Source: Candidatus Eiseniibacteriota bacterium
Lineage (GTDB): Bacteria > Eisenbacteria > RBG-16-71-46 > JABDJR01
DNA length: 64,000 nucleotides
Assembly (NCBI GenBank): GCA_963762255.1
Contig: CAVXKA010000001.1
Coordinates: 1,391,222-1,455,221 of the forward strand
Reading direction: 5' to 3'
In this document: positions 1 to 64,000 of the stretch, one piece after another
How the letters are laid out: every line of letters starts with the position of its first letter
Position numbering within the stretch: the first letter of the stretch is position 1
Made by a program: the position numbers and the translations under genes
Notes under the pieces: generated by a model
The model's input: only the letters and a program-made list of their open reading frames with translations
What the model was told of the DNA's origin: nothing
The model's database searches: none

Positions 1-252
1 CTCGCGGTCGGGTGGGAGTTCGGTGAAGGCCGTGGGTTGATCCGCGTCGGGAGCCTGCTTGGGTTCGGAAATCGGCTTCGGTGTGAACACGAAGTCGATG
101 GGGGCAGCGTAGCGGGCCTCGACCGGCCGAGGGGCGAGAGGGCGGGCAACGTAGATACCGCCCAGGATCAGAGCGTGAAGTATGAGGGTCAGCACCGCGG
201 AGACGATCCACGCCCCGCGTTGGTTTCCCCGCTCTCGCGTCCGGCTGGTCAA
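1..252 (-). CDS. N-terminal part of a TonB-like single-pass membrane protein (runs off window start)
   Basis: My own translation from TTG at 252 (GAAGGGA upstream): ...NQRGAWIVSAVLTLILHALILGGIYVARPLAPRPVEARYAAPIDFVFTPKPISEPKQAP...; one TM segment then a Pro-rich stretch; no stop before base 1. Confidence 0.55.
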   Translation of the reverse strand, partial: MTSRTRERGNQRGAWIVSAVLTLILHALILGGIYVARPLAPRPVEARYAAPIDFVFTPKPISEPKQAPDADQPTAFTELPPDRE

Positions 253-292
253 CTGGATTCCCTTCGGTCCATCGCAGGTCCCGCGCCCGCGT

Positions 293-589
293 CTATTCGA
301 TGCCGAACCGCTTGAGCTTCTCGTAGAGGGTCCGCAGGCCGATGCCGAGTTCCTCGGCGGCGCGCCGGCAATTCCCGCCTACATCGGCCAGCACGCGACG
401 GATCGCCTCTTCCTCGATCTCCGCCATGGTCTGCGCGCAGCGCTTCCCTTTGGAAGAAACACCGATTCCATCGTCCATGTCCGCGCCGTGGACCGTGATC
501 TGCTGATCCTCAAAGTGCGTAATGGCGCCGTCCCCCTCCGCATTCTGGGCGTCGATCGCGACATGGGGACTCTCATCCGCAGGAAGCAT
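293..589 (-). CDS. Fis-type helix-turn-helix (HTH_8) protein
   Basis: C-terminus TMAEIEEEAIRRVLADVGGNCRRAAEELGIGLRTLYEKLKRFGI matches the Fis/NtrC HTH pattern; may be a stand-alone protein or a truncated regulator. Confidence 0.7.
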   Translation of the reverse strand: MLPADESPHVAIDAQNAEGDGAITHFEDQQITVHGADMDDGIGVSSKGKRCAQTMAEIEEEAIRRVLADVGGNCRRAAEELGIGLRTLYEKLKRFGIE

Positions 590-795
590 GCCGAGGCTCT
601 CCGACCGGTTTGATGAGGGTTCAGGGGTTCGGCAGGGTGGGGAAGCTGCCGAAACCGCAGGAGGACTGCGGAATCGGTAGGTCGCGGGGATCCTCCTCGC
701 CGGCTGACCTGTAGAATACGGATCAGGCGATCGGTGGACATCGCAGGCCGTTCGTCATTTCATCACATCATCGACCCCCGAAAGGAAATGCAATC

Positions 796-1242
796 ATGCC
801 GACCAACACCATTCAGCTTCACCGCGTGCTGCGTGCGACGCCCGAGAGAGTCTATCGGGCGTTCCTGGATCCCGACGCCATGGCCAAGTGGATTCCGCCG
901 AATGGATTCACCGGGAAGGTCCACCAGATGGATGCCAGGGTGGGCGGCACCCACAGGATGTCGTTCACGAACTTCAGCACCGGGAAGAGCGACTCGTTCG
1001 GCGGCAAGTACATCGAGCTGGTGCCGAACGAGCGCATTCGCTACACGGACGCGTTCGACAACCCGAACCTGCCCGGGGAAATGCAGGTGACCGTGACCTT
1101 CAAGAAGGTATCCGTCGGAACCGAGTTGACCATCGTGCAGGAGGGCGTGCCCGACGTCATTCCCCCCGAGGCCTGCTATCTAGGCTGGCAGGAATCGCTC
1201 GTGCTTCTGGCGAAGCTCGTCGAGGCGGATATTCCGGATTAG
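796..1242 (+). CDS. SRPBCC (AHSA1/START-like) family protein
   Basis: RVLRATPERVYRAFLDPDAMAKW...DARVGG...GKYIELVPNERIRYT...GWQESL; AAGGA upstream. Confidence 0.9.
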   Translation: MPTNTIQLHRVLRATPERVYRAFLDPDAMAKWIPPNGFTGKVHQMDARVGGTHRMSFTNFSTGKSDSFGGKYIELVPNERIRYTDAFDNPNLPGEMQVTVTFKKVSVGTELTIVQEGVPDVIPPEACYLGWQESLVLLAKLVEADIPD

Positions 1243-2361
1243 GGCGGGGCAGGGTCGTCAGGATCCGCCAGACGGTAGCTCGTGCTTCTCCCGCCGCCGG
1301 GATTCTTGACGAGGATACCTCGCTCCAGCAGCTCGCGGATGTCGCGGAGCGCCGTGTCGGTTGAACACTTGGCGAGCTTGGCGTACTTCGAAGTGGTGAG
1401 GTGGCCCTTGAACTCGTCCAGCATGCGATTGATGACGTCTCGCTGGCGATCGTTGATCGGGCCGCGGTTGATTCGCTGCCAGAGCTCGGCCTTGTGGAGC
1501 ACGGAGCCCAGCGTCTCTTGAGCATCCTCGATGGTGCGATCGAGACATGCGAGAAACCATGCCAGCCATCCGGTGATGTCGAGGCCGCCGCGCTGCGTGG
1601 ATTCGAGTTGATGGAAGTACTCCTTCCGCTCCCTCTCGATCCCCGAGGACATGCTGTAGAAACGGTCCTTCGTCCCGTCCGCACGCGATAGCGCCATGTC
1701 GGCGATTGCCCGCGCGATCCGGCCATTGCCGTCGTCGAAGGGGTGAATCGTCACGAACCAGAAGTGGGCGACTCCAGCCTTCAGCACCGGATCCACCTCG
1801 CAAGGGCCGTTGAACCACTCGAGGAATCTTTGCATTTCGGATTCGACGCGCTCGGCTGCAGGCACTTCGAAGTGCACGCGCTCGCGACCCATGGGGCCGG
1901 AGACGACCTGCATGGGACCGGCGTCCGCGGTTCGCCACGCTCCTACAGTGATCCGATGCATGCCGCTGCGTCCTGTCGGAAGCAGAGCGGCATGCCAATC
2001 CAGGAGGCGCGTCTTCGTGAGTGGGGCGTCGAAGTTGCGCGTGGCATCGAGCATCATCTCGACGACGCCTTCGACTTGCCGGCTCGGTTCGGGCAAGCCC
2101 GCGATGGGGAGTCCCAGCCGCCGCGCGATCGACGAACGGACTTCTTCGGGGTTGAGGTGCTCCCCTTCGATTGCCGAGGACTTGACGACCTCGTTCGTGA
2201 GCGCGGTCAGGCCGGCCTCCGCACGCAGATCGAATCCGAGGGCGCCCATTCTTCCCAGGTGTTTGCCCTGTTTGTGGCGCACGGCGGCCAGAGCCCCCGA
2301 GAGGGCCCCGCTGTCCCATGTCGAACTCCGGCCATCCGGGCCGCTCGTGAATGTAGATCAT
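1239..2361 (-). pseudogene. Fic family protein (DUF4172-Fic-HTH) with a +1 frameshift near 2319-2322 (true lesion or assembly indel)
   Basis: MIYIHERPGWPEF in one frame continues as WDSGALSGALAAVRHKQG... in another; Fic motif HPFDDGNGRIAR; C-terminal HTH (TTSKYAKLAKCSTDTALRDIRELL); RBS AGGAG upstream of ATG 2361. Confidence 0.85.
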
Positions 2362-2421
2362 AATCGCCGCATCTCCTGCGGTGATTATCGGTCGTATTCA
2401 CCGCATGTCAAGCGGTGAATA
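2360..2421. promoter_or_regulatory. Two tandem palindromic operator-like boxes over the Fic promoter and RBS
   Basis: ATAATCGCCGC-N7-GCGGTGATTAT (2360-2388; spacer holds the RBS) and TATTCACCGC-N7-GCGGTGAATA (2395-2421; spacer holds TTGACA on minus); GATAAT -10 lies 16 nt downstream of the -35. Confidence 0.7.
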
Positions 2422-2485
2422 GGTGCTTGGATCGCCGCAGACGGCCTTGGGGGATTCGGACCCATCTCGGCGGGAGGTCCTCCAG

Positions 2486-2525
2486 GAAAGCAAGAGCCCC
2501 CATCCCACCTGGGGATAGGGGCTCT
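2486..2525 (-). terminator. Intrinsic terminator, probably the original tRNA-Met terminator displaced by the insertion
   Basis: Minus strand AGAGCCCCUAUCCC/GGGAUGGGGGCUCU stem (arms 2493-2506 and 2512-2525, one G-U) followed by UGCUUUCC, 7 nt beyond the duplicated tRNA 3' end. Confidence 0.7.
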
Positions 2526-2532
2526 CAACGGT

Positions 2533-2544
2533 TGGTAGCGGGGG
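2533..2544 (+). repeat. att core, left copy (duplicated tRNA 3' end)
   Basis: TGGTAGCGGGGG, identical to 35118-35129 (reverse complement of CCCCCGCTACCA). Confidence 0.9.
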
Positions 2545-2647
2545 CGTACTTTGGAGCTATTCATAACATCCTTGGGGATCGCCTCAAGCGAACCGTTGTG
2601 ATCCCCCGCCGGACTTCCCGGTCCGGCCCGCAAAGTACCCCCAGACC

Positions 2648-2749
2648 ATCGTCACCATCGTCACTTTCCCGTAACCGAAAGGATGGTGGCTAGATGCGTA
2701 TGACGATCCTCAATTCCCGTACCGTCACCTACCCGCCGAGGACCGTCAC
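2648..2749. repeat. Iteron-like A(T/C)CGTCAC repeat cluster at the left end
   Basis: ATCGTCAC at 2648 and 2657, CCCGTAAC at 2668, inverted ATGACGAT at 2700, ACCGTCAC at 2721 and 2742. Confidence 0.55.
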
Positions 2750-3581
2750 TCGGCAAGCGAGGAGGCGATCCGGGAAGGGCCTTCAGTCTCGGGTTCACCG
2801 TTGGTGGAACCCCGGCCGCATTGTGCTCATGGCTATTGCTGTCCCAGTCCTCGCCGTTGCGCTCATGCCGGAGGCGGCGCAAGGGATCGTCATCCCGGCC
2901 CCGGTCAGGACGCGGGTGACCTGGTCGACGAGCCGCGCCGACACAACCAAGGTCAAGGTGACGTTCCTCTCGGAGGCCGAGCCGACCACCGGCAAGAACG
3001 GCGACCCGAACGGGATATACATCGCGGACCCCGCATCGAGCGCATCCCAACGCGCGGGGCTCATCTCCTGGGCCGAGTCTATCCCGGACTCCGTCCCGGC
3101 CACGTTCACGCGGGCCACGTTGACGCTGTACAGGCTCAACGCCACCGATGCTCCCGCCGTCTACGACACCCTCGAGATTGCCCCGGTGACCATCACTTGG
3201 AACGAGGCGAAAGCGACCTGGCTCAGCCGCGCAACGGGGAAGATTTGGTCGACGCCGGGCGGAGATGTGGACACCTCCCTTGCAGTGGTCATCCGGGCGG
3301 AGGACATCCCCAACCTCTGCTCCGGTGCTGTCGACTCCGCGGTGGTCCTCGACATCACCCCGATCGTTACTGCTTGGCGCGATCACGCAGTGGGCTCGTT
3401 CGGAGTGCGACTGGCATGGAAGGGCATGGGCGCTCCGGCGATCCGGTTCCACGACAACTCCGCCCCTGAAGCCCTGCGGCCGGCGCTCACCATCGAGACC
3501 ATCACGATCCGACGGCCAAGAGTCATCGGTCTGATCCGGCGGAGGGTCGGGCCCATCGGGGGGTGGGTGCGCCATGGATAG
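2694..3581 (+). CDS. Secreted DNRLRE/CBM96-like domain protein (start may be ATG 2829)
   Basis: Signal-like MAIAVPVLAVALMPEAAQG; motifs ATLTLY, TWNEAKATW, WSTPGGD, LDITPIVTAW, RPALTI. Confidence 0.65.
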   Translation: MRMTILNSRTVTYPPRTVTRQARRRSGKGLQSRVHRWWNPGRIVLMAIAVPVLAVALMPEAAQGIVIPAPVRTRVTWSTSRADTTKVKVTFLSEAEPTTGKNGDPNGIYIADPASSASQRAGLISWAESIPDSVPATFTRATLTLYRLNATDAPAVYDTLEIAPVTITWNEAKATWLSRATGKIWSTPGGDVDTSLAVVIRAEDIPNLCSGAVDSAVVLDITPIVTAWRDHAVGSFGVRLAWKGMGAPAIRFHDNSAPEALRPALTIETITIRRPRVIGLIRRRVGPIGGWVRHG

Positions 3582-3647
3582 CGACCGCCAACAACGCCGA
3601 ACGACCCGCGACCGGAGCCACGAGTCGTCGGCGGGAGCCGATGGCGA

Positions 3648-4142
3648 CTACTTCGCCCGCGCGTCGATGAGGCGCTGCAGGGCGTCGATGTCCCCGCGAG
3701 CGGCGGCGGCCACGAGGGTCCGCACGAACTTGCTGGCCTTCCCCGGCCCTGCGGCCTTGTGGATGGCGTCGCGCTCCTCAGGCGTCAACCTGAACGCGAA
3801 CACCACCAGGTCTTCCGTCGGTTCCGGCGTGGTGCCGTCCGTGGGCGCGTCGGAGGCGGTGGGGGCGACGACCGAGAGGCCCCGCGTCTTCGTGCCCGTG
3901 GGCTCGGGTCCGTCTGCGTCGTGCGCGTGTTGTGCGGCGACCGCCGCCGCCTCGGGGTGCCCCTCGCTCGCCAGGAACTCGGCGACGGTGGGCTTCGGGT
4001 CGGTGGAGGCGTCCACCTTCTGGATGCCGTCCTTGGTGACGAGCAGTTCGACGGTGGCCTCCGTCTCCGCCTGCTCGCGTGCCTTCTTCTCACGGGCCTG
4101 CCGGGCCTGGGTCATCGTCTCGTCGATCCGCTTCTTGCTCAT
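3648..4142 (-). CDS. Hypothetical protein with a C-terminal ribbon-helix-helix-like segment
   Basis: AGGAGG RBS before ATG 4142; LVVFAFRLTPEERDAIHKAAGPGKASKFVRTLV has a beta-helix-helix pattern; divergent from the MTase operon. Confidence 0.55.
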   Translation of the reverse strand: MSKKRIDETMTQARQAREKKAREQAETEATVELLVTKDGIQKVDASTDPKPTVAEFLASEGHPEAAAVAAQHAHDADGPEPTGTKTRGLSVVAPTASDAPTDGTTPEPTEDLVVFAFRLTPEERDAIHKAAGPGKASKFVRTLVAAAARGDIDALQRLIDARAK

Positions 4143-4226
4143 GGTCTCTACCTCCTGTGTGCGGCCGGGCTTCATGTCCGGCGCATCACAAGGAGTCCGC
4201 TGTTGCAGAGAGGAATCCACTGAATA

Positions 4227-5429
4227 ATGCGATCCACCAGAACAACGCCTCACCATCGCAAGCTTCACCTATGGTCGGCCCTGCCTCCGTATTTGGGCGG
4301 GAAACGACGCCTTTGTCCGACGATCTTCCGCGAAGTGGACCGGATCGTGCCAAGGCGCCACTGGCCCGGACTCACGTTCCTGGACGGGTTCCTGGGTGGC
4401 GGGTCGGTCTCTCTGTACGCCAAAGCGCAGGGCTTTCGCGTGGTGGCCACCGACATCGCCGCGCGCTCTATCGCCATTGGGCAAGCCTTGATCGAGAACA
4501 GCAGGGTGCGGCTCACGCACGAGGATGTGCTGCGGCTGGCCAAGGATGACGGCGCGGCACCGGGCCGAGTCGAGTCGGAGTACTCGCCGTCCACGTTCAC
4601 GCAGACCCAAGCGCGGTTCCTGGATCGCGCACTGCGCATCGCGGATGCCACCGAGGACACGGCGAAGGCGGCGCTCATCCGGTTGCTCGCCATCCGGATC
4701 GCTCTCCTGGCCCATCCGATGTCTCAGATCCGCAAGGGAACCATCCACCGGTTGACCACGGGCGAGTACGAGGGCATCACCGAGAGCTGCGTCTACCACT
4801 TCGTCGACGGGCTCCGGCTAACCCGTCCTGCGAAGTTGTGGGAGCTGGCACAGTTGATCAATGGCGGTGTGTTCCAAGGGGAAGGGCGGGTGATTCAGCA
4901 GAGCGTGTTCGAGGCGCTGCCCACGATCGACGCCGCCATACTGTACGGCGATCCGCCATATCCGGGAGTCATGAGCTACGAGAAAATTTATGGCGTCCTC
5001 GACGAGATCCTGGAGGGCAGTTCGCGCCCGACCAGTCCGTTCACCGCCAAGGACGGGGCCGGGATGCTCGACTCGCTCTTCGAGGCCGCCACCCACATCC
5101 CGGTCTGGGTGCTCTCGCTCGGCAACGCCGTGGTCGGCATCGAAGAACTCGAATCCAAGATGGCCCGGCTCGGCCGGCAGACCCGCGCCATCGAGATCGC
5201 TTACCAGCACTTGCCGGCGGTGGCGACCGCCGAGAAGAAGGCGACCAACAAGGAGTTCCTGGTCGTCGGCTGGGACGAAAGCGCTGTGGAGCGCATTGCC
5301 GCTTCCCGAGCAGATGTTCACGTGACCACTCCAGTCAGCAAACAAGCGGCGAAGCGGCGGAAAGCGCTGCCCAAGCGCTCCCGAAGCGCTGTTGCCCTCA
5401 CGTCCGGAAAGGAGAACGCCCGTGGCTGA
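4227..5429 (+). CDS. D12-class N6-adenine DNA methyltransferase
   Basis: PYLGGKRRL, SAM motif FLDGFLGGGSVSL, catalytic YGDPPY. Confidence 0.9.
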   Translation: MRSTRTTPHHRKLHLWSALPPYLGGKRRLCPTIFREVDRIVPRRHWPGLTFLDGFLGGGSVSLYAKAQGFRVVATDIAARSIAIGQALIENSRVRLTHEDVLRLAKDDGAAPGRVESEYSPSTFTQTQARFLDRALRIADATEDTAKAALIRLLAIRIALLAHPMSQIRKGTIHRLTTGEYEGITESCVYHFVDGLRLTRPAKLWELAQLINGGVFQGEGRVIQQSVFEALPTIDAAILYGDPPYPGVMSYEKIYGVLDEILEGSSRPTSPFTAKDGAGMLDSLFEAATHIPVWVLSLGNAVVGIEELESKMARLGRQTRAIEIAYQHLPAVATAEKKATNKEFLVVGWDESAVERIAASRADVHVTTPVSKQAAKRRKALPKRSRSAVALTSGKENARG

Positions 5430-6096
5430 ATCCATGATCGACAAACGAGTCGGTGCCAGGATGATCCCGATCGATGACCTGGTTGCCCATCCGCTCAACA
5501 GCAACCAGATGCCCGAGGACTTGCGCGAGAAGCTCAAGGTTCACATCGGACGAACGGGACGGTATCCATTCTTGGTGGTTCGTCCCCATCCAGACGAACC
5601 CGGCAAGTTCCAGGTGTTGGACGGCCATCACCGCGTTGCCATCCTCAAGGAGTTGGGTCACCGCGAAGCCCGGTGCGACGTGTGGGATGTGGATGACCGG
5701 GAGGCGAAGCTGCTGCTGGCCACCTTGAACCGCCTCCAGGGTCAGGACCAACCCATGCGGCGGGCGCAGTTGATCCACGAGTTGCTCGGCGAGATGAGCG
5801 TGGACGATCTGGCCGGACTGCTGCCCGAGACAGACAAGCAGTTGGAGGAACTCCACGCGCTCTTGGAGTTCCCTGCCGAGGAGATCGCCGCGCTGTTGGA
5901 GGCCGAAGCCGAGGAGGCCGAGAAGGTCTTGCCTCGGGTGATCTCGTTCGTCGTCACCCCCGAGCAGGAGACCTTGATCGAGCAGGCAGTCGAACTCGCC
6001 TCCGACGGCACCCCCGGTCGGGACCGGAAGGCCAAGGGTCTCGCCAACCTCGCCACCCACTTCATGGAGAACCACGATGACCATCCCGCGTCGTAA
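5422..6096 (+). CDS. ParB/Srx N-terminal domain protein
   Basis: IPIDDLVAHPLNSNQM...PFLVVRP...FQVLDGHHRV...LNRLQG; GTG 5422 with AGGAG RBS, overlapping the MTase stop. Confidence 0.85.
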   Translation: MAESMIDKRVGARMIPIDDLVAHPLNSNQMPEDLREKLKVHIGRTGRYPFLVVRPHPDEPGKFQVLDGHHRVAILKELGHREARCDVWDVDDREAKLLLATLNRLQGQDQPMRRAQLIHELLGEMSVDDLAGLLPETDKQLEELHALLEFPAEEIAALLEAEAEEAEKVLPRVISFVVTPEQETLIEQAVELASDGTPGRDRKAKGLANLATHFMENHDDHPAS

Positions 6097-6643
6097 GGTT
6101 CGTGAAGAAGCTCGCCGGCTGTACTTGGCCGGGGAGGCGTCGTCCAACGCCGAGATCGCCGCTCGCCTTCGGGTCAAACCTCACACCATCGGCAAGTGGC
6201 GGCGGGAGGAAGACTGGGATGGACTGCGGCTCAAGATCGACCGCCGCGCCGCGGAACTCTTCGTCGAGAAGATCGCCACCGACAAGGTGACGCTCAACGT
6301 CCGCCATTACCGGTTCTGGGATCTGTTGGCCGCCCGGTTGGGTGAAGACCTCAAGCGCAACACCACGTTCGACATCCGGGATCTGGACCGGGTGGCGGGG
6401 ATACTCGAGCGGGTGCAGAAGGGTCAGCGGTTGGCGAAGGGGCTCTCCACCTCGGGAGACAGCGAGGAGCAGATCCGAGCCAAGGCGGCCGCCGAGCAGC
6501 GGCATCTGGTGGATGTGTTCATCGAGGCGGTAAAAGAGAACGTCCCTGACGAGGAGACCCGGGACCGCATCCGCCGCTCGTTGATGGATGCCATGCCTGA
6601 AGAGGACGCGGTCGTGGATGAGGAACGGAGCGTGGCCGGATGA
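6077..6643 (+). CDS. Putative terminase small subunit (N-terminal HTH, DUF1804/gpP-like)
   Basis: REEARRLYLAG...AEIAARLRVKPHTIGKWRREEDWD HTH followed by a helical region; overlaps the TerL start. Confidence 0.65.
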   Translation: MTIPRRKVREEARRLYLAGEASSNAEIAARLRVKPHTIGKWRREEDWDGLRLKIDRRAAELFVEKIATDKVTLNVRHYRFWDLLAARLGEDLKRNTTFDIRDLDRVAGILERVQKGQRLAKGLSTSGDSEEQIRAKAAAEQRHLVDVFIEAVKENVPDEETRDRIRRSLMDAMPEEDAVVDEERSVAG

Positions 6644-8241
6644 GACGACCTGGGATCTCAGGATCGGGGTATGTTCGCAAGCGATCGATGGAGCTGGGGA
6701 CGCCGGCGACCCGCGCCTTGACCGATCCGCTGGCGGCGTGGGTCGTGAAGAAGATCCGTCTCGAAGGGCGACCGTTCCGGTTCGAGGGGCACGCGTACCT
6801 GCGCGCGATCTTCGACGACACCGCCGCGCACATCATACTCAGCAAGGCCGCGCAGATCGGCGGCACGACCTGGGCCATCCTGCGTAGCTTCCACGCCTGC
6901 CTGCAGGGGCTCAACGTCGGGTATTACTTCCCGACCCAGACCGATGTCTACGACTTCTCCCGGTCGCGGGTGGGACCACTGCTCAAGGACAATCCATTCC
7001 TTGCCGCCAAGCTTCAGGACACCGACACCGTGGGATTGAAGCGGATCGGGGATGCGAACCTCTACTTCCGAGGCATGAAGTCCTCCGTGGGAATGAAGTC
7101 CGTGCCGCTCGACATGTTGGTGTTCGATGAACTCGACGAGGCCACACCGGATGCGCGGGCGCTGGCTTGGGAGCGGATCGCGCACTCCGACTACAAGCGG
7201 GTGATCGAGTTGTCCAACCCATCCCTGCCCGGCTACGGGATCGACGAGCAGTACGAGAAGTCGGACCAGCGGCACTGGACCTTGAAGTGCCCGGCCTGTG
7301 GCGAGTGGACCTGCCTGGAGCGGGAGTTCCCCGCGAAACTCGGCCAGGAGGTCACCGTCATCCGTCAGCGCGACGACGGCACCTACTACCGCGCCTGCCC
7401 CAAGTGTGCCGGCGAACTCGACCTCGACCTGGGCGAGTGGGTCGCCGACTTCCCGGAGCGCGCCATCCACGGCTACCGGGTGAGCCAGCTGTTCTCGGTG
7501 AAGATGGACCCTGGCGAGATCCTTGACGAGTACCGTTGCACGCGGTTCCCGGAGCGGTTCTACAACTTGAAGATCGGTATCCCGTGGGCCGACCTCGAGC
7601 GCCGCCTCGACGTGCAGACCGTGCTCGACCTCTGCCGCACCGGCGAGGCTCCGTTCGGGTTCAACGTCATGGGAGTCGATACCGGCAAGGCCCTTCACGT
7701 CGTCATCCTGCGCACCAACGGGTACACCCTGCGACCGGCCCACATGATCCATGTCCAGGCCTGTCATGAGTTCGCCGAGCTGGACGCCCTCATGAAGCAG
7801 TACCGGGTGCGCAATGTCGTCATCGACGGGCTCCCCGAAACCCACTCCACCCGCGACTTCGCCCGACGCCATCGCGGGGATGTCTTCCTCAACTTCTTCA
7901 ACGAGAGCCAACGGGGGAGCGCCCGGTGGGATCGCTCGGAGCAGACCGTGTGCATCAACCGCACCGAAGCCCTGGATGCCTCGCGAGCGATCGTGCGCGA
8001 CAAGAAGCTGACGCTTCCGCCACGCAGTCCTGAGATCGAGGAGTTTGCCCGGCACATGAGCTGCGATGCCAAGGTGCTCGATGAGGACCCCGACACCGGC
8101 GCCCAGAAGTACCGCTACGTCCGCACCGGACCCGACCACTACTCGCTGGCGTTCACGTATGGGCTCATGGCCTTGGACGCGATGAGCATGCCTGTCAGCC
8201 CCGAGCAACGAGCATGGCTCAGTGGGATGCTCTATGGGTGA
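6640..8241 (+). CDS. Phage terminase large subunit (GpA family)
   Basis: ATPase motif SKAAQIGGTT, YYFPT, Walker B LVFDELDE, ELSNP, CPACG/CPKC Zn finger, RNase H-like MGVDTG...VIDG...PDHY; ORF intact. Confidence 0.9.
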   Translation: MRRPGISGSGYVRKRSMELGTPATRALTDPLAAWVVKKIRLEGRPFRFEGHAYLRAIFDDTAAHIILSKAAQIGGTTWAILRSFHACLQGLNVGYYFPTQTDVYDFSRSRVGPLLKDNPFLAAKLQDTDTVGLKRIGDANLYFRGMKSSVGMKSVPLDMLVFDELDEATPDARALAWERIAHSDYKRVIELSNPSLPGYGIDEQYEKSDQRHWTLKCPACGEWTCLEREFPAKLGQEVTVIRQRDDGTYYRACPKCAGELDLDLGEWVADFPERAIHGYRVSQLFSVKMDPGEILDEYRCTRFPERFYNLKIGIPWADLERRLDVQTVLDLCRTGEAPFGFNVMGVDTGKALHVVILRTNGYTLRPAHMIHVQACHEFAELDALMKQYRVRNVVIDGLPETHSTRDFARRHRGDVFLNFFNESQRGSARWDRSEQTVCINRTEALDASRAIVRDKKLTLPPRSPEIEEFARHMSCDAKVLDEDPDTGAQKYRYVRTGPDHYSLAFTYGLMALDAMSMPVSPEQRAWLSGMLYG

Positions 8242-8284
8242 CCCAGATCCGTCGACCGGTGACGCGTTCCCGTCGGTGTCTTGG

Positions 8285-8430
8285 AGCCCCTCCGGACCCC
8301 TCTGGAGGGGCTGAAATCGCTCCCAAACGGGCTCCGAGGGATCAAATTGGTTCCCGACGGGCCGGTTTGGGACGAAATTCGGTCCCTCGGAGGCCCAAAA
8401 CCCCCAGAAAAGCGGCATGGTTTTGGGGGT
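8285..8430. repeat. Cluster of inverted repeats directly after terL
   Basis: AGCCCCTCCGG/CTGGAGGGGCT (8285-8312); CTCCGAGGGA/TCCCTCGGAG (8332-8341, 8383-8392); CCAAAACC/GGTTTTGG (8395-8402, 8419-8426). Confidence 0.6.
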
Positions 8431-8763
8431 TCTGCCCAGATCTGCCGTTCTCGGTGGTGAGGTCAAAACGCTGCAACCCCTTGAAATCAAGAGACTAAGG
8501 GGAACACTCCGTCACCTGCGAGCTGGCCGAGGCGTGAAATATCCGGCCGAAACCTGCCACTTATCTGCCCTTGCCGCGCCCCGGACGAGCCCAGAATGCC
8601 GCTCGTCTGCCCCTTGCCACATGTCGTCTTCTCACAGAAAGGCGAACTGTTCGATCTGGCTCCTAGCCTCCTTGCGCCTAGACATCTCGATCACTCATCT
8701 ATTGCGTTGGAACAACTGACGTGTTCTTCTGAGATGCAGGATCTTCCTACTTCACGAGTGACT

Positions 8764-9243
8764 ATGAAGAAACCGAATGGCGAGATGGGTGGCCACGGGG
8801 CGACGGGCTGTCCGACGACGTGTACCCTTGAGCCTCTGAAGTCAAGGACTGAGATCCTGACCAACTACTCGCGCTGCAGCACCCACCGTCGCATATTCAC
8901 AAATCAGCATGAAGAAGTAATCTGCCCACGTTGTTCGCGGTTGCCCCGTGAATACTACCAGCTTGATCGTGGACTGATGTTCAGCTGCGAACGCGAACAC
9001 CTGTGGGACCCATGCACCAAGGATCTTCGGCCAACTCTTGTCCGACGCATGAAGTGCGATGTCTGTGAATATGTCTCCGATTCATGTCCCGAATGTGAGT
9101 CGATGGCCATTGCTTGGTGGCGCGTCAGCACATCTGTGCGCGGCAAAACCAGCGAGGAACTTGCGTTCTTTGAGTGCTTTCAAGGTCACCGGTGGATCGG
9201 TTGTCCCGATTGCGGGGAGACACGAGACTTCGAGTGCTACTAG
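8764..9243 (+). CDS. Cys/His-rich multi-zinc-ribbon hypothetical protein (track start 8596)
   Basis: Eight paired ligand motifs: CPTTC, CSTH, CPRC, CEREH, CDVC, CPEC, CFQGH, CPDC. Confidence 0.55.
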   Translation: MKKPNGEMGGHGATGCPTTCTLEPLKSRTEILTNYSRCSTHRRIFTNQHEEVICPRCSRLPREYYQLDRGLMFSCEREHLWDPCTKDLRPTLVRRMKCDVCEYVSDSCPECESMAIAWWRVSTSVRGKTSEELAFFECFQGHRWIGCPDCGETRDFECY

Positions 9244-9427
9244 AATAACTGCATGGCTGCGGAGAAGCTGATCGGATGACAATACCTGCATGCCTTGACT
9301 TGCTTGTAGCTCCTGACTGGCATGCCACCCCGATCTTTGGTCCGGCGGTGGGCGGCATCCTCGATGCGACGGGTATCGCTGATGCACTCGAAGTGGCCGC
9401 CAGCCGCACGAACGAGACGCGGGTGGC

Positions 9428-12400
9428 CTAGCGCCTCTTGGCCCGCTGCTTGACGGGACGCGGTCGCGACGCTGTCGCCACCGCCGCGCGCTCGCCTGCG
9501 ATCTGGAATGCGCCCGGCCAGCCACCGTGCTGCTCGATGACCTCGTCGATCTTCTGCATCAGACGAATAGTCTCAGCGAGGGCGACGACAATCTTCTGAT
9601 AGTGGGCGATCTCTGCCTTGGAAAGCGTGCGGCCTTTGCGGTCCTTGAGCCACTTCTCGCACACTTGGTAGCCGCCGACGTGGAAGTTCCAAACGTCCCC
9701 GGGCACGCCGCAGAACCCAATCGTGCCGGGCGTGGCGGGCTGGCCCTTCTTCGTCGCGGTGGCATCGAGCCAGACAGTGCCCTCCGACCAGCCGACCCGG
9801 CCGACTTCGGGGTTCTTCGGACCTGAGTAGTTAGTGATGAGGTGATCGAGCTTCGGTGAGTCCATCAGGTGTAGGGCCACGAGTGTGGAGCCGAGTTGGA
9901 TGAGCTCGCGGTTCAGCGCAGGAGACGAAGGCCGAGGCACCCTCGCGTAGTCCCGTTGGAGCTCCCCTTGAAACCGGCGGCGATACTCTGGCGAGAAGAG
10001 CACCGCGTAGATCGTGTAGAGCATCTCCTCCGCTGTGTGGACATCGAGGCGACTTGTCCAATCCGCATACACAGCAGGGGCAATGTTTGCATGCCCTCTA
10101 TCTCCGGAGGCTGTCTTGAACAACGGCGTGTCATCTTGAACTCCAGTTAGGTACAGCGGGAACACCTGCGTGTTGCGATCGTGAGTAGCGGCTTTGTATT
10201 CCACAAGCCCTCGGCAAACGAGCACGTTGTCATACGGTTTCCCGGTTACGCGACGGGTTGAAAGCAGAGCAAGGCTGCCAGCGAGCAGATGCTTCATGAC
10301 CTCTTGGCGCGGTTCGCCAATGATCAACGGGTGATAGACGACGTACCGCATATCGAATGGGCGATAGAGGATCGGGCGAATACACGACTCAGCATCTTTC
10401 AGCGTCGTCTCAGCACGTGCTCGATCGAAGTCAAAATGCGAGCTTGAACACAAACTGAACCGCTCTCCCAGACTTCGCCGCGACTCGGCCTTGTCGAAGA
10501 AAATCTCTAGGTTGTTGCGGAGCTCGGCCCGGGTGAACGCAATCGCCAGTGAGTCGTGCCGGGTCGCGAGGGCTGCGCCGTTGAATGGAAGTGGTCTTCC
10601 GCTCCGGATTCCGCCTGCAAAAACGTCCGGAAGTGAAAGCCACGACTCCCATGCAGCTGAGGTGTCAGTGAAGGTGGGCTGGAAGTAGCGCTGTGGGGCG
10701 ATGGGAGACAGTCTCTCGAATGCAACCGTTCCCAATCTGCTGGACGCCAGCCACAGAGCCTTCTCATCACGAGATCCTCGCACAGCTGCAAGGTCCACGA
10801 GCCGCTCAGTCTTGCCAATCGTACTTCCCAAGAAGATGGCTACCCCTTGCTGAATATCGAAGACGTTCTGGTCGGCCGCTGTTGCGTCCACTCGACGGGA
10901 ATTGCCTCCAAGATCCGTTAGTCGAATGACCCGGTAACACCCCATCAGGTCGGCGCGCATGTCCCGGAATAGGGGACCGTCTAGGTAGCTGTTGTCCGTG
11001 ATCATTCCTAAGACATAGCTCCCCGCACTCTCCAAGATTGTGGAAGCGAGGCACATAAACTTGACGTAATCGTTGGATAGAGCTTGCCGTTGGATCTCTT
11101 CGGTCTTGATAGTCGTCTTGTAACGCTCCATCAAAGAGTCGATCCATTCACCCTGATTCTGGGAAAGCTTCGCGTAGGGCGGATTGCCGATCACCACAGT
11201 AAACCGCTGCTTCCGCTTGATCTCGTTGACCGCTTGCGCCTCGTGGGCGAGCGCCGGCAGAAAGTCTAAGGTAAGTTGTCTGCTGCTCGCAGGCTCCAGC
11301 GCGTTGGTCAGGTATACCCGCGCCCGCTCGTCGCTACCGAAACGGTAGCCCGTCTCGTAAAGCTTCAACCCAATTTTGAGATGCGCGATGGCGTAGGGGG
11401 CCATCAAGAGCTCGTAGCCGTGCAGGCGCGGTAGGAGGTGCCGGGGCACGTACTCGTTCCACAAGGCCTCAATCTTCTTATCGCTTTGGCCATGGGCGTT
11501 CCAGTTGGCGAGCAGAGTCTTGTGGATGAGGTCGATGGCTTCGACTAGGAACGTACCCGTGCCGGTGGCGGGATCGAGGATCTGGACGAAGGCATGGTCG
11601 GGGGAAACGCCCTCGGGGATCTTGATGTCCTTGTGGCGCCTAGCCATCTCCCCCCAGGTAGTGATATCGGCGAGTCCGTCGGTGAGGCCGAACTCGCTTC
11701 GCAGTAGCTCGTCCACCGAGCGCACGATGTAAGAGACCACCGGCCGCGGTGTGTAGAAGACGCCGCGTTGCATCCGCTTCTTAGCATCATATTCCTTGAG
11801 GAAGAGCTCGTAGAAGTGGATGACCGGGTCTTCCTGCGGGTTTCGGTCGCCGAAGTCGCGGACGACAGCTTCCATGTGAGTGTTCGGGTCGTCGAGCAGC
11901 TCAACAACCTCGTTCACACCCAGCTCGTCGAAGTCGATGCCCGGCCCACCTGCCTTGCCCCGCCGTCCGCCAACGTGGAGGAAGGTCTCCATCAGCTCCT
12001 TGAGGAACGGATTGGTCCGCATGTGGCCCGCGAAATCGTCTACCGTCTTCTTGTGGGGGTCTGCGATGCGGGCCGAGAGCAGGCCGTAGGCAATGGTCTG
12101 GGCATACATGTCAGCGAAGCCGCCGTCGTCGAGGTCGTGGATCAACGCCTCCTGGAAAGCCTTCCTCAGCTTGGTGACGGGGCCGTGCTCGGTCTCAATG
12201 GCGAGGACGGTGTGGATGCGGTCGCGGATCCTCCTTGCCAGCTTCGCCAACTCCACGGCCAGGGCCTTCGAGGTCTTGATGACCTCATCGGGCCGTAGAG
12301 TGAAGGCCGATCGCCACTTCTCGCGCCACCGGTCGATGTTGGATTCGTCCTCTGGCCACGAAAGTTTCGTGGCAAGCTCGGTGGCTACGCCATCGAGATG

Positions 12401-12880
12401 AAGCGCGGTATCGCGATCGTTCCACCCGAGCACCTTCAGGATCGGGAGGTCGGCCTTGGCTCTGTCCTGCGAGAAATGCGCGAAGCTAATCTGGCGCTCA
12501 TCGCCCTCGCCGTAATTGGAGACGAAGAGCAGGTCGTCGGCTGCCCAGGCGGTGCGCTCGGCGCTGTTGGCCGAGGCGCGTTTCTTGAGTGCAACCTGGC
12601 TTAGAATGCGGCGCAGCGCGACGATGGGAAGCTTCTTCGGTTCGAACTTGATGAAGAAGATGCCCCACGGCTGGCGGGGCGAGAGCGGGCGCAGCCGTTT
12701 GATCTCTTGGATCTTGGCGGCGCTCGCTGCGTCGATACCCAGCTCCTCTGGCGTGTACTCGAAGGTCAGCTCCTCGAAGCTCTCCTGACTGATTGGCCAG
12801 CCAATCTCGTCGCGTAAGTAGGCGATGAGTTGGTCAAACCGCTTGATTTTCGCGAGTACAGCGCGGTGGTCGGTCGGCAT
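9428..12880 (-). CDS. Type ISP/IIG-like N6-adenine methyltransferase with C-terminal specificity domain
   Basis: GVFYTPRPVV, ILDPATGTGTFL, VIGNPPY; C-terminal WNFHVGGYQVCEKWLKDRKGR typical of the type ISP C-terminal domain; no helicase motifs within this ORF. Confidence 0.85.
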   Translation of the reverse strand: MPTDHRAVLAKIKRFDQLIAYLRDEIGWPISQESFEELTFEYTPEELGIDAASAAKIQEIKRLRPLSPRQPWGIFFIKFEPKKLPIVALRRILSQVALKKRASANSAERTAWAADDLLFVSNYGEGDERQISFAHFSQDRAKADLPILKVLGWNDRDTALHLDGVATELATKLSWPEDESNIDRWREKWRSAFTLRPDEVIKTSKALAVELAKLARRIRDRIHTVLAIETEHGPVTKLRKAFQEALIHDLDDGGFADMYAQTIAYGLLSARIADPHKKTVDDFAGHMRTNPFLKELMETFLHVGGRRGKAGGPGIDFDELGVNEVVELLDDPNTHMEAVVRDFGDRNPQEDPVIHFYELFLKEYDAKKRMQRGVFYTPRPVVSYIVRSVDELLRSEFGLTDGLADITTWGEMARRHKDIKIPEGVSPDHAFVQILDPATGTGTFLVEAIDLIHKTLLANWNAHGQSDKKIEALWNEYVPRHLLPRLHGYELLMAPYAIAHLKIGLKLYETGYRFGSDERARVYLTNALEPASSRQLTLDFLPALAHEAQAVNEIKRKQRFTVVIGNPPYAKLSQNQGEWIDSLMERYKTTIKTEEIQRQALSNDYVKFMCLASTILESAGSYVLGMITDNSYLDGPLFRDMRADLMGCYRVIRLTDLGGNSRRVDATAADQNVFDIQQGVAIFLGSTIGKTERLVDLAAVRGSRDEKALWLASSRLGTVAFERLSPIAPQRYFQPTFTDTSAAWESWLSLPDVFAGGIRSGRPLPFNGAALATRHDSLAIAFTRAELRNNLEIFFDKAESRRSLGERFSLCSSSHFDFDRARAETTLKDAESCIRPILYRPFDMRYVVYHPLIIGEPRQEVMKHLLAGSLALLSTRRVTGKPYDNVLVCRGLVEYKAATHDRNTQVFPLYLTGVQDDTPLFKTASGDRGHANIAPAVYADWTSRLDVHTAEEMLYTIYAVLFSPEYRRRFQGELQRDYARVPRPSSPALNRELIQLGSTLVALHLMDSPKLDHLITNYSGPKNPEVGRVGWSEGTVWLDATATKKGQPATPGTIGFCGVPGDVWNFHVGGYQVCEKWLKDRKGRTLSKAEIAHYQKIVVALAETIRLMQKIDEVIEQHGGWPGAFQIAGERAAVATASRPRPVKQRAKRR

Positions 12881-12884
12881 CTGT

Positions 12885-15800
12885 TCAGCCCTCGTTGAGT
12901 TCCATCCAACACTTGAGCGCCGGTTTCACGCCGACAGGGGCGTCGACGCGCTTCAGGTAGGTGTTCTTGATGTGCTTCTCGATCCTCCCTCGGAGCTCGA
13001 CAAGGGTCAGCTCATCTGTGGTGCACTTTCGCGGGGTGTCGGGGTTGGAGCGGATGCCGGCGACGATCTCACCCGGCTCTTCGAGGATGGCGTCGCGGTC
13101 AAGGTCGTAGAGGTACCAGCGCGTCGTGCCGGCCGCTTCGGTGAACTCGCCTGCTTCCTTGTCGAGTGCGGGGAGCGCGTAACAGAAGAAGACCCCACGA
13201 GCGCCCTTGGTCGGGCGTTTCCGCCCGCTGAAGGTGGCGCCGGGCAGGCGCTTGAGACGCGCCTCCAGCTCGGGGTCGGCCTGGAGCAACGACTGGTACT
13301 CGAGGTGCATGTCCTCAACTGCTGTCTTGGTGCCTTCGTAGGCATGGTTGAACTCCCTCAGGGCGTCGTAGTCATCTTCTGGCGTAAGCAGCTTCTTGCC
13401 TTCGATGCCGAGGGTCTTGGAGATCAGTAGGGTCTTCTGCGTGACCTTGGTGTAGAGAGTCAGGATCACATTCAGATCCTCGGGCGGCAGGAAGTTCCAG
13501 AAGGTGACCTTGCCGCGGGACGGCGCAAGCTCCGGGTGATCGTCGAGGAGCCGCTTCTCGACCTCGGGATTCATGCGCCGGTCCACGCGGCCGATGCGCT
13601 GCATCAGACGCACGGGGTTCCAATGAATGTCGTAGTTGATCATCCGCGAGGCGTCCTGGAGGTTTAGGCCTTCGGAAAGGACATCGGTAGAGATTAGGAT
13701 GCGGATCTCCCCGCGACCTTTCTCAGCAAGCGCCGCGGCAGAAATGCCGTTGTAGTAAGGGGAGAAGCACTGGATCACGTCGGCCCGGTTTCGCTTGGAG
13801 GCACTGTCGACCTGGGCGACACCATCGATGCCAGCCCCATCAAGCTGGCCCTTCAGGTAGCGGGCGGTGTCGGCGAACTCGGTGAAGATGAGAACCTTCT
13901 GACCAGCCAGTTCCTTGCTCTTGAGCAGGCGAATGAGCTTCTGCAACTTGTCGTCATGCTTGGGTTCGAACCTCCGGGCTTCCTCGAGAAAATGGACTAG
14001 TTGAGCCAAGTCCCGGAAGGTCTCAGTCAGCATTGCCGGGATGTCGTACTCCTCGCGGTTGAGCCTCTCTACGGTCGCAAGTATTTCCTGAGGAACAACG
14101 TCCTCGTCCTCGGACTCCTCTTCATCGCTGCCCCAGAGTTCCATCTGACGATGCACCGCATAGCCGAGAATCTCCGCGTTGTCGATCTTCCACTGCTCGA
14201 GCTTCCTCCTTTCGATGTCGGTCTCGCTGTGGATTATCAAGAAGGCGAGCAGCTTCTGTAGTAGCCGATCACAGGACAACTCAAAGGCGGTGACGGAGCT
14301 CTCGAACCTCTTAAGAAAGTTGGTTCGGATCAGGCCCACGACCTGCTTCTGCCGGTTCTGCTCGAAGGAGTCAATATCCTTGTCCGGCCCCTTGTACCAG
14401 TAGAGCGGGTAGTACATGGCCAGGGTGAAGAGCGGGTGCTTTCGGGTGAAGGCGTTCTCGAACATGTCTAGCAGCCTGCCGTAGGTCTTGCGGATTGAGT
14501 ACGCAGCGACCTGAGGTGGCCGGCGCTCAGGGAAGGCAGTGGTCCTTCCGGACTCTCGGATCTGGCTCTCCTGCGCGTAGGCGCGACTGCGCTGGACGAC
14601 GAGGTGCCGGAAAATCTCATCCTTGGCCAGGATCTCCTGGGCCTCGGTCATGTTCTCAGCAACGTCGGTGAGGTCGTGCCCGAGGATCTGCCTGAGCGCC
14701 TTCTCCATGTTGTTGAAGCGCGCACTCAGGTTGTTCACTCCGAGGGTGCGGCCGAAGTACGCCTCGTCGCGCCGCGTGAAGAGTTCCGCCATGTGGCGGA
14801 AGTCGCTCAGACGGTTATTGATCGGTGTGGCGGTGAGCATGAAGAGCGTCTTGGGCCGCGCCGCGCAGTCGAGCAGGTCGTAGAGTTGGTAGTACCGGGA
14901 GGGGTCAGTCCCTTCGTCCGGGTCGCCCCGGCGTCCCGGATTGCGGAAGTGATGAGCCTCGTCGATGATCACGACATCGGCTAGATCCGCGATCCGCCGG
15001 AATCGCTCGGGGAAGTCCCCCTTGCGGCCGAGGTCTGTGTGGCTGAAGACCGCGAGGTTGCTGAAGTCGGCGTTCCCCCCGACGCCCCCGATGTGCGAGA
15101 GCCACTCGCGCAGGTGCGGCTCCCACACGCCCTCCTTGGTCGCCTTGGGAGCAAAGAGCACCACGCGCTTGCCTTCGTGCAGCACCAGCCGCTCGATCAG
15201 CATCAAGCCCACGAAGGTCTTGCCGAGACCGACACCGTCGCAAAGGAAGGCACCGCCGTGCTGGCGCGCGATCTTCATCAGTGCCCAGTAGGCCTCCTTC
15301 TGATAGCGATCGAGCCTGGGAAACATCTTTGAGCGGGTCTCGTCCCACTCGGTTGCTGTCAGCTCGTGCCCTCGGAAGTACTCCTGGAGCGCCTTGGCGT
15401 AGATGTCGAACGGGGTATAGAGCTGGGTGTGGCGCGAAATGGTGTCGATGACGGCGTCGGTCACCTCGCTGGCATCGATCCAGTGTGCCTCGAACCACTC
15501 TTGGAGCTGGGCGACCTCGCGAGCACTCTGGACCTGAATGTTGAGCTCGATGTTCTTGGTGAGGCCGGGAGCGGTGAAGTTGCTCGAGCCCACCAACGCC
15601 TGCGAACCGACCACTTCGAGCTTGGCGTGCGTGATATAGGCTTTCGCATGGAACTTCTCACGGTCGTAAACGCGGCACTCGATCTGCCTCGATTGGAGTG
15701 CCTTGAGGATCGCCGGAACGCCGTGGAGGAAGGGGTTGGTTTCCTTGTCGGCCTCGATGCTCCCGTCGAGGATCTCTACGGCGCGCGAGCGCACGGCATC

Positions 15801-16034
15801 GAGGAGCGCCTTGCGGGTGCGATGCGTCATCTCGGCGCCCATCAGAATCCGGATCTTCTCCAGCGGCTGCCACTGTCCGTCGAGGGCAAGCAGCGCACCG
15901 ATTTCGAAGTAGCCCGTCGCGATATCGAACCCCTTGGCGATGCCGGACCACTCCTTGAGGTAGCGGAGCCCGGTCCACCCGGAGACGCTGTTGTCGACGA
16001 TGAAAAGGTCGCGGCCTTTGGAGTCAGTGGTCAT
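12885..16034 (-). CDS. PLD-nuclease / SNF2-like helicase fusion
   Basis: FHAKAYI...GSSNFT (HKD-type PLD motif), DGVGLGKT, IIDEAHHFRN, LTATPINN, STDVLSEGLNLQDA, NPVRLMQRIGRVDR. Confidence 0.9.
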   Translation of the reverse strand: MTTDSKGRDLFIVDNSVSGWTGLRYLKEWSGIAKGFDIATGYFEIGALLALDGQWQPLEKIRILMGAEMTHRTRKALLDAVRSRAVEILDGSIEADKETNPFLHGVPAILKALQSRQIECRVYDREKFHAKAYITHAKLEVVGSQALVGSSNFTAPGLTKNIELNIQVQSAREVAQLQEWFEAHWIDASEVTDAVIDTISRHTQLYTPFDIYAKALQEYFRGHELTATEWDETRSKMFPRLDRYQKEAYWALMKIARQHGGAFLCDGVGLGKTFVGLMLIERLVLHEGKRVVLFAPKATKEGVWEPHLREWLSHIGGVGGNADFSNLAVFSHTDLGRKGDFPERFRRIADLADVVIIDEAHHFRNPGRRGDPDEGTDPSRYYQLYDLLDCAARPKTLFMLTATPINNRLSDFRHMAELFTRRDEAYFGRTLGVNNLSARFNNMEKALRQILGHDLTDVAENMTEAQEILAKDEIFRHLVVQRSRAYAQESQIRESGRTTAFPERRPPQVAAYSIRKTYGRLLDMFENAFTRKHPLFTLAMYYPLYWYKGPDKDIDSFEQNRQKQVVGLIRTNFLKRFESSVTAFELSCDRLLQKLLAFLIIHSETDIERRKLEQWKIDNAEILGYAVHRQMELWGSDEEESEDEDVVPQEILATVERLNREEYDIPAMLTETFRDLAQLVHFLEEARRFEPKHDDKLQKLIRLLKSKELAGQKVLIFTEFADTARYLKGQLDGAGIDGVAQVDSASKRNRADVIQCFSPYYNGISAAALAEKGRGEIRILISTDVLSEGLNLQDASRMINYDIHWNPVRLMQRIGRVDRRMNPEVEKRLLDDHPELAPSRGKVTFWNFLPPEDLNVILTLYTKVTQKTLLISKTLGIEGKKLLTPEDDYDALREFNHAYEGTKTAVEDMHLEYQSLLQADPELEARLKRLPGATFSGRKRPTKGARGVFFCYALPALDKEAGEFTEAAGTTRWYLYDLDRDAILEEPGEIVAGIRSNPDTPRKCTTDELTLVELRGRIEKHIKNTYLKRVDAPVGVKPALKCWMELNEG

Positions 16035-16172
16035 CGTGATCCCTCATCGAAGTGGGGCCTCGCCGGGGACGCCCAACATATGACTCGGCGGCGGGAGCCA
16101 CCACACCGGATGCGCCATCTACCTCGCAGGCTCCGGGGCTGACGGGGCGATGTCGGCAGTGGCTGAACAACA

Positions 16173-16784
16173 TCACCGACCCAGAGGAGCCGCACGTCCA
16201 TGACGACGGGCTGGTCTCGCAATCGACGGAACTACCTTGATGAAGACAAGGTAGAGAAGAACGACGACGACAATAATGACCGCGACCCACTTGTCGATGG
16301 TGGCGTGGTGGAACAGGCCCATTAGCGCAGCGATGAAGAAAGCGACTGGGAGCGCCTTTGTTGGCAGTGTGACGCGGAGATCGGTCCCGGGGCCAGCGTT
16401 CTGGGCGAGCCGCTGCCAGACTATGATCAGCATCCAGTAGGCTGATAGCGTTGCCCAGAAGAGAGTGTGGAGAGGCCACTTGTCCATCCACGAGATGTTC
16501 GCGCCAGAGCCGAAGAAGCTATCTTTGGGCGTCAGAAACGTGAGTGCTAACAGGAGGAGCACGAAGTTCGTAAGATCGATTAACTTCATTCCAAGAGAGT
16601 AGAGTGTCTTTTCGACCGGATGGTCTTCGATCAGGTTTGAGGTGTAGACCGTATCATTGAACACTAGAAGCGCCACGACAGCAGCGAGGCATATGCCGGT
16701 TGCGTCACGCGCGGCGAAGGCCATAAAGAACTGGCGCATCGCGGCAATGAACGCAATGCCGAATATGATGTTATAGAACGTCAT
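16173..16784 (-). CDS. Hypothetical multi-pass membrane protein
   Basis: About six hydrophobic segments; GGAGG upstream; lower GC than flanks. Confidence 0.65.
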   Translation of the reverse strand: MTFYNIIFGIAFIAAMRQFFMAFAARDATGICLAAVVALLVFNDTVYTSNLIEDHPVEKTLYSLGMKLIDLTNFVLLLLALTFLTPKDSFFGSGANISWMDKWPLHTLFWATLSAYWMLIIVWQRLAQNAGPGTDLRVTLPTKALPVAFFIAALMGLFHHATIDKWVAVIIVVVVLLYLVFIKVVPSIARPARRHGRAAPLGR

Positions 16785-16951
16785 CTTCTGGTGGCCTCCC
16801 TATCCTATCTCTTGCCGGCGGGGCCTCGTGGGTTGTGGTCCGAACTTGCGAGGCGGGGGGAACGCCTTGCGCCCGTGGAAATTACTCGGGTTGCGGGGGG
16901 TGAGTCAAGCGAAGCGGGCGCTTCGCCCCGTGGGCCGGTTAGGCGCGCTGG

Positions 16952-17536
16952 TCAGCAGACGAGATCCCGCACCCTGCCAAACAGCTCCTCATCGTCGACG
17001 TTGGTGTAGATGGTGGTTGTGAGCGGCGACGCGTGCCTCGCGAACCGTTGGGCGAGGAAGAGGTCGTGGGACATCCGGTAGACAGAAGTTATTGCGGCGT
17101 GTCGAAGTGCATGGAACCCGTAGAAGCGGTCGAACCCCGCGCGCTCCTGCCAGGTCTTGAAGGTCATCTGGACGCGGCGTTTGGAGATGCGGTGGCCGGA
17201 CTGATTGCAGAAGAGGGGCGACGAAGGCGTCAACGACTCACCCGACCTCACCTTGTACCCCCAGGACCTCACGAGCTTCGGCCCCAGGGCGTCCGGCAGG
17301 AACACGTCGCCGGCGCGGCCGCCCTTGGCGATCTCTTTGCGCAGTCGAATCCGTGAGCGCGGCCGACCGTCCGACGTGAACACATCGCCCACGTTCAGGC
17401 CGACGATCTCCGACAAGCGAAGTCCGGTTCCCAGCGCCAGCGAAAAGATCAGGTGGTCGCGGGGATGCGAGGCCGAAACCGCAAGCAGGGATTGCTGTTC
17501 AGAGCGGGTCAGGGTCGCGGGACTCAGGTAGGGCAT
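16952..17536 (-). CDS. Small tyrosine recombinase (catalytic domain only)
   Basis: R (GLRLSE), K (AKGGR), HALRH, FARH, Y (TTTIY) all present in 194 aa; GGAGG RBS. Confidence 0.9.
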   Translation of the reverse strand: MPYLSPATLTRSEQQSLLAVSASHPRDHLIFSLALGTGLRLSEIVGLNVGDVFTSDGRPRSRIRLRKEIAKGGRAGDVFLPDALGPKLVRSWGYKVRSGESLTPSSPLFCNQSGHRISKRRVQMTFKTWQERAGFDRFYGFHALRHAAITSVYRMSHDLFLAQRFARHASPLTTTIYTNVDDEELFGRVRDLVC

Positions 17537-17560
17537 CGGTTACCTCCGAGGACATTGGGC

Positions 17561-17593
17561 AGCCGAGACGCGACGGGGTCAAGGGGAACCGGG
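17561..17593. repeat. 33-bp promoter-like repeat, copy 1
   Basis: AGCCGAGACGCGACGGGGTCAAGGGGAACCGGG; 31/33 identical to 20160-20192; minus strand carries TTGACC-N17-CCCAAT. Confidence 0.75.
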
Positions 17594-17704
17594 GGGTTGA
17601 TGACTCCATCCCGCACTTGATTCACACCAAGCGCCGGAGTAGCTTGAACCTCTCGGCACGCTTCAAGTCTGCTGTTCACGGGTGAGAGACCGCGTTCCTC
17701 AACG

Positions 17705-18994
17705 ATGGAGACTGCCATGTCCCGCAGGCTGATTCCTTCTGCCGCCGGAAGTACTTTCTTGCGTCTGCCCCAGTGCTTCACGCTGGCCGCGCTAATAGTC
17801 TTGCCGCTTGGTTGCGGCGGCGACGAACCCAGCAAGCCGGTTGTGGTCGCCGTGGACCCGGCTACGGCATCCGTGAGAGTGGGCCGTCCGCAACAGTTCA
17901 CGGCCACCGTAACGGGTGCTGAAAACGCGGCAGTGGTGTGGTCCTTGGATGTGGATACCATGGGCGGGACGATCAGCGCATCGGGCGTGTACCTCGCGCC
18001 TATCGGCGTACCAAGCCCGGCGACGACGACGGTACGAGCTACAAGTCAGGCAGACCCCACAAAGAGCGGGACGGCAACGGTGACCGTTGTTCGTGCCGGA
18101 CCCGAGCCCTCCGAGTTCGTACATGTTCGCGCGGGCCGGTTCACGATGGGTGATGGCAGCCCCAGTTCCGGCTGCGGGATCGAGACGCAGGACGTTACCC
18201 TAACGCACGACTTCTACATCGGCCCCACCGAGGTGACGAATCAGCAGTACTTGGAGATGGTCCAGTGGGCCTACGACCAGGGGTACGTGGCTGCCGGGGG
18301 GGGCGTAGTATATGACCGACTGGATTGGAGAACGGCGAAAGAAGCCCCACTCTTGTACATGGCGGCCGTGGGGTCGGAGATCACCTTCTCCGATGGAGTG
18401 TTCTCGCTTCGGGACGCTGGTCACGGGATCAACCCGGATCACCCGGTGAAGGAAGTGACCTGGTATGGGGCGGTGGCGTACTGCGACTGGTTGAGTCTCG
18501 AGGAGGGTCTGTGGCGCGCCTACGATCACACCACCTGGATTTGTAATAGCGGTGATCCCTATTCGGCGAGGGGTTTCCGGTTGCCGACGGAGGCGGAGTG
18601 GGAGTACGTGGCGCAGTACGACGACGAGCGGATCTACCCATGGGGGAATGAATCGCCGAGCTGCGATCGGGCGAACTACTCCAGCTGCAACACCGGCTGG
18701 ACTGCGCCGGTGGGCACGCAGGCCGCCGGGCCCGAGAAGGTGATCGGAGGCAAGGGGCTGTACGACATGGCGGGGAACGTGTGGGAGTGGTGTAACGACT
18801 GGCACGATTGCTTAGGCACGGCGCCGATGGAGAACCCGCCAGGGCCTTCAGCGGGGACCTTTCACGTCTTTCGCGGAGGGTCGTGGGGCAGCGATGTCCA
18901 GTACCTCCCGCGCGCGTACCGGTACCAATTCGGCAACCCACGCTTCAGGAATGCCAACACCGGGTTTCGTGTCGCCAGAACCGTGAATCCCTGA
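17705..18994 (+). CDS. Lipoprotein with an Ig-like domain and an FGE-sulfatase (SUMF1) domain
   Basis: Lipobox-like PLGC; FTMGDG, PTEVTNQQY, PVKEVTWYGAVAYCDW, RLPTEAEWE, GLYDMAGNVWEW, RGGSW, GFRVAR. Confidence 0.9.
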   Translation: METAMSRRLIPSAAGSTFLRLPQCFTLAALIVLPLGCGGDEPSKPVVVAVDPATASVRVGRPQQFTATVTGAENAAVVWSLDVDTMGGTISASGVYLAPIGVPSPATTTVRATSQADPTKSGTATVTVVRAGPEPSEFVHVRAGRFTMGDGSPSSGCGIETQDVTLTHDFYIGPTEVTNQQYLEMVQWAYDQGYVAAGGGVVYDRLDWRTAKEAPLLYMAAVGSEITFSDGVFSLRDAGHGINPDHPVKEVTWYGAVAYCDWLSLEEGLWRAYDHTTWICNSGDPYSARGFRLPTEAEWEYVAQYDDERIYPWGNESPSCDRANYSSCNTGWTAPVGTQAAGPEKVIGGKGLYDMAGNVWEWCNDWHDCLGTAPMENPPGPSAGTFHVFRGGSWGSDVQYLPRAYRYQFGNPRFRNANTGFRVARTVNP

Positions 18995-18996
18995 CT

Positions 18997-19053
18997 CGGC
19001 TCCAGCGCGTCTGGCAGGAACACGTCTTCGGCTCGGCCGCCCTTGGCGATCTC
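18997..19053 (-). pseudogene. Internal fragment of a paralogous tyrosine recombinase
   Basis: Encodes EIAKGGRAEDVFLPDALEP versus EIAKGGRAGDVFLPDALGP in the intact gene (17284-17335). Confidence 0.8.
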
Positions 19054-19130
19054 GCAGATCTGCGCCCGCCGACAGCCCGACCCGTCCTCACGGTGGCGAG
19101 ACCTGGGGGGGAGACCCGGAAAAGTCTTAC

Positions 19131-19343
19131 TTAGTCCCCCTCATCCTCTGCGTCGTGCTGCTCCGGAACACCCTTGACGAGTCTGCTGGGGGGGGCTTCC
19201 TGGATGATCCTCGGAACATCATCTGGGGAGGGCTTGACACCCTCCTCAACGTAGTTGATGAGATCAGGGTCCTGGGGCGGTATCACGATGAGCGGGGGCA
19301 CTGGTCTTGGAGTTGAGGGCTTCTCGCCCTGGTCTTTGTTCAT
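19131..19343 (-). CDS. Small Pro/acid-rich protein (70 aa)
   Basis: MNKDQGEKPSTPRPVPPLIVIPPQDPDLINYVEEG...; GGAGA upstream; overlaps the tail of the upstream membrane gene. Confidence 0.5.
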   Translation of the reverse strand: MNKDQGEKPSTPRPVPPLIVIPPQDPDLINYVEEGVKPSPDDVPRIIQEAPPSRLVKGVPEQHDAEDEGD

Positions 19344-19956
19344 GTATCTGGATTCTCCCGGAATCTGGATCACACCCAGTTCCGATGTCGGGTCGGCACG
19401 GCGATGGTACCAAGATGATTGGGCTTTCGTCGCATGGATGGGCACCGAACACGAGAGCAGTGAAGAAGAGGATGAAGAGGACCAGGGCGGCACCAAGGAG
19501 CCGTCCTGCCAGCCGCAGTGAGTCGAAGTCCTTCTTAAGGACGCTGGCGTTGTGAGTGTGTGCACAAAGAAGATTGCCGAGAAGCTGAAGTTCGACTTCT
19601 CGCTTTGGGCGGGCGATATACTTAGTTGCAAACCGCGTCGGCTCCGGATCATCGCGCAGGACCTTGGGAAACGCCGTGAACAGCCCAAAGAACAGAACTG
19701 CCCCCAAAAGCAGGACTATCGAGATCCAGAGCCAGGGAGTAATAGCGTGAGCCCAGGAATCAAGACATTCCTTGTAAAGCACCGAGCGAGACTGAAGAGT
19801 GCCAGTGAACAAGAAGCTGGTCGCGGCAAGCAACAGACCGGACTTCGTACGGAGACTTGCCCGTTGATTGCCTTGGTTTGTGATGCGAGCCTGAGTCTCC
19901 CGAATGATGAGATCGAGGGTCTCAGGGTCACCTTGAAGATCTTCTTCGGTAGCCAT
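19264..19956 (-). CDS. Three-TM membrane protein resembling Pycsar-effector (DUF5706-like) proteins
   Basis: Helix then TKSGLLLA-TM1, TM2-FPK, N..VLKKDF..LRLA-TM3 layout. Confidence 0.5.
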   Translation of the reverse strand: MATEEDLQGDPETLDLIIRETQARITNQGNQRASLRTKSGLLLAATSFLFTGTLQSRSVLYKECLDSWAHAITPWLWISIVLLLGAVLFFGLFTAFPKVLRDDPEPTRFATKYIARPKREVELQLLGNLLCAHTHNASVLKKDFDSLRLAGRLLGAALVLFILFFTALVFGAHPCDESPIILVPSPCRPDIGTGCDPDSGRIQIHEQRPGREALNSKTSAPAHRDTAPGP

Positions 19957-20159
19957 ATTGTGTGTACCAACGTACCACAGCGTCAGGAATTCCGGAATCC
20001 CTCGACGATTGCCTCTCTAGCCATGGCTCCGGAAGTATCGGTAGTGATTGCAGAAAGCTATCCGGCATCTAGGGGGGCGCCTGTTGGTACCCCACCGGGA
20101 CTAGCGACGGACCGACCACGGGGCCCGTCGGTGGGACCAGACTTCTCGGCCCAATGGGG

Positions 20160-20192
20160 AGCCGAGACGGGACGAGGTCAAGGGGAACCGGG
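20160..20192. repeat. 33-bp promoter-like repeat, copy 2
   Basis: AGCCGAGACGGGACGAGGTCAAGGGGAACCGGG; see copy 1. Confidence 0.75.
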
Positions 20193-20299
20193 CTGGGAGT
20201 AGACTCCCCGCAGAGGGTGGCTCTTATCAAGAAGGACGGGACTTGCGGTAGGAGGAAGAGTGCCCAGCGGAGTGTGCGTCTTCTGTGTGAGGTCGGACT

Positions 20300-21325
20300 T
20301 TGAAACTCGCGTGGAGAGGTTTGTTTACACGGAGTAGAGGCAGCAGCACGCTCATGGTTGGCGTGATGTTGGCGGCACTGGGTGCGTGTTCGAACGGCCC
20401 CGCGGAGCCGGAGCTGCCAACCTGGCAACAGGGAGACGGGCCGTTCGACATCTCGCCAGACAATCGATTCGTGCTGTATCTGCATCGCGCATCCCGCGAA
20501 GGGCCGCAGGGTGTATATATGCTGGACAGGCAGTCGGCTGACCCGCCGAGGCTGTTGTGGGAGTTCGAGACGGGCTTCGATACTCCCTATGATCCTCGCT
20601 TCTCGCCGGACGCGACCAAGCTGGTCATGACCCGCGACTTTACGCGGGACATCTATCTCTACGACATCGAGACGGGCGAGGAGCGCCAGCTCACCTTCAC
20701 AAGCGGCAACGCCAAGTCACCCGACTGGCATCCGGGGGGCGAGCTAATCGTGTATGCTAGGTACATATGTGGTTCCTATCAGCAACCAGATACGACGTGC
20801 GGTCCGTTCATTGTTAACGTTGCAACAGGTGAAGAGACACGAATTCGACACAAAGGAGCGATGGTTACCGGCGCCGATCCTCGTTGGTCTCCGGATGGGA
20901 GTATGCTGGCGATTGCCATGGGGGTCAGGTTGGAGCATGAGACTACAACTTCGAGGTGGCACATCTTCACGGTTACACCCGATGGGAGTGCATTGACCGA
21001 TGTCACCCCAGGGGAGGACACGTTCAAGTCTGATCCAATGTGGCTCTCGGATACTGAGATTCTCTATAGATCGGAGAAAAGGACGGGCGTCGCCGATGTC
21101 GACTGGCGCGTGGTCGATACAAAGACTGGGGCCATAAGAGGTTGGGAGGTCGATCTTCCCGGCGTCTCGCGTCGTGAAGTCTCCCGAGATGGCAGATACG
21201 TTGTGTACAATGACGCAGATCCGTCCGGATCATACGGGGTGCTCTATATACAAGAGACCGATGACGAGATGGGGAGGAGGCGCCAGCAACTGACGTCCTT
21301 CACACCGCTTGAAGGTGATGAATAG
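20300..21325 (+). CDS. TolB-like PD40 beta-propeller lipoprotein
   Basis: Lipobox-like LGAC; repeats ISPDN, PRFSPDA, PDWHPGG, PRWSPDG. Confidence 0.85.
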   Translation: MKLAWRGLFTRSRGSSTLMVGVMLAALGACSNGPAEPELPTWQQGDGPFDISPDNRFVLYLHRASREGPQGVYMLDRQSADPPRLLWEFETGFDTPYDPRFSPDATKLVMTRDFTRDIYLYDIETGEERQLTFTSGNAKSPDWHPGGELIVYARYICGSYQQPDTTCGPFIVNVATGEETRIRHKGAMVTGADPRWSPDGSMLAIAMGVRLEHETTTSRWHIFTVTPDGSALTDVTPGEDTFKSDPMWLSDTEILYRSEKRTGVADVDWRVVDTKTGAIRGWEVDLPGVSRREVSRDGRYVVYNDADPSGSYGVLYIQETDDEMGRRRQQLTSFTPLEGDE

Positions 21326-21841
21326 GGAATCCAATCGAGGAGTTCAGACTCGGTCTGTACAGCGACGGTTTCCGCCTGACGCTCGGCGCGTTCCGGGGAT
21401 CTGGTGAGGCTCATCGAAGGGGGGGGGAGCCGCATGTTTCCTACCCATTCGAAAACCGCCCTTCGAGTGGGCACCATTGCCGCCTGGGGACAGTTTTTGC
21501 CGCAAGACCGATCCCCGAAACCCATTGATTTCAAACATATATAGCTCCACCCGGACTGGGGTGCAGCCTCACACCTCCCACGGGTGACGATAGGTTCATG
21601 TCCAGTCGAGTCGAGTGGGCACGATCGTCGCCCCCCCGAAAGACGACAACAATGGTTGTCCTCCGCTCATCATCCGGCGGGGCCGCGCTGGCTGACTCGC
21701 ACGGGGGGGCAAACCAGACTGGGCCGTCACCCCCGTGAAAGGTGCGATCCCCGAAATCATGGACGGGCTTATACTGCGCGGCAGGCCGCCTGATCGTCGG
21801 ACGGTCCAGCGCCCCCTTCAAGGTAGCGAGTACCAGACTGA

Positions 21842-22576
21842 ATGATGAACAGTCAGCCCATCACTCGACTATGGCGTGATTCGGTTCTTGACGCACTGGT
21901 ACGGGTGAGTTCGTCGCATGGAACCGAGTTGATCACGCGTCACACGCTTATAGAGGAGGAATTGGCCCGGATCGTCGAGGAGACTCAGTCAATCGGTACA
22001 ACACCCCGACAGACACTCAGCCTCGTTCTCCAGAAACTCCGCGATGAAGGTGTGCTGCAGTTTCTCGGTGGCGGAGTCTACCGTCTAAGCAAACAACCGA
22101 TTGACATGGAACTCGCCGAACTTACCGACCCAGAGATTGATGCAGCTATTCGAGCGCACTTGCTGCGATTCGGACGTGTCAAGACAGGCGACACCAAGGC
22201 GCTATCCCAGCAGCGGCGGGGTCAACACCGAGTTCGTGTTCTGACTCTTGAGAACTATAGGAGTCGCTGCGCCCTGTGTGATGTATGTGACGGTCGGCTC
22301 CTTGTAGCTAGCCACATCGTTCCGTGGGCTAACTCCATAGATGCGAGAGGCGATCTCACCAATGTCATCTGCCTGTGCCGCTTCCATGACCCGCTCTTCG
22401 AGAGAGGTTATTGGTCACTAAGGGATGACATGTCGGTGCTTTGTCGATCACCCCTCGTCAGCAAAACGTTGCAGATGCTGCTCTCGCCTGAACTCTCCTT
22501 TGTTTTTCCGGCCGGTCACTCGCCAGAGCGCCACTACCTCCAATTCCATCGTCAGAAGCATGGCTTCGAGGTGTAG
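21842..22576 (+). CDS. Winged-helix-HNH endonuclease (candidate modification-dependent restriction enzyme)
   Basis: N-terminal LSLVLQKLRDEGVLQFLGGGVYRL resembles the DpnI-type winged helix; C-terminal RRGQ...CALC...ASHIVPW...NVICLCRFHD (HNH_2). Confidence 0.75.
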   Translation: MMNSQPITRLWRDSVLDALVRVSSSHGTELITRHTLIEEELARIVEETQSIGTTPRQTLSLVLQKLRDEGVLQFLGGGVYRLSKQPIDMELAELTDPEIDAAIRAHLLRFGRVKTGDTKALSQQRRGQHRVRVLTLENYRSRCALCDVCDGRLLVASHIVPWANSIDARGDLTNVICLCRFHDPLFERGYWSLRDDMSVLCRSPLVSKTLQMLLSPELSFVFPAGHSPERHYLQFHRQKHGFEV

Positions 22577-22718
22577 ACGGCTTTGCTGACTGACAGTTGT
22601 ATCATCTCGCCGCTTCGTTGCCATCGTCTCCTCCGGGTCTATAGGAGAGGAATCCGGCGTGACAGACTGCGTAGGGGTCGCGGACGACCTTAGACCGACT
22701 GCAAGTAAAGGAGTGGCA

Positions 22719-23516
22719 ATGAAGTTGATGCACTGGCTGGGCCACGAAGTCGAGGTTGCGCAGAGCGCCGGTGGAGTTTTCGCATTCGTGGATCCGTGGG
22801 ATGGCGTCGTCCACGGTGGCGTCACCCCCTGGCCGCCTCCCGAGCTAACCCAGAAGCTCTATCAGAGTCGCCAGGCGAGGGCGTATCGAGGTCCGGATGG
22901 AGAAGCAGTTACTCGTGTTCTGGGCCATTATTCAGACCTGCAGTCGGTGCACTCGGAAGACGCGGTCACATGGAGTCTGTTCGGCCCTCTGGCTCACGCC
23001 TTACCAGAGGTCCGGCGGCAGTTCGCCGAGCAACTGCTGCAACTCCTGGGGCTTGAGGAGAGCGTTTCAGCCGCCACCGTGTGGCTCTGGAGGCGCCTGC
23101 CGCACCCGGACAACCTGGTCCCCGGTGGCCCAGAGATCGATGTGGGCATCCAAACGGACACTACCCTGGTTCTGGTCGAGGCAAAGTGGCGTTCGGCTGT
23201 CGGGGCCGGCCAAGGCGTCGCCCGTGACAAGGACCAGATCCAGATTCGTGCCGAGTTCTGCGGGAAGTACGGGTCGCAGATCTACCCCGGAGTCACTCGC
23301 TTTGTCGTCTTGGCTGTCGGACAAAGTCTCGGGACGTTGAATCCTGCGCAGCTGGGGCATGCGGACGGATCTGTGTCCATCCGCGAGATGACCTGGGGTA
23401 CTCTCGGAGGGCTCGGTGCGAACCCGACCGCCGGTGAATTCCGAGATCAACTCAGATGGCGAGAAGAGCACTCCCAACTTGTCGGGAAGCGTGGAGTGCC
23501 TCGTAACCGCCTCTGA
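22719..23516 (+). CDS. PD-(D/E)xK nuclease family protein
   Basis: SEDAVTW...PEIDVGIQTDTTLVLVEAKW; AAGGAG RBS before ATG 22719. Confidence 0.75.
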   Translation: MKLMHWLGHEVEVAQSAGGVFAFVDPWDGVVHGGVTPWPPPELTQKLYQSRQARAYRGPDGEAVTRVLGHYSDLQSVHSEDAVTWSLFGPLAHALPEVRRQFAEQLLQLLGLEESVSAATVWLWRRLPHPDNLVPGGPEIDVGIQTDTTLVLVEAKWRSAVGAGQGVARDKDQIQIRAEFCGKYGSQIYPGVTRFVVLAVGQSLGTLNPAQLGHADGSVSIREMTWGTLGGLGANPTAGEFRDQLRWREEHSQLVGKRGVPRNRL

Positions 23517-23607
23517 TGACGTGTCGGTCGTCGCGGGCGCGGCCGGGCGGCAGCACGGTAGGCGGCAATTGATCCGTTGCTTCCAGCGCGAGCCACAGGA
23601 GTAGAGG

Positions 23608-24081
23608 ATGCCCACAAGCGTCTCCATGGCCAAGAATGGAATCCGCCGGGCACTCATGGCGATTCTTGATGAGTATCCCGACGAGCGGGTCATCGGCGAT
23701 CTCTGGGATCACTTTTACAGTCGGTGCGCGTATTGTGGAAGACAACTGTCCCCGAGTGTCCGAGGCAAAGGCCTGGACCATCTTATCCCAGCAGCGCAAG
23801 GTGGCTCAAACCAAGCCGCCAACCTTGTTCTCGCCTGCACCGACTGCAATGACAACCGGCGAGACCTTCCATGGGCCGCCTTCTTGAAGTCGGTGAGCGA
23901 GCCCGCTCACGTCCCTGAGCGTTCGGGGCGGATTGAAGCCTGGGTAGCACGCCATGGGGGGAGCGCGCGCCAACGGAACGACGACCTTCGTGCAATTGCA
24001 CAGCCCTACATCGAGGCAGTGCTTCAGGCGTGTGACGACGCGAAGCTGGCACTTCGGAAGATCCGAGATGGCGGCGTCTGA
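23608..24081 (+). CDS. HNH endonuclease
   Basis: CAYCG...LDHLIP...GGSN...NLVLACTDCN. Confidence 0.9.
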   Translation: MPTSVSMAKNGIRRALMAILDEYPDERVIGDLWDHFYSRCAYCGRQLSPSVRGKGLDHLIPAAQGGSNQAANLVLACTDCNDNRRDLPWAAFLKSVSEPAHVPERSGRIEAWVARHGGSARQRNDDLRAIAQPYIEAVLQACDDAKLALRKIRDGGV

Positions 24082-24133
24082 CCCTTCGCTGGAATGGCCA
24101 ACAGGGCTTTGCCCTGCTGCCGCTGAGTTCAGC
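24076..24133 (+). other. Degenerate attC-like palindrome
   Basis: GTCTGAC (R''-like, contains the HNH stop) CCTTCGCTGGAATGG...CAGGGC-TTT-GCCCTG...GCTGAGTTCAGC; no GTTRRRY R' box. Confidence 0.35.
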
Positions 24134-24169
24134 ATCCGCAAGGCACGGCTCTTCAGGAACTAGAGGAAG

Positions 24170-24658
24170 ATGGACATGAAACTTGCTGACCTGCTTTCAG
24201 TAGGCGCGCTGACCGGAGTAGTTGGGATGCTCACCGGCGTCTATGGAGCTATTCGTGCCCACCGCGCAGATCGGAAGGTGGAGAACTACCGGCGGGGCGA
24301 TCGGCGTTTGGAACTGCGCAGGTTGCGGAATGACACGGAAGTCGCGGCCGAGAGCCTGATTGCCCTGCTGCCAAGGGCGTTGGAGAGCCGCCAGTCCGCT
24401 CTCCACAGACGCGGCATCCTAAAATCAAGCATCACAGAGGCTTTCGAAGCAGCGTACAAGAACGACCTGGCGGCCGCCACGCGGCTGGCCCGCAGTGTCC
24501 CCCGCCGAGCTGAAACCTTTGACTCCCTTTCACCCAACGAACTAGATGAGAGGATTGTCGGCCTCGACCACACATGCTCTGAGATCGCCGCCTTGGCGAA
24601 GAAATACCGTGTGAGCATGGAGGAGGACGCCAGGTGGCGACCCGATGAAAGCAGATGA
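24170..24658 (+). CDS. Hypothetical protein, N-terminal TM plus helical domain
   Basis: LLSVGALTGVVGMLTGVYGAI TM segment; GAGG upstream. Confidence 0.65.
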   Translation: MDMKLADLLSVGALTGVVGMLTGVYGAIRAHRADRKVENYRRGDRRLELRRLRNDTEVAAESLIALLPRALESRQSALHRRGILKSSITEAFEAAYKNDLAAATRLARSVPRRAETFDSLSPNELDERIVGLDHTCSEIAALAKKYRVSMEEDARWRPDESR

Positions 24659-24914
24659 AGGTAAACATGTGCTGAAGAGCTACCGAGTCTTCACTATGGC
24701 GGCAACCTCGCCGCCGAGCCTCCGCTTGATGACAAAGATACCCTTGGCCCGGTCTGTTGGTGGCGGAGACTCGGGGGGCGGTGTGCCGAGCCGGGTTCGG
24801 GTGTAGTATCCGCCAGCGATGGGTGACAGCGTTCGCGGGGACGGGTGAGCGGCGACATCGCAGATCACTCTGCGCACTTAGACAAATCGGTTCCCATGGG
24901 GAGTAGGCCGCGTC

Positions 24915-26102
24915 ATGCCTTCCGGAAGCAAGGATTACTACAAGACTCTGCAGGTTGATCCACATGCGGAGTCTGAAGTCATTGAAGCTGCATTCAAGCG
25001 GCTCGCTCACAAGTACCACCCGGACAAGAGCCGCGCATCCGACGCGACCGCTCGCATGCAGGAACTGATAGCAGCATATGAAGTGCTTCGCGACCCCATC
25101 AAGCGCAGGCAGTATGACCAGGGGAGAGTGTCCCGATCCTCAGGTCTCGAAGGGGATTTCGAGGAAGAACGACGAAGGCGCGAAGAAGCGGAGCGATCTG
25201 ACCGTCGTGCTCAGGGGGAGGCGCGAGAGGCCCGTCGCCGGGCTGCAGAGGCGCAGCGGATGCGCGAGGAAGCTGAAGCCGCGCGGTGGCGAGCTCAAGC
25301 CGAAGCCGAAGCCGCAAGACGATATGCGGAAGGGGAGAACCGCAAGCGCAGGGAGGCAGAGACGGCGGGACACGGCGCGGAGGGTGAGCGGCCGAGGGAG
25401 GGGGAGAGCAAGGCCGCGGGGCACGACGCCCAAGATGTATTGCGGGAAGGTACATGGCCTGACGAGAGACAACGGCACGCCAAGGGGACGCAACCATCCG
25501 AATCCACCGGTCAGGACCGTGAGCGAGATGGATTGGGATCCAAGGCGCCCAAGCAAGACAATCGCGCCGGGGTCAGGAACGGAGAGGCCACGGCTCCTCG
25601 TAGCGCGAAGCCCGGTGTCCGGCACGGGCGCGTCTCCCAGGGACGGTCCTGGATGGTGCCGGTGCTCCTTACTCTGATAGTTGCGTCGGCAATCTACTAT
25701 TTCAGCTGGCAATACGTGACGCGAAGGCTTGCTGCGGAAGAGGTCCGGGTGGCGCAAGACCTCCACTCCGCCACATCGCCCATCGGAAACGACGGAGACA
25801 GCGATATTGCGTCCTTCTATGCGTTCGATTCGCCGCCCCGGCCTGCCAGAAAGCCCGCGCCGGAGTATCCCGAGGTAGCCCTGGTGACGGGGGCCGAGGG
25901 GACGGTATGGGTCGAGGTGACTATCGACGAGAATGGGCGAGTTATCGCCGCTAGGGTGGTCAGGTCGACTGCGATTCAGGTTCTGAACGAAGCCGCCCGT
26001 GAGGCAGCTATGAAGTGGCTCTTCACCGCGGCCAAGCTGCACGGTGTGCCGGTTAAGTCCCGCATCAGCATTCCGTTCGAGTTTTCCGTCCGCGACCGAT
26101 AG
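24915..26102 (+). CDS. J-domain / coiled coil / TM / TonB C-terminal domain fusion
   Basis: DYYKTLQV...KYHPDK...AYEVLRDP (J-domain, HPD); TM WMVPVLLTLIVASAIYYFSW; PEYP...GAEGTVWVEVTIDENGRV...KWLF...IPFEF. Confidence 0.85.
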   Translation: MPSGSKDYYKTLQVDPHAESEVIEAAFKRLAHKYHPDKSRASDATARMQELIAAYEVLRDPIKRRQYDQGRVSRSSGLEGDFEEERRRREEAERSDRRAQGEAREARRRAAEAQRMREEAEAARWRAQAEAEAARRYAEGENRKRREAETAGHGAEGERPREGESKAAGHDAQDVLREGTWPDERQRHAKGTQPSESTGQDRERDGLGSKAPKQDNRAGVRNGEATAPRSAKPGVRHGRVSQGRSWMVPVLLTLIVASAIYYFSWQYVTRRLAAEEVRVAQDLHSATSPIGNDGDSDIASFYAFDSPPRPARKPAPEYPEVALVTGAEGTVWVEVTIDENGRVIAARVVRSTAIQVLNEAAREAAMKWLFTAAKLHGVPVKSRISIPFEFSVRDR

Positions 26103-26645
26103 TCCCTCGTGCTCATGCCCGCAGAGCCGACTCACTTTTCTTTCCCGCGCCGGAGGGGACTCAACCACGAACGGTGTCACCTCGTGCAGGTGGGGTACTC
26201 CTGATCCTCCTGGTTGGTGCACGCGGTGCTCGCTGGCCCGGAAAGATTGGACCTGTGGAGGCACTGGGTGCTCTGGCGGGACTCAGACCTCCGTGCCTTT
26301 CGCCCTTCCGCCTCATCTTCGCGATGCTCCTCCCCGGCCCGCCTCGGCACTGGGGGGTGGGCATCTCGAAGGGCTTTCTCGTCATGGGACGAGGAAGTTG
26401 TAAACGCCGGTCGAAAACCGCGGCGTCGCATGCCGCCGACCGTCAGGTTCGTGCCCCTTCGAAACCAGTGGCGAAGGTATAGTTGGCTGTGGAGCAAGGA
26501 GTTAGATCCGTTTGCCATGTAAGTGAGGCGCGTGGTGTACCAGCGTGCATCCTCTGCTGCAGCTCACCGCCGGCCGCCTACAGCAGACTGGTTCATCGCC
26601 ATTCGGCCTCATTGGGGTACACTGCGGCCATCCCCGTATGGAGCA

Positions 26646-29600
26646 ATGATGGCCGCGGATCTCATTCCATGGATCAGATACTGGCGTCGTGATGAAACGG
26701 TAGTTCCACTGCCCGCCAGCGGGTTTCTCTCACAAGAGATGCTCGCTCAAGCCGCGAGTACGGGTGCCGTCTCGACGCTTCGAGAGTTGACGGATGTTCC
26801 CTGCTTGATCTTGTTGGGTGAACCCGGGCTCGGCAAGACGCGGCTTATCCAACAGGAGGAGCGGGATCTCGCGGCCATGCTCGTGCCTGCGGACGAATCG
26901 CGGTACCTAGACCTCGGCGCCTATAGCAACGAGGCACGACTATGGGATGCCCTCGCGCAAGGCACGCGAACGGACCCAGCGCCCCATGTTCTGCATCTCT
27001 TTCTCGACAGCTTTGACGAGTGCCAGTCGCGCATCCCGAACCTTGGTCGACTAGTCGTTCAGTTTCTGCGTGACCATCGAACCTACCTCCCGCGGCTGCG
27101 ACTCCGGATCGCCTCTCGGACATTGGACTGGCCCAGGACCTTGGAGGAGGATCTGCGAGTCCTTTGGGACCGCGGGCAGGTGGGTCTTTATCATCTCCTC
27201 CCGCTGACGCAGGAAGACGTGCGGCTCGCGGCCGAGGCGGCAAGCCTCAACCCTAACGCCTTCCTTCAGGAGATCCAGGCCTTCCGGGCAGAACCGCTTG
27301 CCGCGACTCCTCTCACGCTGAACATGCTCCTCAACGTCTATTGCCAGACCGGAACGCTCGGTGGGAGTCAGGCGGAGTTGTTTGAGAATGGCTGCCTGCA
27401 TCTTCTCGAGGAATCGCACCGGGCAGGAGGGGTTGATCGCAGTCCGTTGGCGACACAAGACCGATTGGAGATAGCGACTCGGATCGGGGCCATGCTCCTG
27501 TTCTGTGGAAGGGTGGCGGTCCAGATGGGTGCGGCATCCATCGATTCCGGCAGTGAGGACTTGCGGCTCACCGAAATCCAGGGCGGGCATGAAGAAGCCG
27601 ATGGTCGGAAGGTTGCCGTGACGCCCGAAGCGGTCGCGGACGCCCTCAAGTCCGGCTTGTTCGTCGGCGTGGATGACCGGCGCGTGGTTGCCCAACACAA
27701 GTCATTCACCGAGTTCCTGGCCGCCCGGTTCCTCACCAAGCGCGGGTTGAAACCCGAGGAGGCGCTCGGTTGCGTCACCTGCAAGGTGGGGAAGAAGCAC
27801 ACCTATGTGGTTCCGCAACTGGCCCCCGTGGCGTCGTGGCTTGCGAATCTGGACGGAGCGATACTGGACAGACTCGTCGACCTTGAGCCTCAAGTTGTTC
27901 TCCAGAGTGACAGTAGGCTCCTTGACGACAATGAGCGGGCCAGGCTTGTCGACGCGTTGTTGGGGCAGCTCAAGGCCGGTGAGCGCGAGCAGTTGCACCC
28001 CGAGATGGGGATGTATCTTCAACGCTTGCGGCATCCTGGTCTGGCGGAACAACTCCGTCCGACGATTGTGGATCACGACAATCAGTGGCCAGCTCGCGCA
28101 GCAGCCATCGAGATTGCCGAAGCGTGTGTCGCGCATAATCTCCAGGACGCCCTCGTCACCGTGGCCCTTGGGAAAGATGAGATCCAGCATCTGCGTCTGC
28201 TCGCGACCCATGCTCTGGCCACCGTCGGGGATGAGAGGCATCTAGTCAGGCTGCTCCCGCTGGCCACCGGGGGCGCTGGCGATGATCCCCTGGATGATCT
28301 GCGCGCCAGAGCACTGCGTACCCTGCGTGGAAGGGGGTTGCTCCGAGGAGATGATCTCTTCGTTTGTATCACGCTTCCAAGCCGCCCGCAGCTCCTCGGC
28401 TCCTACGCGTTCTACCTCATGCACGACTTGCCGGAGAGTCTTGAGGCGGCAGAGTTGCCAGCCGCGTTGAGATGGGCAATAGGGATGAGTGACAGGGCGA
28501 AACTGCCCCATGCTATTGGCGAACTGATCCAGACGATTCTCCAACGCGCTGCTGATTCTCCCGCGAGCCTTGAATCGGAGATGGCTCTCGTCGTTTCCAA
28601 CTGCATCAAGAATGGGACCGAACTGAAGCTCTCAATCGAAGGGCCTCGACGGCGGGCGGTTCTTGAGGATGCCATCCACAGGGTACCCGGCAGGGGGGCC
28701 GACTTCTACTACCTCAGGCGCCTGCTAACCGACGAAGATACTGGCTGGATCTCAGACTGCGCGGCGAACGTCGTGACCGGGGACGAGGCGGACAAGTGGT
28801 TCGTGCTGGTCCGCTCGCTCATGCGCGACGGGGAGGCAAGGTCATCTGACGAAGTGATCCAGCTTGTTGCGACCAATCCGCTAATGGCGGCGAAGTTCAG
28901 GGCATGGGTGGAGCCTGTCGAGCTTGAATCGCCAGAGGCAAAACGGCGCCGCGCTGACTACCTTGAGCTTCTGAATTGGGAGCGCGACTCCAAGGCAGAG
29001 GAACCAAGGCAGGCAACGCTCGAGGAAGTGGATGCTTGTCTGGCCCGGGTCCTGGATCGACAGGAATCAGAGGGATTCAACGCGCTGTTGCGCCTGCTCG
29101 AACTTCAAGATGACGGGGGGACTCCAGGACCGATTCCTGAACTCGATCCGGAGGAAATGGACGGGTGGCATCAACTGGATGACGATCGGCGAGAGCGGGT
29201 TAGGTTGGCCGCCGGTGCCTACCTACGCAAGGTAAGTCTGGCGCCGAGCGATTGGGATCAAGGAGTCGTCCCGATCGGTGTGGATGGCTACCGTGCGCTA
29301 GTCCTCTTAGGAAAGGACCCCAGGACACTTGGGGGCTTACCCGAGAGGGTGTGGACAGCTTGGTGTCCCGTCATCCTGCGCCTGTCGCCGCTCGGCATCG
29401 GCCGCGGCGAGGCGCACACCCGAGTCCTTCAAGGGGTCGCGAGCGTTGCGAGAGAGGCGTTCGGTGAGGTCGTGCGGGGAATGGTCATGCGAGCGCGTGG
29501 CCAAGGTCGCGATGTCACCCAGCTCTTGGTGCTCAAGTCATGCTGGAACGAAGAGTTGGGTCAGGTTTTGCTCGACCTCGCCCACGATAAGGAGACCCAC

Positions 29601-30665
29601 GGTCAGACGCTGCGCAGGGTGCTGGGCATCCTGCTTGAGAATGGGTATCCCAGAGCTGAAGACATTGCGATCAAGGAATTGAAGTACTGGCGATCGAAGG
29701 ACCCTGTGCCCAGGTCGATTGTGGCTGCTGCTGCTCTCCTGATGGACGGCGGGGGTCAAGCTTGGGGCGCAGTGATTCAGGTCGTGAAGGCTCACGCGAA
29801 TTGGGGAAAGAAACTGATGGCGTTCCTGTCGCAGAGCGCCTCCGGTCTCGACGTGGCTGTACCAGCCGACATGGATGAGGAGTCCCTCGCGGATCTCTAC
29901 TTGTGGTTGGGGCGGCACTTTGCGCAGGGGGATGAACCAGTTGCAGAAGGAGTCTCCGCCGATCCTTCAAGGATTGCTATTAGCCACTTCCGCGATCGGC
30001 TCTTGCGGAGCCTCCAGACCCAAGGTACAGAGGCGAGCGTGGAGGAGCTGGGGCGAATCGCAGATGAACTTCCTGATCACGAATGGGTGAGACTCATGGG
30101 AGTCGAGGCAAGGAGAATGGTGGCCGCCCGCGCTTGGGCCCCCCTCGCACCTGAAGCGGTTCTACGAATTGGCCGGAGAGGGTCTGATTCCGCGCTGGAG
30201 TCCGCCACTTGCCCGGTCGGCACACGCGCTAGTCTCCCGCTAGCTGGGTCTCCGTGCTGGGAGCTCCCGGGGCTAAAGTGGTCTGAGATCAGCATGGACT
30301 TCCTTGACGGTGAGACGGTCAGGATTCGCGCCCAGCACCTGGACTTGCGGGCGACGTTCGCTGAGATGGGATTCAAGGATGGTCGCAGTGCCCGCCCGAA
30401 CGCCAAGTGGCTCCTCCTGCAGGAGATCGCTGACAATAACGGATTCCTGCCCGGCGGGCGGGGGAAGAACCGGGCGGCGGAGAGACAGCGGAAGCACAAG
30501 CTAACCGAGCTACTAATGCAGTATTTCCGTGCCGAAGGGGATCCATTTGGGCTCTACGTCCGGAATCAAGGCTGGGAAGTTCAATTCAAAATCCGGCCCG
30601 AAGCGGGGAGGGGTGATTACTCACCCCCCCGGCGGATCCTTCCGAGCGAGATTGATGAAGATTGA
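26646..30665 (+). CDS. STAND/NACHT NTPase with long helical-repeat region and a distinct ~110 aa C-terminal domain (track start 26523)
   Basis: Walker A LILLGEPGLGKT, Walker B LFLDSFDE, RIASR, TPLTLNML, HKSFTEFLAA; C-terminal WSEISMDFLDG...EMGFKDGR...W.LL...GDPF...WEVQFKI; GGAG before ATG 26646. Confidence 0.8.
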   Translation: MMAADLIPWIRYWRRDETVVPLPASGFLSQEMLAQAASTGAVSTLRELTDVPCLILLGEPGLGKTRLIQQEERDLAAMLVPADESRYLDLGAYSNEARLWDALAQGTRTDPAPHVLHLFLDSFDECQSRIPNLGRLVVQFLRDHRTYLPRLRLRIASRTLDWPRTLEEDLRVLWDRGQVGLYHLLPLTQEDVRLAAEAASLNPNAFLQEIQAFRAEPLAATPLTLNMLLNVYCQTGTLGGSQAELFENGCLHLLEESHRAGGVDRSPLATQDRLEIATRIGAMLLFCGRVAVQMGAASIDSGSEDLRLTEIQGGHEEADGRKVAVTPEAVADALKSGLFVGVDDRRVVAQHKSFTEFLAARFLTKRGLKPEEALGCVTCKVGKKHTYVVPQLAPVASWLANLDGAILDRLVDLEPQVVLQSDSRLLDDNERARLVDALLGQLKAGEREQLHPEMGMYLQRLRHPGLAEQLRPTIVDHDNQWPARAAAIEIAEACVAHNLQDALVTVALGKDEIQHLRLLATHALATVGDERHLVRLLPLATGGAGDDPLDDLRARALRTLRGRGLLRGDDLFVCITLPSRPQLLGSYAFYLMHDLPESLEAAELPAALRWAIGMSDRAKLPHAIGELIQTILQRAADSPASLESEMALVVSNCIKNGTELKLSIEGPRRRAVLEDAIHRVPGRGADFYYLRRLLTDEDTGWISDCAANVVTGDEADKWFVLVRSLMRDGEARSSDEVIQLVATNPLMAAKFRAWVEPVELESPEAKRRRADYLELLNWERDSKAEEPRQATLEEVDACLARVLDRQESEGFNALLRLLELQDDGGTPGPIPELDPEEMDGWHQLDDDRRERVRLAAGAYLRKVSLAPSDWDQGVVPIGVDGYRALVLLGKDPRTLGGLPERVWTAWCPVILRLSPLGIGRGEAHTRVLQGVASVAREAFGEVVRGMVMRARGQGRDVTQLLVLKSCWNEELGQVLLDLAHDKETHGQTLRRVLGILLENGYPRAEDIAIKELKYWRSKDPVPRSIVAAAALLMDGGGQAWGAVIQVVKAHANWGKKLMAFLSQSASGLDVAVPADMDEESLADLYLWLGRHFAQGDEPVAEGVSADPSRIAISHFRDRLLRSLQTQGTEASVEELGRIADELPDHEWVRLMGVEARRMVAARAWAPLAPEAVLRIGRRGSDSALESATCPVGTRASLPLAGSPCWELPGLKWSEISMDFLDGETVRIRAQHLDLRATFAEMGFKDGRSARPNAKWLLLQEIADNNGFLPGGRGKNRAAERQRKHKLTELLMQYFRAEGDPFGLYVRNQGWEVQFKIRPEAGRGDYSPPRRILPSEIDED

Positions 30666-30757
30666 GTTGATTGCTGCTCAAGTACTTATGAATTCACTCT
30701 GATCTTTTTCTCCGCCCGAAACCCGCCCAGCGTGACTTCTAACCGCCTCCCTATGAA

Positions 30758-31096
30758 ATGACCGATGAACGGTTCGGGAAGTCAACCAGCCTCGACAGCA
30801 AGCGCGCAAAGCTCACGCTGAGCCGCTGCGTCGGGCATCTGGATGAGGTAGGAGACAACTGGCCCCAGGTTCAGCTGATGCTGACGAAGCTAGTTGCTCG
30901 TGCAGCGCTGGCGAGGTGCTCCCCGAATCGAGAGTGTTCATCCGAGGCCGAAGCGGCACATTCCGGGCCGTCCGCGGCCGCCGCGGCGGTGACGGGCGCT
31001 CCACCCGCAAGCGTGGGCGGCCCGGGATCAATTGGAGAATCGGAGCATGAACGAACTCTTGAACAGCGCCCTCGCGCACTTGAACCTGACCGGTAA
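30758..31096 (+). CDS. Small hypothetical protein upstream of the primase
   Basis: ATG ORF in the position where such elements often carry a small replication/excision gene; no motif recognised. Confidence 0.3.
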   Translation: MTDERFGKSTSLDSKRAKLTLSRCVGHLDEVGDNWPQVQLMLTKLVARAALARCSPNRECSSEAEAAHSGPSAAAAAVTGAPPASVGGPGSIGESEHERTLEQRPRALEPDR

Positions 31097-33454
31097 GAGA
31101 ACCCCTGACGGTCGGCACATTGCCTGGTGCCCATTCCATCCCGATGGGCAGGGGACGCCGCCGCATCAGGCGAATCTCCTGGTCTCCGACCGGGGCTTCA
31201 TTTGCCACGCATGCGGGGCGCAAGGAAGTCTTCGGGACTTAGCGGGGCGGTTGGAGATTCCGACCAGCGCCGCAGAAGTGGTCTACGTCTACCAGGACGC
31301 TGACGGCAATGACAAGTTCCGGATCGTCCGGCGGGCCGGCAAGAAGTTCTCAGTTCAACATCGCAACAAGAGCGGTGGATGGAGCAAGGGCCTCGGGCCT
31401 GCCGTCCGTGTCATCTACCGGCTGCCCGAGATCCTGAAGTCCGAGTCCAACGTCCCGGTCTTCATTGTTGAGGGCGAGAAGGACGCTGACCGACTCGCTG
31501 CGAATGGCCGCATCGCCACCACCAACCCCTTTGGTGCCGGCAAGTGGCGGCCTGAGTACAACGAGCCGCTGCGGGATCGCAACGTGATCATCATCCCCGA
31601 CAACGATGAGGCGGGTCGAAACCACGCCATAGTCGTCGCGCAGTCCCTCACTGGGGTGGCCAAGTCCATCAAGGTCGTTGCGTTGCCAGACCTCGACGAG
31701 AAAGGTGACGTTTCGGACTGGCTGAATGCTGGTCACACGATCGAGGACCTCGACCGCGTGGTCGAGGCATCTCCCGTCTGGACAGCGGACGAAGGAGAAG
31801 AAGCTTCGCCGATGGGGGTCCGCGACGGCGACCCGAAAGACCTCGTGCGGACGCTCCTGGACGAGGGCATCGAGCTGTTCCACGACCAATTCAAGGTTCC
31901 CCACGCCCGGGTTCCCGTGGATGGACATTGGGAGAACTGCGCTCTGGGGGATTTCGGCTTCAAGCGGTGGGCGGCTCTCCGATACTACGAACGCACCGGG
32001 AAGATGCTGCAACGAGACAAGTTCAGCGCAGCCCTGCTCGTGCTCGAGGCCAAGGCTGCCAACGAAGCGCCCCAGCGAGAACTTCACACTCGCGTAGCCA
32101 ACTTCGAAGGCGCGATCTGGTACGACTTGTCCGATCGGGACTGGAGATGCGTGCGCATTGCGCCGGATGGTTGGGAAGTCGTCTCTGACCCGCCGATCCT
32201 CTTCCGGCGGTGGCCTCACCAGCAGCCGCAGGTCGAGCCTGTCCGCGGTGGATCCCTCGGGAACATCTTCAACTTCTTGCCCCTGTCGCGAGCGGAGTGG
32301 GAGACGTTGCTTCTGCCCTACCTGGTGGCCTGTCTGGTGCCTGACATCCCGCATCCAATCCTAGCTACGTTTGGCCCGAACGGCGCCGGGAAGAGCACGA
32401 TCAGTCGCATCTTCAAGATCTTGATCGACCCGTCCACGCTGGCAACTCTGGCCTTTGGAACTGACCAAGCGGGACTCGTTCAGCAACTCTCTCACCACTA
32501 CTACGCGTGCTATGACAACGTGTCGGCGCTCCCGGATTGGGCGAGCGACTTCCTGTGCCGAGCATCTACTGGAGAGGGATTCACGAAGCGCGGTCTGTAC
32601 ACGAACGACGAGGACTTCATCTACGCCTACCGGCGCTGCGCGAGTCTCAACGGGCTGAACCTCGTCGTTCTGAAGCCCGACCTGCTGGATCGAACGATCC
32701 TGGTGCACGTGGAAGGGATCGGAAAGACGGAACGGCGGGAGGAGAAGGAGTTCTGGACGCAATTCGAGAGCGTGAGAGCCCGGCTTCTGGGAGCGGTCTT
32801 CGACGCGCTGAGCGTCGCCATGAAGGTCAAGACTGCTCAGAAGCACAAGGATCTTCCCCGCATGGCCGACTTCGCGGCGTGGGGAGCCGCTGCCGCCGAA
32901 GCCATCGGCATTGGCAGCCAGACCTTCCTGGACCACTACGCTCGCGACGAGGGCGCCCGCATCGAGGAGCTGATCTGCGAGGACCCTCTGGCACTGGCGA
33001 TCGTTGAACTCGTGCGGGCTCGGGGGTCATGGAGTGGCCTCGCGAGCGAGCTTCTCAAGGAAGTGAAGAGGTGGGGCCACATGGAGAACGCCGACCAGCA
33101 CGATGCCCGTTGGCCCAAGACCCCCAATCGCCTGTCCGCCCGACTGAACGAACTTCAGGCCAGTCTGGGCAAGGCCGGGGTGGAGTACCGCGGTCGTCGG
33201 ACCAACCAGGGGAAGTGGATCGATCTTCGCCCCCTCGACGTGCCCGCTAGCCCAGGAACGCCCGGCAAGGACGGTGACGGTCTTCGTGGGGGATCGTCAC
33301 CTCGAACTGCGGGGGGATCGTCACTCCGTAACAAGTTGACTGGCAACGTGTTAAGCGGTAACTGTGGTTTGAGTGACGATGATGACGATCCTTCTGCCCC
33401 CACTGGTGGCTCGGCTTCACGCAGCGACTCACCCCGGATGGGGGCCTTGGGGAA

Positions 33455-33458
<4 letters not shown>
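31047..33458 (+). CDS. DNA primase-helicase (CHC2-type Zn finger, Toprim, P-loop)
   Basis: CPFH...CHAC; VFIVEGEKDADRL; IIPDNDEAG; GPNGAGKST; GGAG before ATG 31047. Confidence 0.85.
33274..33392. repeat. Iteron-like repeat array (candidate origin) in the primase 3' end
   Basis: GTGACGGT 33274, ATCGTCAC 33293 and 33317, an AT-richer spacer, then inverted GTGACGAT 33373 and ATGACGAT 33382. Confidence 0.6.
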
Positions 33459-35194
<1,736 letters not shown>

Positions 35195-35220
35195 ACCGTA
35201 AACTGTTCAATGGGCGAGTG

Positions 35221-35249
35221 ACACTATCAGGGGTCCTCGGGAGCGTCAA
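35221..35249 (-). promoter_or_regulatory. Sigma70-type promoter for the tRNA
   Basis: TTGACG-N17-TAGTGT on the minus strand. Confidence 0.65.
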
Positions 35250-35706
35250 GCCCCGCGTCCGAGGCCTCCGGAGCCGCCGCCGGCGGTGCCGCCATCGCCG
35301 GGCCCTCGGCGGGCGCCTCGTCATCCTCGAACCGGTAAATCTTCTCGTCGGGGCCCACCATCATGTACTTCTCGCGGGCCACCTTCTCGAGGCTGAACGG
35401 ATCGTTCTCCTTGAGCAGCACTTCCTGCTCGAGTTGGCTCCGTTCGTTCCGCAGCTTCGCCGCCTCCGCCTGCACCGTGGCGAGTTCCTTCTTCACCTGC
35501 GCCTTGCGGATGAGGCCGCGCTCACCGGCCACGAAATTCGCGACATACACGGCGAACACGACGGCCACCAATCCCCAGCGGAAGCGGGGAGGCAGGGAGA
35601 AGCCGCGCCCTTGGTAGCCCAAGCGCAGATAGCGGTATCGGACGGGGTCCAATCGAGTCGGGTGGGGAACCAACCGAGCCCTCCTTGGTGGTTCGCCCTC
35701 GCACAC
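35227..35706 (-). CDS. ftsB: Septum formation initiator (FtsB/DivIC) family protein
   Basis: TM, GERG, coiled coil, EKVAREKYMMVGPDEKIY; directly downstream of eno. Confidence 0.8.
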   Translation of the reverse strand: MCEGEPPRRARLVPHPTRLDPVRYRYLRLGYQGRGFSLPPRFRWGLVAVVFAVYVANFVAGERGLIRKAQVKKELATVQAEAAKLRNERSQLEQEVLLKENDPFSLEKVAREKYMMVGPDEKIYRFEDDEAPAEGPAMAAPPAAAPEASDAGLDAPEDP

Positions 35707-35833
35707 GCGAAGTGAGCCGGACTATACGCCGGAGCACGACGGCGGGGCAAGCAGTGACGCCTGCCCCGCGTCGTTCCTCACGAAGACGCGCGCAGTGTAT
35801 CGGCGCGCCGCCGCAAGCTGACCGGCGCTCCGC

Positions 35834-37342
<1,509 letters not shown>

Positions 37343-37400
37343 CTAGTTTCGCCGGGCTGTGTGGGGGAGACCCGCATCCGATTTCGGGGCAAGACCTTCC

Positions 37401-37428
37401 TGCAACCCGGCCTCGGGCGGGCCCGTAA
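37401..37428 (+). promoter_or_regulatory. ECF-type promoter candidate upstream of the sigma gene
   Basis: TGCAAC-N17-CGTAA, resembling SigW/SigM-class AAC/CGT promoters. Confidence 0.4.
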
Positions 37429-37455
37429 TACGGTCGCAAGTGAAGGACGCGCGAG

Positions 37456-38049
37456 TTGACGGAAGACCCGAGGGAAGATCGGGACCTGGTCCTCAGGTGC
37501 TTGAAGAACGACCAGGCCGCTTACCGTCGGCTCCTGGAAAAGTATCGGCGTCCGGTTTACGGGATCGTCCGGCGGATGATCCCCGACGACGAGGACGCGC
37601 GGGATCTTTCCCAGGAATCCTTCATCCGCGCGTTTCGCAGCCTGGATCAGTTCGATCCGGAGCGGCGATTTTCGAGTTGGCTCTTTCGTATCGCGCACAA
37701 CCTCTGCATCGATCACTACCGCCGGCGAAAGCTGGACACGGTGCCGATGGTGCGACGCGATGACGGAGAAGAATCGACATGGGATCTCCCCGATACGACG
37801 CCGGGACCTGGAATGGAGTTCTCCGACCGGGAACGCGGCCGTAGGCTGCTCGCTGCGGTGGAGTCGCTGCCGCCGGCGTATCGGTCGGTGATCGTCCTGC
37901 GTCATCAGCAGGGGCTCGCCTACGAGGAGATCGCCGAGGTGATGGAGCTTCCGCTCGGCACGATCAAGGCCCGCATTCACAGGGCCCATCGGTTGCTGAA
38001 AGAAAAGCTCGTACGGCAGGGGCTCGACTGGCTCCCTGAGGAAAGCTGA
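37456..38049 (+). CDS. ECF RNA polymerase sigma factor
   Basis: DARDLSQESFIRAFRSL...FSSWLFRIAHNLCID; region 4 LAYEEIAEVMELPLGTIKARIHRA. Confidence 0.95.
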   Translation: MTEDPREDRDLVLRCLKNDQAAYRRLLEKYRRPVYGIVRRMIPDDEDARDLSQESFIRAFRSLDQFDPERRFSSWLFRIAHNLCIDHYRRRKLDTVPMVRRDDGEESTWDLPDTTPGPGMEFSDRERGRRLLAAVESLPPAYRSVIVLRHQQGLAYEEIAEVMELPLGTIKARIHRAHRLLKEKLVRQGLDWLPEES

Positions 38050-38056
38050 ACGGATC

Positions 38057-38692
38057 ATGAAGGGCACTCACGAACCTGCACATCCGGACCACCGGGTCCT
38101 CGAGCGCTACCTCGACGAGGAACTCCCCGCGAGCGAGCGGGAGTTCGTCGAGACACACCTTCATGCCTGCGCGGGCTGCAGGCGCGAACTGCGCGCGTAC
38201 CAGGTCTTCCTGGGCGAACTCGACCGCCTGCCGCGCCCCGAGCTTCCCGCCGGATTCGACGTTCGCATCCTCGACGCCGTCCTGCCGCGCCACGAGGACG
38301 CCTCGCTCATCCACCTTGTCACCAGAGCCTACGGCATCCTCGCCGCGATCCTCGGCGCGATCGTGCTGGGCGTGCTTGCGGTTGCGGGTCCGGGACCGAT
38401 CCGCGGGGTCGCCACCGGGGCCGTGGTCGAAGGCGTGAACGGCGTGCTGGGCGTCTTCGGTGCGCTGGGGGCGGGGACCGTCAACCTCCTTCGCGCGATC
38501 GACGATCTCGTGCCGCTCGCCGACGCCGTTGCGGCGATTCTCCGTAGCCTCGAGACCGTGGCCACCGCGACCCTCGCCCCTCAGGTGCTCCTGGTCACGG
38601 TGCTCACGATGATGCTCGCGACTCTCGTCCTGGTCTGGGCCATGTCGCCGGCCCGGGAAAGGGGTGTTCCTCATGTCTCTCTCTCTCTCTAG
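38057..38692 (+). CDS. Zinc-finger (zf-HC2) anti-sigma factor with TM segments
   Basis: HLHACAGC (HxxxCxxC) followed by hydrophobic helices. Confidence 0.9.
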   Translation: MKGTHEPAHPDHRVLERYLDEELPASEREFVETHLHACAGCRRELRAYQVFLGELDRLPRPELPAGFDVRILDAVLPRHEDASLIHLVTRAYGILAAILGAIVLGVLAVAGPGPIRGVATGAVVEGVNGVLGVFGALGAGTVNLLRAIDDLVPLADAVAAILRSLETVATATLAPQVLLVTVLTMMLATLVLVWAMSPARERGVPHVSLSL

Positions 38693-39848
38693 GTTGACCC
38701 CCGCGCGCACCGCAGGGTTGCTGCTTCTGTGCGGAGCGATGACCGCGCTTCCGGGTCTCGCGCAGGAGACGGGCTCCACATCCGCATCGACGGACACCTC
38801 CCGAGGCGAGCACCGGCTACGCAAGATCACGCTCAATCTGGCCGACAAGGACACGAGCCTGGCTACGGTGACCATCGATCTCGACAACGAGATGACGACC
38901 AAGTCGGCCGACCACGTCCGGTTCGGAGAGAGCATCCACGTTCGTGCGGATGAGCGCATCGACGGCGACGTGGTCTCGATCGGCGGCAAGGTTGTTGTCG
39001 AGGGCGAGGTGACCGGCGACGCGGTGGCCGTCGGCGGTCGGGTCGAAATCGCGGACGGGGCGAAGGTGCAGGGGGACGTTGTCTCGGTCGGTGGCAGCGT
39101 TTCGATCGGGGACTCCGCCCAGGTCTTCGGCGATGCGGTGAGCGTATGGGGGGGATTGGACATTGCCTCGACCGCGAAGGTCTCCGGCGAGCAGGTCCAG
39201 GTGGGGGGACTTGGGTTCGCGCCCAAGATGGGACTTCCCTTCGGCATCGCGAAGCACGACTCGGGGCATGATGTCTGGAGCTTCGTGGGGCGCGCCGTCT
39301 GGGCACTGGTGCTCACGGGTCTTGGTGTCCTCGCCTACACCCTCTTCCCGGCACGGATGCGGCGCCTCTCAGGCACCTGCGAGTCGCGAGGGTTTGTTGC
39401 ATTCCTCGCCGGCTTCGCCGGGCTCATCCTCTGGTTGCCGGCCTTCATCCTCCTCTGCGTGACCATCATCGGGATCCCGGTGGCGCTCCTTCTCATCTTC
39501 TTGACACCGGTTGCCATGCTCCTTGGATACCTCGCGGTGGCGGAGGCTGCCGGGCGGCGCCTGCTGCGCGGACGCAGCGCCTCCGCACCCAGCATAGCGA
39601 TGACGATCGGCGCGGGCGTCCTGGCTCTGGAGGGGATCCTGCTCGTCTCGCGGCTCCTGGGGGTCTTCGGATCCTCGTTCGGTGTGCTCGGTTCGATTCT
39701 CGGCCTGATCGGTTGGTCCGTGATCGCCATAGCGGCGACCATAGGCTTCGGCGCATTCCTCATGACGCGATTCCGCGCCGAGCGCGAGCCGATCGTGCCC
39801 GCCGCTACGACCGTCCCCCCGAGCCCGACGCCTCCACCGGCGTTCTAG
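38673..39848 (+). CDS. Polymer-forming (bactofilin-like) beta-helix plus multi-TM membrane protein
   Basis: Repeats GDVVSIGG / GDAVAVGG / GDVVSVGG, then about six TM helices. Confidence 0.85.
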   Translation: MSLSLSRLTPARTAGLLLLCGAMTALPGLAQETGSTSASTDTSRGEHRLRKITLNLADKDTSLATVTIDLDNEMTTKSADHVRFGESIHVRADERIDGDVVSIGGKVVVEGEVTGDAVAVGGRVEIADGAKVQGDVVSVGGSVSIGDSAQVFGDAVSVWGGLDIASTAKVSGEQVQVGGLGFAPKMGLPFGIAKHDSGHDVWSFVGRAVWALVLTGLGVLAYTLFPARMRRLSGTCESRGFVAFLAGFAGLILWLPAFILLCVTIIGIPVALLLIFLTPVAMLLGYLAVAEAAGRRLLRGRSASAPSIAMTIGAGVLALEGILLVSRLLGVFGSSFGVLGSILGLIGWSVIAIAATIGFGAFLMTRFRAEREPIVPAATTVPPSPTPPPAF

Positions 39849-39857
39849 GCGTCGCAC

Positions 39858-40700
39858 ATGCTATCGCGCCGGGTTTCGCTTGCCCGAGTGGCGGCACTTG
39901 CCGTCCTCGCGGCGGGCGCTGGCGGGCCGGCCACGCTCGGCGCTGCGGTGATCGATGTCCCGCACCAGGAGCGGACGATCGCCTCGGCGATGCTCCGCGC
40001 CTCGCCGGGCGACACGATCACTGTCGAACCCGGTCGCTACTTCGGTCCCATCACGCTCAAGTCCAACGTGCGTCTCGTCGGCGTGCGCGGTCCCGCCCAG
40101 ACCACGCTGATCCTGGATGCGCCGGAGCCTGTGTTGCGGTCCTTCGGCGGGGGCCCCGCCACCGCCCTCGTCGGTTTCACCCTCCGCGGATCGGGGACGG
40201 GGGTCGAGATCGGAATGGGTGCGGTTCAGATCTGGGACTGCCGATTCGAAGGCGAGCTTGCGGTGGGGCTGCTCTGCTCCACGGGAAGCAGCGCCCGCGT
40301 CTTCGCCTGCGAGTTCGAGGATCTGCCGGCCGGCGTCGAAGTCCGGCCCGGCGCCGATCTGCTCATGATGCGCAACGTCCTGACCGGGAACACGGTGGGA
40401 TTGCGGATAGGCGCAGAACACGTGCGCGTGTATCGCAATGAGTTCGTGAGGAACGACGTCGCCATCGATGTGATGGAAGCGGGAGCCGCGGAGGTGGGAG
40501 GGGCGCTCCGCGAGGCGAACCTGTTCCTCGGGAGCCGAAGCCTCTCCCTGCGCAATCGAGGGCAGAAACCGCTCGTAGCCACCCTCAACTATTGGGGTAC
40601 GATAGACTGTGACAGCGTGGCGGCGAGGGTGGAGGGGCCGGTGGTCTATCTCCCCATGGCGGTGGAGAGCCGCGCGGACAGTCTGGGCGCCTGCCCCTAG
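39858..40700 (+). CDS. Secreted right-handed beta-helix (NosD/pectin-lyase-like) protein
   Basis: Signal peptide; PGDTITVEPGRY, FTLRG, NxG-type repeats, NYWG. Confidence 0.8.
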   Translation: MLSRRVSLARVAALAVLAAGAGGPATLGAAVIDVPHQERTIASAMLRASPGDTITVEPGRYFGPITLKSNVRLVGVRGPAQTTLILDAPEPVLRSFGGGPATALVGFTLRGSGTGVEIGMGAVQIWDCRFEGELAVGLLCSTGSSARVFACEFEDLPAGVEVRPGADLLMMRNVLTGNTVGLRIGAEHVRVYRNEFVRNDVAIDVMEAGAAEVGGALREANLFLGSRSLSLRNRGQKPLVATLNYWGTIDCDSVAARVEGPVVYLPMAVESRADSLGACP

Positions 40701-40871
40701 ATCTGCGAACCCTCACCCAGGGAATTGGGTCAAATCTCTCTTCAGGCTGCTGTCAACCACGCCAGCCGGCGCGCGTGCGAGCGACCCACCGAGCGACTAT
40801 CTTCATTCCGAGCAATGGACTACGGGCATTTCCCGCGCTCCCTGCTCGGGCGTCCGAGGGTGCATTCTGCA

Positions 40872-40887
40872 TGGCACACGACTTGCG
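40872..40887 (+). promoter_or_regulatory. Sigma54 -24/-12 promoter
   Basis: TGGCAC-ACGAC-TTGCG, 13 nt before ATG 40900. Confidence 0.75.
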
Positions 40888-40899
40888 GATAGGGAGGGC

Positions 40900-41943
40900 A
40901 TGACGGTGCAGCGCGTCCCCTCTATCAGCCTCTCGTTCACCAGCGCCTCGCGCGGGCGAGGCCCGCGTCGAGCGATCCTCGCTGCCGTCGCGGGTCTGGT
41001 CCTTGCGGCCCCTGCTGCCGCCGCGGTGACCGTTCATACCCCCGATGAGGTTCTCGCGCGGTGGACGGTGCGCTCCGGGGACGCGCTCTATTTTCGCGGC
41101 CCCCACGACGAGAGCTGGGCCTTCATCACCGACATCAATGATCCGGCGATTCTCAATCGGGGGCAGGGAGCGTTCTTCCCGGTCGATCCGACCCTGGTGC
41201 AGGAAGCGCTCGACGCCGTGACCTTCCCGATCTCCAACTTGACGGTGGACGTCTACATTCTTCCTTATCCCCGCCGGGACCTCATCCCTTCGAGCGCGAA
41301 CGGGAACTCCGTGTTCCTCTCGCCGGGAGTGGCCCCGGTTTCTGTCAACCATGTGCACGCGCTGGTCGGGCACGAACTGGGTCACGTGGTTCACAACGAG
41401 CTCCTGCCCGACGACGAGGGGCCGGAGTGGGCGAAGTACCGGCAGATCAGAGGCATCGAGGACACGTCGATCTACAACGACGGCGCCATGCACCGGAACC
41501 GCCCACACGAGATCTTCGCCGAGGACTTCCGGTATCTGTTCGGGGGCGCCGAGGCCAACTACTCCAACAGCATCGAGAACCCGAACCTGCCGTTGCCGTC
41601 TCATGTACCCGGGCTCCGGGATTTCATGTTCGCGTTGAGCGGCGCGTCGACCGTGGGCCAGGAGCCCTTCGAGTCGCCGTCCCTCGCCCTCTATCCCAAT
41701 CCCGCCCGCGCGCGGGTCTCGATCGCGCTCGACTCGGCGGTCCCGGTCGACGGGCGACCGGTGACGGTCAGCATCTTCGACGTGACCGGACGACTGGTGG
41801 CCCACCGGGATCATCCTTCCGATCTCCGGATGGAATGGGACGGGCGCCTCGATGAAGGCGGCCTCGCCGGCGCCGGAGTCTACTTCGTACGGGTCCGGCG
41901 CGGCACCGAGTCCTACACCGGCCGCATCCTCATCGCTCGCTGA
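40900..41943 (+). CDS. Secreted zincin-like metallopeptidase with a FlgD/T9SS-like C-terminal domain
   Basis: HELGH, EIFAEDF; LYPNP...IFDVTGRLV...WDG...GVYFVRV. Confidence 0.85.
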   Translation: MTVQRVPSISLSFTSASRGRGPRRAILAAVAGLVLAAPAAAAVTVHTPDEVLARWTVRSGDALYFRGPHDESWAFITDINDPAILNRGQGAFFPVDPTLVQEALDAVTFPISNLTVDVYILPYPRRDLIPSSANGNSVFLSPGVAPVSVNHVHALVGHELGHVVHNELLPDDEGPEWAKYRQIRGIEDTSIYNDGAMHRNRPHEIFAEDFRYLFGGAEANYSNSIENPNLPLPSHVPGLRDFMFALSGASTVGQEPFESPSLALYPNPARARVSIALDSAVPVDGRPVTVSIFDVTGRLVAHRDHPSDLRMEWDGRLDEGGLAGAGVYFVRVRRGTESYTGRILIAR

Positions 41944-41988
41944 CCGGGTTCTCGAAAGGTCGCCGGCCCTCGCGGCGATCCAACTCCG

Positions 41989-42635
41989 TCACGGCGTGGG
42001 ATTCGGAATGAAGCGCTCGCTTCGCCCCTCCGCGCTCCGATCCCCCAGTCCGCTCAGATCGACCGCCATGTTCGCCACCGCCTTGGGAACGCCCAAGAGC
42101 CGCCGCCGCCGCGCCCCTTGGTGACGTCTCCGGACACCCACGCGTCGATCTTCTCCAGGTCATCGATGTCGAGGGGCTTGAGCGTGGCTTTGACGGAGAG
42201 GTAGTAGCCCTTGCCCGCGTCGAACCGGGAGGCGGGACCGAGTGGCACTTCGTAGGCCCGCTCGAGATAGACCCGCAACTCCTCCCGATCGGGGAGCAGG
42301 ATGAGGGTGCCGTCGGGCTTCACGACCTCGTAGGTGCCCCACCAGACATCCCGCCGAAAGCGGTACGTGTAGACCTCGGTGTGCACCAGCGCGTCCCACC
42401 ACCCGGAGCGATCGCGCCAGAGATCGACGACCAGGACGAGGGTGGCGGGAATCCCCTCGCCGACCGTGCTGTCGGCCTCGTCCACCACGCCCGTCACGAG
42501 AAACGCAGCCACCAGCGAGGCGGTCCCGGGGACCGGCAGATCCACACGCACACCGAGTCCCGCCCGCGCCGGCGCCGTCCAGACGATGGACAGTCCCAAC
42601 GCCATCATGCACGCAGCACGCGATCCCGGCCCCAT
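41989..42635 (-). pseudogene. DUF4390-like periplasmic protein with an apparent -1 frameshift near 42098 (lesion or assembly indel)
   Basis: Signal peptide and DUF4390-like body; after GRGGG another frame reads LLGVPKAVANMAVDLSGLGD...IPNPTP*, a more plausible C-terminus. Confidence 0.6.
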
Positions 42636-42649
42636 CGATCCTCCCGACG

Positions 42650-44017
42650 TTAGAACGAATTGCGGAACCGCACCGACACCTTCACTTCGGCGTCGGCGCG
42701 ATTCACGTTGCGGGCGGCGAGCACGGTGATGCCCTCCTCCCCGGCGGAGAGTCCTACACCCACGTCGACGGGAACCCGCTGGTCCTTCAGCGATCCACGG
42801 TCCCAGGCCGTTCCCGCGTCCGCGAACACCAGAGCCCGGATCTCGTCGCGGATCGAGAAGGCATACTCGAGATTTGCCAGCGCTACTCGATTTCCTCGCA
42901 ACTCGCGGTAGTTGTGGCCGCGGAGCGTGCCGAGGCCGCCGATGGCGTACTGCAGTTGCACGGGAAGCGCGTCACCGGTCGCCTCGGCGGGCGGTGGAAG
43001 GGACCGCGAAGCCCCCGAGCCGGCCAGGAGGCGCGTGGAGACGGTTTGTCTCGGCGAGAGCCGAAAGTAGGTGCGCAGGTCCGCGGTGACTTTCCAGAGA
43101 TCGAAGTCGCCGCCGAGCCCGGCATCCCCGCGCTCGTAGACGATGCGGTGCCGGTACTCCACGCCCCTCCAACTCGAGCGAGGAAAGAAATCGTCGCCCG
43201 GGCCGTCCCCGCGGGGGCGCGTGTCATACGCGGCGCTCACGTCGATGCCGCGGTAATCCCCCTCGGGGATCGCCGGGTTGGGGCGGAACTCCGCGTCCTG
43301 GCGATAAACCGACCAATCGGTCTCCTCCCGGAGCGACCGTTCTTCCTGCAAGGTCATCCCGACCGAGATTCTCAGATCCTCGTCGGCAACGGCGGCAAGA
43401 AACACGCGCCCTCCCTCGGTCTCGTACCAGTCTCGATAGTCGCGATGGAGGAAGAAGGTGCTCGCCGAGTTCTCGCCGTCGCCGATGGCCTCGTCACCGT
43501 AGAAGAAGGGGAGCACGCTGCGGTAGGCGTCGAGGCCGATTGACGCGGTGCCGTCACCGATCAGCGGCTGCTCCATGCCGAGTCCGTACCACCCGCGCCG
43601 CGCGGCGAAGCCGTATCCGAAGCCGGCATGATAGCCGGGGAGCCATCCCTTCGGATCCATGCCCCGCCTCACCTCTCCGTAGACGGCGAGTCCCTGAACA
43701 CGGTTGTATCGCAGTGACGGACGGAAGACGGTGGGGTGCTTCTCACCCCACTCGAACTCGGGATCGAAGGAGATGCGTCGTCTGCGCGGAGATGTTTCCT
43801 CGGGCGCCGACGTGCTGTCGGAGAGAAACTCCAGGCGCACGGGCGGCGCCCCGGATGGTAGGGAGTCAGGCGGAGCCGTCTGCGCGCTCGTCGGATCGAT
43901 CCGGCCCACGCCAGCGATAACCAGCGCGGCAAGGAGCATCTTCGCGGTGCGGGAACTCGGAAGCCGATGCCGGGCCCGCGGCAAGCGAGAGAGCGGGCGC
44001 CACGTGATCGGTGTCAT
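42650..44017 (-). CDS. BamA/TamA (Omp85 barrel)-like outer membrane protein
   Basis: RYNRVQGL, GGLGTLRGH, NLEYAF, FADAGTAW, DVGVGL, terminal Phe. Confidence 0.8.
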   Translation of the reverse strand: MTPITWRPLSRLPRARHRLPSSRTAKMLLAALVIAGVGRIDPTSAQTAPPDSLPSGAPPVRLEFLSDSTSAPEETSPRRRRISFDPEFEWGEKHPTVFRPSLRYNRVQGLAVYGEVRRGMDPKGWLPGYHAGFGYGFAARRGWYGLGMEQPLIGDGTASIGLDAYRSVLPFFYGDEAIGDGENSASTFFLHRDYRDWYETEGGRVFLAAVADEDLRISVGMTLQEERSLREETDWSVYRQDAEFRPNPAIPEGDYRGIDVSAAYDTRPRGDGPGDDFFPRSSWRGVEYRHRIVYERGDAGLGGDFDLWKVTADLRTYFRLSPRQTVSTRLLAGSGASRSLPPPAEATGDALPVQLQYAIGGLGTLRGHNYRELRGNRVALANLEYAFSIRDEIRALVFADAGTAWDRGSLKDQRVPVDVGVGLSAGEEGITVLAARNVNRADAEVKVSVRFRNSF

Positions 44018-44215
44018 GGTCAATCCCCCCGGGAGCGAGCCCACCCCGCTCCGTCTTCCGGCCCCGCAGAGCAAGCACCGTTCCATCGCATCGTTCGGCA
44101 CCGGGTCACGCAATCCCTTGTCGGACAACAGGCGCCCGAGCCGCGCAGCATTCTCTTTGCGACCGGCGCGCTCGGAAGATGAGGCCGCAGCGCCACGCCC
44201 TGTGGCCCTGCGGTC

Positions 44216-45625
44216 TCACCCGCGCCGCTCGATGCCGAGGCGGCGCATCTTGCGGTGGAGGTTGGCGCGGTCGATCCCGAGCGTGCGCGCGGCCTGGCTC
44301 ACGTTCCACCCCGCCTTGGCCAGTTCGGCCTCGAGGATCTGCCGCTCGGCGCCGTCGAGGAGGTGCTTCAGGAGATCCCCACCGCTCTCGCCCTCCGCTC
44401 CTTCGGCGTGCGCGCCGCCCAGCCCGGCGAGCCCGGGATCCTCGCCGCAGAGCGTGAGCACCTCCGCGGGGCCGATCGCATCATCCACCGCCATGATCAC
44501 CAGCCGCTCGACCACGTTGCGCAGCTCGCGCACGTTTCCCGGCCAGGACGCTCGGCTCAAGAGGCGCGTCGCGTCCGCGGTGAGCCTCACCTTCGGCCGC
44601 CCGTACTCGCGACGGAAGTAGGTGAGATAGTGCTCGGCAAGGAGCGAAATGTCCTCGGTGCGCTCGCGCAACGGAGGGACCGTGATCGGGAGCACGTTCA
44701 GCCGGTAGAAGAGATCGCGGCGGAACCGGCCCTCGGCGACCTCTTGATGGAGATCCTTGTTCGTGGCGGCGATGATGCGGGCGTCGAACGTGAGGGTTCG
44801 GGTTCCACCCACGCGCTCGAACTCGCTCGATTCGAGCGCGCGCAGCAGCTTGGCCTGAGCCTCGTGGCTCATGTCGCCGATCTCGTCGAGGAAGAGCGTT
44901 CCGCCGTGCGCGAGTTCGAGCTTGCCGCGCTTGAGCGCGGAGGCTCCGGTGAACGCGCCTTTCTCGTGGCCGAAGAGTTCGCTCTCCACGAGATCCTTGG
45001 GAATCGCCGCGCAGTTGAGCCGCACGAAGGTGCCGTCTCGCCGCGCGCTCAGGTCGTGGATGGCGCGGGCCACCAACTCCTTCCCCACGCCGTTCTCGCC
45101 GAGGATGAGCACCTTGGCCGGCGTGGGCGCCGCGCGCTGAACCGCCTCGCGGAGCTGGTGCATGATCGCACTGTCTCCCACGATCTGATGGAGCGCCCCG
45201 CGCTCCTCGCGCAAGGCCAGATTCTGGCGGCGCAAGGCGGCCATGCGGAACGCCCGGTCGAGCGTGATGCCGAGCCGCTCCGGTGTGAAGCCCTTCTCGA
45301 GGAAGTCGAATGCGCCGAGGCGCACCGCCTCTACCGCCAGCTCGATGGTGCCGTGCCCACTCATCATCACGAACGGGATCTCCTCGACGAGGTCGGCTCG
45401 CCGTTGGAGAAAGGCCACTCCGTCTTCCCCGGGCATCCGCACGTCGAGCAGCACCAGGTCCACCGGGTTCCCGTCGCGGGTCAACGATTTCTCGATGGCG
45501 GCGGTGTCCGCTGCCTCGATCACGCGATACCCCTCATCGGTCAGGAACTCCACCAGCGACTTGCGGACGCGCGGCTCGTCGTCCACCACGAGCACGGTCT
45601 TGCGGAGTTCGTCGATCTCGTTCAT
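44216..45625 (-). CDS. Sigma54-dependent response regulator (NtrX/NtrC family)
   Basis: Receiver VLVVDDE...LLDVRMP; GENGVGKE, GAFTGA, LFLDEIG, WPGNVRELRN; Fis HTH. Confidence 0.95.
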   Translation of the reverse strand: MNEIDELRKTVLVVDDEPRVRKSLVEFLTDEGYRVIEAADTAAIEKSLTRDGNPVDLVLLDVRMPGEDGVAFLQRRADLVEEIPFVMMSGHGTIELAVEAVRLGAFDFLEKGFTPERLGITLDRAFRMAALRRQNLALREERGALHQIVGDSAIMHQLREAVQRAAPTPAKVLILGENGVGKELVARAIHDLSARRDGTFVRLNCAAIPKDLVESELFGHEKGAFTGASALKRGKLELAHGGTLFLDEIGDMSHEAQAKLLRALESSEFERVGGTRTLTFDARIIAATNKDLHQEVAEGRFRRDLFYRLNVLPITVPPLRERTEDISLLAEHYLTYFRREYGRPKVRLTADATRLLSRASWPGNVRELRNVVERLVIMAVDDAIGPAEVLTLCGEDPGLAGLGGAHAEGAEGESGGDLLKHLLDGAERQILEAELAKAGWNVSQAARTLGIDRANLHRKMRRLGIERRG

Positions 45626-47184
45626 GAAGCCTCCGAGCGCCGGCCGGCGCCTTCCGGGTTCGATCCGCCTCCCGCCGCGGGGAGCATGAGAACGACGCGA
45701 GCGCCGCCGCCGGGCCGATCCTGGAGTTCCATCGAGCCTCCGTGCTGGAGCATGGTGCGCTGCACCAGGCTCAGGCCCAGCCCGGTGCCCTGTTCCTTGG
45801 TCGTGAAGTAGGGCTCGAGCATGGTCTCTCGCGCGCCCGGAGGCCAGCCGGGGCCGTCGTCGTCGATCGTGATTCGCACGCGGCCGGGCGCCTCGTCCAG
45901 CCCGATCCATACCTGCCCGCTCTCTCCGGCGGCCTCGGCTGCGTTCTTGAGGATGTTGCCGAGCGCCTGACGCAGGAGCGTGCGATCGGCGCGCGACCAT
46001 GCCGGTTCTGCGGGAGGCGACCAGTGGATCCGAAGGGTTCCGGTGAGACCTTCCACCGCCCCGGCGACGACCTCGCGCAGGTCGACTCGGGTCGCTTCGA
46101 CCATGGGCAGGCGCGCCAGCTCGCTGAAGGATGCGGCCAGGCGCTGGAGGCCCTCCACCTCATCGCCCAGCGTATCCAACGCGCGTCGCGCACGCTCGCG
46201 TTCGGCCTCGGGCAGATCCGGCGTGAGTTTCCGCAACCGGTGGAGGGAGAACGTAACCGGGGTCAGTGCGTTCTTCATCTCGTGGGCCACGCGGCGCGCC
46301 ACCTCCTGCCAGGCGCTCAGCCGCTCGGCGCTCGCGAGGTCGCGACGGGAGCGCGAGAGCTCCGCGCTCATGGCGTTGAAGGTCTGGATGAGCCGCTCCA
46401 CCTCGCGGCTTCCCTCCGGCCCGACCCGCACCCCTTCCTCGCCGAGGGCCACCCGCTCCATGCCGTCGGCGAGGTTGGCCACCGGCCGGCTCACGCGCAT
46501 CGCCAGCCGCCGGGCGGTCCAGGCGGAGCCGAGCCCGAGGAACGCGACGGTGAACGCAACCGTGAGCATCAGTGCGCTCCGATTGACGCGCTTCAGCACG
46601 GCGAGCTGCCGATAGTACGCGACCCCCTGAGACAGCCGGTCGAGCCGGGCGTAGAACTCGGGTTCGAGATAGATGCCGGCCACGAGGATGGCGTTGTTCT
46701 GGCCGGGCTCCCCCGCGAAGCCCGCGTAGACAAGCAGGCCTCGGGCGGCCTCCTCCAGGAACGGCTGATCCGAGGCGGCGAGACGGACGACCGACGAGAG
46801 CGTTCCGACGGGATCGATCAGCGGGTCGCGCGTGACCTCGAGCTGGAGGACTCCCTCGGCGTCATAGAGCTGCATGAAGTCGATGTTGTAGGCGCTGGCG
46901 AGGCGGGCGCGCAGCGCCGCCGGATCGGCGGGCGGCCCGAGAGCGGGATCCGCGACCAGCAACTGGCCGCGCTGGCGCAGATCGTTGCGCGTGCGGGTGA
47001 GGAGATCGCGCGCGACTTCAATGCTCCCTTCGAGCGCGCTCTGCACTCCCGGGTTCTCCCAGCGCTCGAGAGAAGCCAGGAGCCGATGGGTGGCGAGTGC
47101 GGTGAGCGTGAGAGAAGGGAGCAGGGTCAGCACAAGGAAGAGGAGCATGAGCTGCCCCCCCAGCGTACGCGGCGCCATGGCCAT
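45622..47184 (-). CDS. HAMP sensor histidine kinase (NtrY-like)
   Basis: Two TMs, HAMP, AHEMKNALTP, NILKNAAE, DDDGPG, GTGLGL. Confidence 0.93.
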   Translation of the reverse strand: MAMAPRTLGGQLMLLFLVLTLLPSLTLTALATHRLLASLERWENPGVQSALEGSIEVARDLLTRTRNDLRQRGQLLVADPALGPPADPAALRARLASAYNIDFMQLYDAEGVLQLEVTRDPLIDPVGTLSSVVRLAASDQPFLEEAARGLLVYAGFAGEPGQNNAILVAGIYLEPEFYARLDRLSQGVAYYRQLAVLKRVNRSALMLTVAFTVAFLGLGSAWTARRLAMRVSRPVANLADGMERVALGEEGVRVGPEGSREVERLIQTFNAMSAELSRSRRDLASAERLSAWQEVARRVAHEMKNALTPVTFSLHRLRKLTPDLPEAERERARRALDTLGDEVEGLQRLAASFSELARLPMVEATRVDLREVVAGAVEGLTGTLRIHWSPPAEPAWSRADRTLLRQALGNILKNAAEAAGESGQVWIGLDEAPGRVRITIDDDGPGWPPGARETMLEPYFTTKEQGTGLGLSLVQRTMLQHGGSMELQDRPGGGARVVLMLPAAGGGSNPEGAGRRSEAS

Positions 47185-47202
47185 GATCGGTCGCTCGCTC
47201 CC

Positions 47203-48264
47203 TTAGGGCGCGGCAGCCTCCTTCCCCTGAACCTGATCGTACCCGAGCTGACCGCAGGCGGCCAGGATGTCGAGCCCCTTCGAGTAGCGCACGGTGACGG
47301 TGGTCCGGTAGGGCCAGAGCCGCCGCGCGAAGGTATCCACCTCGGCCTCGGTGGGGCGCTCGAAGGGGAAGAGCGGCGACGGGTTGAACGGAATCACGTT
47401 GAGCTTGGAAGGGAATCGCTCGGCGATTCTGCCCAGCCGCTCGGCGTCTTCCTGCGTGTCGTTGAGACCCCGGATGAGCACGTACTCCAGCGTCACGCGC
47501 CGCCGCGAGGCCTTGGTGTACGTCTCCATGGCGGAAATGAGCGCCTCGATGGGGTACTTGCGGGTGACCGGCATGAGCGTTTCCCGCACTTCATTCGTGG
47601 TCGCGTTGAGCGACAGGGCGAGCCCCACCGAGGGATGGATCTCGGCGAGCCGCAAGATGCCGGGGACCACCCCCACCGTCGAGATCGTGATCCGCTTGCC
47701 TGAGATCTTGAGGCCCAACGGATCCTGGATGATCTCGATCGCCTTGAACACCGCGTCGAGGTTGTCCATCGGCTCGCCCATCCCCATCGCCACCAGGTTC
47801 ACCGCCTGGTGGGGGTCGAGACGGAGCTGCTTGAGATGAAACACCTGGGCCACGATCTCTCCGGGCGTGAGATTGCGGAGCTTGCCCATCCTGCCGGTGA
47901 TGCAGAAGGCGCAGCGGAACGCGCAACCCACCTGGGTGGAGAAGCAGATCGTCTCTCCGTAATCGGCCTGCATGAGCACGCTTTCGATCTTCATGCCGTC
48001 GCGCAGGCGCCAGAGGAACTTCGTGGCGGCGCCGTCACCGCTCACGAGCTGGCTGGCCGGCTCCAATCCCTGGAGATTCACCAGGCTCGCCAACTCGCGG
48101 CGGAGGGGTTTCGGGAGATCGGTCATGGCCTCGAAGTCGAGGAGCCCCCGCTGGTACACGTTGGCGAAGATCTGCCGAGCCCGAAAGCGCGGCTGGCCGT
48201 GGTCCTCGAACCACTGCTCAAGCTCGGGGCGAGTCTGGTTGTAGAAGTCGAGGCGGTCGGTCAT
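47203..48264 (-). CDS. rlmN: 23S rRNA m2A2503 methyltransferase RlmN
   Basis: CFSTQVGCAFRCAFC, MGMGEP, ITISTVG, EYVLIRGLND, AACGQL. Confidence 0.95.
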   Translation of the reverse strand: MTDRLDFYNQTRPELEQWFEDHGQPRFRARQIFANVYQRGLLDFEAMTDLPKPLRRELASLVNLQGLEPASQLVSGDGAATKFLWRLRDGMKIESVLMQADYGETICFSTQVGCAFRCAFCITGRMGKLRNLTPGEIVAQVFHLKQLRLDPHQAVNLVAMGMGEPMDNLDAVFKAIEIIQDPLGLKISGKRITISTVGVVPGILRLAEIHPSVGLALSLNATTNEVRETLMPVTRKYPIEALISAMETYTKASRRRVTLEYVLIRGLNDTQEDAERLGRIAERFPSKLNVIPFNPSPLFPFERPTEAEVDTFARRLWPYRTTVTVRYSKGLDILAACGQLGYDQVQGKEAAAP

Positions 48265-48419
48265 AGGGGATTGTGGGCCGGTGCTCAGCAGTCGGCGCGG
48301 AGCGAGATGCCCGCAGCCCAGGACAGCCGACCGGGACGGAACAGCCTAGCAACTTTCCGAACGGGGGTCAAAACCGGGGGTTGCGGGCTGGGCTCGGGCG
48401 TGTTACATATACAGACAGT

Positions 48420-48441
48420 CATATGAACATGTATGCATATG
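48420..48441. promoter_or_regulatory. ArsR/SmtB-type palindromic operator
   Basis: CATATGAACATGTATGCATATG directly before the RBS of the ArsR gene. Confidence 0.6.
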
Positions 48442-48450
48442 GAGGTACCC

Positions 48451-48852
48451 GTGGAACGCCAACGTGCGGTGGCACAGTTAAAAGCCCTGGGGGAACCCAA
48501 TCGCCTGGACCTCTTTCTCCGACTCGCACAGGGCGAAATGGGTGGGGGTGACCTTCTGACGAGCACGGGTCTCAGCCAGCCAAGCCTCTCTCGCCATATC
48601 AGGGTACTGCGGGAGGCCGGGGTCGTCCTGGAACGATGGGTCGGGAGGAGCGCCTACTACCGTCTGTCCGACGAGCCGTTGGCCCTGAGCGTCGTGCGGA
48701 TTCTCGGTGGGGTGGGCACCGCCCCGGAGGTGGAGAGGCCCTCAGTTGTCGGAAACATGTCCAAATATGAATCTGACACCGAGCCGACCCCGGTGCGCCG
48801 CGACGAGGAGGCCCCCGCGGCGCCGGCTCCCATGGAGGACTGGCTGCTCTGA
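48451..48852 (+). CDS. ArsR/SmtB family transcriptional regulator
   Basis: KALGEPNRL...LSQPSLSRHIRVLREAGVV...YYRL; GGAGG RBS then GTG 48451. Confidence 0.9.
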   Translation: MERQRAVAQLKALGEPNRLDLFLRLAQGEMGGGDLLTSTGLSQPSLSRHIRVLREAGVVLERWVGRSAYYRLSDEPLALSVVRILGGVGTAPEVERPSVVGNMSKYESDTEPTPVRRDEEAPAAPAPMEDWLL

Positions 48853-49092
48853 CGCCCTCGAATCCCGCCCTTCCGTGATCACGAAACATCGTTTATACTT
48901 CTGGCAGTTCGGTGGAAACGGTTTTTCGCGATCCTGGAGATTGTGAGGGAACCGTCTTTCGCCGAAGGCTCTAGTTAGGGCGGTCCCTACCGGTGGAGGG
49001 ATCCCGTCCAGGTGGCAAGACAAGACCGTCAACGTCCCAGACCGTCTTTTCTGTCCGTCCCCCCGTGAAGGCGGAGTCTGGCCGACTGTCCT

Positions 49093-49470
49093 ATGGAGCT
49101 CTCTGATATGACCTCCAAACGTTTAGGCATCCTGCTATTCATCCTGGCGTTCGCGTGGAGCGTGGTGGGGCTCGGCTGGTTTGCAGCGCTGTCGGGCGCG
49201 GGGCCCGAATCCGGGTTGGGTGTTGGCGCGGCTCAAGCGGATCCCCCAGCGTGGGATCAACTGGTCACGCCGTACACCGTTGACGGGGATCCCGACGCCT
49301 TCGCCAATAACTCCGGTGATCCCGACGCATTCACCCAGCCACCGTCTTCCAGCGACAGCACGAGTACCGCGGGGACGAGTCCCGGTGTGACCTCCAACCG
49401 TGTGCCTCCCCTGCTTCGCGTGATCTTGGCGGCTGGTTCAGCGATCTCCGGGATCTTGGGTTGGAGTTAG
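49093..49470 (+). CDS. Small exported protein with a duplicated GDPDAF motif
   Basis: Hydrophobic N-terminus, DGDPDAFANNSGDPDAF, Ser/Thr-rich linker, hydrophobic C-terminal end. Confidence 0.6.
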   Translation: MELSDMTSKRLGILLFILAFAWSVVGLGWFAALSGAGPESGLGVGAAQADPPAWDQLVTPYTVDGDPDAFANNSGDPDAFTQPPSSSDSTSTAGTSPGVTSNRVPPLLRVILAAGSAISGILGWS

Positions 49471-49537
49471 CAGAACACAGAATCCGGTTTGCCCGGCCGG
49501 GGCTCGCTGCCGGCTGGGCCTGTCGAGGGCCAACAGC

Positions 49538-52500
49538 GTGAACCGTTCGAACGAATCAGAACGGCGTCCCCGACGCGGTGCCTCCGCGCTTGAGGGAGAG
49601 GTCTGGCAGGATCTCCCCGAGGCGGTGAAGTACGGGGACGTTTGTTACCAAGCGGAGCGCTTTGCCGATGCGCTGGAGGCGTACGGCAAGGCTTTGGAGG
49701 CCTCCGCCAAGAACCGGGCGAACGCCCTTCCGGCCGAAGTGCGCGCGCGGCTGCACTACCGCATGGCCTCGTGCTACATGCGTCGGGCCAGCTACCGCCA
49801 GGCACTCGAACAGCTCGATCTCTCCCGACAGGCCCTCCCTCGGCACCTCGACAAGATCCGCCTTGCCAAGATCTACGCGCGCCGCGGCTACATCCTCATA
49901 GAGATGGGGCAGTACGCTCGCGCAGAGCGGCATCTCGTCTGGAGCAAGAAGCTCCTGAGCGGAACCAACGAGCACGAGGAACTGGCCAACCTGGAAACCC
50001 ATCTGGGGACGCTCTACGCGCGCGTGGGGCGGTCGGACGAATCGCGGCAGTCGTTCCTCAGCGCGCTGGCCACCTTCCGCCGCATCGGTGACCGCGAAGG
50101 CGAGGCCCGTTCGTTCAACAACCTCGGCCTTCATTACAAGAACGCTTGCGAATGGCGGGAGGCGGTGCGCTACCTCGAGGAGGCGCGCACGCTCTGGGGA
50201 CGTCTCGGCCATCGCAAGTACCTGGTGGTCGTTCAACTCAACCTCGGCATCGTCCACTTCAAGCTCGGCAAGTGGGAGCTATGCGAAGAGAACCTTGCCG
50301 CCGGGGAGTCGCTTGCGCGGGAACTCGCCGAGAGCCAGCAGCTCGTGCGCATCCAGCTCGCGCAGGGCAACCTCGCGCTGCGGCGCTGTCGTTGGGACGA
50401 GGCGAAGCTGCTCTACAACCAGGCGCTCGACGTGGCGCGGACCGAGTCGTACGGCCGAGAATCGGTACTGGCTCAGGAGTTTCTGGGCGAGCTGCACTTC
50501 GAGCGAGCGGAATTCGAGGAAGCATCAACGCTTCTCGAAGCTGCCCTTGGGGCGGCGCGGGCGATCGCTCCCGAGGGCGACCTGGTGAGCGAAAGTCTGC
50601 GTCGCTTGGCGGAGACCCGTCTGGCCCAGGGGCGCTTCCAGGAGGCGCTGGATCACGCCAAGGAATCGGCGGCTCTCGCCAGCCGCATGGGCGATCGCTA
50701 CGAAGAAGCGGTGGCGTTGCGGAGCGTGGGCTTGGCCATGATTCGTCTGGGACGCCGCGACGAGGGCGAGCGACTTCTGCAGATGAGCCTCGATAGCCTG
50801 GGTGAGATTGGAGAGTCCTACCAGAAGGGCGCGACCCACTTCGCCTACGGTGTCTTCCTTGCCGAGTCGGCCATGGAAACCCGGTCTACCCAGGAATTGG
50901 AGCAGGCCGGAGTCCATCTCCAGCGCGCCTACGGGGCATTCCTCGACCTCGATGCCCGTGTGCGAGCGGCCGATGCTGCGTACCGACGCGCGGCGCTTGA
51001 GAGCCACTTTCATCGCTTCGACGAGGCGGCGACCTTCCGCGGCAAGGCGCGGCAGGTCCTTCCCGCCGGCGCGGCCCCCGCCCTGGAAGAGAAACTGAAC
51101 CGCCTGGGCTCCGAACTCGAGGACGCATTCGCGGAGCGCTGGCCTTCGGGAGGCGACGTTCTCGCATCGCTCCGCGAGATGAAGCGATTGTTCCAGGGGG
51201 CGACCGACTCCGAAGCGGTGCTGAAGGAACTCATCCGCCTGGCGGTGACCCGCTCCGGTTCGACCCGAGGCTGCGTGGCCCATCTGGGCCGGAACGGGCG
51301 CGTGGAGGTCGTCGCCACGTTCGGCTGGACCCCGGCCGACGCGAAGGCGCTGATCGGCGCGCTGGGTGGCGCGCTTCGGGGCGCTCTGGACGACAACCGT
51401 CCGGTGTGGACCAACAACGCGGCCGAGGACGAACGATTCCGCCCGGTGGCCGGCGGGACACGTTTCGGGGTGAGCAGCCTGGTGCTCCTGCCTCTGACCC
51501 TCACCGATCAGGAGCCCGGCTTCCTCTACGTGGACAAGACCCCCGAGAATACCGAGGGCGCCTATCACCAGGGAGAGCTGCACCTTCTCACCATCCTGGC
51601 CAACCTCGCCGCGCTCTCGATCATCGAGCGGTGGAACTCGCGGTTGGTGAAGGAGAACGAGGAACTTCGGGCGCGCATCGCTCTGGGCGAGGGGGAGGAT
51701 CGGTTCGTCACCGCGCACCCCGGGCTCAAAGAGACCTTGCGACTCGTCACGAAGGTGGCCAACAGCCCCGTTTCGATCCTCGTCGAAGGGGAGACGGGGA
51801 CGGGCAAGGGACTGCTGGCTCAGATCATCCACGACGCATCCAACCGCCGCGACAAGCCCTTCGTCCAGATCAACTGCGCCGCGCTCCCCGAGCAGCTTCT
51901 CGAGAGCGAGCTCTTCGGGCACATGAAGGGTTCCTTCACCGGGGCGGCCTACAACAAAATCGGGCTTTTCAAGGAAGCCGAGAACGGCACCATCTTCCTG
52001 GACGAGGTGGACAAGACCACACTCGCCGTTCAGGCCAAGCTCCTTCACGTGATGGACTCGAAGGAAGTGCGGCCGGTCGGCTCGGTGAAGCCCTACCGAG
52101 TGGACACCCGCGTGATCTGCGCGACCAACTCGAACCTGCGGGAGAAGATCCGGGCAGGGGAATTCCTGGAAGACCTCTACTACCGTCTCAACGACTTTAT
52201 CGTCACGGTGCCGCCTCTGCGCGACCGGCGTGAGGATCTCCCCCTGCTTCTGGACTACTTCATAAAGAAGTTTTCCACCCAGTACGGGCGGCCGGAAATT
52301 CGCCTCTCGCCTGAGGTGAGTCGCGTGCTCCTCGATCACCACTGGCCGGGCAACGTGCGCGAGCTCGAGAAGACGATTCGCCGGCTGGTCGTGCTGGCGG
52401 ACGAGGAACTTCCGGTTGGACTCGATCTTCTTCCGGTGGAGATTCAAACCGAGAAGTTAAGTTTCTCCGGGCAGACTCTGCGGGAAGAAGTTTCGCGCGT

Positions 52501-52636
52501 CGAACGCCGGGTCATCGCGGAGGGGCTGCGCGCCAACGACTGGAACAAGGCTCAGGTGGCCCGGGTGTTGAAGGTCTCCTACCCTTGTCTGCTCAAGAAG
52601 ATCAAGGAGCATCACCTCAGTCCACCGGAGCGCTGA
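49538..52636 (+). CDS. TPR-GAF-AAA+ (sigma54 activator)-HTH enhancer-binding protein
   Basis: About 550 aa of TPR-like repeats, GAF-like region, GETGTGKG, GSFTGA, FLDEVD, WPGNVRELE, Fis HTH. Confidence 0.93.
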   Translation: MNRSNESERRPRRGASALEGEVWQDLPEAVKYGDVCYQAERFADALEAYGKALEASAKNRANALPAEVRARLHYRMASCYMRRASYRQALEQLDLSRQALPRHLDKIRLAKIYARRGYILIEMGQYARAERHLVWSKKLLSGTNEHEELANLETHLGTLYARVGRSDESRQSFLSALATFRRIGDREGEARSFNNLGLHYKNACEWREAVRYLEEARTLWGRLGHRKYLVVVQLNLGIVHFKLGKWELCEENLAAGESLARELAESQQLVRIQLAQGNLALRRCRWDEAKLLYNQALDVARTESYGRESVLAQEFLGELHFERAEFEEASTLLEAALGAARAIAPEGDLVSESLRRLAETRLAQGRFQEALDHAKESAALASRMGDRYEEAVALRSVGLAMIRLGRRDEGERLLQMSLDSLGEIGESYQKGATHFAYGVFLAESAMETRSTQELEQAGVHLQRAYGAFLDLDARVRAADAAYRRAALESHFHRFDEAATFRGKARQVLPAGAAPALEEKLNRLGSELEDAFAERWPSGGDVLASLREMKRLFQGATDSEAVLKELIRLAVTRSGSTRGCVAHLGRNGRVEVVATFGWTPADAKALIGALGGALRGALDDNRPVWTNNAAEDERFRPVAGGTRFGVSSLVLLPLTLTDQEPGFLYVDKTPENTEGAYHQGELHLLTILANLAALSIIERWNSRLVKENEELRARIALGEGEDRFVTAHPGLKETLRLVTKVANSPVSILVEGETGTGKGLLAQIIHDASNRRDKPFVQINCAALPEQLLESELFGHMKGSFTGAAYNKIGLFKEAENGTIFLDEVDKTTLAVQAKLLHVMDSKEVRPVGSVKPYRVDTRVICATNSNLREKIRAGEFLEDLYYRLNDFIVTVPPLRDRREDLPLLLDYFIKKFSTQYGRPEIRLSPEVSRVLLDHHWPGNVRELEKTIRRLVVLADEELPVGLDLLPVEIQTEKLSFSGQTLREEVSRVERRVIAEGLRANDWNKAQVARVLKVSYPCLLKKIKEHHLSPPER

Positions 52637-52856
52637 CCCGGTACTCCGCCCCACATTCTCCGTGCTGTATCAAATCCCTTTATAGCCTGAAACCCAGCAA
52701 AACGGCGGTATTTTCCCCTGCGGCGCCGAGGCGATAAAGAATGTTTATAGTGGCGACCTGGTACGCTTCCCGCAAGGCCGTCACCGCCCTACCCACCCGA
52801 CGCGTAACTCGTTCCCGCAGGATGCATTAACAGTTGATCCGCGGACGGCGCCGTCC

Positions 52857-52873
52857 TTGGCACGGCCTCTGCA
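52857..52873 (+). promoter_or_regulatory. Sigma54 -24/-12 promoter
   Basis: TTGGCAC-GGCCT-CTGCA upstream of the AAA ATPase gene. Confidence 0.65.
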
Positions 52874-53032
52874 TATATGAGCCTGCGGAGGGGGGACCTC
52901 CGGAGCCGAAAGCCGTCGGGTTCCAAGCGCAACACGCATCGCAGCTCAGTTGTCCCTGCCGGACTTGGAACCCGATGGGTCGGCCCTCGTCTTCCGCGAC
53001 CGAGGCGTTCACCAAGAAAGCGGGGGGGGATC

Positions 53033-54499
53033 GTGAGGCGCGAACGGACCGAAGCCTATCGCGATCAGTTCGAATACCTCGCGGACTGCTTCGACTTCAT
53101 TCGCAAGCGTGGGGACGCCTACACCATCCGCACCGAGGCGCTGGAGAGCGAGCGGATGTCCCAGTACGGAGAGCGGAGCGGCTTCGACCTTGAGCGTAGC
53201 CGCCTCCTCAGCATCTACCACGGGATCGAGACCGAGGTGGCGCGCAAGGAAGAGGAAATCCACCGACGCCGGCAGGAGACCGACGCGCTGGGGATCCACT
53301 TTCCCCTCGATACCTTTATCGAACGGTACAGGCTGCGTCCCGAAGAGACGCAGATTCTCCTGGTTCTCCTTCACAACGAGTCAGTCGGTCGAAGCCATGC
53401 GCGCTTCAGCTCCGGGAACGAGATCCTGAATCTCCTGTTTCCCAATCCGGTGAGCGCGTTGAAGGCTTCCTCGTTTCTCGATGTGGGGGCGACGCTCCTC
53501 GAGGAGGGGCTCATCAGGTCATTCTCCGATGACGAGGCCACCAACTTCTTAAGGGCTGCCTACGAAGTCACGGAGAAGACCCTGCACGAGGTGTTGGGAG
53601 TCCGCGATCGCAGCGCGATCAGGGACCAGCAGCATGCTCCCCGCACTTCCAGCAGTCCTCTCGAGAGCCCTTTCCGGGTCGTCGCCCCCCGTGTTCGCCT
53701 CGAGCAGGTCGTGCTCCCCGAAGCGGTCCGCCAAGGCATCGAAGAAGTCCTGTGGCAGGCCGAGCAGGGGCAGGAGCTGTTTCGTGAGTGGGGTCTGGAC
53801 GAGGTCGTGGAGAAGGGGCGCGGGACCATTGTGTTGTTCAGCGGCCTTCCCGGCACCGGCAAGACGATGACCGCCGAGGCGATCGCCGAGCGCCTCGGCC
53901 GTCCCCTCTACGTCGCCGACTACGCCCAGCTCGAGAGCAAGTGGATCGGCGAGACCGAGAAGAACATCGTGGCCGTGTTCCAGGCCGCGAGCCAGGCCGG
54001 GGCGGTTCTCCTCTTGGACGAGGCGGACGCCGTCCTCGCCGCTCGCCTTGACGGAGGCCACTACAACGATCGCGCGTACAACCGCCAGGTGAGCATCCTG
54101 CTCGGCGAGATGGAGGCATTTCCCGGCACATGCATCCTCACCACCAATCGGGTGGTGACTCTGGACGAAGGATTGGCGCGGCGCATCGCGGCTAGCTTTG
54201 AGTTCACGATCCCGGAGGCGGGGGAGCGGTCGCGCATCTGGAAGGCGCTGCTCCCGGCCAGGGTGCCTCTGGCAGACGATGTGGATCTGGATCAGTTGGC
54301 CCGACGGTTTCCAATGGCCGGCGGGCACATCAAGAATGCCGTCCTCACGGCGGTCCGCAAGGCGGGCCGGCGTGCGGGCCGGGGAGCGCGTGTAACGCAG
54401 CGGGATTTCATCGAGGCGGCGGCGGCCGAGCAAGACAGCTTCCGCCCGTGTTCCCGACCCATCGGGTTTCAGGAGGCTTCCTCCGCTTCCTACTCGTGA
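53033..54499 (+). CDS. AAA+ ATPase with an N-terminal winged-helix-like region (track start 52877)
   Basis: LFSGLPGTGKTMTAE, SKWIGETEKN, LLLDEAD, ILTTNR, GGHIKNAV. Confidence 0.9.
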   Translation: MRRERTEAYRDQFEYLADCFDFIRKRGDAYTIRTEALESERMSQYGERSGFDLERSRLLSIYHGIETEVARKEEEIHRRRQETDALGIHFPLDTFIERYRLRPEETQILLVLLHNESVGRSHARFSSGNEILNLLFPNPVSALKASSFLDVGATLLEEGLIRSFSDDEATNFLRAAYEVTEKTLHEVLGVRDRSAIRDQQHAPRTSSSPLESPFRVVAPRVRLEQVVLPEAVRQGIEEVLWQAEQGQELFREWGLDEVVEKGRGTIVLFSGLPGTGKTMTAEAIAERLGRPLYVADYAQLESKWIGETEKNIVAVFQAASQAGAVLLLDEADAVLAARLDGGHYNDRAYNRQVSILLGEMEAFPGTCILTTNRVVTLDEGLARRIAASFEFTIPEAGERSRIWKALLPARVPLADDVDLDQLARRFPMAGGHIKNAVLTAVRKAGRRAGRGARVTQRDFIEAAAAEQDSFRPCSRPIGFQEASSASYS

Positions 54500-54619
54500 G
54501 GTCTCGCTGCGTGACACCGCCGACGGCTCTTGGGCGGCGACAGGAAGCGGTGCCGGTGGACGCCGGCGCCGCCGGGACTTGCCGGATCGAGTGTCCGTGG
54601 TTCGGCAAGGCGTCGCGAT

Positions 54620-54878
54620 ACGGTGGGTTAGACCGAGATGGTTATCCCGTCGCAAGCGAGGTGCAAGAGAGAGGGGAGTGGGAGCACTAACGAGCGCAGG
54701 CTCCCGTTCCCAGCCATCCCTCCCGTCCATGACGGGCGGGGTTTCCGGTCAGGCGAGATGGACGCTTGCCGGAAAGTTGGAACCGTGAGGGTTCCGTTCG
54801 GGCATAGGCACTCGGCGCGCAGACCACACATGGGGATGTCCAGGCTCGTGCCGAAGTGAAAACCGAATGCTCGGACCT
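54620..54878 (+). ncRNA. Unidentified highly structured RNA candidate
   Basis: Stems 54674-85/54700-11, 54722-27/54731-36, 54742-55/54763-75, 54779-84/54790-95, 54797-805/54867-75, 54809-16/54850-58, several with G-U pairs; ends at a strong terminator; no convincing ORF. Confidence 0.45.
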
Positions 54879-54879
54879 G

Positions 54880-54916
54880 CGCGACGTCGGAGGACACTCC
54901 GGCGTCGCGTTTTTTT
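54880..54916 (+). terminator. Intrinsic terminator
   Basis: CGCGACGTCGGAG-GACA-CTCCGGCGTCGCG followed by T7. Confidence 0.85.
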
Positions 54917-55010
54917 GTGCCGCGCGGTCGCGGGCGCTGGGCTCGACCGGTTCAGGGCGTTGCCCGCCGAGCGCTTGACCTGCTCGCCCCCGCCCGTCGA
55001 TAGTGGATGC

Positions 55011-55856
55011 ATGACGGTTTCATCCGACGAACCCGCGCACCGCGCATTCCCCGGCTTTGGCCAGGCGATGCTCCTCGTCGTCTTCATCTGGCTGGCTATC
55101 CTCTTCGTCGCAGTCGCCGCCACGGTTGCGCAGTCACTGCGGGCGGGCCAAGTGGAGATGCCCTCCGAGGCGACCCTCCTTCTTGTCGCCAATACCGCGG
55201 GGTTCTTCCTGATCACCGGCCTCGGCTGGCGGTACACCGGAGCGAGGTTCGGCGAGGTGTTTCCCCTGCGCCGGTTCGATCCTCGGCTCCTGGCCCCTGT
55301 GTTCCTGTTCACCCTGGGAAGTGTGGCCGTCCTGTCGCAGGTCGATTCCGTGCTCCGACTGCTCCCTGCCCCTGACTGGTGGAACGCGCTCCTGCGCACG
55401 ATCGATGAGACCATGTTAGACCTGATCCGCGAGTCGTACTGGGCCGCCGCGATCGCCCTGGTGGTGATGGCGCCGGTCACCGAAGAACTCTTCTTCCGAG
55501 GGCTGGTGCTCCGCGGATTCCGCCTGCGCTATTCCAGGAAGAAGGCGATCGTCCTCTCCGCGCTTCTTTTCGCCATCACCCACCTCACCCCGAACCAGTT
55601 TCTCTCCGCGTTCGCGATCGGGCTCTTCCTCGCCTGGATCGTGCTCGAGACTGGAAGCCTCTGGCTCGCGCTCTTCGTTCACGCGGTGGCGAATGGATCC
55701 GGCGTGCTCGCGGCGGGCGCGGGGATGATGGTGCCGTCCGGCGCGGAGCAGCCGGAACTCCTGCCGTGGTGGACCACGCTGGCGGGTCTCGCGGCCCTCG
55801 CCGGCGGGTGGCGGTGGCTGCGTCATCTGCTCCCGTCGCGCTCCCCCGCGATGTAG
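55011..55856 (+). CDS. CPBP (Abi/CAAX type II) intramembrane metalloprotease
   Basis: EELFFRG, FAITH, HAVAN; multiple TMs. Confidence 0.9.
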   Translation: MTVSSDEPAHRAFPGFGQAMLLVVFIWLAILFVAVAATVAQSLRAGQVEMPSEATLLLVANTAGFFLITGLGWRYTGARFGEVFPLRRFDPRLLAPVFLFTLGSVAVLSQVDSVLRLLPAPDWWNALLRTIDETMLDLIRESYWAAAIALVVMAPVTEELFFRGLVLRGFRLRYSRKKAIVLSALLFAITHLTPNQFLSAFAIGLFLAWIVLETGSLWLALFVHAVANGSGVLAAGAGMMVPSGAEQPELLPWWTTLAGLAALAGGWRWLRHLLPSRSPAM

Positions 55857-55987
55857 CGCCGCCGCTACAAGCGCGTCCCCCTGACCACGGTTGCCGCATC
55901 CGCTCGACGCGCCCCCGCGCAGCCTCCTCGCCCCCTTAATCCATGGAAGACAAAGGGTTGAGTAGTCGGCCGAACCCGGCGAATCGA

Positions 55988-56004
55988 TTGGCACCCTGCT
56001 TGCG
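55988..56004 (+). promoter_or_regulatory. Sigma54 -24/-12 promoter
   Basis: TTGGCAC-CCTGC-TTGCG, consensus match just upstream of ATG 56017. Confidence 0.75.
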
Positions 56005-56016
56005 TTATGGGGGGGC

Positions 56017-56880
56017 ATGAGAGACGCAAGCAAGCTTTCAAGATGGGTTCGCATTCGCCGGGCGGGGTTGACGGTGTTGCTCGCCGGACTCCTCGGCGGG
56101 TTCGTCGGCGGTTGCGATGAGGACTGTCTCCTCTGCTCGGACTGCGGTTCGCCCAACGCGCCGGTCGACGTCTACTCGGTGACCGGCGACGAGGAGATCG
56201 CGCTCTACTGGACCCCGGTCAACCTGGAGGCCGTGGACGAGTTCGTGGTCTACCGCTCCGCCAACGCGGAAGGCCCTTATGTGGAGATCGATCACACCCG
56301 GCGCGACATGTTCGTCGACCGCGACGTGCGCAACGGGCGTACCTACTTCTACGCGGTGACCGCGATCGACGCGTGCGGCTACGAGTCGGATCTCTCTCGC
56401 GAGCTGGTCCACGATACGCCCCGCCCGGAGGGATTCGGGGCGCGCCTCGACGACGCCAACGGCGACGCGTACGCGCGCAGCGGCTGGGACTTCAGCGCCT
56501 ATCGCGCGCTCGTGTGGGATCACGACGAGACCGATGTCTACTTCGTGATTTCCGAGGGCGTGCCGTTCCTGGTCGCGGCCGACCTGGCCACCGATATCCA
56601 GGACGCGGGCTACACCGACTTCGACGGCGTGGACTGGGCGCCCGAGCGCGGGTGGAGCCCCTCCGGCTCCGTCGAGCTCATTCCCGGGCACATGATCGTG
56701 GTGTGGACGCGGGACAACCACTTCGCGAAGGTGCGGGTGGAGTCGGTCGGCGCAGGAAGGCTCACCTTCGACTGGGCGTACCAGATCGACACCGGCAACC
56801 GCGAGCTGGCGCCGCGGCCGGGCAACGGGCTCCGAATTCAGGCGGCTCCGGGGCTGCGCCCGGCGCCGCGGGCGCTTTGA
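56017..56880 (+). CDS. Lipoprotein with a fibronectin type III-like domain
   Basis: Lipobox-like VGGC; LYWTPV...FVVYRS...TYFYAVTAID...ES. Confidence 0.75.
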   Translation: MRDASKLSRWVRIRRAGLTVLLAGLLGGFVGGCDEDCLLCSDCGSPNAPVDVYSVTGDEEIALYWTPVNLEAVDEFVVYRSANAEGPYVEIDHTRRDMFVDRDVRNGRTYFYAVTAIDACGYESDLSRELVHDTPRPEGFGARLDDANGDAYARSGWDFSAYRALVWDHDETDVYFVISEGVPFLVAADLATDIQDAGYTDFDGVDWAPERGWSPSGSVELIPGHMIVVWTRDNHFAKVRVESVGAGRLTFDWAYQIDTGNRELAPRPGNGLRIQAAPGLRPAPRAL

Positions 56881-56930
56881 CGATGAAGAACGGTCCAACG
56901 ACGTGGCTTTCCACGAGGAGGTATGACGAG

Positions 56931-57563
56931 ATGAGAAGCGAATCGATCCGAAAGGCGACGGTCCTTCTGGTCGCGCTGGCGGGCATCGCGGTCGTCTCGA
57001 CCGCGGCAGCCGACTCGCGCGGCGTGAATCGAGTGGAGCCGAAGCTGGTGCGCATGCCGGAGCCCACGTTGGTCCGGGTGCCGATCGAGGATGTGAATGA
57101 CCTCCGTGTACGTGTCTGGACGGAGCCGGGAGAGGGGACGATGGTGTTCCCCGGCGAGAGCGTGAAGGTCCGGTTCCGCGTGGATGACGATGCCTACGTG
57201 GTCATCTATGACATCGACACCATGGGACGCGTGCGGGTTCTCTTTCCCGAGGATCCCTATGACGACGGATTCGTGCGTGGCGGACAGGTGGTGCGTCTGC
57301 CGGGTCGCGGCGCCGGGTATCGACTCATGGTGAGCGGCCCCGCCGGTGTCGAGCGCATCGTGGCCCTGGCCTCGGACAGGCCGCTGACAGGTCGGTGGCA
57401 GCGGTTCGCCGACAACGACCTGTTCCGGCAGGACAGTTCCTTGAGCCCACGGTTGGTGAAGGCGCCGACGAGGCCGAACCTCATCCCCGTTCCCGTCGAT
57501 CGCGACGGGGTGGCGAGGGACGAGACCTGGTTCAGGGTGGGCCGGTCCGGCCGGAGCTACTGA
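56931..57563 (+). CDS. Secreted DUF4384 domain protein
   Basis: Signal peptide; PGESVKVRFRVDDDAYVVIYDIDTMGRVRVLFP...GPAGVERIVALAS; GAGGAGG upstream. Confidence 0.8.
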   Translation: MRSESIRKATVLLVALAGIAVVSTAAADSRGVNRVEPKLVRMPEPTLVRVPIEDVNDLRVRVWTEPGEGTMVFPGESVKVRFRVDDDAYVVIYDIDTMGRVRVLFPEDPYDDGFVRGGQVVRLPGRGAGYRLMVSGPAGVERIVALASDRPLTGRWQRFADNDLFRQDSSLSPRLVKAPTRPNLIPVPVDRDGVARDETWFRVGRSGRSY

Positions 57564-57676
57564 CGTGTTGAGGGGTCCGGCCTCTCCCGCGGCCTCCCCG
57601 GGCCCAAACGGGGGAGGCCGGCGCCCCGACTGAGAATGCCCATCGAGGGGAGATCGGCCCCTCCCTCGGTAGGCGA

Positions 57677-57704
57677 GGGCCCCCGTCCGGGGGCCCGTTT
57701 TATT
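57677..57704 (+). terminator. Intrinsic terminator
   Basis: GGGCCCCC-GTCC-GGGGGCCC followed by GTTTTATT. Confidence 0.65.
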
Positions 57705-57856
57705 GGAACCGAACGTCGGCCCGGGGGGTCTACCCAAAGCCTCCCGGGCCGCTTTGCGTCGAAGCCTGCATGCGGTACGGTATTCAGTCCCCCGGCCGCA
57801 TGCCGTGTGCCGGGTGCTTGATCCATGTGCGCCCTGCGCCGGGCCGAACCACCCTG

Positions 57857-60800
57857 ATGAACATCTCGCCGATCTCCCGCCAGGCTCTTGCCATGCTGGT
57901 CCTTGCCGGCGTCCTTGCCTCCGGCGCAGGCCCGCTCACCATCGTCGCCTCCGCGGCGGCATCCATTCCGTCGGCCCTCTCCGCAGACGTGCCCCGGCCC
58001 TGCTTCGTCCCGGCCCATCCCCTCAAGCAGGGGATCGCCCCGCGACCGGAAGCTCCCAGCTCCCCGCGGGCGGGCGAGATCGCGCTCAAGGTGGGGGGCG
58101 CCTTCGAGCCCTATCACGACGCGCACTTGCGCGAGGGGATTGCGTCGGGTGCGGAGGACGTCACGCCGAGGCGCTGGCGCATCGCCGCGATTCTGGTCGA
58201 CTTTGAGGAACAGGAGATGGGCGCTGGATTCGCCGCCGCCCGCGAGGACTCCATCCGGCTCTACTTCGATCGCGCGCTCACGCACCTCGACCAGATGTAC
58301 CGGTCGATGTCGGATGGGCTTCAAGAACTCACCTGGGATATCACGCCGTCGGTCTATCGCATGCCGCGATCCCTGGCCTACTACGGCCTTGACGATTCGA
58401 TCGCCACGCGCGAGGCCGACCTCTGCCGCGATGCGGTCCAAGCCGCCGACGCCGACGTGGATTTCGGCGACTACGATGTCTACATGGTCTTCCATGCCGG
58501 CCCGGGGCAAGAGGCCGACATCTTGAACGATTCGCAGGACCAGATCTGGTCGGTCTTCTTCCGCCAGGTCGACTTCGGGTTCTGGCTGAACGCACCGGAC
58601 GCGGAGCGCGGCATCCGGACCGCGGATCTCACCGCGACCGGGGACACTGTCTTCGTGACCCACACCGTGGTGCTTCCGGAGACCGAAAGCCAGGATGGAT
58701 ACGAGTTCGGGCTGCTCGGCGTGGTCGCCCACGAGTTCGGCCATCGCTTCGGGCTTCCCGACCTCTACGACACGACCGGCCCCGCGGACTTCATCTACGC
58801 CGACAGCCAGGGGATCGGCACCTTCGGGCTCATGGGAGCGGGGATCTGGAACGACAACGGCTTCTTCCCCGCCGAGATGGAGGCGTGGAGCAAGTTCTAC
58901 GTGGGGTGGTTGCGCCCGCGGGTAATTCGCCCCGAGGCCGGCGGGGGCGAGCAGATCGTCTCCCTGGAGGCGGCCGAGCTCGCGCGCCGGGAGGGCGCGG
59001 TGCGGATACCGATGGGAGGGGACGAGTACCTGCTCATCGAGAACCGCGTGCGCGATTACAACTACAACGGCATCGTCGATTTCACGGACGCGGACGACGA
59101 CTCCGTATTCGACTTCTGGACCGACGGATACGGAGCCACCGCCGACGGCGGCGACACCGAATTCGACTGGTATCTGCCGCAGCCGCTGGACCGACCCCGT
59201 AACCCGAAGAAGGACGGTTCCGGACTTCTGATCTGGCATGTCGACGAATCCACGATCAGCGACTTGCTCCTCTACAACATGGTGAACGCGGACGCGCTTC
59301 ACAAGGGCGTGGACCTCGAAGAGGCCGACGGCATCCAGGATCTGGACAAGCTCGTGTTCCAGTTCGAGGCGTTCGGCGATTCGCGCGATTCCTACTGGGC
59401 CGGCAACGCTACCGAACTGACCCCCGCGAGCACACCGCCATCCGATGCCTACAGCGACGCTCGGACCGGGATCTGGATCACCGACATCTCGGAGGCGGGG
59501 CGCACCATGAGCTTCCGCCTCCGCTTCACCTCGCCCGACGGGAACGCCGAAGGTGACTTCATCGACGGATGGCCGCGCGATCTTCCCGGGCTCGTGCGTG
59601 ACTTCCAGCCGGTGGCCGGCGATCTGAACGGCGACGGCCGGCTGGAGATCGTGTTGGCCGCCACGGACGAAGACGGCATCGGAGGGCCGATCGTCCTCGA
59701 CGCCGACGGGACGTCCTTCCTGCCCGCGGGGGACACGCCCCGTTACTTCAGTACCGGGCGGCTGCACGCCGAGCCGATCCTCGTGAACATGGACGGCCCC
59801 GAAGGGGAATCGGGCCTGGAGATGGTGTGGGTGAGCGGCGACACCGTGTACGCTGCGCGTGGCGACGGCACCTACCTGACTGCGAGTGGTGGGGCGAGCC
59901 CCGGCCCGGCGCCGTTCTTCGTTCTGAACATGGAGCCCGGTCGCACGCATCTCGTGGCGGACGACATCGACGGTTTCGACGGTCGCCCCGAATTGCTCCT
60001 GGGCATCCCGTCGCCGCTGCGCCTGAACGCCAACGACCTGATCGCAATCGCCTACAGACCCGGTCAAGGCACGCGCCTGCGCGTGCAGGCGACCCTGTTC
60101 GGCGAGGCCGATCTTCACTCCACCCTCGCCGATCTCGACACCGTGGACGCCGGCTTGAAGGAGACCATCACGAGCGTGCGGACACCGGACGGCGGGTGGC
60201 TGAGCGTGACGCTCCTTGGCGAGGAACTCGACGAGAGCGGGATGTATCCGGTCTGTTCGCTCAAGTACTCGCAGGGTGACACGGTCGCGTTCACCGAACC
60301 GGTGACCGGCGATCTCAACGGCGACGGCCTCGACGAGATCGTCGTGGGGGACTCGCGAGGCTTCGTGCATGCGCTGACCGTTCGCTCCGTCACCATCGAC
60401 GGCATCAGCAAGCTCTGCGAAGCGCGCAGCGCGGCGGGGACCACGGAGAACGACAACGACCTGTTCACCGAGCTGCCGGGGTGGCCGATCGAAATCGGGA
60501 CGCTCGCCGACGATGAGTTGTCGCTGGCCGATTTCGACGGCGACGGCCACCTCGAGGTCTTGGCGTTCGGCCCGATCAACCGTCTCTACGCGATCAACTA
60601 CAACGGAACCTTCGACATGTCCTATCCGGTCCAACTGCCCGGAGAGGATCGGTTCACCGCGTCGTTCCTGTCTCCGTTGTTCTTCGATCTCCCGGGGCTG
60701 GTGCGGTCGGAGGGGTTCTTCGCGCTTCCCCTCCCGGACGGGCAGGTCCGTCTGCACGAATCCGGCGAGAGTCCCTATCGTGACGTGAGCTACCTTGGAG

Positions 60801-61366
60801 GCGGCACCCAACGGAGCTATCCGGTGCTTGCGGCCTTCGACCCGCAAGAGGGCCGTGGTCTCCTCACCGTCGAGGACGTGAACGTCAGTTTCCCGCCCAT
60901 GATCGCGAGCGGCGATACGTCGCCGGGGATCACAAAGGTTGGACGGGCGATTCTGCGCTCGGTGGGTTCAGGCCCGTTCGCGCCCGGCGGCTGGCCGGTC
61001 TACCGCCATGATGCGGCCCGCACCGGCCGCGCTCTCGAACCGTCGAGCCCCGGACAGGAGCCCGCGAACGGGCTGCTCGCGGACACGTTTGTCATGCCCA
61101 ACCCGGCCGCGAGCACCCAGCCCGGCTTCCACTACCGGGTGAGCTCGGACGTGAGGAGCGTGACCATCGAGGTGCACGATCTCAACGGAAGGCTGGTGCG
61201 CACGATCGACGGCTCGGTGGACCTGCACACCGACAACATCGTGCGCTGGGATCTGCGCAACGATCACGGGCACGAGGTGGCCCCCGGGCTCTACGTGGCC
61301 AGGCTCAAGGCGGAGACGAGCTCGAAAGCGGGAAGCCGGGTCGTGACCTTTGTGGTGCTGCGATGA
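57857..61366 (+). CDS. M6 (immune inhibitor A-like) metalloprotease with FG-GAP repeats and a FlgD-like C-terminal domain
   Basis: HEFGHRFGLPDLYD, GLLIWHVDE, LEEADG, GDLNGDG repeats, PNP...WDLRNDHGHEVAPGLY. Confidence 0.9.
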   Translation: MNISPISRQALAMLVLAGVLASGAGPLTIVASAAASIPSALSADVPRPCFVPAHPLKQGIAPRPEAPSSPRAGEIALKVGGAFEPYHDAHLREGIASGAEDVTPRRWRIAAILVDFEEQEMGAGFAAAREDSIRLYFDRALTHLDQMYRSMSDGLQELTWDITPSVYRMPRSLAYYGLDDSIATREADLCRDAVQAADADVDFGDYDVYMVFHAGPGQEADILNDSQDQIWSVFFRQVDFGFWLNAPDAERGIRTADLTATGDTVFVTHTVVLPETESQDGYEFGLLGVVAHEFGHRFGLPDLYDTTGPADFIYADSQGIGTFGLMGAGIWNDNGFFPAEMEAWSKFYVGWLRPRVIRPEAGGGEQIVSLEAAELARREGAVRIPMGGDEYLLIENRVRDYNYNGIVDFTDADDDSVFDFWTDGYGATADGGDTEFDWYLPQPLDRPRNPKKDGSGLLIWHVDESTISDLLLYNMVNADALHKGVDLEEADGIQDLDKLVFQFEAFGDSRDSYWAGNATELTPASTPPSDAYSDARTGIWITDISEAGRTMSFRLRFTSPDGNAEGDFIDGWPRDLPGLVRDFQPVAGDLNGDGRLEIVLAATDEDGIGGPIVLDADGTSFLPAGDTPRYFSTGRLHAEPILVNMDGPEGESGLEMVWVSGDTVYAARGDGTYLTASGGASPGPAPFFVLNMEPGRTHLVADDIDGFDGRPELLLGIPSPLRLNANDLIAIAYRPGQGTRLRVQATLFGEADLHSTLADLDTVDAGLKETITSVRTPDGGWLSVTLLGEELDESGMYPVCSLKYSQGDTVAFTEPVTGDLNGDGLDEIVVGDSRGFVHALTVRSVTIDGISKLCEARSAAGTTENDNDLFTELPGWPIEIGTLADDELSLADFDGDGHLEVLAFGPINRLYAINYNGTFDMSYPVQLPGEDRFTASFLSPLFFDLPGLVRSEGFFALPLPDGQVRLHESGESPYRDVSYLGGGTQRSYPVLAAFDPQEGRGLLTVEDVNVSFPPMIASGDTSPGITKVGRAILRSVGSGPFAPGGWPVYRHDAARTGRALEPSSPGQEPANGLLADTFVMPNPAASTQPGFHYRVSSDVRSVTIEVHDLNGRLVRTIDGSVDLHTDNIVRWDLRNDHGHEVAPGLYVARLKAETSSKAGSRVVTFVVLR

Positions 61367-61497
61367 GGGGGCCTGCAACTAGAGGCCTTGCATCGGGCAC
61401 CGAAGGGGCGCGGCCAAGAACGCCCCGATTAGGATAGAATGAGGCGCCGTCGCTCGCGGGGTATGCCCGCGGCGGGACGCCGCATGGGAGGTTCGGA

Positions 61498-62460
61498 ATG
61501 CGTCGACGCGATTGGTTCCCGGCTCTAGGCCTTCTGCTCGCCGCTGCGACTTTGTTTCCGGGTGCCGCGCGCGCCGCGGATCCGGGTCTCACCGTGCTCA
61601 ATTTCCTGGAGATTGGCGCGGGGGCGCGAGCGGCGGCTCTGGGCAACGCCTTCGTGGCGGTGGCCGACGACGCCAGCGCGACCTACTGGAATCCCGCCGG
61701 GCTCCTGGCGATCCGGCGCAACGACGTGCTCGGCACCCATAACGCCTGGATCCAGGATCTGCGCCACGAGTTCGCGGCTTTCGGCGCGCGTCGCGGGCGA
61801 CACGCGATCGGGCTCTCCTTCATCGGCCTCTACACGGACGACATCGACGCGCGCAACGAAGTCGGGGACTACGTCGGCCAGTTCGGTTACTCCGACAACG
61901 CCTTCGCGGCTTCCTACGCGTTCCAGCTCAGCGACGCGTTGGGCCTGGGGGCAACGGCGCGCTACGTGCGCGAGTCGATCATCGGTGTGCCGGAGATGGA
62001 CACAGGGACGGAGATCCCGCCGGACAACGTGCTGAGCGGGTGGGCGTGGGATTTCGGGGGCACGTGGAAGACTCCAGCCCAGGGACTCACCGCGGGGGTG
62101 GCGCTCAGGAACCTGGGGGGGCAACTCTCTTACGATTTCAGTGGCGCGCAGAGTTTCGATCTGCCCAGTGCGATGCAGGCCGGCCTTGCGTTTCGCCGTC
62201 CCGATTTCCGCAACGGGGCTCTCACCCTGAGTGCGGATTTCCTGGCCGCGAGGGGCGCCGACGCGTCCATCCGTATGGGCGCCGAGTACGCCTACCGCGG
62301 GCAGTTCCTGGTCGGCGCGGGCTACAAGACCGGCCTCGAGAACGAGAACGTGAGCTTCGGAATCGGCTACGAGAAGGGCGTCCGCGTGAACTATGCGTTC
62401 ACACCGCTCTACAGCGATCTCGGCAATAGCCACCGCATCTCGCTCGGTTACGCCTGGTAG
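61498..62460 (+). CDS. PorV/PorQ family outer membrane protein
   Basis: FLEIGAGARAAALGNAFVAVADDASATYWNPAGL; ends HRISLGYAW. Confidence 0.88.
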   Translation: MRRRDWFPALGLLLAAATLFPGAARAADPGLTVLNFLEIGAGARAAALGNAFVAVADDASATYWNPAGLLAIRRNDVLGTHNAWIQDLRHEFAAFGARRGRHAIGLSFIGLYTDDIDARNEVGDYVGQFGYSDNAFAASYAFQLSDALGLGATARYVRESIIGVPEMDTGTEIPPDNVLSGWAWDFGGTWKTPAQGLTAGVALRNLGGQLSYDFSGAQSFDLPSAMQAGLAFRRPDFRNGALTLSADFLAARGADASIRMGAEYAYRGQFLVGAGYKTGLENENVSFGIGYEKGVRVNYAFTPLYSDLGNSHRISLGYAW

Positions 62461-62479
62461 GCGAAGGGGCGCGCTCCCC

Positions 62480-64000
62480 GTGCGCGGGCTCGCCCCCATC
62501 GTGCTCCTCGCCGCGCTAGCCGCGGTCTTCGTCGGCGGCGGCGGGAATGCTTCGACGCCGCCGGAAGCTCTTGTGGCCCCCTCCGAAGTCCTCGTGTTGA
62601 TGCGCGCCGCCGGCGAGGTGCCCGGTGTGTCCGGGTCGGCGGGCGAACCGGGCGGCGAGGGCGAGATCCTCGATCGTGCCCGGCGCGTCGGCGTGCGGGT
62701 GCGGGAGCTGCGACCCCTGGTCCCGGCGGGCGCGACCCGGCGGGCCGGTGACGGGAAAGACGTCCTATCCGCGCGGGCGTGGGTTCTGCGCTACGAAGGG
62801 AGCGAGGCTCCGTCGAAGGTCGCGGCGCGACTCATCGAAGACGCCTCGGTGGAGTACGCCGGGCCGAACCACCTGATCCCGATCGAGGCGGCCGGGCCGC
62901 CGGCCCGCGCGCTCGCTCGCGCCGCCGCGCCGCCTGCTCACGCGACGGATGCACCCGACGATCCGCTCTACGATGAGCAGATCGCGCTCGCCGCGCTCAA
63001 CGTCCCGCAAGCCTGGTTGCGCACACGCGGCGCGGGAATCCTGATCGCGATCATCGACACCGGCGTGGAGCTGGATCACCCCGACCTCGTCGAGCGCATC
63101 GCGGTCAACGCGGCCGAGCGTGACGGCCTCCCCGGTGTGGACGACGACGGCAACGGCTATGCCGATGACGTGTGGGGCTATGACTTCACCGATGCCCCCG
63201 GCCTCCCCGGCATCGGCGATTACCTCGGCCGCGACGCGGATCCAACCGATGACTTCGGCCACGGGACACAGGTGGCGGGGGCGGCCGCCGCCACCCGCAA
63301 CAACGGAATCGGCATCGCCGGCGTCGCGCCGGAATCGAGCATTCTTGCCCTGAGAGCCGGACTGCGCACCTCGTTGCCGTTCCTTCCCGCGCTCTTGCAA
63401 GAGGACGATGCCGCGGCGGCGATCCTCTATGCCGCCGACCGAGGTGCGAACATCCTCAACCTCTCCTGGGGCGACGTCGTCGAGGCCCCGATCGTCGGCG
63501 AGGCGATCCGCTACGCGCGCGCGCGCGGGTGCCTCGTGGTGGCCGGCGCCGGAAACACGCCCGCCGACACGAGCTTCTATCCCGCCGCGTATCCGGGCGT
63601 CGTTTCGGTGGGAGCGACCGACGGGAGCGGCATGCGCGCAGGATTCTCGACCTTCGGTCAGGATCTCGACGTCGTCGCGCCCGGCACCGGCGTCTACGTG
63701 ACCACGCTGGGGGGCGGCTACGGTACCGCCGGCGGCACGTCGTTCAGCGCGCCGCTCACCGCCGGGACGGCGGCCCTGGTGTGGAGCGTGTTCCCGTCGT
63801 GGACGGCGGATCAGGTGGCGTGGCGGCTGCGAATGAGCGCCGGTAGTGCCCGCGAAGGATGGAACGGCGATCTCGGGTGGGGGTTGGTGGATGCGGCTCG
63901 GGCCGTCGCCGAGGGCCCGCTTCCGCCGGTAGCGCAGATCGAGAGCGTGCGGCTCGCGGGCGCGCCGGGTGCGTCCGACGGCGCGGATGGCGGGACCGGC
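62480..64000 (+). CDS. S8 subtilisin-like serine protease (runs off window end; absent from the ORF track)
   Basis: My own translation from GTG 62480: signal peptide, IAIIDTG, HGTQVAG, GGTSFSAP in one open frame. Confidence 0.9.
   Translation, partial: MRGLAPIVLLAALAAVFVGGGGNASTPPEALVAPSEVLVLMRAAGEVPGVSGSAGEPGGEGEILDRARRVGVRVRELRPLVPAGATRRAGDGKDVLSARAWVLRYEGSEAPSKVAARLIEDASVEYAGPNHLIPIEAAGPPARALARAAAPPAHATDAPDDPLYDEQIALAALNVPQAWLRTRGAGILIAIIDTGVELDHPDLVERIAVNAAERDGLPGVDDDGNGYADDVWGYDFTDAPGLPGIGDYLGRDADPTDDFGHGTQVAGAAAATRNNGIGIAGVAPESSILALRAGLRTSLPFLPALLQEDDAAAAILYAADRGANILNLSWGDVVEAPIVGEAIRYARARGCLVVAGAGNTPADTSFYPAAYPGVVSVGATDGSGMRAGFSTFGQDLDVVAPGTGVYVTTLGGGYGTAGGTSFSAPLTAGTAALVWSVFPSWTADQVAWRLRMSAGSAREGWNGDLGWGLVDAARAVAEGPLPPVAQIESVRLAGAPGASDGADGGTG

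Follow-up and report, generated by a model that had tools for sequence, protein, structure and literature searches.

A predicted terminase cassette without detectable virion genes in an integrative island of an uncultured bacterium

The genome of an uncultured Candidatus Eiseniibacteriota bacterium holds an integrated island that encodes, at positions 4227–8241 of the window (the whole analysed stretch of 64,000 nucleotides), a D12 adenine methyltransferase (MTase), two proteins resembling ParB and TerS, and a gpA-type large terminase (TerL) of full length. Neither the island nor the host genome yielded a match to the portal and capsid families searched. The cassette is under purifying selection, and the island is a member of an old, single-origin, widespread and apparently undescribed family of integrative mobile elements; no such class was found in the published literature. 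Our preferred reading, to which we give a probability of roughly one half, is that the element is a helper-dependent satellite bringing its own terminase.

The island and its integration site

The island extends from about 2546 to 35130 (32.6 kb) and is flanked by a 12-bp tRNA remnant and a tRNA-Met gene. Its boundaries and its replication and integration genes are as follows.

2533..2546, attL, left island boundary, remnant of the tRNA-Met 3' end (TGGTAGCGGGGGCG), read from the sequence
31032..33458, plus strand, primase(-helicase) replication protein (phrog_6088 2e-20, phrog_239, PRK07078 1e-25)
33455..35161, plus strand, large serine recombinase (Resolvase, Recombinase and Zn_ribbon_recom domains)
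35118..35194, minus strand, tRNA-Met (CAT), attR, right island boundary (ARAGORN)

The size of 32.6 kb given in the original prediction is correct, the island being delimited by the 12-mer at 2533–2544 and the tRNA-Met at 35118–35194 (minus strand). Within the first 40 kb searched, the 12-mer of the tRNA-Met 3' end (TGGTAGCGGGGG) has its only second occurrence at 2533–2544, and the stop codon of the serine recombinase falls within the tRNA gene. The same enolase/tRNA-Met site is also occupied in the relative L039. In an empty-site comparison the gene of the left flank was found only in the relative G047, there without an adjoining tRNA-Met or enolase, and no empty site was demonstrable. Besides the packaging cassette the island contains the primase, the large serine recombinase and defence cargo, and all of its ORFs without assignment are 300 aa or shorter.

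The packaging cassette and the genes to its left

2694..3581, plus strand, DNRLRE/CBM96-like beta-rich protein of 295 aa (NF033679 2e-12, above cut-off)
3648..4268 (likely true start near 4142), minus strand, divergent small regulator-like gene with a conserved C-terminal domain of ~55 aa (LVVFAFRLTPEERDAIHKAAGP..ASKF)
4227..5429, plus strand, D12-class N6-adenine DNA methyltransferase (PF02086 2e-12, phrog_27806 4e-16)
5392..6096 (probable start 5434), plus strand, ParB/Srx-fold protein (phrog_723 1e-13, TIGR00180 5e-8)
6077..6643, plus strand, putative TerS-like small terminase subunit (N-terminal HTH profile matches, AF2 model, position)
6640..8241, plus strand, TerL, gpA-type large terminase (phrog_675 5e-105, PF05876 (GpA_ATPase) 3e-23)

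The four-gene operon of the original prediction was recovered in full, its genes overlapping or nearly abutting: terS and terL share a 4-bp overlap (ATGA), parB and terS overlap by 20 bp, and MTase and parB either overlap by 38 bp or are separated by a 4-bp gap, according to the parB start chosen. The motifs FLGGGS and DPPY are readable in the MTase (dN/dS 0.10–0.26), while the ParB-like protein has a DGHHR motif and is 60–88% identical across 45+ loci (dN/dS 0.13). Matches of the TerS-like protein are confined to its N-terminal HTH (~50 aa; Terminase_5, DUF1804, PF10668, NF040601 and phrog_1889/2606), and its AF2 model (pLDDT 71) shows an HTH and a long helical hairpin, for which a Foldseek search of the PDB gave no significant match, the best TerS-like entry being 2ao9 at E~2. 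The N-terminal HTH, the position of the gene and the predicted architecture together suggest a small terminase subunit. A TerS-like gene, 52–75% identical, lies upstream of every TerL of the clade described below, and terS has a dN/dS of 0.15.

The alignment of TerL to phrog_675 spans residues 32–521. Common to this protein and phage TerLs are the ATPase residues of Walker A (K69/Q72/G74), Walker B (VFDELDE) and the coupling motif (SNP192-194), the nuclease-part residues D347, D396, D446 and H500, and also H353 and a Cys4 ribbon; the earlier reading of the ATPase and nuclease motifs as intact is borne out by catalytic residues that are invariant against the phage relatives. No solved structure was matched when the TerL profile was searched against PDB sequences, and PDB sequence searches with the island's unknown ORFs gave nothing useful. 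In three pairs the dN/dS of terL was 0.137, 0.054 and 0.053 (dS 0.6–1.8), which is strong purifying selection (0.05–0.14); relaxed selection, envisaged in the original prediction as a possible outcome, was not seen.

To the left, ORF 2694–3581 is part of the cassette common to a second copy in the genome (88% aa identity, dN/dS 0.25) but conservation does not extend to the family at large; only five homologs were found. Its AF2 model is all-beta with a pLDDT of 42 and unusable for a fold search, and its identity is therefore taken from the DNRLRE domain match. The minus-strand gene at 3648–4268, which Pfam does not recognise, looks by eye like a ribbon-helix-helix regulator, and its C-terminal domain is 47–75% identical to ORFs of the minus strand that lie before the MTase in the relatives L006, L007, L039, L042, L125, L126 and L128. 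A plus-strand ORF of 217 aa (3574–4227), considered as a conserved gene, is probably spurious, given its dN/dS of 0.62 and the family-wide conservation on the minus strand (3648–4268).

Cassette exchange and the cargo region

The cassette recurs at 80–85% nucleotide identity in a second, otherwise unrelated island of this genome, whose primase (DUF3987) has no relation to that of the first and whose serine recombinase is a distant one. The homology of the two islands stops exactly at the terL stop codon, and copy 2 has a frameshift in its MTase; a search for boundaries in the flanks of copy 2 found no tRNA and no long flanking repeat. The cassette is exchanged between unrelated backbones. Downstream of it, the present island continues with cargo.

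8596-9243, Cys-rich ORF, cargo (Pfam scan)
9428-12880, minus strand, type ISP-like MTase/specificity protein, cargo (Pfam)
12885-16034, minus strand, PLD-SNF2 helicase, cargo (Pfam)
16173-16784, minus strand, ORF, cargo (Pfam scan)
16952..17536, minus strand, mini tyrosine recombinase of 194 aa, catalytic domain only (PF00589 1e-23)
17537..30665, further cargo block with an FGE-sulfatase-domain protein, a beta-propeller, two HNH proteins and a DnaJ-TonB_C protein
22659-23516, PD-(D/E)XK-like ORF, cargo (homolog motif)
26523-30665, NACHT STAND protein, EruA/HyoA-like, cargo

The mini tyrosine recombinase lies downstream of terL and convergent with it, and is 62–70% identical in ~20 loci. The interval between the two genes is 45–130 bp in 12 relatives and is here (8242..16951) filled by cargo; the site of cargo insertion is marked by this small recombinase. 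A 41-bp repeat is present at 17553–17593 and 20152–20192. ORF 22659–23516 was tried as a capsid candidate and rejected, since a D..ExK motif invariant in its 422 homologs identifies it as a PD-(D/E)XK-type nuclease.

Search for virion genes

The original prediction held that the element has no portal or capsid gene and allowed for one hidden among its unknown ORFs. Searches of the island ORFs against Pfam, PHROGs and NCBIfam gave no portal or capsid match, among the unknown ORFs as elsewhere, and as far as sequence profiles can tell the element appears to lack both. In the larger elements of the family a wholly new shell protein might escape such profiles. The host genome (93.6% complete, 3 contigs) has no match to PF05065, PF04860, PF05136, phrog_267, phrog_156 or phrog_12, with working controls, and no candidate helper prophage, and copy 2 has no match to capsid, protease, portal or head-tail adaptor/connector.

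The relatives tell the same story. No virion genes lie within ±10 kb in 19 related contexts from several phyla; 35 phage protein cluster profiles found no match in the six-frame ORFs of 15 loci. A tblastn search also found nothing when structural proteins from the nearest phages served as queries. The prior expectation that relatives would carry no portal or capsid after terL is upheld in these 19 contexts of the TerL clade, and as a positive control the more distant TerLs of phages (35–46% identity) do have portal and major head genes behind them. In the minimal relative, L039, there is no space for a portal and a capsid. Two loci were considered as complete phages and rejected: the array downstream in L051 is a type I RM system with DarTG, and the genes after terL in L042, which have no virion matches, are taken as host genes because they lie downstream of a tRNA-His. 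Among 20 other carrier genomes the capsid family PF05065 occurs in five, never on the terL contig, and is missing from 15.

A widespread family of single origin

Relatives were gathered by a survey of the phylum and contig look-ups, a contig search with a single protein having given only two loci. Homologs number more than 700, with a close set at 63–77% identity that includes MAGs labelled Eisenbacteria, Zixibacteria, Planctomycetota and Thermoanaerobaculia; occurrence is patchy and multicopy, 21 of 206 genomes of the phylum being carriers, fragments included. Fourteen TerLs without virion genes group in a single clade (support 100/99), monophyletic with short branches and nested among phage TerLs. 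TerL is unusually conserved across phyla, which would need explaining if the enzyme has to dock on the portals of diverse helpers.

The elements measure ~10 to 33 kb, and satellite-like regulators (HTH_17, HTH+ImmA and cI/Cro-like pairs) and primases are present among the relatives. Their common plan is a divergent regulator-like gene before the packaging operon and, for a large subset of the elements, a mini tyrosine recombinase behind it in convergent orientation, with defence cargo accumulating downstream of terL. Interchangeable modules serve integration (serine or tyrosine recombinase) and replication (several primase/helicase types). This variability, the second cassette copy, the minus-strand regulator-like gene and the mini tyrosine recombinase at the cargo site had all been missing from the original prediction.

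Comparison with known elements

The elements resemble PICIs and SaPIs in site-specific integration, integrase, regulators, primase/helicase, defence cargo, presumed helper dependence and the lack of virion genes, and in a packaging gene, TerS, which in those satellites redirects packaging; indeed, they have the integrase, regulator and primase-replicase, without virion genes, of a PICI-type module. In the SatelliteFinder definitions terL separates cfPICIs from PICIs, the latter being without terL (PMC10085698). The present family always has TerL together with MTase and ParB, and so departs from the 'no large terminase' of PICIs; it also often uses a large serine recombinase and is found in uncultured phyla, in elements of up to 33 kb. 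Like cfPICIs, the elements encode both TerS and TerL, but cfPICIs also encode capsid, protease, portal and head-tail adaptor/connector (PMC10085698), all of which are missing from the element, from copy 2 and from the 19 contexts. P4-like satellites, characterised by Psu, Sid, Delta, an alpha-type primase and a cos site, differ: no Psu, Sid or Delta family was found in Pfam and PHROGs scans of the island ORFs.

With gpA-type prophages of Caudoviricetes the island shares a full-length gpA-type TerL nested among phage TerLs, yet in those phages terL leads straight into portal and head genes, and in this clade it never does; profile searches found none of the portal, major capsid protein and tail/lysis genes of a functional prophage. 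Nor is there a chromosomal head-tail structural cluster of the GTA kind, none of the six capsid and portal families searched having been matched anywhere in the genome. Another likeness is NitKor-E1, an integrated thaumarchaeal element in which TerS and TerL are the sole Caudovirales-like genes, accompanied by a PD-(D/E)XK nuclease, an integrase and a toxin-antitoxin pair (Krupovic et al. 2019, PMC6563490). That single archaeal cryptic integrated element was interpreted as a relic, and terminases were stated not to have been found in non-viral mobile elements (PMC6563490), whereas here we see a large bacterial family under purifying selection.

Mode of life

If the element is a helper-dependent satellite, infection by a helper phage would lead it to excise by its own recombinase and replicate from its own origin; its TerS would recognise a pac or cos site on the element DNA, and its TerL would cut that DNA and pump it through the portal into procapsids made by the helper. 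The MTase may pre-methylate the element DNA against restriction in the next host, and the element would ferry anti-phage defence genes inside the capsids of another phage. Helper dependence and packaging are what we infer. The original prediction had named a satellite with a whole terminase among its options; we favour it, on the strength of inference. Speaking against it are the range of element sizes, the unusual conservation of TerL, the confinement of the TerS matches to the N-terminal HTH and the failure to find a candidate helper prophage in this genome. More tentatively, and at somewhat less than even odds, we suggest that this cross-phylum capsid-less lineage, with a complete terminase (TerS and TerL, with MTase and ParB-like protein) loading its own DNA into exogenous helper procapsids, represents a new satellite class between PICI and cfPICI, in which the mini tyrosine recombinase beside terL forms an integron-like platform for the capture of defence cassettes at that very position.

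The terminase might instead have been repurposed to act without a capsid, as a methylation-aware, ATP-driven DNA-cutting module directed against the packaging or replication of invading phages, or in processing the element's own replication concatemers. The failure to find capsid or portal in the genome, the defence cargo that always accompanies the module and the pairing of an MTase with a nuclease, reminiscent of modification and restriction, would all fit, and the cross-phylum conservation of TerL is easier to explain without a co-evolving portal partner. We know of no precedent for such a function, however, and consider it unlikely: motor ATPase and nuclease keep every residue exactly as packaging phages have it, the SNP coupling motif among them, TerS is retained and translationally tightly coupled, and the layout of integrase, regulator and primase is that of a satellite.

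That head and tail genes reside in another locus or element, as in a split or multipartite virus or a GTA-like system, or are too divergent to be seen, seems to us quite improbable. In its favour, completeness of the genome (3 contigs) stands at 93.6%, novel folds can escape profile searches and five of the 20 other carriers encode an HK97 capsid elsewhere than on the terL contig; against it stand the six portal/capsid families without a match in the element's own genome (controls working), the 15 carriers without PF05065 and the empty tblastn search with structural proteins of the nearest phages. Least credible, and very improbable indeed, is a decayed prophage in which defence genes replaced the structural block and left the terminase as a functionless remnant, a reading that we reject at the level of the family; a prophage with its structural block replaced by defence cargo had also been offered by the original prediction. 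Fragmented and stop-containing terL copies in some genomes, the frameshifted MTase of copy 2 and the reading of the single archaeal TerS and TerL element as a relic (PMC6563490) point that way, but decay is hard to reconcile with a terL dN/dS of 0.05–0.14 at dS 0.6–1.8, a monophyletic virion-less clade with short branches, the same architecture in 19 contexts from several phyla and a cassette swapped between unrelated backbones.

Implications

To our knowledge, satellites described so far either have no TerL or have TerL together with capsid and portal. A satellite that supplies the motor and steals the shell would be a new hijacking strategy. A terminase counts as a hallmark of the complete tailed virus, and if our reading holds, virus-prediction tools and catalogues of the IMG/VR type would mislabel such islands as proviruses. 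The family would then also be a major vehicle of defence systems in uncultured phyla, among them Eisenbacteria, Zixibacteria, Acidobacteriota and Planctomycetota.

Packaging cassette and terminase

The four-gene packaging module predicted at 4227-8241 holds up in both the ORF listing and the family scans.

Genes of the MTase-ParB-TerS-TerL cassette, in order
First gene: D12-class adenine MTase (PF02086 2e-12; phrog_27806)
Second gene: ParB/Srx-fold protein (phrog_723 1e-13; TIGR00180)
Third gene: TerS-like protein, 188 aa (N-terminal HTH against Terminase_5, DUF1804, PF10668, NF040601, phrog_1889/2606)
Fourth gene, 6640-8241: TerL, 533 aa (phrog_675 5e-105 end to end; GpA_ATPase 3e-23)

The operon is as tightly coupled as originally described, TerS and TerL overlapping in an ATGA and ParB and TerS by 20 bp, with an MTase-ParB gap of 4 bp provided ParB starts at M15. 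The TerL ATPase and nuclease motifs are likewise intact: in an alignment of 49 TerLs, including bona fide phage enzymes, residues of Walker A (K69, Q72, G74), R110, R144, Walker B (VFDELDE), the coupling motif (SNP192-194) and the nuclease (D347, H353, D396, D446, H500) are shared by this TerL with the phage enzymes at 92-100%. So is a Cys4 zinc-ribbon (C217, C220, C253, C256; TerL residues 217-256), which is inserted in the ATPase domain and is invariant in virion-less and phage relatives alike. The assignment of the 188-aa protein as TerS is weaker; its AF2 model (pLDDT 71) places a long helical hairpin behind the HTH, and Foldseek returned no significant match for it.

Anatomy of the island

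The reading frame of the large serine recombinase ends inside tRNA-Met, the 3' 12-mer of which, TGGTAGCGGGGG, has one further occurrence in 40 kb, at 2533-2544, defining an element of ~32.6 kb and bearing out the size first proposed. The GC content of the cargo region is 0.58-0.63, compared with 0.66 for the genome.

Further features of the island
3648-4268 (minus): conserved gene upstream of the MTase
16952-17536 (minus): tyrosine recombinase, 194 aa
33455-35161: large serine recombinase
35118-35194 (minus): tRNA-Met
Cargo: type ISP-like MTase/specificity gene and PLD-SNF2 helicase
Further cargo: FGE-sulfatase-domain protein; two HNH proteins; DnaJ-TonB_C protein; NACHT STAND protein resembling EruA/HyoA
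Replication: primase

In line with the original prediction that portal, capsid and tail genes are absent, family scans of the island ORFs gave no match to portal, capsid, protease or tail families, and no ORF left without an assignment exceeds 300 aa. Two capsid-sized candidates were rejected: ORF 2694-3581 is a DNRLRE/CBM96-like beta protein (structure model poor), and ORF 22659-23516 belongs to a widespread PD-(D/E)XK-like family (~256 aa, >420 metagenomic homologs, no Pfam domain), a member of which also lies downstream of terL in the related locus L006. The invariant residues of this family (D141..E154xK156) suggest an uncharacterised PD-(D/E)XK nuclease. The ORF directly 3' of terL (8596-9243, 215 aa) is Cys-rich, contains numerous CxxC pairs, and has no family match and no homolog in related loci.

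Two recurrent genes had been overlooked. Over its C-terminal ~55 aa (LVVFAFRLT..ER..IHKAAGP..ASKF) the 3648-4268 product shares 47-75% identity with small ORFs on the minus strand of 7 relatives; it has no Pfam match and by eye resembles a ribbon-helix-helix regulator, its gene pointing away from the operon. Since the conserved gene is on the minus strand, the plus-strand 217-aa ORF at 3574-4227 (dN/dS 0.62) is probably spurious. The other gene, the 194-aa tyrosine recombinase, has counterparts of 62-70% identity in many relatives, lying tail-to-tail with terL and only 45-130 bp beyond it in 12 loci and 0.2-8.7 kb away in 8 further loci, with genes intervening where the gap exceeds ~1 kb; the type ISP-like pair occupies this gap in the window. 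A recombinase adjoining terL, with the gap gene-filled in some loci, marks the terL 3' end as the cargo insertion site. This fits the behaviour of metagenome contigs (L045, L046, L047, L050) and of several short contigs from genomes, which repeatedly stop 0-750 bp past the terL stop, as would be expected if strains differ at the cargo site and assemblies break there.

Within 16952-21650 the recombinase gene is accompanied by a diverged fragment of itself (18996-19053) and by two repeats, one of 41 bp (17553-17593 and 20152-20192) and one of ~170 bp (21421-21591). All are present in many copies in a small number of further islands in this genome (contig C1, 602-634 kb and 467 kb; contig C2, 1144-1160 kb and 1427-1436 kb), and look like cargo-unit arrays built by the mini tyrosine recombinase.

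A second cassette and selection

The genome encodes a TerL paralogue (C1:480915-482486) with 89% protein identity. Window positions 2862-8241 and C1:477233-482489 share 80-85% DNA identity, the match stopping exactly at the terL stop. The second island (~463-493 kb of C1; loci L003-L005), low in GC like the first, has a tyrosine integrase and DUF3987 helicase upstream, and directly after terL a serine recombinase only distantly related to that of the window, then a SocA/Panacea antitoxin and other cargo; it also carries a 496-aa cytidine-deaminase-domain protein and an Eco57I-like MTase, and gave no virion matches. Its cassette MTase is frameshifted. The same cassette in unrelated backbones indicates that it is either transferred or retained as a unit.

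Nei-Gojobori dN/dS between the two copies
terL: 0.137 (dS 0.62)
terS: 0.15
parB: 0.13
MTase: 0.10-0.26

Two more terL pairs, among relatives, gave 0.054 and 0.053, so that terL is under strong purifying selection in all three pairs.

Distribution and origin

Metagenomic homologs of TerL number >700; the best 120 show 63-77% identity, and the named sources among these are MAGs labelled Eisenbacteria, Zixibacteria, Planctomycetota and Thermoanaerobaculia; a genome-contig search adds an Eisenbacteria and an Acidobacteriota MAG, and cultured phages reach only ~25% identity. Carriers in the window's phylum number 21 of 206 genomes, often with multiple copies and some fragments. This is the distribution of a mobile element and not of vertical inheritance.

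All 19 independent loci inspected, up to 10 kb each side, are built alike. A serine or tyrosine recombinase is accompanied by HTH regulators (HTH_17, HTH+ImmA or a cI/Cro-like pair), by a primase/helicase that differs in type between loci (Prim-Pol/D5_N, DUF3987, DUF3854, DnaG-like) and by the MTase-ParB-TerS-TerL cassette, beyond which lies either variable cargo or a tRNA at which the element ends. Among the cargo are type I and type III RM systems, DarTG, HEPN, NACHT, an HD protein and an FtsH-like AAA protein. Virion genes are consistently absent from these stretches (0/19), and L039, a minimal relative that occupies the same tRNA-Met/enolase site, has no ORFs large enough for portal and capsid together. 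A few relatives have terL as the final gene of the element: in L042 (12115-12211) it abuts tRNA-His, and in L127 it is followed, from 2600 onward, by genes resembling a host two-component system. In these relatives terL would thus lie at the attachment site or beside it.

IMG/VR TerL matches split into 10 loci at 64-68% identity and a distant group at 46% or less, in which long co-directional gene arrays follow terL. As positive controls, PHROGs finds portals (phrog_156, 2662/12, 113, 332) after the distant-group terL, as well as the major head protein phrog_267. Profiles of 35 protein clusters from these distant phages found no match in six-frame ORFs of 15 close-clade loci, including the whole island and the second copy. 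A maximum-likelihood tree unites the 14 virion-less TerLs in one short-branched clade (100/99), nested among phage TerLs; the virion genes were therefore lost once, long ago, and the clade then diversified under constraint.

Putative packaging strategy

A fully competent motor and nuclease, together with TerS, are retained under strong purifying selection, and packaging of the element's own DNA into capsids of an infecting helper phage is the most economical reading. It favours, by inference, the satellite with a whole terminase of the original prediction. The same retained terminase might instead be repurposed for capsid-free interference or concatemer processing, which we consider unlikely. 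A source of virion genes in a locus that escaped detection is rather less probable: the genome (completeness 93.6%) gave no match to PF05065, PF04860, PF05136, phrog_267, phrog_156 or phrog_12, with controls positive each time, tblastn with structural proteins of related phages found none, and a PF05065 capsid occurs in only 5 of 20 other carrier genomes, never on the terL contig. The genome searches likewise point to no resident helper. A plain prophage relic is very improbable, since selection, monophyly and recurrent architecture contradict it.

SatelliteFinder counts terL among the cfPICI-specific core genes separating cfPICI from PICI, and cfPICI also carry capsid, portal and connectors (PMC10085698). 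No class that combines TerS and TerL yet lacks a capsid appears in the reviews and other satellite papers searched. The nearest published case is NitKor-E1, in which the authors noted a terminase not previously seen in non-viral MGEs (PMC6563490); it is a single archaeal element read as a relic. Placement of the element with phage satellites or hitchers, as a variant, is partly supported. Its gene content points to a hitcher, with integrase, switch, replication, packaging specificity and defence cargo and no means of building particles; an infecting helper phage would supply the capsids, and the element's own terminase would load them with element DNA.

What the first reader, a model, noticed from the sequence alone, without database searches (positions are those of the whole stretch)
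26646..30665. STAND NTPase with no N-terminal effector but a regulator-like C-terminal domain, sitting just upstream of the primase
Seen: Walker A begins about 55 residues in, followed by about 900 aa of helical repeats and a compact terminal domain. Established: Avs1-3 STAND sensors detect phage large terminase and Avs4 the portal, via N-terminal effectors. Inference: either a new antiphage STAND whose output is C-terminal, or a phage-sensing transcriptional switch that induces this element. Co-residence with the element's own TerL makes the ligand question pointed.
Basis: partly seen in the sequence, partly recalled or inferred. Interest (0 to 1): 0.68.

Follow-up and report, generated by a model that had tools for sequence, protein, structure and literature searches.

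The report
Phage-sensor NTPase fused to island regulator domain
A bacterial immune-type sensor protein (a relative of receptors reported to detect phage capsid protein) has lost its DNA-cutting tail and is fused to a small, uncharacterised domain that normally ends the first gene of the replication cassette in related mobile islands, so it may let this capsid-less island start copying itself when a helper phage arrives.

Summary
The ORF is real: 26646-30665, 1339 aa, with intact Walker A, NACHT-type Walker B (DSFDE) and sensor-1 Arg. It is a distant relative of the antiphage NACHT proteins Erebus/Hypnos (Avs10; NCBIfam EruA, E 9e-49).

Its homologues are collinear up to aa ~1178. They then carry a C-terminal PD-(D/E)xK-like domain and sit in defence islands. 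In the window that tail is replaced by a basic ~115-aa domain (aa 1208-1320).

This domain defines a large uncharacterised family: 1787 cluster representatives, no Pfam, PDB or BFVD match. It is almost always the extreme C-terminus of otherwise variable proteins.

These proteins sit at the head of replication modules of serine-recombinase mobile elements. Sibling elements share the window's integrase (61% aa), small ORF and structured leader. In the same slot they carry a 291-379-aa domain protein or an XRE/Stl-like repressor.

Best reading (about 0.4): a phage-protein-gated, MalT-like switch for the island's primase cassette. Rivals are a defence STAND with a non-enzymatic effector, or an accidental fusion. 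DNA binding is not shown, and the fusion is a singleton.

The parts
26646..30665 (+). Whole ORF, 1339 aa: a chimeric NACHT STAND NTPase plus island regulator-slot domain
   Evidence: the self hit P0003 is the only full-length match among 5.8 billion clusters
26646..30179 (+). Erebus/Hypnos-like part (aa 1-1178): NTPase, helical/winged-helix region and helical sensor
   Evidence: NCBIfam EruA E 9e-49 and HyoA 1.5e-35; 28-31% identity to P0004-P0019 over aa 8 to ~1190
26817..26840 (+). Walker A, GEPGLGKT (aa 58-65)
   Evidence: conserved as GEPGxGK[ST] in the homologues
26997..27020 (+). Walker B, LFLDSFDE (aa 118-125); fits the NACHT signature D[GAS]hDE
   Evidence: signature definition from bioRxiv 10.1101/2022.07.19.500537
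30180..30266 (+). Junction and linker (aa 1179-1207). Homology to STAND relatives ends at WAPLAPEAVLRIG (aa 1164-1176), just before the first helix of their nuclease domain. From aa ~1190 the sequence aligns with the linker of P0025.
30267..30605 (+). C-terminal ~115-aa basic domain (aa 1208-1320): three beta strands, a helix, a long helix with a basic N-terminal end, then a beta hairpin/sheet. It is followed by a short tail, RPEAGRGDYSPPRRI, shared with P0025.
   Evidence: 1787 representatives at E<1e-3; alignment A1; AF2 pLDDT 93; pI 9.4
30758..31096 (+). Small ORF (112 aa), conserved in sibling elements; its end overlaps the primase start
   Evidence: 40% aa identity to the L111 small ORF; homologues in 11 metagenome loci; variation at third codon positions
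30961..31027 (+). Conserved GC-rich structured leader about 20 nt before the primase RBS, containing the 12-bp palindrome CCGCCGCGGCGG
   Evidence: 80% nt identity to L111 although the primases are unrelated; 13 copies aligned; RNAalifold gives 26 pairs, 6 with compensatory changes; no Rfam match
31047..33458 (+). Toprim-type primase with a P-loop domain: the replication gene of the cassette
   Evidence: PHROG 6088/239/47, NCBIfam PRK07078; homologues follow the domain gene in L115, L119 and L122
33455..35161 (+). Large serine recombinase; its end overlaps tRNA-Met (35118-35194, minus strand)
   Evidence: Pfam Resolvase, Recombinase and Zn_ribbon_recom; tRNA; 61% aa identity to the L111 recombinase

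Best explanation
The gene encodes a chimera of two parts.

Part 1 (aa 1-1178) is an intact NACHT-type STAND NTPase with a helical sensor. It belongs to the Erebus/Hypnos (Avs10) group, whose members are reported to bind phage major capsid protein and then oligomerise.

Part 2 (aa 1208-1320) replaces the PD-(D/E)xK-like output domain of that group. It is a small basic domain that elsewhere forms the C-terminus of the first gene of the replication/early cassette of serine-recombinase mobile elements.

Proposed mechanism:
1. Shown: the island has TerS/TerL, a primase and an integrase.
2. Inferred: a helper-phage protein, most plausibly capsid protein, binds the sensor.
3. Inferred: ATP-dependent oligomerisation follows and clusters the C-terminal domains.
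4. Inferred: the clustered domains bind nucleic acid at the small-ORF/leader/primase cassette and switch on replication, and with it excision.

This would be MalT-like logic with an immune-receptor input. Homology, the domain swap, positional conservation and motif integrity are shown. The ligand, DNA/RNA binding and the regulatory outcome are inferred.
For: Family and domain swap:
- Family assignment and intact NTPase motifs.
- The homologues are collinear with the EruA profile end to end, tail included.
- Their tails have invariant E...D...ExK on an alpha-beta-beta-beta-alpha-beta core.
- In the window the swap occurs exactly at that domain boundary.

The new domain is intact:
- It scores 134 bits against the family profile and keeps all invariant residues.
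- It is basic: pI 9.4 against 6.0 for the N-terminal parts.
- It ends within 30 residues of the C-terminus in 139 of 149 representatives and is C-terminal in essentially all of about 60 genomic loci.

Position is conserved:
- The order domain gene, small ORF, primase is seen in L008, L009, L068 and L111 (Prim-Pol type) and in L115 and L122 (window-type primase).
- In larger elements the order is LexA-like repressor, 'up' gene, domain gene, small ORF, sigma factor, exonuclease, Sak4, helicase, primase.

Sibling elements:
- L111 shares the integrase (61% aa), and L111 and L115 share the small ORF and leader with the window. Their domain proteins are only 291 and 351 aa.
- In siblings L112, L114 and L120 the same slot holds an XRE-family HTH protein that matches SaPI Stl in the PDB.

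The window's gene must cover the domain's role:
- The genome has a single copy of the domain, so this gene is the island's only provider.

Homologues sit elsewhere:
- STAND homologues with nuclease tails lie in defence islands or an ICE, never before a primase.
Against: - No detectable similarity of the domain to any known DNA-binding fold.
- The fusion is a singleton. There is no second example among 22 STAND homologues, 149 domain representatives, about 75 loci and 40 related genomes, so selection on the fusion cannot be tested.
- The gene borders the island's cargo region (HNH nucleases, type ISP-like R-M), and satellites are known to carry STAND defence genes as cargo (PMC9122126).
- The sensor half is only 20-25% identical to relatives, so the ligand is a family-level guess.
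- No shared operator motif was found.
Confidence: 0.4

Rival explanations
1. It is an antiphage STAND carried as island cargo. Its nuclease effector was swapped for a non-enzymatic effector. After sensing a phage protein, the oligomer would use the clustered basic domains to coat or block DNA or replication, or to recruit a host factor, giving abortive infection or a replication block rather than island induction.
For: - It belongs to an experimentally antiphage family (NCBIfam EruA/HyoA; the Avs10 paper).
- Effector modules vary within the family: C-terminal PD-(D/E)xK-like domain, C-terminal metallophosphoesterase, N-terminal kinase.
- Surveys of bacterial NACHT proteins list C-terminal effectors and non-catalytic 'adaptor' or DNA-binding effectors.
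- The neighbours are defence-like cargo.
- Satellites carry STAND defences (PMC9122126).
Against: - The domain is not found in any listed defence-family model (PADLOC gives none).
- In about 70 loci it sits in the regulatory slot of replication cassettes, not in defence islands.
- Free-standing 117-133-aa versions exist without an obvious partner, which fits poorly with a toxic effector.
- The island has no other copy of the domain.
Confidence: 0.25
2. It is an accidental in-frame fusion. An Erebus-like cargo gene inserted next to the island's regulator gene, and a deletion then removed the nuclease domain together with the 5' part of the regulator gene (and any 'up' gene). The product would be inert, or would act as a constitutive, unregulated regulator, and the island may be decaying.
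For: - It is a singleton in all databases searched.
- The gene lies exactly at the border between cargo and core.
- Sibling elements have much shorter domain proteins.
Against: - The 4-kb ORF is uninterrupted, with all NTPase motifs and all invariant domain residues intact.
- Both breakpoints fall in inter-domain linkers.
- GC3 is uniform along the gene, 0.66-0.71.
- The primase, integrase and TerL ORFs are intact.
Confidence: 0.15
3. The terminal domain is a protein-protein or replication-initiation module, for example an origin-recognition or primase/small-protein docking domain, rather than a transcription factor. The STAND would then gate replication initiation directly.
For: - Constant adjacency to primase genes of three unrelated kinds (Toprim, Prim-Pol/D5_N, CHC2 plus a separate ATPase) and to the conserved small ORF.
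- No HTH signature.
Against: - Binding partners of unrelated primase types are unlikely to share one docking domain.
- In large elements the domain gene is followed by a sigma factor and lies kilobases from the primase.
- In siblings an XRE repressor occupies the same slot.
Confidence: 0.1

Closest known systems
Erebus (EruA) / Hypnos (HyoA) / bNACHT64 = Avs10 antiphage NACHT proteins
   Same: - NACHT NTPase plus helical sensor, with no N-terminal effector.
- Collinear over aa 40-768 with the EruA profile (E 9e-49), and over aa 8 to ~1190 with EruA-like homologues.
- The output module sits at the C-terminus.
   Different: - It scores 166 bits against an equivalog cut-off of 1000.
- The C-terminal PD-(D/E)xK-like domain is absent and replaced by an unrelated 115-aa basic domain.
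- The gene sits at the head of a replication cassette instead of in a defence island.
MalT / LAL-type, AfsR and GutR STAND transcription activators
   Same: Same logic: a STAND NTPase with a repeat sensor, where ligand- and ATP-driven oligomerisation brings DNA-binding output domains together. MalT also carries its output at the C-terminus (established knowledge; cited as refs 29-31 in the Avs paper).
   Different: - Different STAND clade (NACHT/Erebus-like rather than MalT or AP-ATPase).
- No LuxR- or SARP-type HTH was detected.
- The ligand is presumably a phage protein rather than a metabolite.
- DNA binding is unproven here.
Satellite induction switches (SaPI Stl repressor, PICI AlpA, PLE/P4 helper sensing)
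   Same: - The gene occupies the regulator slot in front of the primase/integrase of a capsid-less, terminase-bearing island.
- Sibling elements carry an XRE protein that matches Stl in the PDB (E 0.006).
- The proposed role is helper detection.
   Different: No known satellite uses a STAND NTPase as its helper sensor, and the mechanism proposed here is untested.
Bacterial NACHT proteins with C-terminal or 'adaptor' (wHTH/DNA-binding) effectors (Kibby et al., bioRxiv 10.1101/2022.07.19.500537)
   Same: C-terminal placement of the effector and non-catalytic output domains are both noted in that survey.
   Different: The domain here is not one of the listed families and has no Pfam model. Its home context is mobile-element replication cassettes.

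Membership tests
NACHT clade of STAND NTPases | Walker A GxxxxGK[ST], and Walker B with the D[GAS]hDE signature | tested here: met
   GEPGLGKT (aa 58-65) and LDSFDE (aa 120-125), both conserved in 13 homologues. The signature is as defined.
NACHT clade of STAND NTPases | Significant match to the Pfam NACHT model (PF05729) | tested here: not met
   E 0.18, 12 bits against a cut-off of 26.7. Assignment rests on NCBIfam models named 'NACHT domain-containing'.
Erebus EruA (NF058535, equivalog) | Full-length match at or above the 1000-bit curated cut-off | tested here: not met
   166.5 bits, covering profile positions 13-728 of 1318 only.
Erebus EruA (NF058535, equivalog) | C-terminal PD-(D/E)xK-like domain, as in the EruA-collinear homologues | tested here: not met
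   The homologues' tails have invariant E, D and ExK. The window's tail is unrelated.
Avs (antiviral STAND) sensing a phage protein | Phage-protein-triggered activity and protection | not testable with these tools
   Needs co-expression or infection assays. The ligand is inferred only from the family.
OmpR/PhoB-type winged helix (Trans_reg_C, PF00486) | Sequence-profile or fold similarity | tested here: not met
   - No Pfam hit at E<=10.
- hhalign of A1 against 13 response-regulator DNA-binding domains from the same phylum gives probability 1.9%.
- Foldseek: CadC 5ju7 at TM 0.43/0.46 with E 1.2; PhoP 9ket_J at TM 0.38/0.43 with E 2.0.
MalT/LAL STAND regulators | LuxR-type C-terminal HTH and a MalT-type NTPase | tested here: not met
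   No GerE/LuxR or MalT-related hit in Pfam or NCBIfam.
Effector-associated (homotypic adaptor) domains of conflict systems | A second copy of the same domain on a partner effector protein in the genome | tested here: not met
   Only one copy in the 94%-complete genome.
Phage satellite / PICI-like island | Integrase, replication gene and packaging genes, without capsid or tail genes, inserted at a tRNA | tested here: inconclusive
Serine recombinase, primase, TerS-like, TerL and tRNA-Met are confirmed.

The most novel reading that the evidence does not exclude
A phage satellite has co-opted an innate-immune pattern-recognition receptor (an Erebus/Avs10-type capsid sensor) as its helper-detection device. 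Its nuclease was replaced by the DNA/RNA-binding output domain of the island's own master regulator. Recognition of helper capsid protein would then switch on the island's primase/integrase cassette instead of killing the cell.
Probability: 0.3. Interest if true: 0.85.

Novelty: new variant of a known kind. Interest (0 to 1): 0.62.

Why it matters
If the leading reading holds, three things follow.

1. It would be the first case of a STAND/NLR-type immune receptor rewired from killing the infected cell to inducing a mobile element. That would link antiphage pattern recognition with the long-standing question of how satellites detect their helper.

2. It would give a function to a large protein family with no annotation. 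The family has 1787 cluster representatives across many phyla and marks the control slot of a widespread group of serine-recombinase elements and prophages.

3. It would explain how an island that carries its own TerL avoids self-triggering. Capsid protein is a helper-only signal.

Even under the defence reading, the gene adds a new non-enzymatic effector module to the Erebus/Avs10 family.

Tried and rejected
**Whole protein.** Pfam, PADLOC and PHROGs gave nothing significant. A PDB sequence search gave nothing.

**OmpR-like winged helix.** The sequence pattern suggested this to me. It was rejected as membership: hhalign 1.9%, and Foldseek TM<0.5 with E>1.

**Other fold and sequence searches for the domain.**
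- BFVD gave no match.
- A PDB profile search gave only noise.
- tblastn against INPHARED phages and PLSDB plasmids gave no match.
- The word-indexed homologue search with the domain alone gave nothing.

**Homotypic adaptor (EAD) idea.** Rejected, because the genome holds one copy only.

**Loci search.** The search for related loci with the broad alignment A1 failed. It worked with the tighter alignment A3.

**Nuclease tail of the homologues.** The Foldseek result was not significant. Restriction endonucleases appear only at E 0.07-0.4, so the PD-(D/E)xK call rests on motifs and topology.

**Operators and promoters.**
- No sigma-70-like promoter and no convincing terminator.
- Only a weak direct repeat, TATGAATTCAC/TATGAAATGAC.
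- The intergenic regions of siblings are too divergent to align.

**Other proteins of the cassette.**
- The 'up' protein and the N-terminal halves of the domain proteins gave no PDB, Pfam, NCBIfam or PHROG hit.
- A Pfam census of 149 family members found one stray QueC hit.

**Leader RNA.** Rfam gave no match.

**Literature.** Papers on EruA/HyoA by name were not found. The Avs10 effector is not described in the text held.

Full report
**1.

A single open frame runs 26523-30665 on the + strand. The ATG at 26646 follows a GGAG and gives a 1339-aa protein.

- Walker A (GEPGLGKT) is at aa 58-65.
- Walker B (LFLDSFDE) is at aa 118-125. It fits the NACHT signature D[GAS]hDE quoted in bioRxiv 10.1101/2022.07.19.500537.
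- A sensor-1-like motif, RLRIASRT, is at aa 152-159. All three motifs are conserved in 13 homologues.

The 45 residues before the P-loop align with the homologues, so there is no N-terminal effector.

Pfam, PADLOC and PHROGs give nothing significant. NCBIfam places the protein near the antiphage NACHT proteins:
- EruA (Erebus): E 9e-49, aa 40-768 against profile positions 13-728 of 1318, 166 bits against a cut-off of 1000.
- HyoA (Hypnos): E 1.5e-35.

A 2026 study equates Erebus/Hypnos/bNACHT64 with Avs10 and reports that it senses the phage major capsid protein (10.64898/2026.01.04.697583, also PMC13581612).

**2. A domain swap at the C-terminus**

Twenty-two homologues were found. They are 28-31% identical to aa 8 to ~1190. 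Each then continues with its own ~190-aa tail.

Evidence that those tails are PD-(D/E)xK-like:
- They align with each other with invariant E43, E68, D78, E101 and K103.
- AlphaFold2 models them (pLDDT 89) as an alpha-beta-beta-beta-alpha-beta core, with D78 before strand 2 and ExK in strand 3. This is the classical PD-(D/E)xK arrangement.
- Foldseek gives no significant hit. Several restriction endonucleases appear at E 0.07-0.4, so the nuclease call rests on motif and topology.
- Homologues P0012, P0004 and P0016 match the EruA profile from end to end, tail included. The family's output module is therefore C-terminal.

Other relatives carry different effectors: a C-terminal metallophosphoesterase or an N-terminal Ser/Thr kinase.

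In the window, homology stops at WAPLAPEAVLRIG (aa 1164-1176). This is immediately before the first helix of the nuclease domain in the homologues. After a linker comes an unrelated domain.

**3. The new domain**

A full HMMER scan with aa 1190-1339 found 1787 cluster representatives at E<1e-3 and 246 at E<1e-10.

- In 139 of the 149 listed representatives, the domain ends within 30 residues of the C-terminus. These proteins are 117-727 aa long, and many are ~345 aa.
- Essentially none has any Pfam domain, and none carries a source name beyond 'hypothetical'.
- With a 32-sequence alignment (A1), AlphaFold2 gives a confident model: pLDDT 93, pTM 0.84.
- The model shows three N-terminal strands, a helix (48-58), a long helix (70-89) with a conserved KKRK-like N-terminal end, and a C-terminal beta hairpin/sheet.

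Searches for a known fold failed:
- Foldseek finds nothing significant in the PDB or BFVD. The only whole-domain alignments are to OmpR-type winged helices: CadC at TM 0.43/0.46 and PhoP at TM 0.38/0.43, both with E>1.
- I tested the OmpR resemblance with a profile of 13 response-regulator DNA-binding domains from the same phylum. hhalign gave 1.9% probability.

The domain is therefore not a member of that family, and DNA binding is unproven.

Points in favour of nucleic-acid binding are weak. The median pI is 9.4 and the net charge is +4.6, against pI 6.0 for the N-terminal parts. The conserved basic positions lie on the long helix and on the hairpin. No conserved catalytic-type residues are present.

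The genome holds one copy only, which argues against a homotypic adaptor role.

**4. Position is conserved**

Within the phylum, 5 of 151 genomes carry the domain. Sixty-two further loci come from many other phyla.

In the larger elements the order is conserved:
- large serine recombinase
- LexA-like S24 repressor
- an unknown ~390-aa 'up' gene
- the domain gene (~345-375 aa)
- a ~110-aa small gene
- an ECF-like sigma factor
- a PD-(D/E)xK exonuclease
- Sak4/AAA_24
- helicase
- primase

Sometimes the 'up'-domain pair is transcribed divergently from the small-sigma operon.

In small elements the domain gene lies directly before a small ORF and a primase. Examples are L008, L009 and L068.

**5. 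Sibling elements of the window's island**

The closest relative of the window's domain is P0025 (43% identity, including the tail). It lies in L111 with this gene order:
- 291-aa domain protein
- 95-aa small ORF
- Prim-Pol/D5_N primase
- 64-aa ORF
- serine recombinase

What L111 shares with the window:
- The recombinase is 61% identical to the window's.
- The small ORF is 40% identical to window 30758-31096.
- An 84-bp stretch ending at the primase ATG is 80% identical at the DNA level. The two primases are unrelated.

A scan with this leader motif brought 11 more metagenome loci. Among them:
- L115 has a 351-aa domain protein, the small ORF, a window-type primase (E 9e-257) and a window-type recombinase (E 1.6e-239).
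- L122, L113, L121 and L117 have domain proteins of 303-379 aa in the same place.

In L112, L114 and L120 the same slot holds a ~100-124-aa XRE-type HTH protein plus a ~300-aa partner. The HTH protein matches XRE regulators and SaPI Stl in the PDB (E 3e-4 to 6e-3).

So the slot in front of the small ORF, leader and primase is a regulator slot. In the window it is filled by the STAND-domain fusion.

By contrast, the nuclease-tailed STAND homologues lie next to BREX, PLD, SIR2 or helicase genes, or inside an ICE. None lies before a primase.

No STAND homologue of this kind exists in 40 related genomes. No other family member exceeds ~730 aa. The fusion is therefore a singleton.

**6. Interpretation**

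The island carries TerS-like and TerL genes, methyltransferases, a type ISP-like R-M pair, a primase and a serine recombinase next to tRNA-Met.

The best-supported reading (about 0.4) has these steps:
1. The STAND part supplies a phage-protein input. It is most plausibly capsid protein, which the island itself does not make. This would avoid self-triggering by its own TerL.
2. Oligomerisation clusters the C-terminal domains.
3. The clustered domains act on the replication cassette.

This is MalT-like logic built from an immune receptor.

The rivals are:
- a defence protein with a new non-enzymatic effector (0.25)
- an accidental fusion (0.15)
- a protein-docking or replication-initiator role for the domain (0.1)

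Three observations argue against simple decay. The NTPase motifs and the invariant domain residues are intact. Both breakpoints lie in linkers. GC3 is uniform along the gene at 0.66-0.71.

**7. Limits**

- Ligand, nucleic-acid binding and regulatory outcome are all inferred.
- No operator motif could be defined.

Noticed in passing
window 30961-31027 (also L111-L122): A GC-rich structured element lies about 20 nt before the primase RBS and contains the palindrome CCGCCGCGGCGG. It is conserved in 13 sibling elements regardless of primase type or regulator type. RNAalifold predicts 26 pairs at -43.8 kcal/mol, and 6 pairs show compensatory double changes. There is no Rfam match. It lies inside the 3' end of the small ORF.
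   Followed up: partly
window 30758-31096: A small ORF (112 aa) is conserved in at least 12 sibling elements and has the C-terminal motif AAAAAV..APPA(S/N)xGGP. Variation falls on third codon positions, which suggests real coding. Its end overlaps the primase start. Function is unknown.
   Followed up: partly
window 31047 vs L111 5843 / L117: Non-homologous primase displacement exactly at the start codon. The window, L115, L119 and L122 have a Toprim-type primase. L111 and L117 have a Prim-Pol/PriCT/D5_N primase behind the same leader and in front of a 61%-identical serine recombinase.
   Followed up: partly
L014-L066 (e.g. L029, Syntrophus buswellii DM-2, NZ_CP175563.1 113232-127570): A widespread, apparently undescribed prophage-like element with a conserved early region: serine recombinase, LexA-like repressor, two unknown genes ('up' and the domain gene), a small gene, an ECF-like sigma factor, exonuclease, Sak4, helicase, primase. 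The domain is 60-69% identical between genomes labelled Planctomycetota, Bacteroidetes, Desulfobacterota, Nitrospiraceae, Zixibacteria, Fibrobacteraceae and others.
   Followed up: partly
L112 1729-3023, L114 505-1735, L120 7343-8642: In sibling elements that lack the domain gene, the same slot holds an XRE-family HTH protein followed by a ~300-aa unknown partner. The HTH protein's PDB matches include SaPI Stl.
   Followed up: partly
P0020, P0022 (homologues): Erebus-like relatives carry other effector modules: an N-terminal Ser/Thr kinase (P0020) and a C-terminal calcineurin-like phosphoesterase followed by a long extension (P0022). This shows effector shuffling at both ends of this STAND family.
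   Followed up: no
P0059, L050 5156-7345: The 'up' protein and the domain protein are fused into a single ~727-729-aa protein in some elements. This implies that the two gene products work together.
   Followed up: no
window 30666-30760: An AT-rich patch immediately after the STAND stop codon carries the direct repeat TATGAATTCAC / TATGAAATGAC, 65 bp apart. Other domain-bearing siblings also have an A-rich stretch right after the domain gene. It may be a promoter region.
   Followed up: no

Follow-up and report, generated by a model that had tools for sequence, protein, structure and literature searches.

A structured RNA linked to a sigma-54 activator gene in Candidatus Eisenbacteria, and its probable place as the 3′ module of an AAA+ ATPase transcript

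The locus considered here raises the question of what kind of RNA precedes a CPBP (Rce1-like) protease gene in an uncultured bacterium, and to which transcript that RNA belongs. Within a window of 64,000 nucleotides (the whole stretch of DNA that was analysed) from a Candidatus Eisenbacteria MAG, positions 54620-54916 had been flagged from the sequence alone as a multi-stem RNA with its own terminator, which was read either as a stand-alone ncRNA or as a riboswitch-like attenuator of the gene that follows. To our knowledge, the phylum Candidatus Eisenbacteria has no cultured member and no described regulatory RNAs. Our literature searches found no paper pairing Eisenbacteria with sigma-54 and, when Eisenbacteria was combined with RNA terms, no paper on Eisenbacteria.

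Fold and conservation of the flagged RNA

Every stem named in the original prediction is present in the + strand of 54620-54916. These include the nested pairing, in which TTCGGGCAT (54797-54805) pairs with ATGCTCGGA (54867-54875) around CACTCGGC/GCCGAAGTG, and the terminator, a stem at 54879-54910 followed by T7 at 54910-54916, the end of which lies 95 nt before the in-frame CPBP ATG at 55011, as had been estimated. The G-U pairs that were taken to favor the + strand are found in several stems and agree with that strand. The + strand of 54620-54916 has a minimum free energy of -149 kcal/mol, compared to -119.4 +/- 5.4 kcal/mol for 200 dinucleotide-preserving shuffles, none of which folds as well (0/200; z = -5.49), while the - strand gives z = -3.61 in the same test.

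The flagged stretch is single-copy in its genome, and a BLAST search across 60 relatives recovers it in the same genus and family. In a seven-member alignment, RNAalifold predicts 74 pairs, 26 of which have compensatory changes. When this alignment is trimmed, both sides have changed in 25 of 71 pairs and standard pairs fill 92.8% of the pair cells, whereas sliding the 3′ partners by 1-3 columns leaves pairing in only 40-53%; none of five covariation measures is reached by any of 500 shuffles of the trimmed alignment. Among these seven members of the window's order, invariant blocks (GGAGGUGCAAG, CGAGCGCAGGC, CGAGAUGGACG, GGAACC...GGUUCC and CAGACCAUAUAUGGGGGAUGUCCAGGCUGGUGCC) alternate with variable stems, and the R1 covariance model matches the RNA in 9 of the order's 10 genomes. 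The multi-stem RNA is thus genuine and conserved by both the shuffle test and covariation, and we are nearly certain that it is real.

Two further covarying hairpins (54547-54572 and 54578-54609, with 8 of 20 pairs compensatory) lie 5′ of the start that had been assigned, so that the element really spans ~54547-54916 and consists, on the + strand, of about nine helices and a 14-bp terminator. One detail of the original prediction, the alternative pairing GATGGTT/AGCCATC, gained no support, the sequences being too uniform and locally too poorly aligned; an equally good partner for the conserved CCAUC is the GAUGG loop within the 54743-54774 hairpin, and the variation is too low to discriminate between the two. 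The features of the locus are as follows.

49538-52636, +: gene for a TPR-GAF-sigma54 enhancer-binding protein (Pfam matches, tblastn synteny)
52858-52872, +: sigma-54 promoter P1, TGGCACGGCCTCTGC (-24 GG, -12 GC)
52887-52901, +: invariant 5′ hairpin GGAGG-GGGGA-CCUCC (GGAGGGGGGACCUCC), 13-14 nt past the -12 GC
52915-52976, +: second 5′-UTR hairpin, GUCGGGUUCCAAG ... CUUGGAACCCGAU (family f1 sequences compared by eye)
53033-54499, +: AAA+ ATPase ORF (winged-helix PF22977 and AAA PF00004)
54547-54572, +: hairpin a of the 3′ region (covariation)
54578-54609, +: hairpin b of the 3′ region, with conserved loop GAGUGUCYG (covariation)
54621-54652, +: hairpin c of the 3′ region, variable in sequence but a hairpin in every relative
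54656-54667, +: conserved unpaired block GYGGAGGUGCAAG (GCGAGGUGCAAG in the window; alignment)
54674-54711, +: helix H1, 12 bp, with conserved loop AACGAGCGCAG (double-sided changes in 5 pairs)
54716-54742, +: helix H2, with conserved GCCAUCC 5′ of it (alignment and covariation)
54743-54774, +: helix H3, with conserved loop CGAGAUGGACG (alignment and covariation)
54779-54795, +: helix H4, GGAACC/GGUUCC (RNAalifold)
54796-54876, +: long hairpin H5, the phylum-wide module (outer and inner stems covary)
54821-54846, +: invariant tip of H5, AGACC-ACACAU-GGGGAUGUCCAGGCU (pattern scan)
54879-54916, +: intrinsic terminator with a 14-bp G+C-rich stem, GGAC loop and U7

The RNA had been proposed to fall in no class that could be named, and a scan of the region with Rfam 15 (4227 models) bears this out, with no match over or near it at gathering thresholds; seven homologous loci compared to Rfam likewise gave no match. 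A permissive scan of 54400-55100 returns only ncS01 and RsmW, both below threshold. The best match, to ncS01 (RF02865, Burkholderia sRNA 1), covers 54806-54914 with 26.6 bits against a gathering score of 58, but the resemblance is largely via the terminator hairpin, and the aligned stems contain so many non-canonical pairs that the window RNA is not a member; the match to RsmW reaches 18.9 bits. RNase P and 6S were also considered as identities and rejected, since both are found elsewhere in the genome: RNase P on contig C3 (307.5 bits), and 6S at C2:243811-243989 (87.3 bits) and C1:103435-103588 (49.6 bits). Both 6S matches lie above the Rfam cut-off, and the genome may therefore carry two 6S-type RNAs.

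A phylum-wide hairpin and an activator-linked promoter

Weaker matches to the R1 model across the class retain just the last long hairpin, H5. Across the phylum, the consensus of its tip is [C/U]AG[A/G]CC, followed by 5-8 nt and then (G)GGGGAUGUCCAGGCU. When species-representative genomes are scanned with the tip pattern, ~30 loci are obtained, nearly all of them in Candidatus Eisenbacteria/Eiseniibacteriota. The exact 15-mer GGGGAUGUCCAGGCU occurs in 47 of 206 species of the phylum, with one copy per genome, and in all 10 genomes of the window's order (10/10), while a reversed-pattern control gives 0. At least 30 homologous hairpins, each folded singly, converge on one common architecture, built from an outer stem of 9-13 bp that is highly divergent in sequence, then an internal loop of asymmetric shape, a second, inner stem and lastly the invariant tip, within which UGGG is paired with UCCA around the loop GGAUG.

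Folding the hairpins one by one, together with a partner-swap test, was preferred because MAFFT aligned the 30 shared hairpins poorly and the resulting RNAalifold consensus was weak. In the partner-swap test, a hairpin's own 5′ and 3′ flanks pair with a mean of -34.6 kcal/mol, as opposed to -22.3 kcal/mol with flanks from other lineages; the own partner ranks first in 17/32 cases and within the top 5 in 31/32. Better pairing of own than of swapped flanks is covariation, and it assigns the function to the RNA itself. The motif ATGTCCAGGCT shows conservation at all codon positions, which indicates no coding constraint on it, and a small-protein gene was rejected because the RNA of lineages without the ATPase contains no conserved ORF. 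In several lineages, a U run directly abuts the 3′ side of the shared hairpin, such that the hairpin itself is the terminator.

The second constant element of these loci is found upstream. The gene at 49538-52636 encodes an activator of 1032 aa with a TPR-GAF-sigma54-HTH arrangement, and by tblastn synteny, its ortholog lies upstream on the same strand at every locus for which the flanking sequence suffices. Outside the window's order, TGGCA[CT]-N5-NTGC is located 160-480 nt 5′ of the core in 21 of the 23 loci with enough upstream sequence, compared to a background of 0.10-0.18 matches per 600 nt, and 12-15 nt past this promoter there is an almost invariant hairpin, GGAGGGGGGGACCUCC / CGGAGGGGGGGACCUCC. 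In most lineages, the sigma-54 promoter and the 5′ hairpin directly begin an RNA of 220-560 nt that ends in the shared hairpin; these RNAs have no ORF in common, and several are without any ORF of >14 codons. Many of the ATPase-less lineages (L062, L073, L039, L076 and others) have in common a large middle domain, CUGGGCUAGCCGG...GGUCGAGGGUACGAGCCCC...CCGGCUAGCUUGGA, which is absent from the window's family. The RNAs can thus be described as having constant 5′ and 3′ hairpins with exchangeable middle parts.

In the window's order, no sigma-54-like site is found within 600 nt upstream of the core. Here, an AAA+ ATPase gene is placed between the activator gene and the RNA, and the promoter P1 (TGGCACGGCCTCTGC), which fits 9/10 consensus positions and is homologous to the promoter directly 5′ of the RNA in other lineages, sits 1.7 kb upstream of the flagged RNA with the ORF in between. 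In all of the genomes of the order that were examined (7/7), the ATPase ORF is preceded by both P1 and the 5′ hairpin, and each of the two motifs is unique in the window's genome. The 5′ hairpin begins 13-14 nt past the -12 GC and is thus at the predicted 5′ end of the transcript; the second 5′ hairpin (52915-52976) is kept in family f1 with paired changes. The RpoN box ARRTVAKYR is present in the genome, which therefore encodes sigma-54. With a promoter, 5′ hairpin, activator gene and 3′ hairpin of the same kind as in other lineages, the flagged RNA very probably belongs to an activator-linked sigma-54 family.

Inverted repeats of the type TATCAA-N-TTGATA occur ~120 and ~190 nt upstream of P1 (52660-52760 in the window). 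Two sister genomes (L095 and L097) have perfect copies and the window has degenerate ones; the repeats are a likely activator-binding site. A perfect inverted repeat of a different type, TGTAGCG-N4-CGCTACA, is located at 55852-55869, overlapping the CPBP stop codon and ~120 nt 5′ of the second sigma-54 promoter of the region, P2 (described below). A common activator site 5′ of P1 and P2 was considered and set aside, since the two kinds of repeats are not alike. One activator for both promoters is thus not established, and it is from adjacency only that the neighboring activator is taken to drive P1. The - strand encodes another sigma-54 activator at 44216-46000, 3.5 kb upstream; it is of the response-regulator type and could regulate one of the two sigma-54 promoters near the RNA.

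The ATPase gene, the CPBP gene and competing readings of the RNA

The ATPase combines a winged helix (PF22977) with an AAA domain (PF00004) and is Cdc48/p97-like by sequence. An alignment of orthologs places its start at the GTG at 53033, which is preceded by the ribosome-binding site GGGGGGGGA and gives a 488-aa protein with a 5′ UTR of ~150 nt containing two hairpins. The ATG of the longest ORF, at 52877, lies between P1 and the predicted transcription start. In annotation terms, the start codon of the ATPase is thus probably 53033 rather than 52877, and the ~420 nt past the stop codon are functional RNA rather than spacer. This stop codon, at 54499, is followed by the RNA, and on the + strand of 52600-56100, the sole terminator-like site is that at 54879-54910. 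From P1 to 54879 on this strand, there is no other terminator and no sigma-70-like promoter, and 54500-54800 (+) contains neither a sigma-54 match of at least 8/10 nor a sigma-70-like site. Because the promoter types of this phylum may differ from the consensus that was searched, an unrecognized promoter inside 54500-54660 is possible.

These observations divide the reading of the RNA as a stand-alone ncRNA into two parts. The structured RNA and its terminator hold on the + strand, whereas stand-alone status is doubtful in the window, since no promoter is found between the ATPase stop codon and the RNA, and P1 and the 5′ hairpin precede the ATPase ORF. This arrangement makes the flagged RNA most likely the structured 3′ part of that transcript. 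From the order of sites along the + strand, we predict that it is co-transcribed with the ATPase ORF, which we hold to be quite likely, and we favor on balance the fuller statement that it is probably the 3′ module of a sigma-54-dependent transcript representing an undescribed RNA family of Candidatus Eisenbacteria. What is unusual in this order is that a protein-coding gene lies between two conserved RNA modules.

Downstream, the CPBP gene is an f1-specific insertion between the RNA and an operon. Immediately ahead of the CPBP ATG, 54975-55004 carries the only sigma-70-like promoter on the + strand of 52600-56100, TTGACC-18-GATAGT; its position suggests that CPBP is transcribed on its own. 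In almost all lineages, the conserved downstream neighbor of the RNA is an Fn3-like lipoprotein gene (in the window at 56017-56880, with a weak Fn3-like match). Its promoter P2, TGGCACCCTGCTTGC (55989-56003), is a perfect sigma-54 consensus and is present in most lineages outside the order. The genes 3′ of the lipoprotein gene encode a DUF4384 protein, an M6-like peptidase with FG-GAP repeats, a PorV/PorP-like protein and a subtilase. One conceivable mode of action, in which the lipoprotein leader would pair with the invariant tip or the 5′ loop, was rejected: duplex energies of -12 to -24 kcal/mol are obtained, but at scattered positions and with no conserved site.

The main competitor to the 3′ module is an independent small-RNA gene with its own unrecognized promoter past the ATPase stop codon, in which case the upstream copy would be a duplicate serving the ATPase message only. 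An alignment matches the f1 block GGUGGAGGUGCAAG to the 5′ hairpin region of one distant homologue, which could mean that a complete RNA gene, rather than a tail, lies 3′ of the ATPase gene; in addition, one f2 genome has a GGGAGG...CCUCCC hairpin directly 5′ of the shared hairpin, and ~150 nt of conserved structure stand ahead of the core domain. However, the 54500-54800 interval offers neither kind of promoter, no terminator past the stop codon separates the ATPase message from the RNA, and family f2 has just ~70 nt between the stop codon and the shared hairpin. We consider such a gene unlikely. Less likely still, and by a clear step, is a purely cis-acting 3′ UTR that merely terminates or stabilizes the ATPase message. 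Although tail and message have a common terminator, and the shared hairpin with its U run serves as the terminator in several lineages, the hairpin is kept with its invariant 16-nt tip even where no ORF precedes it; stabilizer hairpins have no need of invariant loop and stem sequence, and the roughly nine covarying helices in f1 go far beyond the needs of termination.

Two further readings look away from the ATPase gene, and we rate both far below those just discussed. The original prediction included regulated termination ahead of CPBP, by a riboswitch or attenuator, and it is true that the RNA lies upstream of this gene on the same strand, that a complex fold is followed by a terminator, and that RNA-CPBP synteny is maintained within f1. 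The RNA is kept before other genes, however: CPBP follows it in f1 alone and is absent in f2 and all other families, and elsewhere the next conserved gene is the Fn3 lipoprotein gene with its own sigma-54 promoter. Since CPBP follows the RNA only in f1, the RNA is not a CPBP attenuator; with a sigma-70-like promoter also intervening between terminator and CPBP, and no anti-terminator alternative evident for the 14-bp terminator, we assign this proposal next to no probability. Scarcely more credible is a CsrA/Rsm-type sponge that would titrate CsrA through GGA motifs in its loops. The CsrA SELEX consensus is reportedly RUACARGGAUGU, and the tip GGGGAUGU, with GGA in its loop, resembles it; GGA is also present in the loops of the 5′ hairpin and H3, and there is the weak match to RsmW. 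Yet CsrA (PF02599) is missing in 8/8 f1 genomes, all of which keep the RNA, and this makes a sponge unlikely. Of 61 genomes in the class, 43 do have PF02599, some of them in families without the RNA core, and tblastn for CsrA in the window's genome is negative. Moreover, the RsmW score is far under its cut-off of 52, just two or three GGA loops are conserved, and GGA is not clearly enriched, with ~10 occurrences in 400 nt compared to ~7 expected in a rough hand count of one homologue.

The tblastn searches of the genome also gave no clear Hfq and no clear ProQ. Feedback was also considered, in which the RNA would pair with a C-run at the beginning of the activator's mRNA. Just past the activator start codon, AUCCCCCC(C)GAU occurs in 7 of 9 f10-type lineages (L039, L076, L042, L079, L035, L073 and L078, with the ORF start GUGCAG.G.GCGAUCCCCCC(C)GAU), and CUCCCCCAGAU occurs in two more (L062 and L081). 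By sequence, this C-run complements the RNA's G-rich loops, yet in f10-type lineages it coincides with conserved (I/T)-P-P-D codons, and feedback of this kind was rejected for the window because the C-run is not conserved in five f1 genomes.

Known regulatory plans and the biology of the locus

The layout of these loci has counterparts in other phyla. The crcZ gene adjoins cbrB, Pxr of Myxococcus lies downstream of the sigma-54 regulator gene nla19, Qrr of Vibrio lies beside luxO, and NrsZ of Pseudomonas lies downstream of ntrC; the Pxr, Qrr and NrsZ genes each adjoin the sigma-54 activator gene that is thought to drive them. The glnA gene, in turn, is sigma-54/NtrC-dependent. In the window, we find two elements of the CrcZ/Pxr/Qrr/NrsZ layout, taken as an architectural class: upstream, on the strand of the RNA, a promoter with -24 GG/-12 GC, and next to it a gene for an enhancer-binding protein, with sigma-54 encoded in the genome. 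A terminator is present as well, but the predicted transcript in the window's order carries the AAA+ ORF, whereas the RNA of lineages without the ATPase has no conserved ORF. CrcZ of Pseudomonas is an ncRNA of several hundred nucleotides with a sigma-54 promoter under the direct control of CbrB (PMC6296734). The Eisenbacteria layout in most lineages, that is, activator gene, sigma-54 promoter, RNA and terminator, resembles that of CrcZ/CrcY. However, CrcZ has no sequence or structure similarity to the window RNA (no Rfam match), and it binds Hfq/Crc through A-rich motifs whereas the window RNA is G/C-rich with G-rich loops; furthermore, the Eisenbacteria activator is of the TPR-GAF type rather than a two-component response regulator, and in the window an ORF lies between promoter and RNA. 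Pxr, Qrr and NrsZ, at ~100-230 nt, are far shorter than the Eisenbacteria RNA, belong to other phyla with unrelated folds, and have no protein gene nested between 5′ and 3′ modules.

The window itself, with its ATPase ORF, folded tail, common terminator and sigma-54 promoter, is closer in plan to GlnZ, a regulatory RNA that occupies the glnA 3′ UTR, ends at the mRNA's own terminator and is liberated by RNase E (PMC9731577). As in 3′-UTR sRNAs of the GlnZ and CpxQ type, no promoter-like site is found between the stop codon at 54499 and the terminator at 54879-54910. The differences are that GlnZ is short and Hfq-dependent with a linear seed, while the window tail has ~370 nt and about nine helices, with processing only predicted, and that this tail is homologous to an RNA standing alone in related lineages. 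There is no homology to CrcZ, GlnZ, Pxr, Qrr or NrsZ. The family is thus new as an RNA family, while its regulatory plan is a known one.

If the RNA is the 3′ module of a sigma-54-dependent transcript, as we favor, the locus might operate as follows. A trigger acting on the TPR-GAF sensor part would lead the neighboring activator to fire P1 (52858), producing one transcript from ~52884 to 54916 in which the 5′ hairpin is followed by the ATPase message and then by the folded tail of 370 nt. This tail would act as a regulatory RNA, whether it stays attached or is cut free by a ribonuclease in the way that GlnZ is from the glnA mRNA. Its action would proceed via the invariant G-rich loops, GGGGA in the 5′ hairpin and GGAUG in the H5 tip, which would bind a conserved protein or C-rich RNA targets. 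Our confidence in any specific molecular mechanism is low.

A broader scenario is that an ancestral activator-linked RNA gene took a protein gene into its interior, and taken jointly with all of its consequences, it is a tentative one that we doubt as a whole. By this account, the invariant 5′ and 3′ hairpins, which elsewhere are the two ends of one ncRNA, would now flank the AAA+ ORF unchanged, and one sigma-54 transcript would serve at once as message and as regulatory-RNA precursor or scaffold. That the tail has grown to about nine helices in this family may then reflect a new partnership, for example with the winged-helix ATPase, and the unit as a whole might provide the RNA output for a TPR-GAF activator that senses a peptide or ligand, in a quorum-type circuit similar to LuxO-Qrr.

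Beyond this scenario, a well-supported but unnamed RNA family is added for an uncultured phylum. With one activator gene, one sigma-54 promoter and one RNA in 47 species, it forms a compact circuit that could be rebuilt in a laboratory host to learn what signal is sensed by the TPR-GAF activator. The same two RNA modules are kept both with and without a protein gene between them, and this natural experiment bears on how small-RNA genes and messages may be converted into one another.
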